Assembly (NCBI GenBank): GCA_965202585.1
Contig: OZ241826.1
Span: 70,804,001-70,868,000, forward strand
Reading direction: 5' to 3'
Source: Thalia democratica
Taxonomy: Eukaryota
Length of the DNA stretch: 64,000 nucleotides
Part shown: piece by piece, positions 1 through 64,000 of the stretch
How the letters are laid out: the number at the start of each line of letters is the position of its first letter
How positions within the stretch are numbered: position 1 is the first letter of the stretch
The notes under the pieces: model-generated
Told to the model about the DNA's origin: nothing
Databases searched by the model: none
Seen by the model: the letters and a program-made list of their open reading frames with translations, nothing else
Made by a program: the position numbers and the translations under genes

Positions 1-1699
1 AAAAAAAATTGAAAAAACGAGTGGCAACCCTGAACCCTGTATTTATTTTTATTATAATGGAGTTTTTAAGTTTCCAGGCTTAAGTATCAGTTAACATAGT
101 TTTATGGCTAATAATACTTTTTATTAATTTCACCACCTCTGGCTGACTTTGCCTAGTTTTTAGTCACTCAAGCTGGCTTATTTAGCTTTAAATCTTGGCA
201 ACTCTGTTGTAACCTTTGATATTTACTTAATAAGGTTTTTGGTTTGTTAAAACAACTCATATAAAATAAAATTAAATAGGTACATGTTGAATTAAAAAAC
301 TACACACATATATCTGTTTTATTAAAAAACTACACATTATCTAAATCCTAAGAAATGTGGCTAATTAAAGAGTAGTAAAAGTTGTAAATAAGAAAATTGT
401 TATAAATACATAATCCCAAGACATTAATTTTTTAATTAACCGTCCCAAAAAAGAGTATGGAACTGATTTATCTTATATTTTTTAATCACTGTATGCTGTT
501 TATAAACTTGATGTTTAACACTTTGAAACAGCCACTCCTACACTATTAGTGATATCAGAAGCATGATGTATAAAATATTAAATTTTGATTTTGCACCATT
601 TATTAAAAAGTATATTGGTCTTAGTGTAACACTAATTTTATATAGAAAAAATACTAAAAATCTTCTAAATGTGTCTGTAATTTTTTTTCTTTAATTGTTT
701 TTCATTAAGTTCTGTCAATTCAAAATAATAGTTAAAATTTTAAATTATATGATATGTGTTTGCCATTAATATAGTTTGTTAAGGTCACAGGGTGGGTAAG
801 ACATCATTTTTACATAATGATCTTAATTTAATGATCTTTAACTTAACTTGCAGCTGCTTTATACTGCTTTGTAAAATACAAATTAGTTTTTGAGATATGG
901 TGGTACAAAGTTGGAAAGCTTCATAAGTTCTTTATTCAAAGATCAAAGTAAAAAGGCAAAAAAAAAAAACTATTTCATTAAAAACCTATCTTTTCCTACA
1001 GTATTCAAGTAATCTTTCTAAAACTTTCTCAGTTTAATCTCAAGTAAATAATTATTATTACTATGATAATATTTTTTTATCTTGATCAGAAAAAAATACT
1101 GATAATTATCTTTATTTTGGTTACAAAATTTTTTAATTTATTTTTTTATAATTCTTACAATAAGATTTCTGTTAATGCTAGGATGTTTCCTTAAAGTTCT
1201 AGGTTATAAATTAAAAACAAGGGAGGAGATGGATTTTTAGCATTAAAAAACATGAAAAATTTGCAATGAATTTTTTTTGTTCTATTTATTTGTATTGGAA
1301 ATTTTTTACACAACTGACAATATTTAAATATATGAATAATATTTTTATTTTCTGTGAAAAGTATCTAACAGTATATAATTAAAGCTTTCATTGGGTCTTA
1401 TATAAGTTAAAAAAAGTTGTTGTATCCCCTATTATGGCCTTAACTCAATTTAGGATCATTTCTGCTTAGTTAAAAGATAATTTTAAAATAATTTAATTTA
1501 CTCAGAATAAAGTCAAGTTTATGTAATTATTTCACTAAAATGTAATCACAAATTAGCACTTAAAAGAGTTGCCAAAAAAAAATGGAATCAAGAAATTTGA
1601 CAATTTGACTTGAACATTGTAATAGAGAAATTTAAAAAAAAACCTGTAATTTTGAATAACCTTAAAAAACCTAGTATTTTAAACAATTTTCTCATGTTA

Positions 1700-2165
1700 A
1701 TAGGGTTCCACTTTACCTGGAAAACTTCTACATTTTTTGAGATAACTTCCTCAAAGTTTCAGAAAATGTTACTTGCATATTTAGAAAATTCTGTTGCAAG
1801 GAAATATTAAAAAAGTAAGAAATTGAAATTTTATATAAACTAAACAAAAAACTGTTTTTTTTTAATTTTTTTGTTATAAAAAATGAATTTTTTAAATTTT
1901 GTTCCTAAGGAATTTTCTAATAGTTGCAAGGAATATTTCCTGAAAATTTAATGTAGTTATCTGAAAAAACATAGGAGAGTTTTTTAGTGAAATAATGTAT
2001 TTTCCTGTTGTAGTTTGCGTCTCCCATAAGGAGCCTATTGTTGCCTCCGACTTTTACCGGCCATATCACAAAAATAGTTTTGAATTTTAAAAAACTGCAA
2101 AAAGCATCTTGTAGTTTAGTAAAAACAATATAAAATAAGATCAAACTAAAAAAGTGTTTGAATAG
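1700..2165. mobile_element. Family B palindromic MITE fragment
   Basis: Hairpin centred near 1852, then the reverse complement of the family B arm (TAGTTTGCGTCTCCCATAAGGAGCCTATTGTTGCCTCCGAC). A more decayed copy lies at about 790-1030. Confidence 0.7.
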
Positions 2166-2862
2166 CAACTTTAACTAGTTTACAAGCAGAAATAAGTCAT
2201 CATGTTGAAAGTTTACTGTTTAAATCTAGTTAAAATAAATTTTAAGCTTTGACTTTAGGACATAAGGGACTTTATATTCTTTTGTTTAAAAGTTGGTGTT
2301 ATTTATCACATTGATTTTGTTTCTAATGATTTTTGTAATAAACTAAAAATTATTACATTAGTTTTCAAACTTTTTTCTTTATAAAACAGACATTTTCTTA
2401 ACTTTTATATGTTTGACAATATTTAAGTTTTGCTTTGATAATAAAAGTGTTTCATTTTGTATTTTTTAAAATTTTAACATCCTCAAATTTAATAAAGACC
2501 AATCATAGTCAAGTATTTTATGTCATGTGACATCAAGTTTCAAGAGCTCACTGTTTAATTATTATAATGGTTAGTTTCCCTTTCTTAAGTTTGAAAGTTC
2601 AAGTGGTTAGTTAATTTTTGTGAATGAATTTAGGTAGTTTTTTTAATTTTATATTAAACTTTCTCAATATAATCTTCATAAAATTAATGACAACTTGAAG
2701 AAAAGTGTTTTTAGTTTCATACAGAAAGTATCTTGTAAACAATTATTTTAATAAAGTATTAAATATTTTTTTTTCAACCTTGTTAAACTTATTCTAAATA
2801 TTGCTAAGGACATTTCCAGTTTTAGGTAAAATGCTATAAAAACGTAGGAACTAACTTATTAG

Positions 2863-4651
2863 TAGTGATGTACTGGACCCACAATTTTGGGTCCAGCCGG
2901 AACCAGATCCCAACTATTTTTTTAATTAGAATCCGGCCGGAACCAGTGCATGATTTTCTTTTTAAATTAAGATCCGGCCGGAACCGGACCCAAATATTTT
3001 TTAAAATTAAAATCTGGACGGATCTGGAAACGGATTCTTAATACTCTAACTTATTTGTAATGTAAGTAGTATAAAAACTACTATGTACAATAATGCAATT
3101 TTATATAACTAACTACTAACTAAGTACAATTGTGTAAACTTTATCTTTTATGTGTTATATCTAGCTATATACTTTTGAATGTTGAAAAATTATAGTTTAA
3201 AAAAAATTTAGACTAAAAGCATTAATGTGCTGCTAAAATAATTAAATAATAAGAAAGATTATGATATGTTATCAAGGTATAGTTAAGATTAAGGCCTAGT
3301 TAAGATTAAACAGTTAAAAATAGTAGCTGGTATTTTTGCTAATTTTCTGAACAATATTTACATTTAAATTTTATTAAATTAAAAGAACAAAAGAAAAACT
3401 TGAAATTGAAAGAACAATAAAAAAATTAAAATATCTTTGCTAAACTTATAAACTTTCCATGATTTTTGGCAACCAGAATATCACCTAATTTTAGCTAATA
3501 TCAGGGCCACTCTTTGATTCATAAAAACTAACCTCAGTGATTATAAATTTTCCTGACAAAGGCTGAGGTTTTGGAAAACCAAAAAAATAAATACTTAAGG
3601 CTGACAAGCTTATCAATCAGTGAAACAGCTAGCCACAAGGTTAAACATTTTAAGTAATGTTTACAATTAAGGCTAAAGGGGGTTAAGCACTTTTTTTATA
3701 AATTGATATTATTTAATAGAATACTATCTTAGCTACTAGATGCTTTTTACAGCTTTACAGAATTCAAAGTAGTTTTTGAGATATAAGTGGTCAAAGCCGG
3801 AGGGTTCCTTAGGGACCTAATGAAAGGCGCAAGCTAAAAACGCGGAAATATCCATTTCACTAAAAATCTATTTCCTCCTAGGTTTTTTAAGATAGGTACC
3901 TCAAATTTTCAAAGAAATATTCCTTACACAGTTTAAGGGCATAGGGGGGGTAAACACCCTTTTTTGGTTTTTGATCTTATTTTATGTAGTTTTTACTAAG
4001 CTACAAGATGTTTTTTACAGATTAAAAAAAATCAAAATAATTTTTGAGATATAGCTGGTCAAAGTCAGAGGCAACAATAGGTTCCTTATGGGAGGCGCAA
4101 ACTAAAACGGCAAATCACTAAAAATCTATCTTCTCCTACGTTTTTTGAGATAACTACCTCAAATTTTCAGGAAATGTTCCTTGCAATATTTAGAAAATTC
4201 TGTCAGAACAGATTTAAAAAAAATTAAAAAATAAAAATTTTATAACAAAAAAACAAAAAAAAACTTTTTTTTGTTTATTTTTTTAATAAAATTTTTATTT
4301 TTTAATTTTTTAAAAATTCCTTCCGACAGAATTTTCTAAATATATCAAGGAACATTTCCTGAAAATTTAATTTTTGAACGTATTTTCTGACAAAAATGAC
4401 TCTTTAATTTACACAGGGTTTGTTTTTGAAAAATTATTTTTCTGTTTGCTCTTTTTTACTAACTAGATCCAAATTGGCCAGATCTCTGTTAGGATCCGGC
4501 CGGACCTGGACTTTTTTTTTTCAAATAAGAATCCGGCCAGAACCAAATCTGGATTTTTTTTATATCACAATCCGGCTGGATCCAGATATTAGACAAAAAT
4601 AGCAATATCCGGCTGAATCCGGACCCGGATATTGAGTCCGGTACATCACTA
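2863..4651. mobile_element. Non-autonomous hAT-type DNA transposon carrying nested insertions
   Basis: TIR TAGTGATGTACTGGAC / GTCCGGTACATCACTA (15/16). Perfect 8-bp TSD CTTATTAG (2855-2862, 4652-4659). Clustered subterminal ATCCGGCCGGAACC-like repeats at both ends. No transposase ORF. Confidence 0.9.
3672..4370. mobile_element. Foldback/palindromic MITE family B, nested in the hAT element (tandemly duplicated left arm, truncated right arm)
   Basis: Two about 270-bp direct copies (about 3672-3940 and 3943-4200) sharing TTTTTGAGATATA...GGAGGCGCAAACTAAAA...AAAATCTATCTTCTCCTA...GATAACTACCTCAAATTTTC, followed by an inverted segment to about 4370. Homologous to 57184-57669. Confidence 0.75.
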
Positions 4652-5538
4652 CTTATTAGTAAATTTTCAAATATCTAGAAAGTTCATTACAAGTTTTTTT
4701 CCTCCATATGTTAGTATTGGAAAAAAAAAACTGAGAGGTACTCCAAATTCTGTCAAAATTAAAAATTTATATTATGAGTACCTTTAAGGTGTACCTTATG
4801 CTATCATACAAGGGCCATTGTTAGTTTAGAAAATATATACAGCCTAAAATGGCCTTAAATAGTTAAACAACAAAAAATTTAACTTTTCATTACAGAATTT
4901 TTTGAAATTAATCAAAAACCATGTTTTATATCAATTGCTTAGTTTTCAAAATTCAAGTAGTTTTTATGATGCCTTGTTATGAAATTTTTTAATACTAAAT
5001 ATGCAATTTTAAACATATCACTTCTATTCCTAAACTAAGAAAATTGATTCCTTAAAAAGTATAATTTGGTAAGTAAAGTTTTTGAGATGTAATTTTGACA
5101 TACACAAAAATTAATCAGTTAAAAAAAAACTGAAGCATATATTTTCTTCTTTCCAAAACAAGTTGATGAAAAAAAATATTTAAAACTTTCAGTATAAAAT
5201 AGTTCCAATAAATTTTAAATCAGTGATAAGCATTTTATACATTTTACAATTCTTTAAATAAAGTAAAGTTGTGCAAAATATGCTGCACTTCTTTAAACTC
5301 ATGATTACTGAAGATAATAAAGTATTTTGATAAATATTTTAATGAAGTTTACAATCTAAACTGTTAAGTTTAGTTGCTTTTTAAATAAAAACATAGCTGA
5401 AAAAAATACATATTGTATAAAAAAAAACAGTTTGTATCAAAAGCAAATTGGTAGTAAATAAAAAGAGCATAAATATATTTGCAGTTTTTTAATTCTAAAT
5501 TTTATATAAAATTTTAATAAGTGGGTTGTCTTTGAATC

Positions 5539-8500
5539 ATGTCAATGAATAATGGATCAGAAATAGCTACCAATAGCACTGAAACTATGGCCAAGCTTAT
5601 AGCCCTTGAAAATAGAACTGGTTACAGTGAGTTTCTAACTTTATTTTGGTTTTTTAAGTAGTATGTAAAAATATATATAATCATTAAATTATTCGTTTGA
5701 TATAATTAAATAACATACATTAAACAACAGTTGAAACTTTATGTTAAAAGTGTAAAGTCTAATTACAATTGAAAATAAAATCATTGATAAGTTATCAAAC
5801 AAAATAGTGAATAAAATAAACTATTTTTTATTAAGGAATGCAACAATTTAATGGCCAACGTAAGTTTTGGAATCCAAATTGGGATAAATCCATCCCACCA
5901 AGAGGGTGTGAAGTTTTTGTGGGCAAAATCCCACGGGACTTGTATGAGGATGAATTAGTACCGGTTTTTGAAGAGGTTTAGTTTAGTTTTTACTTATTCT
6001 GTTCCACATCTTAAACAAATGCAATAAATTAATTTGATTTTGAGTATTCAAGCCTTAAAGGTTAATACTTTAATTTATAATATAGCTGCCCATATTTTTT
6101 TTGTAATTAAGGTTATACCCTTTTATAGATAGGACAAATTTATGAATTGCGCCTAATGATGGATTTCAGTGGTTACAACAGAGGATACGCGTTTGTGTGC
6201 TTCACATGCACTGATCATGCGAAAGCAGCTATTGAAAGACTGGACAACTATGAAATTCGTCCTGGTCTAAGAATTGGTGTTTGCAAGAGTGTTGACAATT
6301 GCAAGTATGATGTTGTGTAAATTTTTGTATGGTTATTATTTTTTAAGTTAAAATTTTTATATAATGTTGTCTGTAACATTCTGTAAAAATTTGAAATGTG
6401 TTATAACAAAGTTTCCAACAAGTACATTGAATAAGCTAATAATTTACAGGCTGTTTGTTAATGGACTTCCAAAAGACAAGTCACAGCAAGAGATTCAACA
6501 GGCTATGTCAGAAGTTTCTGAAGATGTCAGTGATGTTATAGTACATCCTGGAAGTAATCCAGGTAAGATTAATGTGTTTTACCATAGTTTTACTTAATGG
6601 TTTGGTGTTTGATTTATATCTTAAGTTTCTTAGGTTTAGTTTCTAGTATATTTAATTTTACAAAGTAAGCTTAAAATTGCAAAAATAAAAGCGTTATGGT
6701 TATACTTAAATTACATTCATAAACAAGTTATCTATAATAAGTTTTTATTTTGAGAAAAAGTAATGGTTATACTTTACATTTATAAACCAGTTTGCTATAA
6801 TTAGTTTTTTAATTTGAGAAAAAGAAGTTAAGCTCTATCTTCTTTGAGTCACATTAACTACATCTGTAATCTATTAAAACAGTAATGTAAGAAAAATAAT
6901 TTTATTTTCATGTATATACATATTTGCCCAGGTGAAAAAAATCGCGGATTTGCATTTGTTGAATATCAAACTCATCGTGCAGCAGCCATGGCCCGTAGGA
7001 AGTTAATGCCAGGTAGAATAACAATATTCGGCAGTGAGGTTGTTACTGACTGGGCTGAGCCTGAAACGGATGTTAGTTAAAATTACATTACATTGTTGAC
7101 TAAAAGTATTTTTACACTTTTAATAAAAAATCTTTTTTATTTTTAAGATTTAAAACTAAATTTATTTAGCATTTCTTATTGTTTTAAGCATGAAGTTGAC
7201 ACTTCATTATTATAGTAATTTGCAACTATTAAGTTTGAAAAAATTTTCATAGTATGTTTTATTTATTAAATATACAATAAAAATATATAAATAATTATTT
7301 ATTATCTAGATGAATGACACTTTAAGTCGCATAAAAAACGTTTATGTGCGTAACTTAAAGCTTACCACCACTGAATCAGCAATTTACTTTGCATTCAACG
7401 CTGTCCGGCCCAATGCAATTGAACGCGTGAAGAAAATTCAAGATCGAGATTATGCTTTTGTTCACTTTTTAAAGAGAGAAGACGCTTTGTTTGCCATTCA
7501 AGTTTGTATTTGGTTAAGTTTAATAGTAAAAATTTATAAAATATAATTTGTTGTTCGAAATATCGCATTACAACAAATCTAAATGCATTATTTAAATTTT
7601 CAGGCAATGAATGGCCAAAAAATTGACGGTCAGGAAGTTCAGGTCTCACTTGCAAAGCCTCCATCTAATAAAAACGATACACTCAACAGCATACTTCAAA
7701 ACTTTAGCATCCAAAAACAAACTGGTTAATTGATTAATTATTTTTAAAAATTTCTCATTTTAAAATAATTGTTTTGTAAAATTATGCCTAAAGAAATAAA
7801 GTTTGAATAGTTGAAACTTAATTAGCTAACTATACCTAGTTAAACTAGAAAATAATTGTAATTTCAATTACCAAAAACTTTTATTATGAACATTTTTAAG
7901 CTCAAAGATCATCTTACCCACCAATGGTTAATGCAGTAAACAATAACTCAATTGTCCAAGATCGCTTAAATTCACTGCTTCTTCATAACCCAAACAACAT
8001 TGTCAACCAACAACAGCATTTGCTAAACCAACTCACCAATAACTACCCTTTGATGCAGCCACAACAAGACTTATCAAATCCATTCAACAGAAATGTGAGT
8101 AACAAATTAGTTTTGTGTTTTGTATAAAGGAACTATTTAAATAAATTAAAGCAATTAATTTAAAATTCTTAACTAATTTAGAAAATAATTATTTATATGT
8201 CTAATAAGTTAAATATGTCCGTTTTTATTAATCTTAGACAAAATATTTACAAAACTTAGATTAAAATAAAGTATTTTTATGTAATGAATTTTTGACTAGA
8301 ATAACTGAGAAAAAATTATTGAAAATGATTTGATACAAACATATAACTAAATTTGTTAATTCTATAGCCACAAATTTCTGCATTGAGTTCATTGCAACTA
8401 CCCTCGCAAAGTCTTGCAAACGTTTACCAGCAGCAGATCAACCAGAAAGCAGCAGCCGCTGCCGCATTGAACCAACTGGCAAACCAGGCGCAGCTGGCAC

Positions 8501-8782
8501 AACTGCAAAATTATTCTCAGCTGCCCCAGCTGAACCGAAACTCGTTCGCGTCGCCCGTTCCATTTGCCCCTTCGATGAACAATTTGCAGCACGACCTAAT
8601 GGGCAATCCTCTACTTCAGTCGACTTCTCAAATGAACCACGCGTTGCTGAATCAAGTTACTGATAACTTGAGCCCATTGACTGCTCTTGAAAATCTCTCC
8701 AAAATACATGATCCAGTGGTTAGAACATATTAGATATTTACACAATGTTTTGATACAACTTAGAATTTTTTTTGTTAAAATT

Positions 8783-8818
<36 letters not shown>

Positions 8819-10943
8819 ATTATTATTATTAAAGTTTGATGCATTTTGCTTCATTTTACAAAGAAAAAGAATGTTTAAAAAGCTTTTATTTTACTTTAGG
8901 CCTATTTGGATGAGATAAGTGAGCTGTTTTTAAATGGAGCAAGGCCAGTTTACAGTGTTTTCACAGAAAGCCTAATAGGAAAAACCTTCTACGTGTTCAA
9001 GGTATTTTTTATGGGTAAAACATATACTCCAACACCTGCACATTATTCTGAAGATTTGATGGAGGCAAAAACGAATGCTGCAAAATATGTTATGAATGAA
9101 ACTGGTTTGCAAAATTTTTGCTAATTTATCTATCACATAATAAGTCACAAAGACTGTTTGATTAAGCTTAACAATTAATTTTATGATTAAACAAAGGTTT
9201 TATTAGTTTCCTATGAGATATATGTATATATTTCTACAATTTGAATTTAATATCTGCAGTTATTAGATTGAGGGCATAGTTAATATTTGTTAAAATTTCA
9301 ACAGATCCTTGGCTATGGAAACAGATATCGACACTTTTAGGAAATGGCAATGTAAATAGTTTGGTTCAGCGCAACAACTTGAGTTTTCAACGAAACCACC
9401 TGTCAAGTTTGAATGGTAGAACAGCCCAGAACGGTATATTGAATGGCAACGACGACTTTTTAAGCACTGCACTCAAGCAAAATCTTCAGAACAAGCTCAA
9501 CAACCAGCTTGATCAGGATGCGTCCAGTAGCAATGGGGTCTTCAACACAAACTCTCCACTTTGGAACTCACCCGTTGTTCAATCGTCAAAGGTAAGTTAT
9601 TGTTGAGCTACTTTAAAAATTGTACGGTTAAAGTTATAAATTTAATTATTTAATTATACCACAAGTTTGTTTTGTTGTTTGTAAATGTATTAACATTAAG
9701 TAGTTGAAAAAACAGACATTAAGTTAAGTAACTACATTTTCAAGAGTAAGCCATTTTGATTATTTATTTTTAACTGCAAAGTTCATGGTAAAATGAAGTT
9801 AATTTTAAAGTATTTAGATCTATATAGTTACTTCATTTGAATGAATTAGTTTTAATCTGTAAGACATCAGGTCTTTAAAGCGGTTAAATAGAAATAGTCA
9901 ATTATTTTGAAAGTGTTTAATTCATGTAATGTGTAGTTAGTTTATTAATGTAATTGTTGTAATTTCAAAACCAGAAAGTAATGTTATTTGATAGTCTGAA
10001 AAGGTTAACAATAAACAGTTTTTCATTGCTAACATTTAATGTCTGATTAGCTTTTAAATAAAGTATAATTCTATAACATATATTAAGTTATTAGCCATGT
10101 GGAAATTTACCTCAACATTGTTATGTTTTAAGTATATACCTAAGTACTGTCATTAGTGGTTATGAGTTTCGTTAAGCAAAAAAAGTCACAAGCACGTTTA
10201 TTTATTTTATTTCAACAGCTATTGTCGAGTTTAGCAGTGAGCGCGCAGCCGGAAATCCCAACAAGAAACACTTTGAACAACGGGGCGTTAATTGGAGGTG
10301 GAGACTCTTTTCTGTCGTCCAGCAATGACAAAAACAAACAGGTGGGAGTGATTTCACCACCTAACAAGGCGGTTTCTTCGAACAGTGTCCTCAATTCTAA
10401 CACGGATAACTTTTATCATTCTTTGTTGAATGATGACAATAAGTTGTTGGAAGATTTCAGAAGTGTATCTCTAGCTCAAGTATGTTTTGTATTAGCTTTT
10501 AGGTATATTAAGAAGTGTTGTAGTTTTAGATAATGTTTTGTAAACTTAAGCCTGAAACGTACAAACATATTTACAAAACTGAAAAAGAATTAGTAATTTT
10601 ATATAAGCTTAATCTAAATAATAAAAAGATTAGCCTAAAAGATATTTGATTACAAGTTTTAGACTTAATATTTGTTTAGCTAGTTAATTTTGTCTACTAC
10701 ATAGTTTTTAGTTCTAAGAAAAATACCAAAAAAATCTTTTAAAACATTACAATGCACAAGCAGGATACAAAAGACTTTGAAGGCATGAGCGGTGCGAACG
10801 GTTTGAACAGTTTGTACAACTCGTACCCAGTCGCAGCTAGCGGAGACAGCAGGGCTCAGGATTCTAGCCAGAACGTCGGTTCAAGCGGGTTCATGCCCCT
10901 CCACGACATTCCCAGCAGCCAGAATAAAGACATTTTTTCTTAG
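5539..10943 (+). CDS. A1CF/RBM46/RBM47-family RNA-binding protein (3 RRMs, Q/N-rich linker, dsRBD-like domain, N/S-rich tail), 13 coding exons, about 815-816 aa
   Basis: Exons 5539-5626, 5836-5975, 6129-6304, 6450-6562, 6932-7071, 7310-7501, 7604-7724, 7901-8094, 8368-8718, 8900-9104, 9305-9591, 10219-10479, 10761(or 10764)-10943. All introns are GT-AG, phases are compatible, total 2451 nt = 817 codons. Family motifs: [129 protein letters not shown]. Exon 10 (YVFKVF...[12 protein letters not shown]) is dsRBD-like. Orthology within the family cannot be resolved by eye. Confidence 0.92.
8787..8831. repeat. (TAT)n microsatellite in intron 9 of the RRM gene
   Basis: Directly visible tandem TAT units. 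Confidence 0.95.
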
Positions 10944-13066
10944 AATACTAGCAAGTAATGTATTTTAAGCTATTGAAGTATTTTTAGTATATACCTCAAT
11001 GAAATTTCCCATGATATGTAGCTGTTTTGTTTTCACGATGCGTTAAAAATGTCTACTTAAAGGTAAAGGAAGCATAGCATGCGCCAAACTTTCTCATATA
11101 ATATTCCCACACTTATTTTTTGTATTTTCTAATTAGATTACTTTTTATTTACTAATTACATTGAACTTTTGTGCATCAAAAATTGTTTAATATTTTGATG
11201 AAAATTATTTACTTATAATATGAAGTTGAAGCGGCGTTTAATTTCTAAATGTTAGCAAGTGCAGTGAAAAGTAAGACAGTTAAGTTGAAAAAAATTAGTA
11301 GCAAATAGATATATAAATTAGAAGTTGTTGTTCTTAGTGCATTCTGTTGAGTGTTGTTCAAATTATAAATCATGGTTATATTAAGTTATTTTATAATAAG
11401 ATTTACTCATATGAAAATATATTTAAAAGTCAAGTTTAAAAGTAGTTGAACTAAAAATATATTTGCAGTCATAACTAAACAAAAAAATCAGCTTTTATTT
11501 AAATTTTATAATCTAAGTATTTTAATTAGTGTCATATACGCAACATTTAGTTTTAAGACTAGTTCATTAAAAAGTCTTACATACTGATAATATAATAGGT
11601 TAGATTTGTTTTATGTTCAATATTAGTATGTAAACTGTAAAACGAGTTGTTCAAAAGTCTCATCAATGGTTGAGCATAAAGTTTCTTAAATGTTCTGGAA
11701 ACCAAGTAGGTCTTTCAATTCAATAAAATGTTTGAGGCTTTATTTTTAAATTTCATAGTTCTATTAAAATGTAAGTTAACCGCTGCTCAAGTTTTTTCAA
11801 CAAAAACATTTCCTTGTCTATTCACTGCACTTGTTATCAGTTTCTTCAATCAAAAGAATAAGTATGTTTATGTAAACTTGGTTAGTATTATTTAATAATA
11901 GTTTAATTTGTGTAATCGAGATAAGGTTTTTTATGTGTTTAAAATCTACCTGATCGTTTTATTTTAAATAGTAAAATTAAGTGAAACCCCGGTATTTTAT
12001 TGAAGAACCATTATTGTACGTTTGTTTTTATATGAATATTAGTTCTATACCAATAATAATTTTTTTATATTTCTCTACCCGAATTCTTTTATAAACATCA
12101 TTGTTAGTTTTGATGAAAGTTGATCAGCTTTTTTCCACGTTATTTTAAGAGACTCTTTTACGCACCAATGCTCTACGCTACCAGTCTCCAGTACATTTAT
12201 TCTAAGTAAATTGTTATGCTTTCGTTGTACATTTTGTTCGAGTTTTTTAAGACCGCTATTAAATGTCGGTGTTTGTTGAGTTCGTTAAAAAAAAAACTGA
12301 ATAAATTATTTATTCTGAATTGTATGTTGTCCGATATATATTTTTAAAGTTCTTATTTTTATAAAATATTTGCAAGAAAATACAACTTTGTTATCTTGTC
12401 TAAGTTCATCAAAGCAACCTTTTATAATTGAGGTATTTTCCCAATGTTTTACGTAGTAAAGATAATGAGTTGTATATACTTAGACATTATAATTAAATTA
12501 CGACTAAGAGCTTATAATTGTCAATGAGGTAGGATCAGAAAAAACAAATTAATTTTAAACTGTCACAAACAATTAATTACAGTAAGGACTAAATTTACTT
12601 AATTATAATTACATATTTGTTAAAAGATAATAAATTAACAATTTAAAAAAATCGTTATTTTAAATCTAATTTAAAGTTGGTTGCTTTAATCAATGTCGAA
12701 AAACTGTTAGTAAATCACTAAAATTTACTATCCTACTTTTTACAGATAATAGTATGCTGAATTTATATAAAGTTTAGTCAAAACTTAATCTTTATAGTCT
12801 AGATTTTGAAAGCTTGGTTGTGCTAAGAAAGCAACTTTTAATGCATTCGTTAAGGTACTTAAGACTCGGGGTTGTCAATAAACCTGGAATTTTGAACAAA
12901 AGTCGTAAAAAAAATTGAAATTTTTACATTTTAAGTATAAGATCGCGATTAGATACGTAGAATCTATTATGTATATTGTAGAATGTAGATCAACAAAAAC
13001 ATTGGCAAAAGTCTACAGAACCGAAGCCCCTGGACTTTCATATGCTGTGAGACCATCTCAAGTTTA

Positions 13067-13208
13067 CAAGGTTTGATCATACCAATTCGATTATCAGACT
13101 ACAAGCTTTCGGTAGGCTCAGACCGGTTTCGTCATAATCAGGACGGAACCGGTCTCAGTCTACCGAAAGCTTGTGGTCTAATGATCGAATTGGTATGATC
13201 AAAACTTG
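13067..13208. mobile_element. 142-bp perfect-foldback element (MITE-like), TTA target duplication
   Basis: Arms of 67-68 bp with 7 differences and an 8-nt loop ATAATCAG. TTA at 13064-13066 and 13209-13211, consistent with a PIF/Harbinger-type 3-bp TSD. Confidence 0.7.
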
Positions 13209-13561
13209 TTATTGTAGACAGATTCTTTTTGTATCGTTGAAAATTTTACACATAAAATAAAAATCATTTTAAGTAGCCTTACTTTTTCAAAACAGCTTTT
13301 TACCTTAATTTTGTGTTAACACTTAAGAAATCGACCAATAAACTTGGAAGAAAGTCAGAAAAATAGGAATGAATTTAAAAAAACTTTTTGTAATTCTGCT
13401 AGACTACTTATGTGATTATAGTAATGTCTGTAAAATGCAGACTCTTCTAAAAGTCTTATGTGTTAAATTTCAATTAATTTTATGAGCTGATACTGTAGCA
13501 TTTTGAAAGTTTATGATCATACTATTACAGTAATAAAGATAAGACACCCTATGAATTAAAA

Positions 13562-14110
13562 TCCAACGTGGTCTAAGAGTATAAATGCTCTTATGATAAG
13601 AGTATCCAGTATATTGGATTCACTTCACGACCATAATTAGAAAGAGTTAAAGAAAATTTAAAAGGCATAACAGCTTTATCTGACCACATTAGTAATTTTA
13701 ATGATTGTATAAATGAAAAAATAACTGTTAATAATTTTGGAATTTTTAAAGAATATAGAAATAAATTTGAGATCGTGATAAGTGAACCTCTGCTCATTAA
13801 ACGTTATAATCTAATTTTAAATAAACAATTAAGTAAGCCGGGTATCACCCATACACTAAAATTTTTTGATTAGTTTAATATACATTAGTTTAACAATGTG
13901 TAAATAATTATGTAACATATTATTTTTTTGTAGTCTATAATTTTAATTTATATATTGTATTACTTAAAATTTTTGTATACTTAGTTGTTTAACACTAATT
14001 TTTAGTTATTTCGAACAGTATTTTGTTGATAATGACTGACGAAAAGTCGAAACGTCGTCTGTGAATAAATTTTAAACTTGGAATGTGTTTCTCATCGAAT
14101 TGGTATTTAA
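13562..14110 (+). mobile_element. 5'-truncated Penelope-like retroelement relic (GIY-YIG endonuclease pseudogene plus 3' terminal region)
   Basis: 13562-13873 reads SNVV*EYKCSYDKSIQYIGFTSRP*LERVKENLKG...SDHI...SEPLLIKRYNLILNKQ. This fits the PLE GIY-YIG signature (VY-x-C...YIG-x-T-x-R-x-L-x-x-R-x-x-E...E-x-L-x-I...LNKQ) with two in-frame stops. Followed by TTGATAA-TGACTGACGAAAAGTC-GAAACGTC, typical of PLE termini. Confidence 0.8.
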
Positions 14111-14220
14111 AAACTAATTAAGTGTTTAATTTTTATATTATTTAGAAATATTTTTCAAATTGTTTCACCATAATACGCCCCTGGAAGATATTCAGTGTTG
14201 GCTAAAACTTGATTATAAAA

Positions 14221-14917
14221 TAGGAGTTGGCCACATACGGCCCGCTGAGTGAAAATGACTGGACCGATCTTTTTTTAATTTTCAATGGAATCTGGCCCGC
14301 AGATAAAAATGACCGGCCCGCAAAGGTCAATATTAAAAAAAAATTGTATCATAATTTTACAAAACAAAACTGCAACAGTTTGAAATTTAATAAAACTTTT
14401 TAAAATGGCTATTCTATTTTATGTCTATGGATAAAAACATCATTTTATATAGATATTTTGTATTGTTCAAACCTAATTTAATATCTTTTTTTGAATTACC
14501 TTAGCAAAGTGTTCATTTAAATCTAATATTTTACATATCACCTTTGTCAATTATCATGTTAGTTCTATTAAAAGACATTATTTAAACAACTAACACGTCT
14601 AAATCTACATCTTAATTGTCAGACTTAGAAACTTTTTTAAATTAGAAGGATTAAAAAACATGATCAAGCGTATCCATATAACAAGATTTCTGCTGGAACC
14701 GAAACTTTTATTTTAACTAGAATCCTACTGGATCTCGGTTTAAAATTAGAATCAAGTCAGATCTGGATAATATTTTCAAATCAGCAATCGGCCGTATCCG
14801 AATCTAAAAAGACATTATCAGACTGGATCCGGTAAATCACTAATTCGAAATGCTCCTGCCCACCAAAGACTTTTTTTTTGGATCCGGCCTACCGATTGAA
14901 AACTTTGCCCACCCCTA
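14221..14917. mobile_element. Non-autonomous hAT-type element
   Basis: Ends TAGGAGTTGGCCA / TTTGCCCACCCCTA. Perfect 8-bp TSD TTATAAAA (14213-14220, 14918-14925). Subterminal GGCCCGC repeats. Internal remnant of the TAGTGAT family ending GGATCCGGTAAATCACTA near 14832-14843. Confidence 0.8.
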
Positions 14918-16615
14918 TTATAAAACAAACTATTAGTTTGAAACAAGTACTAAAAGTTTGAAATAAACTTATATTTGTTTAAATTTGAGTTTTTGATAGT
15001 AGAGCTTAGTTCTAATTCAAAGTAGTCTATAAGTTAAAGAAGAAAGTAAAGCATTAAGAAGCTTAACAACTAAAATTTGTTTAACACTTAAAAAACCCTG
15101 ATGAAAATAGCGTGAAATATGTCTGGATTTTTGCACTGAGTGTCTTTTGTTTAAAATTAATTTTGACTTCGAATGTTTGTACTACTAAATACTAGTTTTA
15201 AGTTGAAAAAAAAATAGAACTAAAAAGCTTAAATAACTATAATTCATTAGAGAATTTTTTTTTTGAAACTGTAAAACTGAATTTATTCATTTTTAAGCTA
15301 CTTAGCTAAAATATCAAAAAATGACATTAATATATGAAAATCTTTATGATTTTAAAATAAGTACATATTATATAAAGGTTACATGTAAATTCAAATAATG
15401 TATTGAAACTTAAATTGTTTGTTTTCGTACTTAAAATGACATGGAAAGGTTTCAAAAAATATATAATTACAAAAAATTTAAAAATAGTCAAAAACAAAAT
15501 ATCACGTTATAAAGTGCTAGGGAATATGCTTTAATATAACTCAAGTTTGAATTTTTATATAATTAAAACAAATAAAGTTTGTTTGAGATAAATTTATTTC
15601 CTATAAGTAAATAAGTGTAGTTAAACTTCAATAACTGTGTGAATTGAAATAAAATTGTAGCATCTATTTCTAAATCGTGCATAATCTTAATCAGTCTATT
15701 TATACTCACATTCTCAATTGAAAGTTTTGTGCAAATTAGTTAAAAGTTTTTGTTTTCAAACAAACTCTCACAAGTCATTAGTTTATTTTGACATTATAAA
15801 CAACTTTTAAGTTTACCTTATTTCAGTTGTTTATAAAAGTTGAACTGCACAAAAATTATTTAACTTAACTACTTTTTATATATTTATAGCATTTTATTGT
15901 TCATAGTCAACATTTAAAAACTTAGAAAAGTAGCTCAAAAAATATACTAAAGTTAGTAATTTTATTATGAATCTTTTTTTATTTTTTGCAAAATTAAACC
16001 TTTTTTTTCTTTTTCAGAGGTAGTACAAGTTCCAAGAAACCATTTTAAATCCCTCCTGTATCAAAACATGTTTTCTTTATTTGCACTAGTTTTTTTTACT
16101 GCATTATTAACCAAGGAGATTGATGTTTTTCAGAAGTAAAATACTTTCAAAAAATTTATTAATGCTCAAAAATTACTAATTGCTTATTTTGCTTGTTGTT
16201 AAAAATCTGGGCGAAACAAGCTTTTTGGTGCATATACTAGCAATTTGTAGGTAGTTTACTTATTGAACTAATGTCAATTTTTCATGCTAAAATAATACCA
16301 AAATTCTAAGCAGTTCTGAAAAAATGTTGTGAAGTAGTCACTTATCTGCTAATTTATCTTCTTTTCCTCAAAACATTTATATTTTTTAGAGTCATTTTAA
16401 ACTGTATAATTAGTTTTGCATGGACTAGAGGTGGGCAACGTACTACAACCAACATAAGGTATTGAAGTGTGTTATTTATGATAAATGCAAAAAGTGTTCA
16501 TGTTCTTATACTTTAATAGATGTATCGAATACCTAGCTAAAAATGGTTTATTGTAATTACTAAAACTATTTTAAGATAAAAATGTAAAAACATTTTTTGT
16601 ACCTAAAAAATAGAC

Positions 16616-17113
16616 TAATATTGTTTATTGAACGATAGAAAAAGCGCTCAAAAAGTTCGGTCTAAGGACATGGTGTACAAAGGAACCTTTCGGTTATGCA
16701 GTCGTACACCACATGCTTATAAAGTTTCTTACGAGCTGTTACACATAGTTTTTTATCATCTAAATATTTAAATTTTTGGTAATAAAACAATCAGTTAAAC
16801 AAAATTAAAAATAAAAGAAAATAAAACTAAACGAAAATTAACCGAATTTTGTGTTTAATAATGTACTATGAATCTTGTTTAGTAACATAAAAACTCAAAA
16901 ATAAATATATACAACTTTGAATTAACTTTTAAAAAGAGATAAACAACACTAATAACAAACCTTTTAATTACTTGAACTATAGGTTACAACCTCTTCAAAG
17001 AAAGTAAAATGAACATTTTTACGAAATTTTTTTATAAGTATTTTGTGTTAAAAAGGTAATTTTATTTTATTGAATAATTTAACTTGAGCAGTAAAAATAA
17101 TTTTACATTTGAA
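16616..17113 (-). repeat. Dispersed repeat family D, left copy of an inverted pair flanking P1
   Basis: About 500 bp, reverse complement of 21387-21875. Core GGTGTACAAAGGAACCTTTCGGTTAT(C)GAGTCGTACACCACATGCTTATAAAG. Confidence 0.85.
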
Positions 17114-18242
17114 CGGTTAAATCAACTTTTGTTAAATTTTTCAAGAATTTTAAAGTAGTGATTTTTGCAATAACTGAATTTAAATTTTATTACGAAAATA
17201 TGAAGATAAGTACTATAAAATTCATGCTTTCAATAAGAAAAAAAAAAAAAACAAAAAAAAAAAACAATAATAATTTTAATAACAATGATATTAACAACAA
17301 CAAATTTCCTTTTATTGAATATTTTTTTTCTTTTTTAAACACTTGTCCAAGTCTTAAACTGCAACAGTAGAAAGCAAACAACATTTGCAAACGTAGATAA
17401 GAAGAGTTTTTCTTTTGATTTCCTCAAAAAAAAGAGGTTTTTTAACATAAGTTTGCTTGAAACAGTAATCTCAGCTTACTACTTAAGTACTTTATTTTCT
17501 GTTAAAGTATAATATAAACATCTATAACTTTTTTTTTACACTTGTATGCTAAAAAAAATAAAAAAAAACAGTTTGTAAGCATAAAAAGTTTGTAAGTATT
17601 CGGAACTTAATTCAAAATAGTAATCTTAAAAAAAAATCTTAAAAATAACTAGACACAAAATGCTTAAACCTAGACTAAACCAATGTTATTGTAACCAAAC
17701 AAATCAAATTTCAATCAAAAAAAAAAAAACAAAAATATAAAACAAAAATATAAAAAAATAAATGAAATTTAGGGTATTAAATGACAAATACAATTAATTC
17801 CTTAAACAAAAGTAAATAGACGAGTAGGAATGATGACTAATGACGTTGATAATCACTATTTAATAGATAACTTTTAAGTTCATCCTGAAACTTTTTAAAA
17901 TGACTTATATTTTTTAAACATAATGGTAGCTTAGTCCATATTTATTCAAGCTAACTTCACACTCGTGTTTTTTAGAGTAAAAAATAACATTAAAATTCTC
18001 TTAATAAGATATATATATATACTTTAATACAATATAATGACTGTTAAGTGTTAAAGAAAATTAACTTGTCTTAGGGGCGTAAATTCAACTTTAAAGCTCT
18101 AAATAAACTGAGTACATCAAGGTTCATAGCAAAAAAAAAAAATAATTTAAACCTTACACTTACAAGTACCTAATAAAAAAACACCAGTTTATATCTTATT
18201 TTTATTACGATTTCCACCTTTGAGCTATATTTTTGCAACTTC

Positions 18243-20479
18243 TTACAACAAGTAAGCTCTGATCACCACGAAGCTCAACAAAATATTCCTCAAGCTAGGG
18301 TCGAGGCTGCTAGCAAAGCTGCACGTCACACCGTCACCGGCGAAACCCGGCAAGCACTTGCAGGTGAACTCAGCATCGGCTGACCGCTCGCACTCGGCAT
18401 TTTCAGAGCATTCCAACCCGGCAAGCTGGCACTGGTGAGCATCTGTGCAAGCTGGCAGCTTGCATTCTACCACCCTCGAAAGTTCTTCCTTGCAGTCGCC
18501 CCTCGCGCACATTCTCGTTTCGGTTCTTTTTCCGGCGCCGCAAATTCCCACGCACTTGCCGAGTTTCCAGCCGGTGTAGGCAGGAGCATCTGTGTTCAAC
18601 TTCAAAGTTAATAAAAGAGCAAATAGTTTCACGCTCTAGAAATATTGAAAAAAAGACTGATTTTGTAGTTTTTACTTTTTTTAGTAAATCTGTTCCGTTA
18701 CATATAAATATCTTCGACTTATTATTTACAGGGTGTTTCGACTAATTAACAAAAAATATTAAACAATTGCAACCAAAAATCACCTAGTGAGTTTTTTTAA
18801 TAAATATTAGTTAAAACAACGGGTTTTGTTTATTGATAGTTGTTCACCTATGTTCACCGTATTTTTACGAAGTTTGTGGGTCTATTAGGTTTAGAAATTT
18901 AAGATAATAAAAAAAATTTGGACTATCTATGCTAAAATAAGTCAAAAAATACTGAAATAAGTAAATCATTTAGCTTATTAAACACATTTTAAATCTATAA
19001 AAAGTATTAAGAGAAAATCTTAAGTTTATGAATTTTTGCAGACTTTTTTTTCTATAAGGGTTTTTTAATTTCAATGCTAACAACCACTGACAATAAATGG
19101 AGTGTGTCAATGTTTTTAACGAATACAAAACATATTGTACACACTTAAAAGGGATAAATAACAAACTGACCACTAGAATTGTTGGCAACCGGAGCCGGCC
19201 CATCTTCAATCCTCGTGCAGTTTACGCCGTCCCCTTTATACTCGACCAAACAAACGCACTTGTGTTCACCATCACTCATCTCGCATGCGGCGTGCGGCGA
19301 ACAATGCAGAGACTTGCAAATGTCGTCGCCGGTCGGGCAAGGCTGCGACCTGCAAACCGCGATCCGGTGCAAGTCCTCGCTGCAGATCCCACCCAGACAC
19401 TCCCTCGTGTCCTGCCTGGTTCCTTCTCCGCACGTCACGCTGCAACTTCCGATCTTCCAGTCTCCGTACAAGCCCTTGGCGATGCACTTCATGTCGAGCT
19501 CGTCGAAATTTCCGTCTTTTCCGCACACGCTCATGTCCGAGCCGCTACGCTGCTCATACCCGTGCGAGCAGAACAAGCTGAAAATTTCCCCCACTTTGAA
19601 CTTGCCGCCGGGAGGTAAATTTTTCGTGTAGGTGTTGGGGGGCAGCTTTGGTAAGTCGCACTCCGTTATCGTCGTTTTGATCCAGTCCACGTAGAAGGAA
19701 ATCCGCGTCCACACTTCGGGCGTCGCCTGGTTGCCGCAACCGTCCAGCCCGAAGCTCACCACTCCCCTGAGAACGTCGACTCCCCTGCTGTCGTCGCGAC
19801 AGACCAGGGGACCGCCAGAGTCGCCGCGGCACACCCCGGTGGTAGCGTGAGGGTTGTTGGCGCAGATGTGCGAGTTCCTGATGTAGCTGCCGTAGGCGAA
19901 GAGGCAGTCGAACCGCTTCGACACGTACACAGTTCCCTCCTGAAGCGTACGGTCCGTGCTGTCGGCTTTCTCAGACTGGGTTTCCCCGAAGCCTGCGATC
20001 TCGCACGGCGTTCCCACCCCTGCCGTGTCACTGCTGCTCAGCGGTAGCGCCACCGGCTGGATAAACTTACTGGGTTTGAACTTATATTTGAGCTCTATAA
20101 CGACCAGATCGTTGTTGTTGGGATCATAGTCTGGATGCTCGTACTTGGCTCTGGCAATGATGTTCTGCTCGTAGTTGAGAAATCTGGACGTCGGGTACCC
20201 GGCGTATACGTGGATGTTGTTGGCCGGGTGGTCGACGGTGCAGTGCGTTGCCGAGGCAACCCACTTGTCCCCGATGACGACGCAGCCGCAAATGAAGACT
20301 TCCTTCTGCGACTTTATCACGGCCAACGAGCAGTAGAAGTTCCATTTCCCTGGCGCCGCGTCATTGCCGCCGTATATTCTGCCTTCCAAGGTTTTGGCGT
20401 CAGAGTTGTCGTTAGCAAGCGCCAGAAGACTTAAGTTGAAAATTAGCAGTCCTACAAGTTTGTATTTATTTTTGACCAT
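18243..20479 (-). CDS. Protease P1: secreted S1A serine protease, SP-Trypsin-CCP-TSP1-EGF-TSP1-EGF-putative GPI signal, 551 aa
   Basis: Exon 1 20479-19171 (donor AGT G|gtcagt), exon 2 18589-18243 (acceptor cacag|AT), phase-1 intron, 1656 nt. LEGR|IYGG, ATHC, NNDL, GDSGGP (triad intact). CCP CDLP...FC...VC...KC; TSP1 WKIGSCSVTCGEGTRQDTREC; EGF CSPHAAC...CVCLVEYKGDGVNC; tail SFASSLDPSLRNILLSFVVIRAYLL. Confidence 0.92.
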
Positions 20480-20483
20480 CGCC

Positions 20484-20528
20484 CGTATTATACTAAATCG
20501 TATTATACTAAATCGTATTATACTAAAT
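20484..20528. repeat. 15-bp tandem repeat x3 immediately upstream of the P1 start codon
   Basis: CGTATTATACTAAAT repeated three times exactly. Confidence 0.95.
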
Positions 20529-21386
20529 CGCTTTTAGTTTTATTAGATTTCAACGACTTAGCTTAAAAATTTCGTTACTTAGTAACAGAAAAACAACTTT
20601 ATATTTATGCATCAAGTCGTTTTAATAAATTAGGTGTAGATAAAAAGCAAGTTTTTATACTTGACGATTATTTTCATTCGATTTATTTTTAAGAAAATTG
20701 GGTAACTAAATTTCCCACTAAGTAGCAACAAGTTAAGCTTACAAGTTTATGATTTTACTAAAATATAACATTTATATATTTTTACTTTAATTTTTGTTAT
20801 ATTTTATGTTTTTGTAGTATTTTTTTATGTTTTATACAACTTTTAATGTGTTTTTTTAGAAAAAATAGTTTAAAGAAAAATCTTGTCAAATATTTTTCAA
20901 ATAAATTCCAAGCACATAGTTTCAAATACTAATAACAAAATTAATCTATATTATTTTCCTGGACAAGACGTTAAAAGATACCCGTGTAATTTAATAATGG
21001 TCGTTTTAAAGTTGGTTGAAAAACTGTATAATTAAACTTCATTGTATAACATAAGTATATTCTAAAACAGAAATAAATTTGTTCTTATTAATACTATTAT
21101 TGTTTTTTTTTTATTAAAAGCATAAATTTTATAGTATTTATCTTTATATTTTCTTTTATAAAAACAAATTGTACAGTAATCTTCCTTTATTGTACCAACA
21201 TATGTTTCTCTGTGTTAACGAATCAACACACTTCAACTGGGTTGTGAATGGAAAGAAATCTCTTTACCTATATTTTAAACCTATATTTTTGAACAGTTAT
21301 ATTTTCTTTTATAAATGTTAAGTTCATTTATTGTAGAATACACTTCTTTAAAACTCTTTAAAATGTTACAATAGTTTATTTATCTA

Positions 21387-21875
21387 TTCAAATGTAAGAA
21401 TATTTTTACTGTTTAAGTAAATTTATTAATAAAAATAAAAATTACCTTTTTAGCACAAATTACTGATAAAAATTTGAGTAAAAATATTTCAGCGTATTAC
21501 TTTCTTTAAAGAGGTTGTAACTTATAATTCGAGTATTCACACCTTTGCTATTAATATTGTTTATCTCCTTTTATAGCTTAATTAAAAGTTATATACATTT
21601 TTTAGTTCTTATGTTACTAAACAAGATTTATAGTACATTCTTAAACACGTTCAATTAATTTTAGTTTAGTTTTCTTTTCTTTTATTTCGTTTAATTGATT
21701 GTTTTATGACTAAAGATTTAAATACTTAAGTGATAAAAAAACTATGTGTAATAGCTCGTAAGTAACTTTATAAGCATGTGGTGTACGACTCGATAACCGA
21801 AAGGTTCCTTTGTACACCAGATCCTTAGACCAAACTTTTTGAGCGCTTTTTTTATCGTTCAACAAAACAATATTA
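21387..21875 (+). repeat. Dispersed repeat family D, right copy of the inverted pair
   Basis: Aligns by eye along its whole length to the reverse complement of 16616-17113. Shorter copies lie at about 59190-59320 (-) and 63125-63250 (+), with a fragment near 20957. Confidence 0.85.
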
Positions 21876-22195
21876 CATTTTTAGCTTTGGAGCAAAACAC
21901 TTTAAATTAAAAAAGTATAGTTGACATAATTGATTAACTAGATCAAATCTTTCATACATAAAAAAAAAATTGATTAAAAAAAGATTACAACTAAAAAGTT
22001 GTTAGATGATAGTTTAAAAGATAAAGTTAAAAAAAATTGCTACAACTTTGTTACGTGAATTATATAAAATAAATGAAAACAAAAACTTGATACCACACTA
22101 AATAATTTATTTTTTATAAGTTTATTATAGTTATTGTATTTAGCATTTGTAGAGTATTTAGCAGCTTTAAGCTTTTTTTATAGTCATTTTAGGCT

Positions 22196-23302
22196 TTACA
22201 AAACTTCATATGTAGACATACATTTAAGAGTAATGTAAACCACAGTTTGCAAAACTGCCATTCTTATTACCATTTCTAAAGAACAAGCCGCTGAAGATGT
22301 TTTAGGTGACTCATTTTTAGGCAACGTAGATTCAGTGACAGATTTTTTTGCATGAGTACTGGTAGTCTCAGAATTTTTAGCATGAGTGCTGGTAGTCTCA
22401 GAATTTTTAGTAGAGGTTGTTGTAGGTATTTCTGTTTTTTTAGTAACGGGGGTTTTAGACGCAGTAGAAGGATTTTTGGTACTTTCACCCTTCAAGTCAA
22501 CTGAAAATATGTTTTTTATCCATTCCTTGTACCAAGAGACTCTCGCAAAGACGTCCGCGACGTCAGTCAAGCCGCACTCGTCAGCGCCGAAGCTCGATAT
22601 CCCCCTCAACACGTACTGCTCCCGGGAAGCATCGTAGCAAGCCATCGGACCTCCGGAGTCTCCCAAGCAGATCCCGATCGGCGCGTTGGGCTCGTTGGCG
22701 CAAAGTTGCGAGTCTTCAACATCAGCAAAACTGTTAAAGCACTCTTCCTTGCTCACAATGTGCATCACCGCCTCCTGCTGATTTTTGTCTTCCGGCTCGT
22801 CAAAGTCCGTGTCACCGAACCCGATGACGTCACATTTCGATCCGACCGCGACGAGATCGTTTTTGCCCGTTGGCAGCAAGATGGGTTTGACCGAATCGTC
22901 GAACTTCAAACTTTCTTGCAGTTGGAGCAACACGATGTCGTGAATGAGCGTGTCGTCGTTGTACTGGGGGTGCTCGTACTTTTCTTGCGCTTTCACGCTC
23001 TGAGTGTAGCTCGATAATTTCGAGCTGGCGAACCCGGCGTCCACCGTGATTCCGCTGGCGGGCTCGCCGACAGTGCAATGGGATGCGGACAGGATCCAGT
23101 TTTCGGCAATTATTGAGCCTCCGCACACAAAGTAAGAGTCGTCAGTTTCTGATCCTTCAATGCTCAGATGAACGTAGAAAGGCCATTTACCCGGTGCCGC
23201 ATCGCTGCCTCCGTATATTCTGCCTTGAATGGAAACAGCGTGGGAACGTTTACACAGTTGAAAAGAAATTGAAACAAAAAGTAAGCATGTGAACAAACGC
23301 AT
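22196..23302 (-). CDS. Protease P2: intronless S1A serine protease with Thr/Ser/Lys-rich mucin-like stalk and C-terminal hydrophobic (GPI-like) tail, 368 aa
   Basis: Single ORF. Signal peptide, IQGR|IYGG, ASHC, IHDI, GDSGGP. T/S/K-rich stalk with KNSETTSTHA x2. Ends TSSAACSLEMVIRMAVLQTVVYITLKCMSTYEVL. Confidence 0.9.
   Translation of the reverse strand: MRLFTCLLFVSISFQLCKRSHAVSIQGRIYGGSDAAPGKWPFYVHLSIEGSETDDSYFVCGGSIIAENWILSASHCTVGEPASGITVDAGFASSKLSSYTQSVKAQEKYEHPQYNDDTLIHDIVLLQLQESLKFDDSVKPILLPTGKNDLVAVGSKCDVIGFGDTDFDEPEDKNQQEAVMHIVSKEECFNSFADVEDSQLCANEPNAPIGICLGDSGGPMACYDASREQYVLRGISSFGADECGLTDVADVFARVSWYKEWIKNIFSVDLKGESTKNPSTASKTPVTKKTEIPTTTSTKNSETTSTHAKNSETTSTHAKKSVTESTLPKNESPKTSSAACSLEMVIRMAVLQTVVYITLKCMSTYEVL
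22351..22410 (-). repeat. 30-bp coding tandem repeat x2 in the P2 stalk (KNSETTSTHA)
   Basis: Units 22351-22380 and 22381-22410 are 29/30 identical. Confidence 0.95.
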
Positions 23303-25074
23303 GCTTTTTTAAAAATTTTATTTTCCCTTTGTCTCTTATTTTGATAAAGCTAAGACTTATTTTTCCAAGCTGTTACTATGGAGTTATACTAAATTATTCT
23401 TAACAATATTGATAAACGAAAACATTATAATGTTATGCTAAAACATTATGCTAATTTACAGTAAAACGACGTATTTAGTTTTTATGCATTACTTGTTATT
23501 GGAGACTATTGAGTAATAATTACTACTTTCATGTTTTATATTTAACATTATTTTAATTGTGTTTTTATACTTAAAAATATCTTTTTTTACATTTCGTCTT
23601 TAATTAGCATAAGTAAAGAAATTAAAGTTTAATCTTTTCTTTTCGAATTTTTAGTTGTAAAATGCTTACTACTTAGAAAAACTTACATTTTTATATAATA
23701 CTTCAGTTTTGAAAACGTATACAAAATCAAACTTGCGCAAATAACAGTTTTATTTAAACTTTATTCTAATCATGCAAGAAAAATGTTACTAGAACTTAAT
23801 TTCTAAGAAGAATTAAATTAATGCTTTGTTTTTTATTTATCAGAAGTCTAAAAAATATTTTTGTCTTTAAAATATGTTTTTAAAAGCTTACAAACAAAAA
23901 CTTTACTTTGATAGTAGCAAAATTGGTCCATTAAAAAAAAATTCTCAATTTAAAGACAAGTACTAAACTTTTATCATAACAAAAATCACAAAAAACGAAA
24001 AATTTATAACAAAATATAGTTAGCTTTTCTAATACAAGTAAAAAACTCTAAACAACATTAAATTATACTCAGCAAACTCAAATTCATTATTCTTCAACAT
24101 CAGTCAGCAACAATCCTTATCTCCTACTATCTTTGTGTTTAAAATTTTCACAATATTTTACTGCTTTATGAGTAAAGCGCTTAATAAAATTCAATCTACG
24201 ATACACTTTTCAGCGTACAAAGTTGTATTTATTTCAAAAGTACTTTTAATTAAAGGCAGTGAACTAGTTCAAATGTTGTTGAGAACCAAAAACAGTGATA
24301 CCGCGTTCTATTAGCTTGTCTAAAAACCTAGATACCGTTAACAGACTGTCTGCTTCATCGCAGCGAAATTGGTTTTAGCTGCATAAAGTTATCCTTGTAG
24401 AACTTAACAAAAGAGCTCTTTAAAGTATCTATTACATTGATGATGTTTTTTGACTCACTCATAAACAAAACTATTTGAACACAAGATCAATTAATGAAGT
24501 ATATAATTCATGAGTATATTGAATTAATCAAGACTTATTCAGTAAATATCTTTTAAAAAACTTAGTCCAAAAACTTTATATTAAATTTACATAAGTAATG
24601 TATGAAAGTTATTGTATGTTGAAATTTATTTTGACGCGTTTTCAATAGAAATAAGTTAAACTGCTATACAGAGCTAGCAGTGTCAGCCAAACAGCCTGCT
24701 GTTCTAACTGCTTTACTTTACGAAAGAATCGATTTTTGAACATATCTTAAAATTCGTTACTTATTAAATACTATTACTGATACTATACACTGCAATACTT
24801 TACTAGATTTTGTTCTAATTAAAAAACAATGTGATAAATTTTAAACTTGTAATAAGTTTAGCAATAATGTATTATACATTTTTATTAACTAAGGTAATTT
24901 AAGACGTATCATTATTCTTCTTAAAATGAAAATATTTTATTATTTTATAATATCAGGTTCAAACTTATTATTTATCGTAATAACGTACACAGTTGCTAAG
25001 TAACAATAATTGAAATTTTAACACAAAGTTAAGTTTGATCGTTTTTAGGTTCATATTTTAACTTTCAGAAAAGC

Positions 25075-27935
25075 ATGCGTGATTTAAAATACAAAATTCT
25101 AGGACTGTTAATCCTGAGCTCCGGCCTTTTGGTCGCTGCAAACGAGAACTCAAAGAAGGACGACATCCAAGGAAGAATATACGGAGGCAGCGACGTGAGG
25201 CCAGGTGATTTCCCTTTTTTCGGCTCGTTGGCCATAAAAGACTTAAAGTCCATAAACGAAGTCAAAATGTGCGGTTGCACCATTCTCGGCAGAAAGTGGG
25301 TCGCCTCGGTCACTTCATGCACCAAAGACTATCCCGCTGAACAAATTTACGTGTACGCAGGGTATCCCACAACAACAATTACGAACTACAATCAGAACAT
25401 CAGAGCCAGAGCGAAGTACGAGCATCCCGACTACGAACCCAACCTCAACGACATCGTTCTCGTAGAGCTCAAAAAAGATTTGGTCTACAGCAACCTGGTG
25501 CTGCCCATCCAGTTGCCTCTGAACGACAGAGACGTGGCTCCCGTCAAAACCGAGTGCGCCATCATGGGATATGGAGAGACCGAGGACGACCCGATCACGA
25601 CGGTCCACAGGCCGATGAAGCAGGGAACCGTGTACGTCGTCCCGAAGGTGGACTGCCAGTTCACGTACGGCAACATCATCAAAGACTCGCACGTCTGCGC
25701 CAACCACCCGACCCAGATCACCGGAATCTGCAAGGGGGACGCCGGTTCGCCGCTGGCCTGCTTCGACGACTCCAAGCAGGACTGGGTGCTGAGAGGGGTG
25801 GCCAGCTTCGGAACTTCGGTGTGCGGCGTCGCCTCCGCCCCCGAGGTCTTCACGAGGATCTCGCAATACGTCAAGTGGATCAGGGAAAAGGTGATAGAGT
25901 GCAACCTGCCACCGAAGCTGCCTCCGAACGTCTTCACGAACGCGACGCACCACCACGAAGGAAACTTCAAGGTGGGCGAGAAGATCCAGCTGTTCTGCGA
26001 GGAAGGGTATGAACTGAAGAAGGGAGCAACCGAGTCAACGTGCCAGATGGGCGGCGTCTTCGACAAAATCGACACGGAATGTAGGAAAAAGTCCATATAC
26101 GGCGAGTGGAAGATCGGAGAGTGCAGCGTGACGTGCGGAGAAGGAACCAGGATGGACACGAGGGAGTGCCTGGAAGGGGTTTGCCCTAAACACCTGTACG
26201 TGGTTTCCCCCTGCTGGCTGAAGTCTTGCTCCGACGGCAACAACGTTTGCGAGGACCTCAAGTGCTCCCATTTTGCATCGTGCGAGAAGTTCTTCGACGA
26301 GGAAAACTTCAACTGTCACTGCATACCCGGGTTCATCGGCAACGGCAAAACTTGCACGAGGAAGCCTGTGGAAGAAGAAGAGGAACCGGAAACAGAAGGT
26401 GAGTGTAAAAGAAATTAATTTATTTAAATTGTAAAGAAGAGCTAATACCAGGAGTAATATTCTGGAATTTTTATTAAAAACCTAAAAAGAAACAAGTTTC
26501 AAGATCCATTTGCGTTAAAGTTATTAAAAAAATATTAAAATCGGTCATAACAAAGTTTAGGTAAGGCATCAAAAAAACCTGAAAAAGATTTACTTTATTT
26601 AATTAAACCGAAAAATATACTATGCTGCACAAACTGCATAGTGGTATATATTTATTATGTTATTATACAAACAAACTGTAAAAGGTTATTTGACAATGTT
26701 ATTTTATTAACAACTTTATTATACTACACACCGTTTAAAATAATTCTAAGTAAACTTAATAATTTTTTAATTAACAAAAGTATCCCAGTAAAACAAAATG
26801 ACAAGGTTAAATAAAACAAACCAAAATTCCGAGTTTCCAACAAGAAAGAATTTAACAATTTTTTTTTAATAAGTAAGTTTTTTCTTTTTACAACATAAAG
26901 CTTGTAATAGCTTGTAATAATTTTACTTAAAAACAGTATTTTTCAACAAGAAAATTTAATTAGAGTTCATTTGATTGCTCTTACTTAAAATGTACAGTCA
27001 TGTTTTAAAGTTAGACAATACTAAGATTGTGATAAAACGTAACTTGGTATACAAATAAAAGTATTGATTAGCTAGGCCTGTTTATGTTTTAATGCATAAA
27101 TGTAGATGGTAAAACAAAAATTAATAATAAAACTAACAAAAAAGTCCAATTAAATTAGTAATTAAAGTTTTGTAAGTTTTTAGGCGTAGGGATCAACCAG
27201 AACTATTGTTATTTAAAATTTGAAATTCCTTTTTTCTAAAAATTGTCAAAATGAATGGAAAATTTTACGAAAATAAATACTTGTAGTTGAATTATGTTCT
27301 CAATTATTTATTATGCTTTTGTACATGTTATACTTATTTTTTTATGTAGTTTTTACTTTTTACCTACAATAATTCATTATTAGTAATAAAACGATTAGTA
27401 TAGAAAAGAAAGCTAGAATAAGATATATTTAATCTAATATAAGGTTTTATCACAAAATGATTTATAATGAAATAAAAACAACTCGCATCTAAACTACAGC
27501 CTTACTTAAAAAAAAACTTTGTCTAAAGTAAACACCATTTTTCCAATCCTAAATCAATTTACTACACTTAAACTTTCAGAAGTACCCGTATACACGGACT
27601 GGACACTTGGCAGGTGCAGGGGCAGGTGCGGAACCGGAAAGAGAACGGACACTAGACAGTGCGTGAAAGGCAACTGCGTGGAGGCGATCTTCAGGCTGGT
27701 CGACTGCAGGCTGCCCAATCCGTGCCCGGAAAACAACCACGACGAGTGCAAGAAGCACTCACTGGACTGCCACAAGGAGGCCAGGTGCGTGAAGCTGGAG
27801 AAGGAGCTGAGTTTCGTGTGCGAGTGCGTTGACGGGTTTTTTGGCAACGGGAAAATTTGCGGTTTGAACGGCGGCCCGAAGCTTGGTGTGAACAAATTTG
27901 TGTTTGTTTTGGTGGCAGCTTACTTTTTGTTCTAA
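25075..27935 (+). CDS. Protease homolog P3 (catalytically inactive): SP-Trypsin(H57S,S195A)-CCP-TSP1-EGF-TSP1-EGF-putative GPI signal, 559 aa
   Basis: Exon 1 25075-26398 (GAA G|gtgagt), exon 2 27580-27935 (tttcag|AA), 1680 nt in frame. VTSC replaces AAHC, GDAGSP replaces GDSGGP, LNDI is retained. Tail CGLNGGPKLGVNKFVFVLVAAYFLF. Confidence 0.92.
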
Positions 27936-29033
27936 AAAATGCTGCGTCTGACTGGAGATGAAATATATAAAGAAATAAATAAAGCGTAATTAAAAAAAAC
28001 TATTTGGAATTTTTGTTCAAAACTTATATTAAGATTTAAAACATTCAAAAGAGATAAAAAAATTATCGTATTGAAGTTAATAAAAAAGTTCTAATAAAAG
28101 AAATTTTAAACCAAGGCTTAACTTTAAAGCAATATGAGTTTTATAACTTGATTAAAATTCAAAAATGAAGTTTTAAATTATTTCATAGACGCCAGAGGGC
28201 AAAAACGGTTACGGCTGATAATAAATAAAAAAACCAAAAACTTATGTGACTCAGAAACTTAGTTTTGTTAGTCTAACTGGTTACGTTTGTTATATATGTT
28301 ACCTATTTTTTTTAATACTAAAAAAGAAAAAAAAAAATTCAAGCTGTATTTGACTATTTTTACTGTAAACTACATATATTTAGTCTACCAAGTTTGGCAA
28401 AGGTTAAAAATACTAATATACTTAGAGTACACCTTAATCTAAAACATAGCTGTTGGTTAAATAATTTCATCAAAAAAGTTAAAGTTTAGAAAATTAGAAT
28501 ACATAATCTTCGTGATTCAGATAAAATAGCTTTGATTAAAAAGAATTAATTTAGCCAGAATTAAAAATGATTGAACATTTGTATTAATTCTATACTCTAC
28601 CCAAGTACTTAGTTTTGGTTTGAAAAACGATGACAAAGTGTGTTTAGCTTAACTTGATCACTTTTCTTCCTCATTATAATTTTTTAATGTGATTTATGTC
28701 TAAAAAAACAAACATTTTTTAATAACAATCGTTAAAGCAAACTCTTATCTAAATCTTAAATTTTAAGCTGTTATTTCTTTACATTAGAAATAGATACTTT
28801 GTGTTAAGAAAGATGGTACTAAAGTGCTATTATATATATTCTCTAAACTAAAGTCTACTTTAATTCTTGTTGTTCTATATGATTTTACAATCACAAAAAA
28901 AAAAAAGAAATAAATAAAAAAAACATATTCAATTCTATGTAATTTTTATAATTTGTTGCTAAGTATTACAAAGCTGTGTTGAAGAAAACAAGCTAGTAAA
29001 TTTTTTTTCAAAGTTACATGCCTAAAATTACAA

Positions 29034-31025
29034 ATGCATTTTTTCTTCTCCTTATGTTTGCTATCTCTGAACTTCAACACCTTCGCGCTTGCAAAAAAAA
29101 TCAATCTCACCGGAAGAATATTCAACGGGAAGGACGCGCCACCGGGAAAATGGCCTTTTTACAGCCTGCTGGTCATCAGGGCGGTCGAGGGCGCCGACGA
29201 AAGAAGTGCTTGCGGGTGCGTTGTCATCGCAACGAAGTGGATCGTGTCCGCGGCCCACTGCACCGTCGGCCACCCGGCTGACACTCTGTTCGTCCACGCA
29301 GGCTTCCCCACATCGATGATTCTGAATTACGAACAGAGATCGGGAGTGAAGGCAAAACACGAGCATCCGGAATTCAACTCCTTTTACGTTCTGAACGACA
29401 TCGTGCTGCTAGAACTGAAAAACGAATTAAAATATGGTCCTTTAGTGCGGCCGATTTCGCTGCCGGAGAACAAGGTTCCGAAGGTTTCCGAGGGAAAAGA
29501 GTGCAAGATCGTGGGTTTCGGCAAGACGGGAGGTGCGGAGACGCTGCAGGAAAGAAAGCTTCAGGAGGGAGACGTGACTGTCATATCCAAGTTCGACTGC
29601 CTGTTCGCCTACGGTCACATCATCAGGGACTCAAACATCTGTGCCAACCACCCGACCGCGGCCACCGGGTCGTGCAAAGGGGATTCGGGAGGACCGCTGG
29701 CCTGCCTCGATGACAGCAGAAACGAATATGTTCTCAGAGGAGTGACAAGCTTCGGTGCCACCCATTGCGGTGACAATACAACTCCGGAAGTTTGGTCGAG
29801 AGTTACTTGGTACCTGGATTGGATCAAAGAAAAAATGCGTGAAACTAATGGTTTGTATGTTTAACTTTAGTATGCTAGATCAGTTCAGGACTAAGACGCT
29901 TATTTTTGGTAGATAGTTTTATAGTTTTTAATTTATAAATGTTAATCTTTAAGATGTTTTCTTGAGTATAGAAGATTTAATTAAAAAATGAACTAGCAGT
30001 TTTGCTATAACTATTAAATAACTGTTGATAAAACAATATTTATGGTCTTTATAACTTATTTTATTTTTTTTTTGCAATGATCCCCGCTTGATCTAATTAA
30101 ACTGTTATTCTAGTATTAAGTATACTATAAAGTAAGTATTAAAATAAAAATTCACATTAGATGATGGAAAAAATTAACAAGATTTAAAAAATATGGAAAG
30201 TTATAGTTTTTGCTTTTTTATTTGTCGAAATGATTTAGTACAATTTAGCCTTTTTGTTAAGTCTTTGCACTCAAATTTATCTTTTTATTTTGAATTTTTT
30301 AATTATGTAAAAGTCTAGTTGGGTTTAATTTTGACTCTACTTTAAAGGAAATACTAAAAAACATTTTTTAGTCTAGCAGCAACCTACCTTAAAAACTATC
30401 CGTTTTAAAAACTTGAATAAGTTTTGTCTACTTATAGGAGTTAGTAATTTTAGTAAAAAGAAGCAGAGCTTTTAAAATCCACATGAGAACATAGTTTATT
30501 TACGAGCATATAAGTTCTGATCCATTGTTAAATTTTTCTTATTTAAAAAACAAAAGTTAGAGCAGTACAATTTTATTTTAAATGAAGAATTTTTCTCAAA
30601 TTTTTTCTTAAAACATATACAAACTTAAGCTAACAAAAGTAAGTTGAAATGTAAACAAAATATACTTTTTAGTTGATGGTTCATACACGGAATGGAGCCT
30701 GGGTAAATGTGATGGTGACTGCGGAACTGGATCAAGAACAGACATGAGAGAGTGCGTAGGAAAAAATTGCAATAAAGAACTTTCACGGACCGTCAATTGC
30801 ACTTTGCCGAACCCTTGCGAGCAAGGATGCAATAAGCTGAGCTTGGATTGTTCCAAGCATGCGAGTTGCATTAAATCGACAAAAAGTCTAGAATTTATTT
30901 GCGAGTGCTTAGATGGCTTTACTGGAAATGGTACCGTGTGTGTTTCTAACGGAAGTTTTAGAGTTAAAACGAATCTGGTAGTTTTTGGACTGGTAATTAC
31001 AATTAAAAGTTACCTTAAAGTTTAG
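29034..31025 (+). CDS. Protease P4: SP-Trypsin-TSP1-EGF-putative GPI signal, 389 aa
   Basis: Exon 1 29034-29850 (AAT G|gtttgt), exon 2 30673-31025 (tttag|TT GAT GGT TCA TAC ACG GAA TGG), 1170 nt. LTGR|IFNG, AAHC, LNDI, GDSGGP. Tail CVSNGSFRVKTNLVVFGLVITIKSYLKV. Start codon slightly uncertain (out-of-frame ATG at 29018). Confidence 0.9.
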
Positions 31026-31764
31026 AAACAGACAATTAGGTGCAAAGTTTATTAAAACAAGCGTACGTAGAATAAAAATAAATGAGGAAGAAAAAATATT
31101 TAATTATTAACTTGTATCTTTTTTTTATCTGAAAATTTAAAAGTTTAGCTACTCACAATTATTTTTGGTTTTGTTTATACTAAATGAAGTTTATATAATA
31201 TTCTAACAATCATTTTGTGCTAATTAAGATAAAACTAGCTAAGTATTAGAAAAAGTGAATGTTCCATTAAAAACTACCTTTTTGAAAAGTATTAGTTGTT
31301 ATATTCAATACACTTTTACGATATTTTTTGGTTAGATAGTTATAATAAGTTTGTAACTTTTTTCATAAGATAGATGATCAACAGAAGTTCTTAAAACTTT
31401 GTAATAAGTAAAATACGTTGTTAGTATTCATTTTCTTTTGTATAAGACTTAATAATGCTTTTGCTTATATATAGATATTTCAGCTTAATCTGTTTACCAT
31501 TTTATAATTATAAATTTGCATTCAAAAATTCAAAAAAACGAAGTTAGTTAATAAATTTTAATTAATTTTTAAAAGTTTTCTTTCCATTAACAACCCAGTT
31601 GAATTTGTTGATTCGTTAACACACAGAAACATATGTTGGTACAATAAAGGAAGATTACTGTATAATTGTTTTTATTAATAAATTTTAGTAGTTTTGTTGC
31701 TAAGTAGATTGATAAATGAAAATAAGGAACAAAATCGAACAAATATGTTTGACCGTCATACCAT

Positions 31765-34700
31765 ATGAAGTATTTTTCTAAAGCAGAGTTTGTAGGACTT
31801 TTGCTGCTTAGCGTAAGTTTTTTAACATTGGCAGACCAAAATTTGAAAATAGACCAAATCAAAGGCAAGATCTTTGGCGGGAAAAACGCAGAGCCGGGAA
31901 AATGGCCGTTTTATTCTTTCTTAGCCGTAAAATCATTTTCAAACCCGTTCTCAATATCTTCATGCGGCAGCGTCATTATCGGGAAAAAGTGGGTCGTTTC
32001 AGCGACACACTGCACGTTCGGTTCTCCCGCCAAGAACATTTACGTTTACGCGGGATATCCAACGTCAGAGTTTCTAAATTACGAGCAGAGTTCTGTCGCT
32101 CGAGCCAAGTACGAATACCCAAACTACAACGTCAGAACCGTTCGAAACGACATTGTTCTTGTTGAGCTGAAAAAAAACCTAGTGTTTAATGAGTTTGTTC
32201 AGGCCATAAAACTGCCTGAAAATAACGAACGAGTTCCAGCTGGCAGTGAGTGCGCTATCATTGGCTACGGAAAAACTGAAGAAGACATCTCAAAAAAGGA
32301 AAGAATTCTGAAAGTGGGACTTATTTATATTATCAGTCAAAGGCAGTGTTCTTCAATTTACGGCAACATTATTAGAGAATCCAACATCTGCGCCAACGAT
32401 CCGACTGCGTCAGTCGGAGCTTGCAAAGGAGACTCCGGCGGGCCTCTCGCTTGTTTTGACGAAGATAAAAACGAATATGTCCTCAGAGGAGTGACGAGCT
32501 TCGGAAGTCCAAACTGCGGCGACAGGGACACCCCGGAAGTGTGGACCAGGATAAGTTGGTACCTGGGTTGGATAAAACAACTGATGACAGAGTGCAACTT
32601 TCCCGCTGAGCTGCCCGTCAACTCTTACACCCTGTCGACGCAAACAAAGTTCAAAGTGGGCGAGGTATTGTCCGTTTTTTGCAAACCCGGCTTCATGCAG
32701 TCCGGAACCGCGCAGGTCGAGTGCCGGAAAAACGGATACTTTGACGAAATTGACACCAGATGCGTCGAGCAAGGGTTTTACGGCGACTGGAAGATCGGGA
32801 CGTGCAGCGTCACCTGCGCCACCGGAACCAGAATGGACGCTAGAGAGTGCGTGGCTGGAATTTGCGACGAGCCGCTTGTGAGGGTTTCCGCTTGCCGGCT
32901 GCAACCCTGCCCGGAAGGCGACGACGTTTGCGCTTCACTGAGCTGCTCGAAAAACGCGGTGTGCGAGAAAATTGGTAAGGTGTACGAGTGTGAGTGCCTG
33001 CCCGGTTTTATGGGAAATGGTTTTAGTTGCGCGAGTGAAGAGTTAGGGACTCTTGTTCGTTCAAACTTGAAAATTGGTTTGTAGTTTTATGTTCAATTTA
33101 TAAATTTTTGTTTACTTATTTATACCAAGGTTGCCTAAGGTAAAAAAAAAGAATTCCATGTTTTCTAAATTTCTTCAAAGTTTTAAAAAGTACAATTTTT
33201 TTTGTATATTTACTATAAATCTAAGTTTAAGGTGAAAACCGTCTTAAATAGTATAAAAATATTGAAAAAATACTGTAATGCAACTTTTAAAATGTTTTAC
33301 AATAAATAATTTTCTTAATGAAAAAAAAAATTTTTTGATACAATGATATATTTTTTGTATCTAATCAAAGTTTCCTCTTTTTGAAAATGTTAAAAATTCA
33401 AAGTTTTTTATTTATTATTATTTTTTCAAATTCCAAGTTTTTTAACCTAAACTGTCAAATTCTAGGTTTTTTGACGATCCTGTTATATAAAAGTTTTTCA
33501 ACTTTTATTAAAACTTAGCCATACAGTCATTTGTTTATTAAATAAAGTTTTCTTGTGATTGTCGAAAACCTTATTAAAGCAACAAATTTTTGAAATTAAT
33601 CTTTGAAATTTATGATTACATATAGAAATTAGTTTTTTAAGACATATTTTTTTAGTTTAAAACCGTATTATTGGTAGCTAATTTTTATGATCAACATTAA
33701 AATGTTACCTAGTTTTTGTTGAAAAGGTTTTCGAATTTCTTTTAATTTCGTTTATAATCAAATTTAGTGATCTACCGGATCCGGCCGGATTAAGCTTTTT
33801 TCACTACTATCTGGATCCTAATATAAAAAATAAATCCAAAACCAACCGGGTCTCGATTTAAAAAAATAGATCCGGATCTGATGTTGGCCGGATTTTGCGG
33901 ATCCTCCGGTAGATCACTAGCTTTTGCATTTGGTTTCAAAAAATATATTTGGATCCAGTTTTAAAAAAAGCAATAGTTATTTTTATTGTTCAAAAAATTT
34001 TTATAAAGAAGCAACCACACTAAATTTATAACAAAACGTTCCCTAACAAAACACAAGTAAACTATCGCGTTTAAAAAACATCACAGTATCAATACTTTAC
34101 AAAATTGTAATTGATGTATGTTGTAGGTGTAAAGAAGACTTTTTGTCTAATTTTTTCAACTATTTAAATGCAATAGTTGCCAAACGTTTGCTTCTCTAGT
34201 TTAAACAATTTTAGAAACTTAGTTTTGCTTTTAGTAAGTTATTGTACCTTGAGGTGCAAAATTTTATAAAATAATCAAGCAAAGTAATAGTTTAGAAAAC
34301 AGCTAAAGTAGGTATACAAATATAATAAATAACTATTCTTATTAACTTTATTAATAGATGTATTTTTAAGACTTTTCTGTATTTGTTTAATCTTTGTTTC
34401 AAACTATCAACTTAAATCTTTTGTATCACTTTTTCAGATGGTCCTTTCTATTCTGAGTGGAAACTTGGAAAATGTGAAGGAGTTTGCGGTGTCGGGCGTA
34501 GAAACGACACAAGAAAATGCGCAAGAGGCGACTGCAAAGAACAACTTGAGAGAACAACAAACTGCATTTTGCCCAATCAATGCGAAGATTGTGAAGACCT
34601 GAACTGCTCTGAAAACTCCAGATGTGCCAAAATTAGCCCTGAACTGCCGTATCAGTGTGTATGTTCGCCTGGTTTCTATGGAAACGGGACTGTTTGCAGC

Positions 34701-34775
34701 TCTGCAAACATCCTAATATGTGGCATGAAGCAGTACTTGATCATTATGATAATGGTGTTTTACTGCTACTTATAA
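31765..34775 (+). CDS. Protease P5: SP-Trypsin-CCP-TSP1-EGF-TSP1-EGF-putative GPI signal, 549 aa
   Basis: Exon 1 31765-33076 (ATT G|gtttgt), exon 2 34438-34775 (tttcag|AT GGT CCT TTC TAT TCT GAG TGG), 1650 nt. IKGK|IFGG, ATHC, RNDI, GDSGGP. Tail CSSANILICGMKQYLIIMIMVFYCYL. Confidence 0.92.
33765..33919. mobile_element. 155-bp MITE of the TAGTGAT (hAT-like) family in the P5 intron
   Basis: Perfect 15-bp TIR TAGTGATCTACCGGA / TCCGGTAGATCACTA and internal ATCCGG motifs as in 2863-4651. No TSD recognisable. Confidence 0.75.
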
Positions 34776-34927
34776 AGAACACCATTATATCAGTTTACGT
34801 AAATGTATTCTTTTAGTTTTAGGCAGAGTTTTTAAGAAACTATTATTTTTTCTTTTAAGCTTCAAAGTGTTTAATTGAAATAAAATAAATTGTACTCTTG
34901 ATTATTAATTGTAACTTTATTCTGACA

Positions 34928-36992
34928 TAGGGGTGGGCAACAGGGGTGACGCGTTGAGAGGAACACTGAAGCAGTCGTTCCTCTTAAAAAAACGAGTATA
35001 AAATGTATCAATTTTATCCTTAATGTTTATAATTTCCCTGTTAAATTTGTTTTTTTCAACTATGTATGCTTGGTATTCGAAAAATTCCTTCCCCAGGAAC
35101 ACAGATAGCATTGTGTCCTTCTAAAAATATTTTCAATGGATTTGAAAAAATTTTCAATACATCAATTCCATAAAAATTACAAATATCAGTCTCTTTGATA
35201 GTAAATATACTACAATAAAATACTAATTATTTGTAAAAAAACCATAAAGCTAAACTTATTTTATAAAAATAGGTCAAGAATAAATAAGTTTTCATAAAAA
35301 AGTAATAAATAAATTTGATACAGTGCGTACTGTTAATATAGTGTTGTCTTACTAAAAAAAAAAAATTTCAAATCTTGGTAAGTGAAAAAAGTTATAGTAT
35401 TAGTAATTTTATATTTACTTAAAAAGTGATCAAATTAAAGTTTGTCTATGTACCAGCCAGTAAAGGAAAATTGTCAATTTATTTTTATTAATTTGAGAAC
35501 CTTTTGATATTTTTTTTAAACTACTTCAACTTATTCAAAATAAAACTATTGAGAAAAGTAACAAATTATTATTTTCCGTTTAAAATAGAAACTTTAGGCC
35601 ATAACGAGTTCATTTTATTATTTAGGCCTAATAAACATTTCAACAATTAAAGTTTTAACGTGATAAGGCGATAGAGGGGGGTTAAACTCTTTAAAAAGTT
35701 TGTCTTATCTCTTACATTAAAAAAAAAACAATATTTAATTTATACCATTTATTTTGAAATTTATATGTAATTTATGAGACTTGAAGGCAAAAACAGAGTA
35801 CTTCACTAAAGATGTATCTCATCCTTCAACTTTTGAATGGTTGTTTTTAAATCTTTTCAGTCAATTATTAAATACGTTTAAGAAACTTGTAAGAAATATA
35901 TTTCTAATCAAAAGTTATTTATTATCTAAAAAAATAAATTATTTTAATTTAGGTCATAAATGAAAAAAAAAACTTTTTATTAATTGTTTGTTTCATTAAA
36001 ATAAATATTTCATAAAAACTTGAAGTAAATTGCTTTTAAAATGAAGGAAGATGTATATTTTTTGTACATTTTTCGAAGTTTAGAAAAAAGGGCCCTTAGA
36101 ATTTGTGTTAAATACATTTAAGTCAGAAGTTTTTACAAAACTGGTAAAAGTTAACTGTTTTTTTTATGAAAAAAGTTTAGTATATAAAACGTTAGACACA
36201 ATTTGATCTTTGTTTGTTAATTTTGTTTATTGAAAACAAAAGCCGACTAAACTTCGCCTTTTATTTTTTAATGTTTCGATTTTTTATATAAACGTTTTTT
36301 GTTATTAGATAGTGTTACATGTAGGTTGTTTTAAAAATTTTAAGCGAAAAGTAACTAAACTTTACTTTTGTTATTTAACTAAAAAAAGGTTTAACTGTTT
36401 TAGGTAAATATTTTTGGTTATTAACATTAATAACCTTTGTATTGTTTTTCAAATTGCTTCCACTAGATTTTTTTTTGTATAAAAGTTGTTCATTATTAAC
36501 TAACTAAGTATCTAATTCAAGTTTATATTTGTGCAAATACATAAAACATGAAAATTTAATTTAAAAAAAAGCTATAATTGTTTGTTTTGAAAAAATTAGT
36601 ATTTTTTAGAACAGCAACTTCGATTTACTTTATTTAACAAAGTTAATTTAATTGCCTAAAAAAAGACAAAGTTAGTTGATTTTTTGAAAATATAAAATTT
36701 TGCACATACCCTAACCAAAATACCACGAGTCGCTACTGGTAGGCAACGTTCGACCCGTAAAATATCTGGCCCACAATGTATCTTTGTTTTCAAAACAACT
36801 TTTGAAAGTAAAAAAGCTCTTTGAAACGTGCCTTAAACTTGAATTCCAGTAAAAACTAATGAGTTTTCTATTTCAGTTTTATTTTTAGAGATTTTAAAAA
36901 GTTTGTAGATAATATATATCAAAATAACGCGTCCCACAAAAAATAAATCTACTAAACCTTGACAGCACACTAAAAAAAGTTACCCATCTTTA
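34928..36992. mobile_element. Old, degenerate hAT-type element between P5 and the arrestin 3' end
   Basis: Left TIR TAGGGGTGGGCAAC; right end reverse-complemented TAAAGATGGGTAAC (10/14, all four differences are transitions). Imperfect 8-bp TSD TTCTGACA / GTCTAACA (6/8). Confidence 0.45.
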
Positions 36993-38887
36993 GTCTAACA
37001 TTTGTTTCCTAAACATTTTTGAACCATAAATAAGTCTTAGACTTTGACAGCCAACCTTATATAATGTATTATACTTCAACTACTTGAAATTAATAAAGTT
37101 CATGAATTGAAGGTGTTTTAACATTTGAAAAGTTTTAGAAGTTTATTGTAAAATACGTGCTTTTCTTTTCATTAAAAAAAATTTTTTTACTTGAACAAAA
37201 TTTGGCAATCTTTAAATATCAATTAATAGAAAAAAGTATTTTGAGGTTCTTTGAAAATAAGATGCATATCTATTAGAATTATTTTTTAAAGTTTAAAGTT
37301 CATAGAGCTACACTTATTATTGTATAAGATTTAATCGAAGTTATCAGCTGAATAAATTAAGTTTTATTTAAGAAACTTTTGTTTAATCGTTTACTTTTGT
37401 ATTGTAATTAAAATTTTGTTAGTATACGCACCACAACCAATAAAAAAATTGTTAAAATTATTTCTTTTAAACTAACAATAAAAAAGTATAACTTGTGTTA
37501 ATAAAACTCATTGTGTTGTAGAAACATTAGATATATATAGTCAAAACAAACACATAGTTAAAGCATTTTAGTTTATTTAGCAAAACAAAAACAACAAGTT
37601 ACTAAAAACACATTAATATTAGCCTTTAAAGATTAAACAACTAGAACTATAATATTTTAGCTGCTATAAATAGAAAAAATTGAATATTAAAGGGCGGAAT
37701 GAAAATACAAATCTACTGCAGTAAATTTGAAAACATAGTAAACAAAATCTTTAAAAAAAGTTATTAAAAAAAAACATTTTTGTCATAATTACTGTTTAAG
37801 AACTATATAACTATACTAAGTAGATACATAACAACACATTTACTAAACTTTTTTTGACAACTCAATTTAAAATATCAGAAAACAAGTCTTCAGAGAAATT
37901 CCGACACTTACCTGTATATGATGTTAGCAGCAAAATTTTACAAATAGTAAATGAGGGTTTCGGTTAGCTTGAAAAGTGTAGCTTCTTCTGTTACTCGTGT
38001 TAGATACAAATAGTTGCATTAGGAGGCGCAAAGCAGCAAAAATTAATGCGCAAGTATTATTAGTACAAGCTACTAGGGTGGGTGAAAGTTAGTACTGAGC
38101 CGTTTTCTACAACAAAGTACCAACATTGACGGGGAGGAATTATTTGTATGTTGAAAACTTGACTGCTAGGAAAATTCAGACACTTGACAACACTGACTAT
38201 GTAAAAATTTTACTGAAACACCCTCTTAATTAGTAGATACAAATTCTTAGTAGTGTTATTTTTTCAAAAGAGTAAGCAAAAAAGTATTTTAAAAACAAAC
38301 GGTTTCATCAAAAAACATTGGCAAAATCTAAACGACACAACCGGACGTAAAGGTCTGATGAAAATCACGATATTGAAAAAAAAGAAGCTTCACTCGAAAT
38401 GAAAATATATTCATAAAGAAAAAATCATACAACAGACTAGTCATTATGTTACATTTCAGTCTTTCCTCAAGAAAAGCTTCAGCGCAGCAAAAATCGATAA
38501 ACTATATTCTTTCAAGCGCTATACACATTGAATCGATATTTTTCTGATAAGTAAGAAACATACATGATGATAATACAATGATACTCAATAAAATTTATAT
38601 ATAAAACCGAATTGAAACTGTTGAAAACTCGAATTTTGACAATATCTTAAACATGATCTGTTGTTGTTGATCAAAAAATATTCAATTGAGACATAACACA
38701 AGTTTTTAAGACAAAGTATTTAATTGAAATATAATAATCGTTTTTTTAATAAAAAGGTACAAAATTAAAGGGTAACTACTATACACGGTCGTACAGACTT
38801 ATGGCGTAAATTGGCCTGATTTTCCATACATAAGTACGGAAACACGATTACAGCGGAAAATCGAGTGATAGCAGCTCTCTATATGAC

Positions 38888-41800
38888 TCAAGCGTTCGAC
38901 TGGGCCTCACCTGAAATTTGAACTGGTATAAGAATTTATGCAAACTTTAAACAGAAGTAAATGAGTGTAGTAAATAAACTAAAATTTATTTAAAATTTGT
39001 GACTTTTACTGGGGTATACAATTTCTTTTCGAAATGATTTTTTTTTTTTGATTTATAGCTTTATTTGTAAAATGGTGAGAAGTACAATTACCTTGAAGCC
39101 TCATTCTAGCGAAATCTTCAAACACGATGTCATCCGGATTGTTGGGCTTCTTCTGAGTTGCTGCTGCGCCGCTCACCACAGCCGGTTGTGCAACTCTGTA
39201 ACTTTTTTAACTAACATTTGTCTGCAATATAACACGAGCAACACCACAAACTTGTAATTTAAAAATGCAAATGTTAAAAAAATTATTTTATGAATATTTA
39301 AACTAAAAAAAAATTCTGTTTCCACAATTTTTTTTCCATGACTACAAAAAAATAAACAAACTCTGCTTCCGGAGTTTCGAAAGATATCAAGTTGTGGGAA
39401 ACTCCCTCTTTGGCAACTTCCTTTTTCTCCGCTTCCACCGCCACGGCGGCGGGTTCCACCTCAGGGGCAGTTTCTTTCTTGTCAACTTTGGACGAATCTT
39501 TGGAAGATTGGGGAGAAGTTGAAGATTCGGGAGGAACGTCCGGCTTGGAATGCATCAGTGTCACTGGAAGCTCCACTGACAAGTCTCTGTGAATATTTAC
39601 ATGAATAATTGCAACAAAATTATAAATTTATTTTTCTTAAATTTAAAACTGCTAAAAGATTATAAAAGTCTTTTTTTAAACACAACAGAGATAAAGTTGT
39701 TTTTGTTCAAACCATATCTGCCCCAGTCAGAACCAGAACGAAGCAACTTTAAACTGTTTTAAAATATAAACTATAACAATGCAAACATCTGAAATATTTT
39801 CTTTCAAGTGAACATCACAGTTTTATAATCAGTCAAGTAATTTGCATATTATTTAAAATTTTGATAGATAAATATAAACAAACATCAATAGTACACAGTC
39901 TAAAATACCACAATCAGTGGTCAGCTAATTCATATACAATGTAAACTGCGTATGACCAACTGTGTGATTTCTGAAGCATTTCAAGTGTAAAACTTTAACT
40001 TTTAGTTTTATGCTAAGAAATGAAGTTATTATTATATATAGCTTCTTCGAATTGCATGCTGTGTAAACAAGTCTCGAATAATTGCACTGTCAACATCAAA
40101 GAACCAATGTTTAGTATTTCTAACAGCAAACCATGTTGCTAAAAACATAAGTACAAAACATTATTCTGAATAAAAAAAGTTTATATTTAAACCAAAGGAA
40201 AAACTACCTCAAAGCATGTAATAACACTTTTTTAGCATAAAGTTTAACTGAATGATAAAAGAACGTCTTTATTTTTTTTACCACAAAAGATTGCAGAAAT
40301 AATAAATAAATTAAAAAATATTCATTAACAGTGTTATATAAATGAAAAGCTATGTGTACTTCAATCAACATACAAATTTAAGCAACACCGTTTCTACCAT
40401 AAAAGCACAAATAGCTACATTAAATAAATATAAAAGTAAAAAGTTGTAAAAAAAGTTTTTAATTGAAAATTTTAGTTGAAAAATTACAATATTCAACGCA
40501 CCCAGTTGTATTTTTAATTAGCAATTAGTTATTTTTACTAATAAAGTTTTTAAAGTCTAAGTCTAAAACTCAATTGAAACTAGGTTAGTTTACTTTAAAC
40601 ATTTACTACATTATATAACTTACAAATGATATTTTAGATACAATTTCTGTCAAAACTTTTAAACTTTAATAGGAAATAAACCAAGTTAAATTTAGGCGGA
40701 AAAAATTCAGCTGTTGATTCACTATGGTGATATAAATAAGAATATGAAAAATGACTCATACTTCAGTAGTGTCATTCACCAAAAATCTTGAAATACTCAG
40801 TTTTAAGTATGGTTAAAGTTAATAAAAAAAAGGGAGAATTATTGATAACATTTAAAGTTTTCTTTAAATTTAAGTAGAAACAAGATAACATGTTTACATT
40901 AAGGCTATTTACATTTACATTTAAATTACCATGTTTTAATAAATTAGTATTATCTAAATTAAATAGTATGTTTTAAATGTACTTATAAATTAACAAAAAA
41001 ATTATTTAAATTTTTAGTTGTACGTAAAACTTGTGTAAGCTGTCAGCTTAACCAACTGTTAAAATAATTTTAAGCCCTATATGTATATTAGTTTTCAAAG
41101 ATTAATGATAAATATCTATTAGTATTAGTAGCTAAAAACACTACGTGGTATTTTAAAGCCCAACTGTTTAAATTGACAGGTAGATAACTACTAAACAACA
41201 AAAACTCAATTTTCATATATAAACTCAACGCAGAAATGACAACTGAAACACCTACATTAATGCTAATTTAGATCAAATAATAGATTGAAAAGAAGTTTTT
41301 TTGTAACATAATGCTTTTCTATTGTAAATTTACACTATTTTTCAAAACAGCATAAATTTTATTTATCAAAGTCAGAAAAATACTCATTAAAAAACTGTAC
41401 AAGCATACAAAAAAGTATGAATATTAAAAGTACAAGTTAAAAAAAATGCACAGTATAACCTTAAGCTAAAATCTTTTAATTAGAGTATAATTATTTTAAT
41501 AAAAAAACTGCTTTGATACTTCAATAATACCTCTATATTTTACGTTTTGAAGTGAAAAGCTTATTACCTTAAGAACTTATAATCTTCGATTTTTTTGATT
41601 GATAACTTTTATTTCACAAGCTTTATAGTTCTTACTGACACATTTCTTGAGTAAAATTTAAATAAACTAACCCTGAAAGTCCACCAAGAATCAGTTTAAC
41701 TTTCACTTTGTATTGTACGATTATTCCCAAATTTTCTTTAGCAATTCCTTCTTTTATACTGCAAAATGTAAACATGTTACACTTACCAAGCTTCATTAAC

Positions 41801-44800
41801 CAAGAAACTTATTAAAGTTTAGGACTATTTAATTGTTACATAAGTTATCTGAAAATATAAATATATATATTTAAAGTTTTCTAAATGACATTATTTTCAA
41901 CAACAAAATCTACCTTTAGTAAAAACAATTAAAAAAAATATTTAAATAAAAATAAATTTACTAAATACAAAGGTTAAAAACGTAAAAAATATTACTGTGT
42001 AAAAAATTAAACATTAACAATATTATCATATATTTTAAATTTTTATTAAACTTTTGTCCTTTAAGTGCGTTTCAGGTCAACTTTTCAAATTCTTTTTTTT
42101 ATCAACTTAAAGCGATTTTTCAACTAAAACAGCCTTAAAGAACTCGTTGCACATAATATAATTAAAAAAAAAACTTTACTCTAGCTAAATGTAAGGCCGA
42201 GTCAATTTAAAACTCTCACATTGTGCTTGAGGCGAGGTTGGTGTCCTCGTGTTTCAGTTGGCCGTCCAAAGCCAGTCCTCTTTTGTCGCGGTTGTTTGAC
42301 AGTTGCGGGCAAATCTGGTACACCTTGCACAGAGTGGATGACGATGCTACCTGATCACTGCAAAAATATACTTTAGGAACAATTAGCTTTCAAATGGCGC
42401 GTGACGTAATTATAGCACATGCGTGGTTGTCTGTTGTTTGCAAACACAAGTCAAACTTTAGTGTGATGATTTTTGTTGAGAATAATATCATAATATTTTT
42501 GTTGTTTTTGTAGAAAAATAACTAGTCGCTAATTCAAGATAAATTTAAAAACTGCAGTTGTAAATTACTTTGTTTTGAACACAACTAATTAAAATAAATT
42601 TCAAGACAATTAAATAAATACTAATTATGCAAATAACTAAATGGAAAAATAACATAATGATTTATTTAATTTATTCCATTTGAAGTAGTTCTAAATAAAA
42701 GTATCAGTAATTTCTGAAAACTTTAATTATACTTTAGTTATTAAACTATCATAAAACAAAAGTTTAAATTTAATGTATTTTGAGATTTTGTCATAATCCT
42801 GATGACTGTAAAAGCAGTTCATTTTGGCTCTACTTCACTTGAAAGAAACAAACTCAACTATTATTGACCACACAAACAAAAAAGTCAACCAACTCAGCTT
42901 CGAGCACGGCGACAGGGCACTTGTACTGAGCGTTGGAGAAGAGGCATATGTCAGCGTACTGCCTCACCGTGATCTTTATCTTCTTCACGTTCTTCGACGA
43001 GTTGTTCGTCACTTGCACGTTCACGCTGATCGTCTCGCCGTGGTAGTACAACTGTTGGTGACGTCACAATACGAATTTAGTTAAATGTTTTAAGGTTCTT
43101 AAAGAAAAGATATTAAAAAAAAAAAAAAAAGTCTACCAAAATTGCCCACCAAGGAAAAATATTTTTATGCTAAAAAGCAACTAATGTAGAAGAGCATATT
43201 TACGCTTTTTTTTCATTAAAGTTAAGTTATATGCTTAATTTCGGTACACTTTCCTGCACATTTCGAAAACAATTGCTCTTAACTGAAGTTGGCTACTAAA
43301 TAATCTTTCGCATAATTTTGAATCTAGTTAGCAACTAAATTATGCAGGGTCACCAAAAGTTTTTAAATTTTTTTCCAAGCTTTTGCAAGTACAAGTTCTT
43401 TTTGTCCATTTTTTTTATAAAGTTAAATTTAAGGTAAAAAACTATCTTAAATGTTACAAAAATATTGAAAAGATACTGTAATGCTATTTTAAAATTGTTT
43501 TATAACAAATAAAATTCCAATGTTACCAAAAAACTATTTTATGCGATAGATTTTTGGTATCTAATCTAAATTTCATATAATATATCAGGGTAGCCACTTG
43601 TTTTTGAGAAATTTATCATAGGCTTTTAAAAGTACACGTTTTTGGGTCTATTTTTGGCTTAAAGGCTAAAAACTGAGTTAAGTAGTATAACAACATTAAA
43701 AAGATAATGTTAAGCTAGTTTAAGTGTGTTTTTTAATAAAAAAAATTTTGATGATGACAATTTTTTTACCATACAGTGCTTATTCACTTATCCGGACAGT
43801 TTCGGTCAGAATAAAACTCAAAAAATTTTCAATAGTAAACACAAAAATTCATTCAAAAAGTTTCACAACTTTTTAAATTCCACTTTTATTATGCATTGCA
43901 TTATATGCAGGAGTTTTACTATTATATGAAAAAATTGATTTTTTGTACTTATCCGGACAGGTTTACAGAAAAATCTTGCCCAACGTGTCTGGATAAGTGA
44001 ATAAGCACTGTAGTGATAGATTTTTGGGTCAAATCAAAATTTTACTACTTAACATGCAAAAATTGCTTAAACGTCCAGGTTTTTTAGTGATCTTTGTTCC
44101 AAATTCTAGTTTTTTTTTAGCCTAAAATGTCAAATTCCAGGTATAGTGGCCGAGCCACCCTGATTACATGTGAAAATTGTTAGAAATTTCAGATTGTTTT
44201 TCAAAATTTCTCAAACTCTAGGTTTTTTGAGGTTACTTTTGCTTAAATTGTTATATTCCAGAATTCCAGGTTTTTTGGCAGCTCTGTTTATGTCATATTT
44301 ACCATATCGGCCAGGGACCTTTTATCATAAACGGGCTAAAATTACTAAAATTTCGTTGAGGGCCACATTATAGTAAAAAAGTCCTTACATGAATGACCAT
44401 AATCTGTTTGAAAAAGTTGAAGCTAAAGAAACAAAATTAAATTGAGAGCAGTTGTGTAAGGAAACAAATATAAGTAAGCAACACAACGTATTCAAAATAA
44501 TCAAAAAACATTAAAAAAATAAATATCTTTATAAAATATTAGTAGTTGTAAGATAACTATAGTTTTAAAAAAACATAAAAAAGTAAGATCTATTCAACTA
44601 GTAATTGATAAGGTTTTCATTCAAATCCCAGAGATTATAAAAACTAAAGACCGATTTTTATTAGTTTACTTTTAAGTACACTTATTAGTCTACAAGCTTT
44701 TTTTTCACATTCAGAGACACTCTACTAAAATTCGCATACATATTTACTACATTTAGACAAAAAATATAACATTGTTTGCCTACCATTTTTGGCAGCATTA

Positions 44801-47800
44801 AAAGAAGTAGTTGCCAACTTACTTAATTGTACTAATTAAATGGAACTTTTTTAAAATTTACAACAAAATATTAAGAGAAACCAACTAAAAACTTTGTATA
44901 GTTTATGACCTGAAATTTAAAATAAGTTTTATTGCAGGTCAGTTTTACTTTGGAATAAATCTAAATATAGAATCTAAATGAACTACAAGGTTTTCAAAAC
45001 TACTCGATAAGTTATTCATTTTATTTGGAAATTTAATATTAATCGTCAATGTAATTAATTTTACAACATGAAACATTTACACACAGAGTCAACTTTTAAA
45101 TAAATTTGTACACTTACTATACTATCGATTCGTTATTTTTTTTTTAAGTTTAACATTAACCTACTTTTATTTTAAGCAACAAAATTAATTTAAACATTTT
45201 TTTCTTTGTCAAATGTTTTAACCTTACAAGAAAGTTAAAGGTTTACCCAATTTTGATTAATTTAAAGGTTAATATAGTGTTTAATAGGTTTTATGTAATA
45301 ATTGTAAACGTGCAAAAATTTAAATTAGCATCCTATATATAAATTTGTTTTTCTTAAGTATGTTATGAAAAAGAATTCATTAACCTAAAAACAAATCAAA
45401 ATTGTCGACCAGCTGTGTTAAGAATACTTTAATTTTGCTGAGATATTTAACACTTGACATGAATTTTAAAAAGTTAATACGTCTAAACAACAAAAAGCAA
45501 AGTTAAGAGTTGAACTCTTATTGATTTATATCGATTAAATTAAAAATTATAAAACATCTTGGAACACAGGTTTGTTATGTTATTTAACCCTATTTACTTT
45601 AATAAGTTTAAGTTTTAAAAAAATTTCAAATTATCTTTTAATTAACATACCGTTTCTACTTACTTTGAAAAGAAAGAAACATATGTGCTTATATATCATA
45701 AAAATTAATGTTTACAGACACAGTTTTAGTAGTAAGAACAGAGAAAAACTATATTTAAACACGTACAGTTACAGTAAAGCTTTATCTGCGTTTTGAAATA
45801 AACCGGTACTAATAAAATTAAGCGGCCTCAAAAAAAAAAAAAAAACAAACGAAAAACAACAGCAGCAAAAATTCGACCTTTGCAATTAAAAACGTCGCGC
45901 TTTAAAACAGATAGAGAGGTGTTTCAAACTCACGTCTTTGTCTAGGGAAGCTTCCAAATTGAGCGGCTTGTCGCTCATCAGAAACAACTTTTGGGCGTCG
46001 GCAGTTGGCTGCGGTCCCTTCTTGTTCAGCGCGAACTGGATCTTTCGTATTGCCAAGCGAACAGAGTTCCTGCGAAGTTTTAATTTGCTTAACTCATTAT
46101 GAAGCTGTTTATCGATTTTGGATGCGTAGCATTCATATGTGTGTGTAGGTGATTTCAGGTGGTAAAATCGATAGTTAGTAGTTTTTTTTTTTGCAACAAA
46201 CTTAAATGTTTAAAGTGTAATGAGATGACGCTTAACTGTGAGTTCATTTAGTTTAATTTTCATTTGTTAAACAAGTTGTTGGGAAAATTTCAAAAAATCA
46301 TTAGTAGAAAAGATTAATTATAAAATTATTGATTGAAAAGCAATTTGTGGTTTTGATAATAAATAGTAAAAAAACAAAAAAAAAACCATTATTGTGTATG
46401 CTTCCTTTAAAGTTTAAACTTTACCATATTAAAATAATCTTACATAATCTGTTTTCAAAAACAAACTTTGTAATCAAACCTTAATAACAAATATGTCAAT
46501 TAATCATATTTAAAAAAAAAACCAAAACAATCCATATTTGAAAATTTCCAACTGACTTTTTGTGAGCTTTTTCTTCGGTGTCCTCCGAAACGAAGGTCTT
46601 CAGCTCGTAATCCACGCCGCAAGGTTTCGTCGTGTCCCCGGGGGCGGGCTGGAGGGTCACTGAGCAGGGAGAGTCGCGCGGGATCTGCACAAACGAAAAT
46701 TGTCAAACTTCGTAACGCAGCTTAACATTGTGCTTTTCAGCTTGAAAATCAGAAACCGGATATTTTTTACCATTTTTATGTTGTGATCACAGGGTTGTTT
46801 TTGATCGTGAGTAAATTAATGTTTTACATTTAAAGTGTCTTTAGTAGTCTGCCCTGTACAAAAAGGCTTGTACAAACTAAAAAAAGAGGTGTAAATTGTG
46901 ATTAAAAAAATGATTAAAAGCTTAAAAAACATATATTTCTAAATACAAATTTATCATTAAAATAAAAATATTAGAAAAATTTAGTAAAAACAATTTGGCA
47001 CATGTAAAGTTTCTTCTTGAAGAGTAAAGCACTAAATCATCAGTATAAAAAGTTATCCATATTTAAAGGGTTTCTTATATAATTAAATACATAAGACTTT
47101 TGATTACACTACCATGTTTGTGTTTAATTTTTTTTAATTATCATAATCAGTTATAACCAGTTGTTTAGAAATTTAATGTTAATGGCTTTTAAAAGCAAAA
47201 GCATTTTAAGTTGTACGACATTATTATTCTTTTGTGAATGAAGTCTAAAGCATGTTAATAAGCTACAGAAATTGTGGTAAAAAGAAAAAATATTAACTTC
47301 ATTTTCTATTAGATGATATCTTCTTTTATTTACTATACTTAGTAAATAAACTCCGGATAAACTTATATTACCTAACAAAAAATTCTAAATAAAAAAAATT
47401 AATTAACAATGTCGCATGAAAATACCCCAAAATAATTAAAGTGCTATTTCTCTCGACTTTATAAGTAATTTTTTGTCATAATTGCAAAAGATAAAAGAAT
47501 TCACGGGCTAAATTAATTTCACGAGCTCAAAAAAAATCAATAGTCAAAAGGCGCTCAAATTATATTTTTTGATGGTGTTATAAACATTCCTTTATTAAAT
47601 TAAGTGCAGCTTACATTATGTAAAATTTATGTATCATTGTTAAAAACCTTTAAAACATTACATAATTTTGCTATTTTAATCTATAAGTTTGTTAAAAACT
47701 TTAATCTTACACATTAAAAAAAAAAAATGTCTGTCAATCTAGTGTGTTTATAAAAACACTGTGTAAAATTTTAGTAGTGATTGACCAAAGTAATTATTCA

Positions 47801-50800
47801 CAACAATAAAAAATTCATAAGTTTATTAAACGAACAGATTCAGAAAATACAACGTCCTTTAATTCAAGTAATTGGCTTAACTTTAATTTCCAACTTGAAT
47901 CTTGTTTAAACAAGCTCCTACACTTTTTAAAATATACTGATAATGCAGAGCTTTGAGCAAATAAAAGAATTATAGACAAAATAGAAAATCTTAGACAATG
48001 AATTAAGTTTCCAATAAATTAGTAGCGATATTGCATTTAACAAAACTAATAAAAAAACCATATTTTCTTAAAAAAAGTGCATTTTTCTTTGTCTCAACTT
48101 ACTACGGCAATTTGTAAGAAAAAAAGGTCGGCACAAATTGCTTTTGCATGGCGCAATTTGACGAAAGGAAGTTCAACAGGACTTGAACCAGGATGCGATT
48201 TCAGAATCGATATTTTAGTGAGCAGCCAGCCACCTTTTGTCCTCTGATTACTAAAACACGGCCAAAACATAAAAGATTTCAGTATTAGCTGTGTGAGGAT
48301 ATAAATGTTATGTTATGAAATATTTATACAATCACTGGCGGCTTGTGTAACGTGAAGTTTGATGTTGCATCAATTCCATTGCATAATGAATGCGTTGTAT
48401 AAAGCAATTTTAATTTATTGTTTATTGTTGCCAGAATGTTGACAATAATTTATCATCTTTGGGTAAAAAAACAAAAAAATTGACCGAATGGAAATATAAT
48501 AAATTAAATTAAAAAACTAATAGTCAGTACGTTTCAAACGACAAATACTATGTAAAAATAATTAAGTCTAATTTGTTTAAAAAAAAAAGTTATCAAATCA
48601 TGCAAATATTTTTGACCAAAAAAAAAACAATATTTTTTTAGAGGTTTTAAAGAAAGCTAATTACCACTTTCAGATTTAAACTTTTATTTAAATTAACATT
48701 GAATATTTGTTAGAATGTTGAGGAACAAGAACATTTTATTTTTCATAAACAAGGCACGCCGCTGTTTCAAGGCTGCAAAACAAAATTACCATTACATATG
48801 ATTCTGCTCTGATAAGAAATAAAAGCATGACCTTAGCTTTCCGCGGCTGAACATAAACAAGAAAAGCCGTGCATTAGTTTTAATCAATCGAACTTCTATG
48901 ATTGAAAGTAGTGCGCTCGTCTAGAAATTTCTAATGAACATTTTTCTTATACTGCAGCGCAGATTAAAATCACCAGGCTTTCAATGAATTTGAGAAATGC
49001 AGCAACTTATGCATAAAAGGTTTATCCTTGTCAGTTTAAAAAGGATTCGAAAAACAGCTCGCTTCAGTATATAATGTGATTATTAGTTTTAAGAATTGAA
49101 ATATATGTGATACAGAATTTAAGTGAACTAATAAAAGTAGCTTTTTAGACTAGAATAGCAGAACTATACTAATAAAGGAATACTGAAAAACATTTTTTTC
49201 TTGGGTGAAATATACATAAAAAAATTACTTTATATATGTAATTCTTAAAGCACTTGTTCTGTAAATATTTTGATAGACTATTCTGTATAAATACAGAAAT
49301 AGTATTGAAACAAAACAATAAATTTTAAAGAATGCATAAATTATAATTAATTGTCATTAGAAAAAATACTGTTATTATATTTTACAGACAAAATTAAACT
49401 TTTTAATCATTTAAAAGTGAACAAAACTGTAAACTAAACAACTTTTTGACCTTTTTTAACTATCTTAGATTTTCATAGTTTAATAACTACTGATTTAAAA
49501 TAATTTTACAGCTTGAACTCCTCAAAATAATGATAAAGTAAACATTTTTACAGTCTTTAACTAATTTTTTTTAAGGATCATTTGTATTTTTGCAATACAA
49601 TACTTCAGGTAACTAGTTTGAAATCCAAATAAAAATTGTATAAATATCTCAAGATAATCCAAGTTCAATTATATACATTAATACAGTTTAGCCTGGTTAA
49701 AATATTTCATAAACAAAATAACTTTACAAAATTAATAACGAAAGTTTAAAACTAATAGTTTATTTAAAAAAAAACAATTTTAAGTTACTTTTCTGTTTTT
49801 AAAAATAACAAAAAAAAGAAGTATTTAATTATAAAACTAAATTGAACACTAAGTGTGTACTACACATTATTTTTATACAAAACAAAAATTAAAAAAAACT
49901 CACGTCCACAAAGAACGGAAACGCGTTTTTTCCCAGCTTTTTGATCAGCCTTTCCTGCAGTTTGGTCCTGGCCCTGGTGTCATCGGAAGGCGGGTAGACC
50001 TGTTACATTAAAAACGCGTTAGTTGTGCAGCTGAAGGAGGTTGCAGCTTGTCACACTGATAAAGCGTGCTGATCTGCATATTTCTAAATGATAAAACTGC
50101 AATCTGCTACTCGCCAATAAAAATTAAAGCAAAAAAAAAAAGCTGCTTATCATTTATACTTTAAGGCAAGGAAAGCAATTAAACTTTAATTTAATTTGAT
50201 CAAAAGTATATAAACGGCACATAAGACAAAATAGGCTCATTTGGCGCCAATAGATAAAGAATGTGCATATTAATAATCATTATATACCGTTATTCAGAAA
50301 AACGTTTAAAAATAGTAATTAAGGTAACTTAAAAAAATAAAATAATCTTGATTGTTATTGACTGTTTAAGTTTAAAACTTTTCAACACACAATAAATGAT
50401 TATTTATTTAGCTGCAGAAAAGAAAACTAATATTTTAAATTTAAACAGCTTTTTTTACAATGATTTTCTCTTACATTGTTTTAATTAAAGATATAGTGCT
50501 ATACTTGATTTTCATAAATCAAACACAAATGCATAATTTTGCAAGTTGTAAAAGCATAAAACAATTGATAACAGAATGGACATTGAGCACATATTGAATG
50601 TTTACCAAACCCAAAGAGGTTTGAAAGGTTAATTGATTTTTTCACGGCAAATTGATCTGATTACAACCTGTCAGGTTTATGTGTGACTTCAATGCATTAA
50701 GCCTTTTTATTAAAAACAAAAAAGAAAGATGAAAATATTTAACCAGCGTGCAATAGTAAAGAAATTATTTTCAAACTTTAAGTTTTTGTAAGAAAAGGTT

Positions 50801-53800
50801 AAAGTGCTAGATTAAACTTTAAAAAAGTTATTTCAATAGAGTAATTGTACAAAAATTAAAATAAAAACTCTGAAACTTAAATGTGGTCTGAAATTTATCT
50901 TGCGAAAGATTTGAAATAGGATTACTTAAAACTGTTGTACGTCATTCAGAGTTTTGAAACGTCACGAAAAGCAATAAGTTACCTTGCGCAAAAATAGATA
51001 CAAGAAAATTGTTTAGGGCTTATTTGATGAACTTGTGATAAAGCATACACTTACTTGTAATTTTGAACTGTTAAAAAATAGTTTAACGATTTTAGCCGCA
51101 TGTTTGCTGCATACTAAAAATGTATAACTACATTTGTACTTGTCTGTTTTAAATCTACCTATAATAGTATATTTGAAGTTTCCTAAGTACTTTAATACTA
51201 AACATTATTTAAATTGTTTTAGGCTGTTAAACTTCAAGTAAAATTTAGCTTCAAACTTTTAACTAGTGACTAAAAATACAATACAGTAAGTATGTAGATT
51301 GTTTTTAGTCAAAAGCAATTAAACTATGAGTAAACTTTAAACAAGCCAAAAAAAATATGAAAATTATGTAGTTAAATTATTAATTTCTTTTTTTATACAT
51401 AATGAGTTACATACACAACAAAGACAAACTTAAGAGTTAAAATCAACTATGTAAATAAATGTCATAAGTAATTATTTTAAGTTAAAAAAAGACTAAACCA
51501 CAAAACTTTAATGTATTAGAAGAGTTGACAGATCTTTCATTAGTTTAAAACTTTATTACACTGAAATAGAAACTAAAAAAAAAAAACAAAGAGCAAAAAA
51601 TTTTGTCAAACATGAAAAGCCATTTCGGAATTCAAAAACCTGTCTGATTTTTATTCGCGGCAAACAAACACATCAAACGCGCTATGATGTCACAAACAAC
51701 GCGCGGTGGTGACGCGCAAAATACATGATGATCGCAACAGCAGGTTGCATGCGGAAGTAGAAGGGTTTGTGGAAATATTAGAAGAATTTATAAGGTGTTT
51801 TTGGTGAAGCGTGTTTGTTTTACTACTTGAAAAATCGCTCTGCAGATATGTTTTGAGAAGTCTGCACACGCACTTCATTGTTTACGCAAAAAAAGTGGAA
51901 GTTTACTAATATCACTCGCAATAAAGAATACTTTTTTAATGGCATTTTTGTTTTTTGGCAAAAACATTTTAATTTGTATGATCTCAGGTAGAAAAACTGC
52001 TGAAGTTTATCAAAGTTGTTTATTATTGAAAACTTTAATGCTTTGCTTTTTGTTTTTTATGCTAGAATAAAATTAAACTTGAGAAATTTAAACTAGTTTT
52101 TTTCAACAATAAGTTTTTATATAACCGATTTCAAGTTTTTTATATAATTTCAACAGTTCAAAGTAAGTTTTATCAAAAAGTAAGCTTTCCTAAAACTATA
52201 AATTTTAGTGTTTTATATAAATTAACAATGAACAGTGCTTGCTTACAAATAAGGCGATGAAAAACTTAAACAGAAAATCTCTTTGAAAACTTGTACAACG
52301 GAAACTATTTGAAATTGTTTTTAACCTGAAGTGTTGTTGAGTAGAAATCTTTGCGAAATGTAAGTCCGAGCATGTCCAAGTCTTCACGACCATACCTAAA
52401 GGTGCACAGAAGCTTGACAAACACTGTAAAAAATATAGCACATTAAAAATTTGATTTTTTTTGAAAATTGTTTACTTTAAGCTTGAAAACGAAGTAATGC
52501 TTTAATTTAAAATTTAAGTGTTTCCAATTATATTACACGCCTTAAAACTTCAAGTTTTAAACAAACATTTTAAATATTTTTATACTTTCAAGTTACCTTT
52601 GCGGTCTTTTATATGATCTACGTCCACTAAAACAACACCATCTGTTGAGTTTTGTTAGTCAAATATAATATTTGTACAGTAGAACACTTAAAATATTATT
52701 AACTAACAAACTAATGGGTTTTTTGTACCAAAAAAGGTTATAAATAAGTCAGTAGAATTATTTATATAACTATAATTAGAACATTTTAATTTTCAAGACA
52801 TTTAAAATAAGCTCTATAATTAAAATATCATAAATTTTTTACTTACTTTTTTTAAAGTCTTTCTCAATGAGGTTTAAAACCAGAAACAAAATTATTTATT
52901 TTTTTATCTCTGACAAAATAATGTAAAATAATTATAAAAATTTAGAACTTATTTTATCTATGTAGAAACAATATAAAAATGTTCTACTTAAGAACTTAAA
53001 TAAGTTTTTAATTATCACTTTAAAAATACATAACAAAAAAATTTATCTATTTTGTATCAATAAATTGAGAAACTGTCACCTCAAGGTTACTTAAAAAAGT
53101 ATAGCTACAAAATATTTAAATATAGAAAACTCTCAATATTTTTAGACTCAAAAAGTTTTTAAAAATAAGTTGCTATTCTATTAACTTATTTGAGGGTCAA
53201 ACTAATTTGTTAAAAATACATAGTTTAATGAAAAATAATTAGCTTTAGTGTATTTATATAATAAACAAAATTATGGATATATAAAGTATATAAGACTGAA
53301 AATGTATAAAAAAACTTCTATATCTAATCTTTTTTCTCAGCTTAGATTAATATTCCTTTTAAATATTTCATCCAAAATATAGTTTTTTATAAAACACTCA
53401 CCAATAGGATCAGTGTGTGTTATGTGATCAATATAATCTCTTTTTCCTAAATATGAAGTTACCTGTAATTTTTATTAAAACATAATAATTTATTATTTAA
53501 CGAAGCCCTTAGATGTAAAAATAAATTTAAACTCACTCTCCCACTGGAACTACTTTTCTTATAAACTCTGTAATAAAACAGAAATAAAATCATGCTTTAC
53601 ATCAACAAACATTTGATGACACAAAATAATTTAAAGCTATAAGGAAGGGGAGGGGGGGGGGGGGTTATTACTTTTTCTAAAACTTAATCTAAAGTTGTAG
53701 AATTTTAACTAAACTATAAGTTGCTGTTTACAGCCTTTTAATACACAAAAAAATTGAGTTATAGCTGGTTAAAGTAGTACAAACCTTATTAAAGGAGGAA

Positions 53801-54382
53801 ACTAAAAGATCAAATAGATAAAAATCCATCTCCTTTTACAATTTTTAAGATAAATACCTGTAGTTTTTAGAAAATGTTCCTTGTAATATTTAGAAAACCA
53901 ACCACAAAAAATTTAAAAAAAACTAAAAAATAAAAATTTTATGACCAAGATACAAAAATAAATTAAAAACTTTTGAAAAATCCGATAAAAACTAAACAAA
54001 AAATTAAATTTTTAGCTAAAAATAACTTAAACAGATTATTTAAAACATTGCAAGAAACATTTACTGAAAATTGAGGTTTGTATCTCGAAAAATGTAGGCG
54101 ATAGATTTTAAGTGATTTTTATTTATTTGTTATTTTAAATCTCTTTCCATTACAAAGCTATTGTATTCCCAAACTTTAGCTAGCTTTATCTTTAAAATAA
54201 ATGTAAATATTAAAAAGCAACTAAAAGCTTAGTTGAAACCCTACATATTAAAATCAAGTGGTAAAAATTGATTTCCTCTATGGTCTTAGTAAATGGCTTG
54301 AAATTAGTACAATCTATCTTCATTTAAAAAGTTTTAAAATCTACAACAAAACTTACCTTGTTGACCTACTATCAGATGACAT
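38888..54382 (-). CDS. ARRB: Beta-arrestin (non-visual arrestin), 14 coding exons, 451 aa
   Basis: Exons in transcription order: 54382-54357, 53567-53537, 53462-53402, 52641-52597, 52423-52326, 49999-49904, 46684-46557, 46069-45934, 43051-42894, 42357-42220, 41758-41672, 39586-39362, 39195-39092, 38910-38888. All GT-AG, 1356 nt = 452 codons. Motifs: [90 protein letters not shown], clathrin box LISFE, AP2 motif [10 protein letters not shown]. Confidence 0.96.
43345..44290. mobile_element. Nested fragments of dispersed family E (CAGGGTTGCCA-type ends, AAATTCCAGGTTTTTT subterminal motifs) hosting the Tc1-like MITE
   Basis: 43345-43575 resembles 33124-33480 in the P5 intron. 44163-44290 is the reverse complement of about 1566-1700. 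Related ends occur at about 22-33, 195-205 and 12868-12920. No TSD confirmed. Confidence 0.55.
43774..44010. mobile_element. Tc1/mariner (pogo/Tigger-like) MITE, 237 bp, in arrestin intron 8
   Basis: 25-bp TIR CAGTGCTTATTCACTTATCCGGACA (24/25 match to the right end). TA TSD at 43772-43773 and 44011-44012. Confidence 0.88.
53640..54125. mobile_element. Degenerate family B MITE in arrestin intron 1
   Basis: Starts with a G-run and contains AAAATGTTCCTTGTAATATTTAGAAAA and the inverted TTGCAAGAAACATTTACTGAAAATT...ATCTCGAAAAATGTAGG...GATAGATTTT of family B. Confidence 0.6.
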
Positions 54383-55914
54383 TTTAATGATACTAAAATA
54401 TCTGCAAATTAATATTTTGTAGCTGACATAATTAAAAACTATGATAGGAAATAAAAAGTTTTGTCTTTCAAATATAAGAAACTAAATAACATAAAAACAT
54501 TCTAGTATGAGTATAAATGGAAACTAATTATATGCAATTACAATTTTTTTATGATTTATTGGAATTGAGTATACAACTCTAACATAACTTTGTTGAATAA
54601 ATAAAAAATATGTTAATTTAATTCACTTAGGCAGTAAAAGTAAGTCTTAATAAGTTCATAAGATATATACTTTTACTAACTTTTTTATACTTAGTAGGGG
54701 TGACTCATCATGACATCATAGGGGGTACAGATAAATTTAAACCACATCAAATTTTATAGTTTTTATTATTATTATCAATGCAGACCGTTTTGAAACTAAA
54801 AAAAAAATTACTTTAAAAAAAAGGACAGTTTAGGTTGCTCTGCACCATCTATGATACGTCAAAGTAGAAAATAATGCATAGTTTAATAAGAAAAATATTT
54901 GATTACAGATAAAAGGCGTAGTATATGAAAAATGCAAGTTAAAAAACAAAAAAACAAATTTTTAAAGTTTAGCTATCTTTAGTTTTAGTCTTAGTACTAC
55001 AAAATCTGTTGGCCTTTTCTGATAAATTGCACTCATTTGTATTTTAAACAATCTTGTTATACTACAATATTAGTAAAAAAATGCTTTTGAATTAACTAAA
55101 AACAAAATATTGTTTTAGTTGATATACTTTTTTATTATAATTACAACTTAAAAAAATAGTTTGTAAAAGTGTTCTATATAAAATATTATTTTTTTTGCTA
55201 AATACTAATAACTTCTTCCAAACAAAGTTTTATTTCTGACTAAAAACAAAGTTCAGAATTATTAGTATCAGCTTAAATTTAATAGTAAAATATTTGAGTA
55301 AAAATATAAGTACTTTTTAGATTTTTTGCTTTTTTAGCTAGTTGGTTTTTAACAAAGTGTTTAAAAAAATATATAGAGCACCATAATCAAATATAGAGCA
55401 GAATAATATAGACATTTGTATAACATTTATACCTAAAAATAAACATCAAATAAGAATTTATTGTTCTTTGGTTTTCTTTTAACGTCCATAAACTTAGTAG
55501 AAGTTAAAATGTGGTTAGAAAACATAAAAAAAGAATAGTAAGAGGTTAGAATTACTAGTCTAATCTAAAATAAATAACATAACCCTTTGAAGTCTATTTC
55601 AAGCAGGGTTTCCAAAGAGGGACAATATTGCCTTTATTTTTGGTGATTTTGGCAAGTTGAAAGGGGTGGTAATTAATTAGGGGTGGCAAAAGGGGAGTTT
55701 TTTTTAATAATTTTGAGCAATAAGGGGAATAACTAGTTATAATTGACTTACAATATCAAACACATATATTTCTAGAATTAAAAAAAATCTTTTCTTTCTA
55801 AATTTTCAGATAAAGATTTAATCCATGTTTTATTGTTTTGCTTTTTAAACATAAACAAAATTTCCTTATAAAATTTGTACTTAAGTAACAATGCACCTCA
55901 ATGTTACATCTAAA

Positions 55915-56077
55915 TAAGGAAAGCTCAACATAAAATTAATAAACCTCATAGACGTTAAAAACCACAAACAAACACTAAAACTCTGTTAATTAAACGAACA
56001 AATATATATATATATATATAGAACTAAAATACACAAAATAAACTTTTGCTTGGGACAGCTGTTTCTGCGTTTAATAC

Positions 56078-56108
<31 letters not shown>

Positions 56109-56182
56109 AGTAACAAAGTTTTAGTGTTTGTTTTTGCTTTTAAATGTCTGAGGTTTATTGATTTTATGTTGAACTTTCTTTA
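55915..56182. repeat. Inverted repeat (about 72-bp arms) enclosing two (TA)n microsatellites
   Basis: TAAGGAAAGCTCAACATAAAATTAATAAACCTCA...AAACACTAAAACTCTGTTA versus TAACAAAGTTTTAGTGTTT...TGAGGTTTATTGATTTTATGTTGAACTTTCTTTA. (TA)n at 56002-56020 and 56079-56103. Confidence 0.8.
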
Positions 56183-57183
56183 TTACTGAAATACTAAATG
56201 TTTACATATAAAAAAAAACACTTTTATGATATTTTAACTGACTTATTTGCTATGCAGACAGCAGTTGCTGTTCATAAAAAACATTATGAATTGTTTAGAG
56301 TTTAGTAAGAATTTTTTAAGCCTTTATTTTTCTTTTACTAGTAAGTTTAATACTAACTAAATCTCATTGATTACACTTTTTACATAAACTTAAGCAAACT
56401 ATCAGCTATACAAACTATAATGGCTGTAAGGAGTAGCATCCTAGTTTTTTTTTAAAGTAAAATAAACTGTGAATGACTTTCTTCTCAAAATAGTTAGAGT
56501 ACTTAATTATAGATGGTTGAAAACTATAAGTAGTAGCAAACTCATAAAACACTAAAAAGTTGTTGAACTACTAACTTTAAACTCAATAGAAAGGTCAGAA
56601 TAAACATTATATTTTGTAAATAAACTAGTCTGAGAAAAGTTAATAAAAAAAAATAGCTTGAGTGTTCTGAGTGTGTGGCAATGTTATATGTAAATAAAAG
56701 CAATATTTAATTGATTGTGGCATACTTTTTAAATTAAAAAAACTATTAAGTGTTAAATAATAAAAGAGTTACATAACTGCCAAGTTGCATCATTAAAATT
56801 AAAATATTGTAAAACTTTAAACAGTTTTAATAAAAATGTAATTCAAAAAATGTGGTGAGTATTGAGTTTATGAAATTTAAAAATATATATCTAGAAAAAT
56901 CTTAATTAAGACAAATTTACTCATTAAACAATTGGAAAAATATAAAACCATTAAATTGCTTGGGAATAATGAATTGAAAGTTTCAGAACAATGTTTATAG
57001 TTACTTTTATCTTAACATTTGGTAACTGTTAGCTACAGTTACAAAATTAATGATTTAAAAGTTTATTAAAACAGTGTTTTTTCTAGCAGAATTGTCAGTT
57101 ATTATACTTATAGATTTTACTTTAAAACTAAGACTTTAAAATATTATATATAAAAAAATTATAATAAATTAGTTAAGTACATA

Positions 57184-57669
57184 GGGGGTTGAACACTATT
57201 TTCACAATTTGATCTTATTTTATATAATTTTTATTAAGCTACAAGATACTGTTTACAGATTTTTAAAATTCTAAATATTTTTGAGATATAGCCAGTCAAA
57301 GTCGGAGGCAATAATAGGTTTCTTATGGGAGGCGCAAACTAAAACCGTAAAAATAGACTATTTTACCAAAAATCTATCTTCTCCTACATTTTTCGAGATA
57401 ACTACCTCAAAGTTTCTAAATATTGCAAAGGAACATTTCCTGAAAATTTGAAGTAGTTATCTCAAAAACTGTAGGAGATAGATTTTTAGTGATTTCTAGT
57501 TATTCACCATTTTAGTTTGTGCCTCCCGTAAGGAACATATTGTTTCCTCTGTTTTTGACCAGCTATATCTCAAAAACTATTTTGATTTATTTTAATCTAT
57601 AAAAACATCTTGTAGCTTAGTAAAAACTAAAGAAAATAAGATAAAATTTTCAAAAAAGTGTTTTACCCC
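57184..57669. mobile_element. Family B palindromic MITE, near-complete copy with central deletion
   Basis: TA|GGGGGTTGAACACT ... AGTGTTTTACCCC|TA. Arms of about 230 bp are imperfect reverse complements. Flanked by TA. Superfamily not assigned. Confidence 0.8.
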
Positions 57670-57860
57670 TAATTTTTAGGTTCATTACACACCTTTTTCA
57701 GACAGTTCTGGTTTGAAACTATTTTTTAGCAACGTTACTCTATAGTGCAAATATGGTTATGAAAATTTTTATACTTAGTATTGAAGACCCTTAAGGTATA
57801 AGCATTAATCAATTTATACCAATCCACAATAGTAATTTTTTCACTGGACAAAATAATACA

Positions 57861-58200
57861 AAGTTCTCCAACACAAACAAATATTTATAAAAAAATTCAA
57901 ATTTTGCAGACCTGTTGTTGAATGACAATCTGCTACACATTCTTTTAGTACTAACTAATGTATTGAAACTTTTACAACAGTCTGAACTTTACTTTAAAAA
58001 ACATTTATTTTTGCTTTTTCAAAGTATAGAAGACCCAAAGCACTCTAACACAAACAACTTTTTATAAAACTAGTTCAAATTTTGCAGACTTGTTGTAAAA
58101 TGTACAATAAAGTACACATGTTTTTATTATTTTAACTTATGTATTAAAATTTTCACAACTTTTAAATTTTACACTAAAAAAACAAAATTCTTATTTGTGC
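57861..58200. repeat. Diverged tandem duplication, period about 178 bp
   Basis: AACACAAACAA...TTCAAATTTTGCAGAC...TGTATT...ACAAC... occurs twice in tandem. Confidence 0.65.
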
Positions 58201-60843
58201 AGTCTGATTTTGTGCAGTGATAAAACAACAATCTAATCCATATAATAATTACAAAAAATTAAAATTGTATAAATCCACAAGCTAAAAAAAAAGATCAACT
58301 TGAAATTGAAAAAAGGTAAAAAAATAGTTAACAATAGTACATATATTTTTATAATCATAGGTACAACTTAGCAAAAATAAAGTTTTTATTCAAAACTGCA
58401 CTCTAATTATCCTTCCATAAGATGTGTACTAAATTGATAACAAGCGTACAACATATTTCGAATATTAAAGTTGTTTTATCAACTTAAATTATATTTACCA
58501 TGTTGTGCATAAACTTATGACCATAAGCAATTTTCCAGCAACAAGTCCATTGATGCCAGTTGTGAAAGTTTACACCTTTCTTTTCTAAATAAAGTCACAA
58601 ACCTCTACAAATGAGGAACAAAGTAAATCTTTTAGGGTTGTATTTAAATGTTTTTAAATGTCTCTTTTACAATTCTTCAACAGTATCAACAAATTTGTAT
58701 GCAAAACATCTTAACCTTTATAACTTTTATAAGTTTATGGAACTTAAGGCTCAGTTTTTTAGTTGTTTATACAAGATTTCACATAATGAAATATAAAAAC
58801 AAAAACCTTAAAACAACTTAAGAGTAGATATTTTTAAAACTTAATAAGTATTTTTGGTCTACAAATAAATGAAGACAATCAGTTATGCAAATAAATCTAA
58901 TTTACAGCATAAGTTTAAGTTAAAGACAGCTTTACTGTAAATTTTATGTGCTAAATTTTTACTACAAATATACTACAGTTGAATGTATACAATTTTGTGA
59001 AACTAGTAAGGTCTATTTATTGATAAACAGACTGAACCTAATGGCTTATCAGCATTTAGTAACATAAAACGATGTGAAAATTTTGATTCAGAACACTTTA
59101 ATACATGAAAACTTGTATGCTACAAGTCTATATTATCAAAATTAGCTAATGTGTAATATACTTCGTTCTGAAATTAATATAATGATTCAATTTGTGTTTG
59201 TTTATTAAACAATAAAAAAGCGCTCAAAACGTTTGGTCTAACGACCTAGTGTACAAAAATCTTTCGGGTATCGAGTCGTACGTACACCACTTGCTATAAA
59301 ATAAAACACAATCTTCGAAACTGTTTAAATACTATATATAATATGTACAAATAAGCTTTAACTATTTATTGCAAACTATTACTGCTTTTTATCCTAATTA
59401 TTGATAGTTTCCAAGAAAATTGAAGTAATTTTATTCAATTTCTTTTTATCAATCAATTATTTATTTTTATACAAAAACTAATAAAACTTTAAACATTGAT
59501 TATAAAACTAATTTAATAACAGGGGCGTATTTTGACCGGTTTTCTGTTTCCTGTGCGGCCACTAAAAAAAACTGGAACAAACATAAAAAAAGATTAAAAG
59601 TGTTTTTCTTAAAGATAGTTTACTAAAATTTTATATCTATCCCTTTAACTTTTGCTATCAACTTTTTTTTTTTATTACGTAGCTTTGTAATTTTTTTTGT
59701 AAATAAAAGTATACAATATACAAAATTTTATAACTACCAAACCAAAGCAAGCACATTTTAAAAAGAAACTTTTGATTCAAAATTTGCTAATCAAAAGTTT
59801 CTAAAAAAACTATGTTTGAATTATTTCACACCTCCAACTCCAAATGTTTCCTTTTTACACAGAAAACCATTGATTTATTTGGATATTATTTTTATTTTTT
59901 ACAACATTTGAAAAACCTTAGTTTTTACTATTTTTTTATCAAATTGTGAAATTATTTTTTACGACTTCTACTAGTTTTTTTTAATAGTTTATTTTGATTT
60001 AATAAAATACCTTAACTGGAACTGTTTGACTAAGTAGTCTATTTACTTATCATTCAACATATTTTTTTATTATTAAGACAAGTTAGTTACTAACTTTAAA
60101 AAATACTTCGTTTTTAGTTTTATATGCATAAAAGTTTTCTTTGATAATGTAAGCTTCACATTGTAAGATAAAAGTTTCACATTGTCAATAATAACAAGAC
60201 TAAGGTTTATAGTTAATAATTTTACTAAAAATTGAAGAACTGTATTACTTGTATACTCCATTTTATATTCTGCTTTACTAGTGTTTTTATGTACCTGAGA
60301 AAGTTTTAGACAGTCATGAATTGGAGGTTATTTTCTAAAGTGTATTACTTATAGCTATTAAAAAAACACTCTATTATTTAACGAAAAAAAAAGTGGTACC
60401 CCACTGAAAAGCCTAAACACAACGCTATTTAAAAATAAAACGTTTTATTTAACTTTTAAAAGTTTGATGACCTAGGTTACTGATAAAATTGTTTGTTTAT
60501 AAAGATCTTACAATATCTAACTTTTTAACTATTGTTATACTTGACTTTATAATTTTAATGGTGTTTTTGAGTTTTAAAGTAAAGTTTTATGAATAATGAT
60601 AAACGTTTTGATAAAAACTAAATGTTAATTTGTGTGTATATGTGTCTTATGTAACAAAGTTGCCGTAAATAAATTTGTTTGGATGCCCAAATCCCAAGTA
60701 ACTATGTTTTTTAATCAGAGCTATTGTAAGTTAACATTATATCAACACGGTTTTAAAACAAAAATTATACCGCAATTAACTTATCAATACTATATTCATG
60801 ATAAACTACTTGTTGCAAACCATATAATTTGTATCTATTATAT

Positions 60844-62325
60844 CAGGGGTCGGCAAACTGCGGCCCGCGGGCCAACTGCGGCCCTCGAAGTGTAAATCTG
60901 GTCCTCGAGCATGTAAATTTGGCCCGCTAAAAAAATCTATATTTTAAATAAACTTTTTCGAAGATTTTTTCTTTTTATTAGTTTAGTTTTTTATATTCTT
61001 GGATATCATTTAAAAAACATTATTTATCTTCACTACTTAAGCTTAAGTATGTAAAAAAGACAGGAATTAGTTCTAGCAGTTTTTCTTTAAAGTTTAGATT
61101 TTGCTTTACTTTTCAAACAACAATATCTTGGAGTGTATACAAAAGTTTACGTACTTGGATTCGAGTGTTTCTTAGATTCAGTACGTTGATAATGCAATAA
61201 GTAATTTATTTAGTATAACGATTTATATGTGTACAAACACGGTGCAAACATTACAGTGTTTTACTAAAATATCAATTCTTTATAATTTAGGTCTTTGGTT
61301 TGACATGTGATTATAAAAATACTTCTTTTATAAATGTTTTATCACTATATTCAAATTTGCAAGGAAACACTTAAAAGAAATCAAAAACTATTTAGTGAAA
61401 CTAAGATATTTAATTTATTTAATTTGTGAATTGTTTTATTTAAATGGCAAAGTTTTTTAATCTTGGCTTTCTTACATTTTTTTAACTTAAAAAACACTGA
61501 CTGTTTTCATGTAACTGATTGTAACTTTTTTGTTCCAAAAAGTTGCAACCAAGAAAACTTTAAATAGATTATTAAAGTTTTTAACGATTTTAAAAGAAAA
61601 ACTTGCGCTATTTAAAAGAAAGTAAAAATATATGTTTTGTTTATATTTTAGTTAACTTCAAAAAATAACTGGAAGTTTAAGTATGTGCTGTGCAATGTAT
61701 TGAATTTACAAAGATTATTTTCAACAACTTAGAAGAAAATAATAACTAAATAAATAGAAGTTGATTAAATAAAAAGTGTACAAGGTGATCCACATCTGTT
61801 TTTTGAGCTTAGTTTTTTACAGATGCCAGTGAGAGTTGCTTGCAAATGACTACGTGAAATGGCTATCTTCAAAATGCAAATAAAAGAGAAAAAACCAAAA
61901 CTATATGAAACTGAACTAGAAGAGGAAATTGATATCAAATTTTATCAATTGTTTATTGCATCACTGTGTTTGTAGTTGATCTTTTTCTGTTGTGTATTAA
62001 GTAATTTTTTTTTCAAACACAAAACGTTTGACAGATTGCTTATTTCATTGTTAAAGAGTTAGGTGGTATTGAAAATAAAAGTTCTTATTTTATTTATATA
62101 AATTGGTGAATACTGATAGAAATAATATTAGGACACAAGTGTTTTATCAAATAATAATTTTAGACTCTAAACTAAAAGTATATTTTAATTAGGCCAGGCC
62201 AGACCCCTCTAAATGTAACTAAAACCGATTAAAAATAAAAACTGACTAAAACTAAAACTGCGGCCCGCGAAAAATTCTGAAACTTGAAATTTGGCTCGCG
62301 AGAATCAATTGCCTACCGACCCCTG
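60844..62325. mobile_element. Non-autonomous hAT (Charlie-like) element, 1482 bp
   Basis: TIR CAGGGGTCGG at both ends, left end CAGGGGTCGGCAAACTGCGGCCCGCGGGCC. Perfect 8-bp TSD TATTATAT (60836-60843, 62326-62333). Subterminal TGCGGCCCGCG. No intact transposase. Confidence 0.9.
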
Positions 62326-64000
62326 TATTATATTAACAAAAGCTCCAACTTAAGCAACATCAGCTTACATTTTATAAGTTTCCATTACAAGTATTTAATT
62401 ATGTGCGGGCTTGCTGAGACATAAAACATGTAAAAGCATTTAAGTATTTTAAAAGTATTAGATAATAATTTTGTAACAACTAGAAAAAAAAATTATCTGG
62501 TCATATGTTGTTTAATTTGATTTCAAAAGAGTCTCGTAAATATATGGGAAAACAATAAGGTTGACTAACTTAAATACTACTTTTACCAATTGGTCAACTC
62601 AGCTAAGATGGATTTAAAACGTATTTTCTAATTAGACTTAAGGGCTAGGGTTAAAAAATAAGAGTCTTAAATTTAAACATAATCCGTTAACTTCAGTAAA
62701 ATGTCATGCATCTTTTTTTCAAAAGCTAATAACTGAATTCTTTTTTTTGTACTAATCAATCGTAAATTTTTATTTTAGCACTAAAATTAAAAAAAAATTT
62801 TCATACTTTTTAAATTTTTATATATACATTTTTATTTATTTAGCGGATAACTAAAATGTTTTTTATTGTCTATTTTAACTAAATCTTTTAAATTTCAATA
62901 AGCATACTATCTTTTGTTGCGTGCAATAGAACAAAACTTTATAAAAAAATATTGAACGTAAAAAAAGCTGGCTATCCGGAATTTCTACTTTAAAATTGTG
63001 TTTAATCTGCATATAGGCCGTACTATTTCAAGATAAACGAAGTATTATCCGAGTTCAACTGATGAAATCTTTTGTATTCAACAACAAAACGAAAATTTTA
63101 GACTCAAATAAAATAAAGAGAAAAACTTTGTCCTGGACAAGGCGTTAAAATGTATACAAACGGTATACGACTTGATAACCGAAACGTCTTTTTGTACACC
63201 AGGTCCTTGGGCCAAACTTTCTGAGAATTTTTGTCGTCGTTCAACAAACTGTTCTAAAGAAATAAAACAGCTTGTCTTTTTGCATTGTTAATTTACTGTA
63301 GTTAGTACTAAGTCAACTATTAAGTCTGAAAGACAACAAATTATATTCTATGATCGACTGATGTATTTTTATTGTTCTCATAAAACTGTTTTACTATAAA
63401 AAAGTTATATCTATTATAATTATAAAATATTTGTAAATCAAAAACTTCATTTAGTATTCGAATTCGGGCTAGATATCTACAAATAAAATATTATTTATTT
63501 ATAATTTTTGAAGTTGTTATTAAAATTTGAATAAAAGTTTTTTAAGTTATTTCAACGGTTTTTATGATATTTATCTAGGACTTAAAATCTATTAAACACT
63601 TTTAGTTTATTAACTAATACGTAGGTTTAAAATATAACTTAACTAGTTTAAACTAATTTTATAAGTTGTACTGCAATGCGATGTCAAAAATGTTTTTGAT
63701 TATTTGAGAATGATACTACCATTTTTTTATTAAATAAATTAAATTTAAGTTAAGTAAAATCAGGTTATATAATTATAAAATATTCAGAACAGAAATTAAA
63801 AGAGGAATCTAGTTTTAGGTAGTTTTGTTCACTGCTTTCACTGACATAGCAGAGCGGTAGACAGTTTAGTTTTTGCTATTTGATTTCCAAGTCTTAAGTT
63901 AAAATATGTTTGTAATACTTACAAAGAAGAAATCGAAAACTTAAAAATGAAGAACTGAAAATAAAAAAATCATTATAAATAGTAAAACATTAACATCGAT

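Follow-up and report, generated by a model that had tools for sequence, protein, structure and literature searches.

The five trypsin-fold genes described here, from the pelagic tunicate Thalia democratica, probably represent a lineage-restricted family of modular S1A proteases that are displayed on stalks and are most likely GPI-tethered. This reading is the best explanation of the genes, domains, relatives, splice pattern and promoter motif that were observed; anchoring, specificity and tissue are inferred. The window, which is the whole 64-kb stretch of DNA that was analysed, contains the five paralogs between positions 18243 and 34775, with A and B on the minus strand and C, D and E on the plus strand. 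They were confirmed by their open reading frames and by matches to Pfam Trypsin (PF00089) in all five genes (E 1e-38 to 1e-49, profile positions 1-220). No sixth copy was found by tblastn within the window. Genes A, C and E share the order signal peptide, short propeptide, protease, Sushi, TSR and EGF, followed in the second exon by TSR, EGF and a hydrophobic tail. In D, the protease is followed in the second exon by TSR, EGF and the tail, and B is a single exon with a protease, a Ser/Thr-rich stalk and a tail. The gene models and their exons are as follows.

20479..19171 + 18589..18243, minus strand: gene A, 551 aa, with a GT-AG phase-1 intron
19171..20479, minus strand: A exon 1, signal peptide, 12-residue propeptide, protease with triad, Sushi, TSR1, EGF1 (Pfam matches Trypsin 1e-45, Sushi, TSP_1 and EGF_3; GT donor after 19171)
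18243..18589, minus strand: A exon 2, TSR2, EGF2 (EGF_3 3e-10), ASS site, 13-residue hydrophobic tail
23302..22196, minus strand: gene B, 368 aa, single exon
22196..23302, minus strand: B, whole gene, protease with triad, 69-residue Ser/Thr-rich stalk, SSA site, weakly hydrophobic tail
25075..26398 + 27580..27935, plus strand: gene C, 559 aa, with a GT-AG phase-1 intron
25075..26398, plus strand: C exon 1, predicted pseudoprotease (His57 to Ser, Ser195 to Ala), Sushi, TSR1, EGF1
27580..27935, plus strand: C exon 2, TSR2, EGF2, NGG site, 12-residue hydrophobic tail
29034..29850 + 30673..31025, plus strand: gene D, 389 aa, with a GT-AG phase-1 intron
29034..29850, plus strand: D exon 1, signal peptide, 8-residue propeptide, protease with triad as the only module
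30673..31025, plus strand: D exon 2, TSR, EGF, SNG/NGS site, hydrophobic tail
31765..33076 + 34438..34775, plus strand: gene E, 549 aa, with a GT-AG phase-1 intron
31765..33076, plus strand: E exon 1, protease with triad, Sushi, TSR1, EGF1
34438..34775, plus strand: E exon 2, TSR2, EGF2, SSA site, hydrophobic tail

The original prediction had described five paralogs, two on the minus and three on the plus strand, of which three carry CCP-TSP1-EGF-TSP1-EGF, one TSP1-EGF and one a mucin stalk. Both points were borne out by the reading frames, Pfam matches and gene models, and the signal peptide, short propeptide, small-residue site and hydrophobic C-terminus that it had assigned to the proteins are all present as described.

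In all five protease domains, a Cys-free propeptide of 6-12 residues ends in R/K ahead of I-(Y/F)-(G/N)-G, the activation site gives an Ile16-type N-terminus, and the G-D-S/A-G motif (Asp194) is present. The catalytic triad of His57, Asp102 and Ser195 is complete in A, B, D and E (4/5). In gene C, position 57 is Ser and position 195 is Ala, and its orthologs P0005 and P0003 have lost the corresponding active-site residues (Ser or Thr at the former position, Ala or Thr at the latter). Judged from its sequence, C is a pseudoprotease that is predicted to be catalytically dead; it is nevertheless conserved (dN/dS 0.31). The S1 pocket is formed by Gly189 and Glu or Asp226 (Gly189/Glu226 in gene A), which predicts a broad specificity with acceptance of basic residues; cross-activation within the cluster would therefore be possible. 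Pockets of the brachyurin and cathepsin G type combine a small residue at 189 with an acidic one at 226. The salp pocket would be of a similar type, but brachyurin (crab collagenase) and cathepsin G are single-domain, soluble enzymes. The closest structures to the protease domain are generic S1A enzymes, e.g., uPA, tryptase and prostasin.

Between the protease and the anchor signal lie 69-270 residues. Besides Trypsin, exon 1 of A, C and E matches Pfam Sushi, TSP_1 and EGF_3, and every exon 2 contains an EGF_3 match and a TSR-like unit with 36-47% identity to the exon-1 TSR-EGF unit (exon 2 of D is 53% identical to that of C). The B stalk has a Ser+Thr content of 43% and a 10-residue unit that is present as two repeats. 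The Sushi, TSR and EGF parts of the AF2 models are confident, and the closest solved structures to the stalk are the TSRs of properdin and thrombospondin, the CCPs of complement receptors and the EGFs of NELL. No CUB match was found in the five genes or their relatives.

The Thalia junctions in the window rest on GT-AG, the reading frame and cross-species transcripts. In a rival reading, the exon-2 units would be separate small genes or dead fragments that were joined by a gene-model artefact. Such an artefact is hardly credible. The four introns of A, C, D and E are all GT-AG, in phase 1 and at the identical module boundary, which amounts to four independent in-frame junctions, and homologous exons are joined in the transcripts of relatives. 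The metatranscriptome contig L002 corresponds to the metagenome scaffold L003 minus a 166-nt GT-AG phase-1 intron at the homologous boundary, and a transcript contig of a relative (L006) aligned to window positions 32044-33076 and then 34439-34762, that is, to exons 1 and 2 of gene E. Splicing of the exon-2 modules to the protease exon, on which the original prediction depended, is thereby borne out in relatives. Cluster members recovered from RNA reach full length (565 and 491 aa), and those from DNA end at exon 1 (450 and 312-323 aa); the full-length forms of 491-567 aa in metatranscriptomes likewise argue against an artefact. In a marine metatranscriptome run, 19-21% of the sampled words from both cluster halves were found.

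GPI anchoring was assessed by our own rule-of-thumb reading of the tails (small-residue triplet, spacer, hydrophobic run). Nine distinct tails were read: those of the five Thalia genes, P0007, P0008, P0011 and P0129 with its variant P0275. In each, a small-residue triplet precedes a spacer of about 4-11 residues, after which come a hydrophobic stretch of 9-19 residues and a final 0-7. The stretch measures 9-14 in the family tails except in B, where it is 19, and 10-14 in A, C, D and E. By this heuristic, the tails of all five genes look like candidate GPI signals, with a weak score for B, whose tail contains charged residues. It is rather improbable that the proteins are secreted matrix or mucus proteases without a membrane anchor, in which the tail is removed or non-functional or soluble forms arise via intron retention. 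The exon-1 frame continues 2-9 codons into the intron and then reaches a stop, so that unspliced RNA would give a soluble protein, but in introns of about 23% GC, a stop codon shortly past the donor would be expected by chance. Secretion would also suit the tails of B and P0008, whose hydrophobicity is only moderate. Against this, the small residues and hydrophobic end persist in the family at 35-50% identity, kept in kind while the tail sequence itself is not conserved.

The likely tethered family can be compared with known membrane-bound proteases. Prostasin (PRSS8) and testisin (PRSS21) resemble the salp proteins in their signal peptide, short propeptide, N-terminal S1A domain, hydrophobic C-terminus (a candidate GPI signal in the salp family) and lack of a cytoplasmic tail. 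In these vertebrate enzymes, however, no stalk of Sushi, TSR or EGF modules separates the anchor from the protease; the background given for them in the original prediction agrees with PMC11172050. The salp family shows neither orthology to PRSS8/PRSS21 nor their anchor signal right after the protease, as a 69-270-residue stalk intervenes, and it has no specific sequence affinity to them. Prostasin is among the structural matches of the protease. With respect to the type II transmembrane serine proteases (matriptase, hepsin, TMPRSS2, HAT), the salp family would be a topological mirror. It would share with them a catalytic domain at the far end of a modular surface stem, but type II enzymes have an N-terminal signal anchor, a stem ahead of the protease and a Cys122 interchain disulfide, whereas the salp proteins have a cleavable signal peptide, the protease first, a Cys-free propeptide and a predicted C-terminal anchor. 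Their activation site lies within 6-12 residues of the N-terminal hydrophobic region, and their modules are C-terminal to the protease.

The family appears to have a narrow range: a single clade (support 100/99) unites the five genes with 15 unnamed proteins from marine metagenomes or metatranscriptomes. A, C, D and E each have a 1:1 ortholog with 87-89% identity (P0012 in the case of D), with dN/dS values of 0.14, 0.31 (C) and 0.41 (E); B sits on a long branch, and none of the recovered sequences is its ortholog. One relative has a trefoil domain. No named protein with this architecture was found in libraries of 5.8 and 1.84 billion proteins, in the AlphaFold DB clusters or in the ESM Atlas. 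A named relative with a similar layout may be H2ZII6 (Peptidase S1, 920 aa), an AlphaFold DB match to query residues 30-536 with a TM of 0.33 that was compared by structural alignment alone. A stalk-only word search with P0008 residues 270-565 returned P0008 and P0007 alone, and a word search with the whole-family profile yielded generic trypsins and factor D-like proteins as its only named relatives. The best 150 matches of an exhaustive profile search were mostly multi-trypsin proteins. With a local stalk profile, the modules were found only in family members, the Sushi-repeat protein P0147 and P0016, an unrelated protease carrying three TSRs. In the ESM Atlas, feature-based and structure-based searches both yielded N-terminal-module proteases only, and a search of AlphaFold DB with the stalk model gave generic TSR, EGF and CCP matrix proteins, none of them a named peptidase. 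The match from a metagenome locus scan, a bacterial trypsin of 72% GC with RTX-like repeats, was rejected as unrelated. No literature on this architecture in tunicates or salps was found. In these searches, the domain order was confined to this narrow set of marine environmental sequences, and it matches no named family in any library searched, as had been proposed, with H2ZII6 compared by alignment only.

The same comparisons bear on the very unlikely alternative of a complement-like surface immune cascade, in which targets would be bound by the Sushi and TSR modules, activation would pass from one member to another and the pseudoprotease would serve as regulator. Like the salp family, MASP, C1r, C1s and factor B have Sushi (CCP) beside an S1A domain; Sushi and TSR are hallmark complement modules, the closest solved matches of the stalk include properdin and complement receptors, and the R/K activation site and the predicted basic-accepting pocket are common to all members. 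However, those proteases are soluble and carry their modules before the protease; the salp order is opposite to that of MASP and C1r. Instead of the order CUB-EGF-CUB-CCP-CCP-protease, the genes have no CUB and a single Sushi after the protease. The family does not group with complement proteases: its nearest named proteins are generic S1A enzymes such as uPA, kallikrein, insect collagenase-like/brachyurin-like and fish factor D-like proteins (none is prostasin or testisin). Among named proteins, the profile search ranked a fish complement factor D-like protein first, with a match to the protease domain only. Neither a C3 nor a lectin partner is encoded close by within the window.

Four of the genes share a promoter element. 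The motif GTTRCTAAGTA has exactly four copies in the 64 kb, one upstream of each of A, C, D and E at a distance of 59-107 nt, and all are sense and promoter-proximal (4 exact matches vs 0.21 expected; 0/100 shuffles reach 4). B has no motif. The copies are listed below.

20574..20586, minus strand: 13-nt palindrome GTTACTAAGTAAC, whose 11-mer core begins 107 nt upstream of the A ATG
24992..25004, plus strand: GTTGCTAAGTAAC, 83 nt upstream of the C ATG
28955..28965, plus strand: GTTGCTAAGTA at D, 79 nt upstream of the D ATG, second half-site degenerate
31696..31706, plus strand: GTTGCTAAGTA at E, 69 nt upstream of the E ATG, second half-site degenerate

A blind search for exact 8-10-mers in at least four of the five upstream regions gave nothing above background; the motif was noticed by eye in its output and was afterwards tested separately. 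It is conserved across the relatives' contigs L001, L003-5 and L007-9: that of A is kept in the sister-species contig L001 at -86, that of C in L009 at -82 and that of E in L007 and L008 at -69. Among other candidate identities, HNF1 is presumably a poorer fit, with its TAAT core broken, and a C/EBP site was also considered. The published X-box consensus is GYTRYY N1-3 RRHRAC (PMC2375033). It is fitted in full by the motifs of A, C, their orthologs and the P0008 lineage, and in one half-site by those of D and E. By this consensus match only, the motif is a putative element like an RFX X-box, and A, C, D and E are probably co-regulated through it. For the site of action, given as epithelial, gamete or immune in the original prediction, this element is the one new hint. 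Expression perhaps takes place in a ciliated mucus-handling epithelium or in sperm.

The latter site would suit sperm-surface fertilisation proteases, in which the tethered enzyme and its adhesive stalk bind and cut the egg coat, an alternative that we regard as unlikely. Flagellar genes are also RFX-driven, which would accord with the X-box-like motif, the genes are a tandem expansion, and the dN/dS of E is fairly high (0.41). The nearest functional precedents are testisin, which is GPI-anchored, and ascidian acrosin, whose protease comes first and whose binding modules are C-terminal (PMC9265791); egg-coat roles have been proposed for both and for spermosin. Ascidian acrosin, in which the protease is followed by two CUB domains, and ovochymase (Halocynthia roretzi) resemble the salp family in being S1A enzymes of tunicates that begin with the protease and continue with binding modules (PMC9265791, with which the background given in the original prediction agrees). 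They differ in having CUB modules and, in ovochymase, multiple protease domains; a GPI signal has not been described for them, and their protease-then-CUB layout is absent from the five genes. A, C, D and E have 1:1 orthologs under purifying selection and not a fast turnover, and the trefoil domain of one relative also speaks against sperm. Trefoil domains are generally linked to mucus.

Under the preferred reading of a stalk-displayed, most likely GPI-tethered family, each protein would enter the secretory pathway through its cleavable signal peptide as a zymogen with a short Cys-free propeptide, and activation would come from cleavage between an Arg or Lys and the following I-(Y/F)-(G/N)-G. 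It would carry the catalytic domain at its free N-terminus, followed on the C-terminal side by a stalk composed of Sushi-TSR-EGF-TSR-EGF, of TSR-EGF or of a mucin-like segment. As the stalk most likely ends in a GPI-attachment signal, the enzyme would be held on the outer cell face at a stalk-defined distance, and because the modules come after the protease, no interchain disulfide would be needed for it to stay tethered after activation. C would probably act as a binder or regulator. A fuller picture, speculative and improbable in its entirety, is that of a mirror of the type II system, in which co-regulated GPI-tethered proteases and a dead regulator, RFX-driven and cross-activating, process the mucous feeding net or surface liquid in a ciliated mucus-transporting epithelium of the pelagic tunicate.

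Three layouts of membrane-anchored serine protease are known: type I enzymes, type II enzymes, whose modular stem precedes the protease, and GPI-anchored enzymes, which lack a stem. The salp family would add a fourth, with the protease first, a Sushi/TSR/EGF modular stem and a GPI-type anchor. Distal display of a catalytic domain on a stalk would thus be reachable from either polarity, in this case with no need for an interchain disulfide of the kind on which type II enzymes depend. With three stalk lengths, one predicted dead member and a shared promoter element, the genes would form a compact natural set for relating stalk length to the reach of a surface protease. To our knowledge, almost nothing is known about surface proteolysis in pelagic tunicates, and the family would provide a handle on it.

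Five coding blocks, GC-richer than the 24–30% GC background in the GC profile, mark the cluster. Six-frame ORFs and Pfam identified five S1A protease genes, and tblastn with the five models as queries found no sixth copy in the 64-kb window. The original prediction of a five-gene S1A cluster is thus borne out by ORFs, Pfam and gene models, with the following coding coordinates:

20479..19171, 18589..18243, minus strand: gene A, 551 aa
23302..22196, minus strand: gene B, 368 aa
25075..26398, 27580..27935, plus strand: gene C, 559 aa
29034..29850, 30673..31025, plus strand: gene D, 389 aa
31765..33076, 34438..34775, plus strand: gene E, 549 aa

There is one intron in each of A, C, D and E and none in B. 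All four introns are GT-AG, lie in phase 1 and are positioned directly ahead of the last TSR-EGF pair. The intron of E also holds, at 33760–33924, a 20-nt inverted repeat (90% complementary) around 125 nt rich in GGATCC and CCGG, which resembles a small insertion of the foldback or MITE type. The upstream neighbour of the cluster (6364–10533, plus strand) has several exons, some of RRM type, and a Gln/Asn-rich tail; read by eye, it resembles the hnRNP R/Q, A1CF and RBM46-47 group.

The proteins are built protease first. In A, C and E, exon 1 encodes a signal peptide, a 12-residue propeptide, the protease, Sushi, TSR and EGF, and exon 2 encodes TSR, EGF and a hydrophobic tail. In D, the protease is followed directly by the exon-2 TSR-EGF-tail, and B has no modules; instead, it carries a 69-residue stalk with 43% Ser+Thr and a 10-residue unit present twice. 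Pfam recognises three module types in exon 1 (Sushi, TSP_1 and EGF_3) but only EGF_3 in exon 2, whose TSR has diverged beyond its detection. The exon-2 and exon-1 TSR-EGF pairs nevertheless align column for column, with all Cys, Trp and Arg residues invariant and 36–47% identity. Across the TSR units of the five genes, an O-fucosylation-type motif, C-x-x-(S/T)-C-x-x-G, is retained in the first TSR (as CSVTCG.G), the second has lost its Ser/Thr, and both show Y-x-x-W, with one Trp, in place of W-x-x-W. AF2 models of the environmental relative P0008 reached a pLDDT of 74 at full length and 82.5 for the stalk alone, and the Sushi, TSR and EGF parts were folded confidently in both. The best solved matches of the stalk were the TSRs of properdin and thrombospondin-1, the CCPs of complement receptor and beta2-glycoprotein, and the EGFs of NELL; the protease domain was about 25–30% identical to ordinary S1A structures, with no special affinity. 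In P0129, from a JGI metatranscriptome of another species, a trefoil (P-type) domain (residues 392–432, Pfam E 1e-13) separates one TSR-EGF pair from the other; the stalk is therefore modular. On a 7.5-kb metagenome contig of a more distant member (L010, 5421–7277), the last TSR and EGF lie in different frames, which suggests an extra intron or a frameshift.

Within the window, the join of exon 1 to exon 2 is given by gene models, and its backing comes from transcripts of relatives. The 565-aa protein P0268 is encoded on the metatranscriptome contig L002, which is 100% identical over 1–1331 and 99.8% identical over 1330–1754 to the Tara metagenome scaffold L003, of which it skips 166 nt. The skipped segment starts with GT, ends with AG, has 23% GC and interrupts the homologous boundary in phase 1. 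The transcript contig L006, a relative of gene E with 74–76% nucleotide identity, aligns to 32044–33076 and then to 34439–34762 of the window, no more than one base off the modelled exon bounds of E. Finally, where one 90% cluster contains both kinds of sequence, its metatranscriptome proteins run to full length (565 and 491 aa) and its metagenome proteins end with the exon-1 ORF (450 and 312–323 aa). These three lines from relatives support the predicted joining of exon 2 to the protease exon. One marine metatranscriptome run contains 19–21% of sampled 31-mers from both cluster halves, which suggests that part of the cluster genes is transcribed in nature.

When A was compared with 5.8 billion clustered proteins, strong matches came solely from unnamed marine sequences (ENA, JGI and MERC); among named proteins, the best matches were generic (insect collagenase-like, uPA, trypsins), with E about 1e-22. 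P0129, P0134 and P0139 joined the family through a profile search run exhaustively on 1.84 billion representatives, in which the remainder of the best 150 matches were multi-trypsin proteins or plain trypsins. A word search with the family profile found no named member. In the ESM Atlas and the AlphaFold DB clusters, the only matches were proteases whose modules are N-terminal and matrix proteins that lack a protease. The architecture thus stands outside named families in the protein, ESM Atlas and AlphaFold DB searches, as had been proposed, with one possible exception, AlphaFold DB H2ZII6 (920 aa), aligned over query residues 30–536 with a TM of 0.33.

A maximum-likelihood tree of protease domains was built from the five genes, 15 environmental proteins and 13 outgroups. 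The five genes and the 15 environmental proteins form one clade (100/99 support), so the predicted lineage restriction holds; the relatives are all of Tara Oceans origin, as would suit an animal of the open sea. Each of A, C, D and E has a 1:1 ortholog (87–89% identity), and A, C and E have a second, more distant one; therefore, the paralogs are older than those species splits. Members with Sushi fall into a single subclade (99/99), B stands alone on a long branch, and exon 2 of D is nearest to that of C (53% identity). We infer an ancestral form of the type protease-TSR-EGF / TSR-EGF, after which Sushi was gained once, D lost the first TSR-EGF pair and B lost all modules.

His57, Asp102 and Ser195 are kept in A, B, D and E. 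In C (25075–27935), His57 is replaced by Ser and Ser195 by Ala, and its orthologs P0005 and P0003 show matching losses (residue 57 is Ser or Thr, residue 195 Ala or Thr). Measured against sister-species contigs, the dN/dS of exon 1 was 0.14 (A), 0.31 (C) and 0.41 (E). With this value, C is, as judged from its sequence, a conserved pseudoprotease. P0129 is catalytically dead as well; it and P0139, both in the other subclade, lost catalytic residues independently of C. All five proteins have Gly189 and an R/K activation site, and residue 226 is Glu in A, C, D and E and Asp in B. Pockets of this kind, as in crab collagenase and cathepsin G, give a broad specificity that includes basic residues. 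Such an S1 pocket would permit mutual activation among members. As a rival to the epithelial role preferred here, an immune cascade ranks second. Since the propeptides have no Cys and the protease has no Cys122, activation should free the propeptide; the activated enzyme would stay attached to its stalk via the main chain.

Nine distinct tails were compared (A–E and the environmental proteins P0007, P0008, P0011 and P0129, the last with its variant P0275) using our own heuristic. After the last EGF, there is a small-residue triplet, a spacer of about 4–11 residues and a hydrophobic run of 9–19 residues (9–14 in all except B, with 19), followed by 0–7 residues. The kind of design is conserved, but the sequence varies. 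The runs fall short of the length that a membrane-spanning helix with a cytoplasmic stop would need; they are best read as part of a GPI signal, and by this heuristic the family proteins are likely GPI-tethered. The weakest GPI-type tails are those of B and P0008.

An 11-mer, GTTRCTAAGTA, occurs in exactly four exact copies in the 64 kb against 0.21 expected, and none of 100 shuffles reached four:

20574–20586, minus strand: copy of A, GTTRCTAAGTA(AC)
24992–25004, plus strand: copy of C, GTTRCTAAGTA(AC)
28955–28965, plus strand: copy of D, GTTRCTAAGTA
31696–31706, plus strand: copy of E, GTTRCTAAGTA

Every copy is sense-oriented and lies 59–107 nt 5' of the start codon of one gene (A, C, D or E); no copy precedes B. 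The A and C copies extend to an inverted repeat of 13 nt, GTTRCTAAGTAAC. The motif is conserved in orthologs of A (at -86), C (-82) and E (-69), and in the P0008 lineage, whose protein is only ~40% identical, it is found at -65 with differing flanks. This is good evidence that A, C, D and E would be co-regulated via a common motif. In the stretch abutting the start codon of A (20480–20530, minus strand), a 15-nt unit, ACGATTTAGTATAAT, is present three times in tandem; these copies are missing from the sister-species contig L001. Published X-box consensus sequences are GTNRCC(0-3N)RGYAAC (PMC7077322), which the motif fits loosely, and GYTRYY N1-3 RRHRAC (PMC2375033), which the A and C copies fit fully and the D and E copies in one half-site. 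RFX is a candidate factor at the motif, which is only a lead towards use in ciliated cells or sperm. Use of the proteases at the sperm surface is the main rival to the epithelial reading.

Taken from sequence, the cluster represents a novel form of membrane-anchored serine protease, the anchor being predicted, with a polarity opposite to that of the type II enzymes. The best guess is that its proteins are displayed on an epithelial surface, possibly a ciliated, mucus-handling one.

Follow-up and report, generated by a model that had tools for sequence, protein, structure and literature searches.

In Thalia democratica, an AT-rich marine animal, five adjoining genes for trypsin-family zymogens (G1 to G5) lie within a window of 64 kb, the whole stretch of DNA that was analysed. 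They raise the question of who activates them: do these proteases cleave the propeptides of their neighbours, or are they all cut by a protease encoded elsewhere? The explanation favoured here, with a probability of roughly 60%, is that of a family of tethered zymogens, four enzymes and one pseudoprotease, that would share an S1 pocket with a relocated acid and a single activator specificity.

Five modular zymogens in tandem

All five open reading frames match Pfam Trypsin (PF00089, S1A) with 132–167 bits, against a gathering cut-off of 20.6, and with E-values of 1e-38 to 1e-49; the other Pfam domains are Sushi, TSP_1 and EGF_3. The cysteine pairs of the four canonical disulfides do not vary among the paralogues, and the zymogen machinery (Arg/Lys15-Ile16 junction, Gly193 and Asp194, in chymotrypsin numbering) is present in each of them. 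No S1 gene beyond these five was found within the window.

The tandem family would encode secreted chymotrypsin-fold zymogens with the order signal peptide, short propeptide, protease, (Sushi)-TSP1-EGF-TSP1-EGF and hydrophobic tail (Table 1), the Sushi module being absent from G4. The most divergent copy is G2, for which homology searches found no close relative. The ends of the open reading frames correspond to intron read-through, G4 and G5 being spliced to an exon that carries TSP1, EGF and a hydrophobic tail. Indeed, in a marine metatranscriptome, RNA contig X1 joins 29477-29849 to 30672-31028 for G4 (record 1, GT-AG reading) and 32977-33074 to 34436-34770 for G5 (record 6), and the G4 intron is retained in DNA-type contigs of X3 and X5. 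Expression is thus seen for G4 and G5, as spliced contigs of a mixed sample. Furthermore, exon 2 of G5 and the tail of P0007, a spliced relative, are 71% identical. For the other two-exon genes, splicing is proposed by analogy. The G1 reading frame continues to 19145, a read-through whose putative donor is modelled on those of G4 and G5; its putative exon 2 was located by Pfam EGF_3 and by tblastn, for which the spliced relatives P0007, P0008 and P0011 supplied their tails as queries, and the predicted join is in-frame, in phase 1, and gives 551 aa. G3 would use a GTGAGT donor and a CAG acceptor, also in phase 1.

Table 1. Exons and functional sites of the five genes (positions within the window)
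Gene	Feature	Position	Strand	Content
G1	exon 1	19171..20479	-	signal peptide, LEGR propeptide, active-triad S1A protease, Sushi, TSP1, EGF
G1	P4-P1'; His; Asp; Ser	20375-20389; 20243-20245; 20108-20110; 19817-19819	-	activation site, triad
G1	Gly189; Glu226	19835-19837; 19715-19717	-	pocket
G1	putative exon 2	18243..18589	-	second TSP1-like module, EGF, hydrophobic GPI-signal-like C-terminal tail
G2	single exon	22196..23302	-	IQGR propeptide, active-triad protease, Ser/Thr-rich repeat stalk, hydrophobic tail
G2	IQGR; Gly189; Asp226	23216-23230; 22673-22675; 22553-22555	-	activation site, pocket (residue 190 Ile)
G3	exon 1	25075..26398	+	pseudoprotease, then Sushi, TSP1, EGF; ORF 25075-26418
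G3	IQGR; Ser57; Ala195; Glu226	25165-25179; 25315-25317; 25741-25743; 25843-25845	+	activation site, triad changes, pocket
G3	putative exon 2	27580..27935	+	TSP1-like module, EGF, hydrophobic tail
G4	exon 1	29034..29850	+	LTGR propeptide 29106-29120, active-triad protease
G4	Gly189; Glu226	29667-29669; 29787-29789	+	pocket (Ser190)
G4	exon 2	30673..31025	+	TSP1-like module, EGF, hydrophobic tail; spliced product 389 aa
G5	exon 1	31765..33076	+	IKGK propeptide 31858-31872, active-triad protease, Sushi, TSP1, EGF
G5	Gly189; Glu226	32416-32418; 32536-32538	+	pocket (Ala190)
G5	exon 2	34438..34775	+	TSP1-like module, EGF, hydrophobic tail; spliced product 549 aa

All five predicted products end in hydrophobic tails: the mean hydropathy of the last 20 residues is 1.1–1.4 in G1 to G4, with small residues before, and the spliced G5 product likewise ends in a hydrophobic run. 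Judged by tail hydrophobicity, the products are probably GPI-tethered, which would bring them near the GPI-anchored S1 proteases of the prostasin/testisin type, whose hydrophobic GPI-attachment signal has no cytoplasmic tail behind it.

The catalytic triad His57/Asp102/Ser195 is complete in G1, G2, G4 and G5, which are predicted to be intact enzymes. In G3, His57 is replaced by Ser and Ser195 by Ala; Asp102, Gly193, Asp194, Ile16, IQGR, Gly189 and Glu226 are retained. The same triad losses are found in its relatives P0005 (H57S, S195A) and P0003 (H57T, S195T), and dN/dS between G3 and the P0005 gene is 0.32. As read from these residues, G3 is a conserved pseudoprotease (protease homologue) and not a peptidase. 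Because it lacks His57 and Ser195, at most four members of the cluster are enzymes, and the five mutually cleaving enzymes of the original prediction are reduced to four that could cleave.

A relocated acid in the S1 pocket

Residues were numbered from HMMER alignments to plasma kallikrein, uPA, HGFA and proteinase 3. Residues 188–191 read TGVC (G1), IGIC (G2), TGIC (G3), TGSC (G4) and VGAC (G5), residues 214–216 are SFG in all five, and residues 225–230 read PEVWTR, ADVFAR, PEVFTR, PEVWSR and PEVWTR, respectively. The triplet 189/216/226 is Gly-Gly-Glu in G1, G3, G4 and G5 and Gly-Gly-Asp in G2, so that none of the five has the tryptic Asp189. In the alignments to sequences of solved structures, the Glu or Asp sits opposite residue 226 in a gap-free Cys220-Arg230 segment. 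Furthermore, residues 1–240 of the predicted model of the mature G5 domain (pLDDT 95.4) align to residues 16–243 of many solved S1A chains with Z ~34 and rmsd 1.5–2.2 Å, which upholds the assignment of 226. The pocket and activation strings quoted in the original prediction were all found in the genes to which it attributed them, and its central claim, Gly189 and Gly216 with an acid at 226 throughout the cluster, holds in the alignment. The negative charge of the S1 pocket would therefore be provided by residue 226 in place of residue 189.

The acid at 226 occurs in 17 of 19 family members against none of the 96 outgroup S1 proteins of the homology search set, 73 of which have Asp189/Gly216/Gly226; at the level of sequence, the pocket signature is specific to the family. 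Since G1 to G5 are paralogues, the pocket is a single inherited state, one ancestral state kept by selection and not five independent events. A single ancestral state in tandem paralogues would also account for residue identity if the pocket and the activation motif were functionally unconstrained leftovers of a recent duplication. This reading is highly improbable: overall identity between the paralogues is 33–50%, yet residues 189, 216 and 226 and the P2 and P1 residues are kept, relatives in other samples keep them too, and dN/dS is well below 1 (0.16 for G1 against P0001, besides the value given above for G3). The distant members P0011 (Gly-Lys-Asn at 189/216/226) and P0013 (Asn-Gly-Thr) differ, and therefore these positions can change.

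By its triplet, the pocket is, as had been proposed, of the relocated-acid type known from three enzymes, with a small uncharged residue at 189, Gly216 and Asp or Glu at 226. Human cathepsin G (Ala189/Gly216/Glu226) shares with the cluster Glu226, Gly216 and a small uncharged residue 189, and its local string PEVFTR recurs unchanged in G3 and nearly so in the other members. This granule protease consists of a single domain and becomes active when a dipeptide is removed, not by Arg-Ile cleavage. Unlike it, the cluster proteins have a tryptic activation site, Sushi/TSP1/EGF modules, a membrane tail and the Cys191-Cys220 pair, and overall similarity is at the ordinary S1A level (E 1e-27). Membership in the granule-associated haematopoietic proteases (chymase locus) is ruled out by the GR/GK propeptides and the C-terminal modules. 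Fiddler-crab collagenase is related to trypsin and also has its acid, Asp, at 226; presumably it carries Gly189, which would make G2 an exact triplet match. This digestive arthropod enzyme is single-domain, unlike the modular cluster proteins, and the insect collagenase/brachyurin-like proteins among the homology matches have Ser or Thr, no acid, at 226. Engineered rat trypsin D189G/G226D departs from trypsin by the same two substitutions; this artificial enzyme is of reduced efficiency and has Ser/Tyr at 190/228 against Val/Ile/Ser/Ala and Trp/Phe in the cluster. A basic residue at P1 is acceptable to each of the three (PMC4646688, PMC5898719, PMC7914634): cathepsin G has a measured dual chymase/tryptase specificity (PMC5898719, PMC4646688), the crab enzyme a broad P1 range that includes basic residues (PMC7914634), and the engineered trypsin still cleaves after basic residues with a preference shifted to Lys (PMC7914634).

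However, pocket triplets are imperfect predictors, as residue 226 can be shielded (PMC4646688). Neutrophil elastase and proteinase 3 (Gly189, Val/Ile190, Val216, Asp226) share Gly189 and the acid with the cluster, and yet are elastases of small-aliphatic specificity, their acid being shielded by Val216 (PMC4646688, PMC7914634). When the C-terminal half of G1 is compared with PDB sequences, proteinase 3 ranks with the best matches (GIC...PDFFTR versus GVC...PEVWTR). Among the residues that may shield the pocket, 216 is the open Gly in all five; 190 is Val (G1), Ile (G2 and G3), Ser (G4) or Ala (G5), the Val/Ile of the elastases thus recurring in G1 and G2; and 228 is Trp or Phe, against Tyr in 90 of the 96 outgroup proteins. 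By analogy, the pockets of G4 and G5 should be the most open and resemble that of cathepsin G, and those of G1 and G2 should be more hydrophobic.

Activation from outside or within the cluster

In each gene the short propeptide ends at the predicted (I/L)xG(R/K) site, followed by Ile16: LEGR-IYGG (G1), IQGR-IYGG (G2 and G3), LTGR-IFNG (G4) and IKGK-IFGG (G5), P1 being Arg in four of the five and Lys in G5 only. Among S1A zymogens a basic P1 is the default, Arg or Lys being present in 41 of 49 outgroup proteins. In contrast, the full motif [IL]xG[RK] is found in 14 of 16 family members versus 3 of 21 outgroup proteins, and Gly at P2 in 14/17 versus 6/43. The strings recur paralogue by paralogue in relatives from other marine samples (LEGR/LGGR, IQGR, LTGR, IKGK), each orthogroup of the tree (G1 with P0001 and P0002; G3 with P0005 and P0003; G4 with P0012; G5 with P0006, P0010 and P0004/7) keeping its own. 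This conservation fits the common activator that the shared motif had suggested and argues for one tryptic-type specificity, with a small P2 and an aliphatic P4. The factor Xa motif Ile-Glu/Asp-Gly-Arg is alike in its aliphatic P4, Gly P2 and Arg P1, as in LEGR of G1; the likeness is one of substrate motif only, and G5 differs by its Lys.

The cluster could itself supply this activator. Like the human cluster of kallikrein-related peptidases (KLK), tandem secreted S1A zymogens, G1 to G5 are tandem paralogous zymogens with propeptides ending in Arg or Lys. KLKs are, however, single-domain and soluble, and it is their tryptic members, with Asp189, that drive the network, whereas the Thalia proteins are modular and include no such member. 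KLK zymogens activate one another in networks termed the "activome" (bioRxiv 10.1101/2021.04.15.439906; PMC3014083). In a comparable, self-contained cascade, the active members would cut the propeptides of their neighbours through Glu/Asp226 without an outside trypsin, cleaved G3 serving as cofactor or decoy. The acceptance of basic P1 by acid-226 pockets (PMC5898719, PMC7914634), the acid of crab collagenase in G2 beside Gly189 and Gly216, the motif kept in orthologues including the inactive G3 lineage, and tails that would co-localise all members on one membrane speak for such a cascade, as does the Lys P1 kept in the G5 lineage, the residue best liked by these pockets. However, cathepsin G and trypsin D189G/G226D prefer Lys over Arg (PMC5898719, PMC7914634), four of the five sites have Arg, and cleavage by cathepsin G is ~10-fold poorer at Arg than at Phe (PMC5898719). 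Moreover, acid-226 enzymes have low activity, Val190 of G1 and Ile190 of G2 may shield the acid (PMC7914634), RNA was seen for two members only, in a mixed sample, and the generality of a basic P1 among S1A zymogens and the lack of Asp189 weigh against it as well. A fully self-contained cascade is therefore distinctly unlikely; some cross-activation inside the cluster is chemically possible and remains a tentative proposal, on balance doubtful.

Because a basic P1 is the S1A default, an outside activator of trypsin type explains the sites equally well. In this somewhat probable alternative, all five zymogens would be cut at Arg/Lys15 by a conventional trypsin-like enzyme with Asp189 whose gene lies elsewhere, such as a membrane or digestive protease. 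This alternative agrees with the absence of Asp189 members and of further S1 genes in the window, and with the mismatch between the Lys-over-Arg bias of acid-226 enzymes and the Arg-rich sites (PMC5898719, PMC7914634). The motif is nevertheless narrower than a bare Arg, and the enrichment of Gly at P2 implies that the activator is selective; later amplification inside the cluster is also compatible with such an activator. From sequence comparison, a shared tryptic activator is better supported than cross-activation.

Under the favoured explanation, all five proteins, the inactive G3 included, would be made as zymogens and cleaved at the Arg/Lys15-Ile16 bond, at the end of (I/L)-x-G-(R/K). With an outside activator, the cluster would comprise downstream effectors of non-tryptic or broad specificity. 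By analogy with the known acid-226 enzymes, the P1 preference of the active members should be broad or dual, for Lys and for large aliphatic or aromatic residues, Arg being less accepted.

The acid-226 pocket and the activation site as family characters

The five neighbouring S1A protease genes (G1 to G5) were compared in chymotrypsin numbering, with landmark columns taken from an hmmsearch alignment in which their products and 120 relatives from the database were matched to the G1 domain. Every pocket and junction string quoted for the five genes in the original prediction is correct, and Ile16 directly follows P1 in 5/5. The numbering is also sound. Indeed, HMMER alignments to plasma kallikrein, uPA, HGFA and proteinase 3 (PR3) are gapless from Cys220 to Arg230 and place Glu or Asp opposite residue 226. 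Furthermore, in a model of G5 restricted to the mature domain (built on 62 aligned sequences, mean pLDDT 95.4, pTM 0.92), residues 1-240 align to residues 16-243 of many solved S1A proteases (Z ~34, rmsd 1.5-2.2 A, 223-233 residues aligned). The top fold matches of this model (Hypoderma collagenase, enteropeptidase, uPA and MASP-2) are tied within Z 1, and the search singled out neither cathepsin G nor a collagenase. A model of the full G1 ORF displays low confidence in the propeptide and the S1 loops (213-216, 245-251) and was kept out of the pocket arguments.

Pocket residues, P4-P1 (the last four propeptide residues before Ile16) and product lengths of the cluster proteins and of distant family members
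Protein	189	190	192	216	226	228	P4-P1	Length (aa)
G1	Gly	Val	Arg	Gly	Glu	Trp	LEGR	551
G2	Gly	Ile	Leu	Gly	Asp	Phe	IQGR	368
G3	Gly	Ile	Lys	Gly	Glu	Phe	IQGR	559
G4	Gly	Ser	Lys	Gly	Glu	Trp	LTGR	389
G5	Gly	Ala	Lys	Gly	Glu	Trp	IKGK	549
P0008	Ser			Gly	Glu		ISGR	
P0011	Gly			Lys	Asn		ISER	
P0013	Asn			Gly	Thr		ITGR	
P0014	Gly			Met	Asp		NDSR	
P0015	Gly			Val	Asp		xxER	

An acid at 226 is found in 17/19 family proteins (G1-G5 and the relatives P0001-P0015) and in 0/96 outgroup S1 proteins (P0016-P0120), while the combination Asp189/Gly216/Gly226 is carried by 73/96 of the outgroup and by none of the 19. Thirteen family proteins have Gly189/Gly216/Glu226 and one has Gly189/Gly216/Asp226, both combinations being absent from the outgroup. 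At the activation site, P1 is Arg or Lys in 17/17 family and 41/49 outgroup proteins, Gly precedes it at P2 in 14/17 and 6/43, and the whole (I/L)xG(R/K) motif occurs in 14/16 and 3/21, respectively. On these counts, the acid-226 pocket and the P2 Gly are family signatures and the basic P1 is the plain S1A default.

The close relatives are Tara Oceans marine metagenome contigs (PRJEB4352) and one JGI contig of 1383 nt, which passes straight across the exon junction, as would a spliced mRNA. A word-index homology search among proteins of 0.55-1.75 times the query length likewise returned only marine sequences as close relatives. A maximum-likelihood tree delineates well-supported orthogroups (G1 with P0001 and P0002; G3 with P0005 and P0003; G4 with P0012; G5 with P0006, P0010 and P0004/P0007). 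G2 forms a long branch of its own, and no close relative of it was found among the database matches. The P4-P1 residues are kept within each group (LEGR, LEGR and LGGR for G1; IQGR in all three for G3; LTGR in both for G4; IKGK in three for G5), and the propeptide is variable upstream of P4. The dN/dS ratio is 0.16 between G1 and the P0001 gene and 0.32 between G3 and the P0005 gene. As G1-G5 are paralogues (33-50% identical), their common features amount to one inherited state kept over deep paralogy rather than to five coincidences. The distant members P0008, P0011 and P0013-P0015 change pocket or P4-P1 positions; these residues can therefore change, and the core clade keeps them.

Gene models and probable membrane tethering

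Outside the cluster, 2-kb bins of the AT-rich window have 23-31% G+C. The window includes only five long ORFs, all within 19145-33084, with a coding G+C content of 47-56%. Each encodes a Pfam Trypsin domain (E 1e-38 to 1e-49). G1, G3 and G5 also encode Sushi and EGF_3 domains; TSP_1 is listed for two of these (G1 and G5), and the G3 sequence aligns to the same module. The G4 long ORF corresponds to the protease domain alone, and G2 carries a Ser/Thr-rich stalk in place of the Sushi/TSP1/EGF modules, with a hydrophobic tail after it. In every gene, exon 1 is a single exon of unusual length (~1.3 kb), and long antisense ORFs overlie the protease coding regions. The rest of the window has no ORF above 130 aa, and no tRNA was found in the window.

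Features of the cluster and its surroundings
Feature	Position	Strand	Remark
ORF fragment	8383-8733	+	rich in Gln and Ala; probably exonic, from an unrelated gene for a low-complexity protein
G1 3' exon	18243-18589	-	TSP1-like, EGF, hydrophobic tail; phase-1 join, by analogy
G1 intron, predicted	18590-19170		phase 1, by analogy
G1 ORF	19145-20479	-	
G2 ORF	22196-23302	-	
G2 stalk	22196-22500	-	near-exact tandem repeat NSETTSTHAK, two copies
G3 ORF	25075-26418	+	
G3 exons 1 / 2 (exon 2: TSP1-like, EGF, hydrophobic tail)	25075-26398 / 27580-27935	+	phase-1 join, by analogy
G3 codon 57	25315-25317		Ser for His
Antisense ORF (example)	25485-26312		
G3 codon 195	25741-25743		Ala for Ser
G3 intron, predicted	26399-27579		phase 1, by analogy
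G4 ORF	29034-29864	+	
G4 sequon	29103-29111	+	Asn-Leu-Thr (N-glycosylation) at P5-P3; Asp in P0012, hence not conserved
G4 intron	29851-30672		GT-AG reading
G4 3' exon	30673-31025	+	TSP1-like, EGF, hydrophobic tail; splice in metatranscriptome contigs
High-copy stretch upstream of G5	31522-31715 (approx.)		
G5 ORF	31765-33084	+	
High-copy stretch in G5 intron	33074-33655 (approx.)		
G5 intron	33077-34437		GT-AG reading
G5 3' exon	34438-34775	+	TSP1-like, EGF, hydrophobic tail; splice in metatranscriptome contigs

The long ORFs as complete genes are ruled out by the 3' exon found in relatives and by RNA contigs. Indeed, P0007, P0008 and P0011 carry on with a further TSP1-like/EGF pair and then a hydrophobic tail, and tblastn with these tails detected matching exons at ~18246-18596 (-), 27546-27935 (+), 30678-31025 (+) and 34425-34775 (+). 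Contigs of the marine metatranscriptome run X1 join 29477-29849 to 30672-31028 (G4) and 32977-33074 to 34436-34770 (G5); in the genomic-type runs X3 and X5, contigs continue through the G4 intron. The canonical G5 intron fits the RNA contig with one differing letter, at 33075, and a non-canonical cut at 33074/34436 fits it with zero differences, the protein being unchanged. The stops that end the G1, G3, G4 and G5 long ORFs thus lie in phase-1 introns, and the ORF ends are intron read-through. The C-terminus of all five products is a hydrophobic stretch with small residues before it, reminiscent of a GPI signal.

The two short stretches, upstream of G5 and in its intron, reach summed contig depths of at least 10^5 in X3 and X5, with many loose contig ends. 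These very high-copy repeats probably represent small transposable elements.

Predicted pocket specificity

Residues 189, 216 and 226 are a first guide to P1 specificity, with stated limits: Asp-Gly-Gly characterizes tryptases, Ser-Gly-Ala chymases, Ala-Gly-Glu cathepsin G and Gly-Ser-Asp NSP4, neutrophil elastase and PR3 (Gly-Val-Asp, Gly-Ile-Asp) are elastases despite Asp226, and neighbouring residues can shield residue 226 (PMC4646688). Val190 and Val216 bury Asp226 in pockets of the elastase type (PMC7914634). PR3 aligns to G1 in this manner except at 216, and Gly216 would leave the pocket open in G1-G5. Cathepsin G, a slow enzyme overall, is about half as efficient after Lys as after Phe and about ten-fold worse after Arg (PMC5898719). 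Trypsin D189G/G226D retains basic specificity shifted toward Lys, residues 190 and 228 being able to shield Asp226 in part, and fiddler-crab collagenase (Asp226) cleaves after basic, acidic and hydrophobic residues (PMC7914634).

The cluster pocket is predicted to work like those of these three enzymes. By analogy, G4 (Ser190) and G5 (Ala190) would be the best candidates for Lys/Arg cleavage, and a more hydrophobic preference is likely for G1 (Val190) and G2 (Ile190). Cleavage after basic residues, as originally proposed, is plausible from the acid-226 analogues, and probably at least some members would display it measurably; the analogues, however, favour Lys, whereas four of the five activation sites have Arg. 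Despite the likeness to cathepsin G, the tryptic activation site, C-terminal modules and putative membrane tail set the cluster genes apart from the granule-protease family, of which they are therefore not members. A literature search for Gly189 plus Asp226 gave only an unrelated enzyme, and another found no described tunicate protease that combines TSP1 and Sushi modules with a GPI anchor.

The pseudoprotease G3 and the activation of the cluster

The shared pocket and activation site extend to all five genes, but the accompanying idea of five active proteases fails for G3, which has lost both His57 and Ser195. Such losses are common to its relatives (Ser and Ala in P0005, Thr and Thr in P0003), while the lineage retains Ile16, Gly193, Asp194, the IQGR site, Gly189, Gly216 and Glu226. 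On this comparison, the G3 lineage is an old, selected pseudoprotease lineage. As G3 is catalytically dead, at most four of the five members can cleave anything; as it keeps its activation site, Arg15 would be cut by another protease, with a functional role, as in cleavage-activated protease homologues.

The best-supported reading is that the cluster encodes zymogens that are tethered to the membrane and have an S1 pocket of relocated-acid type with broad or dual specificity; an activator of a single, tryptic-type specificity would cut all of them, G3 included, at the conserved (I/L)xG(R/K)-Ile16 site. The common activator that had been proposed is supported by the paralogue-wise conservation of this site. 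The same does not hold for a self-contained cascade, as the cluster has no Asp189 member and the analogues' preference for Lys fits only one site. Moreover, tblastn of the window found neither a sixth S1 copy nor an Asp189 protease. An external Asp189 initiator is somewhat favoured as the activator, some cross-activation within the cluster is possible but doubtful, and complete self-sufficiency is improbable. The boldest alternative, a lineage-restricted network of membrane-tethered zymogens in this pelagic tunicate, in which Gly189/Glu226 proteases would activate one another through their own (I/L)xG(R/K) propeptides with cleavage-activated G3 as cofactor, is just as unlikely. The idea of a cascade is ordinary in kind (KLK, coagulation, clip cascades) and hypothetical for this cluster: the layout resembles the KLK activome but lacks its Asp189 members, and LEGR and IQGR resemble the factor Xa site as substrate motifs only. 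If true, a mutual-activation network would add a proteolytic cascade of separate evolutionary origin, comparable to the clip-protease/protease-homologue cascades of arthropods or to coagulation in vertebrates.

Should the predicted pocket be confirmed, the cluster would be a natural, conserved, multi-member family in which the S1 charge has moved from 189 to 226, outside the known settings of acid 226 (immune proteases of vertebrates and digestive enzymes of crustaceans). The main difference among the paralogues is at residue 190 (Val, Ile, Ser, Ala), and they form a natural series for probing how this residue tunes an acid-226 pocket. G3, with both activation site and pocket kept, makes a clear candidate for a pseudoprotease that is activated by cleavage and binds substrate. 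Among the features of these S1A zymogens with an acid at 226, the residue-190 series and the activation-competent pseudoprotease are the most useful.
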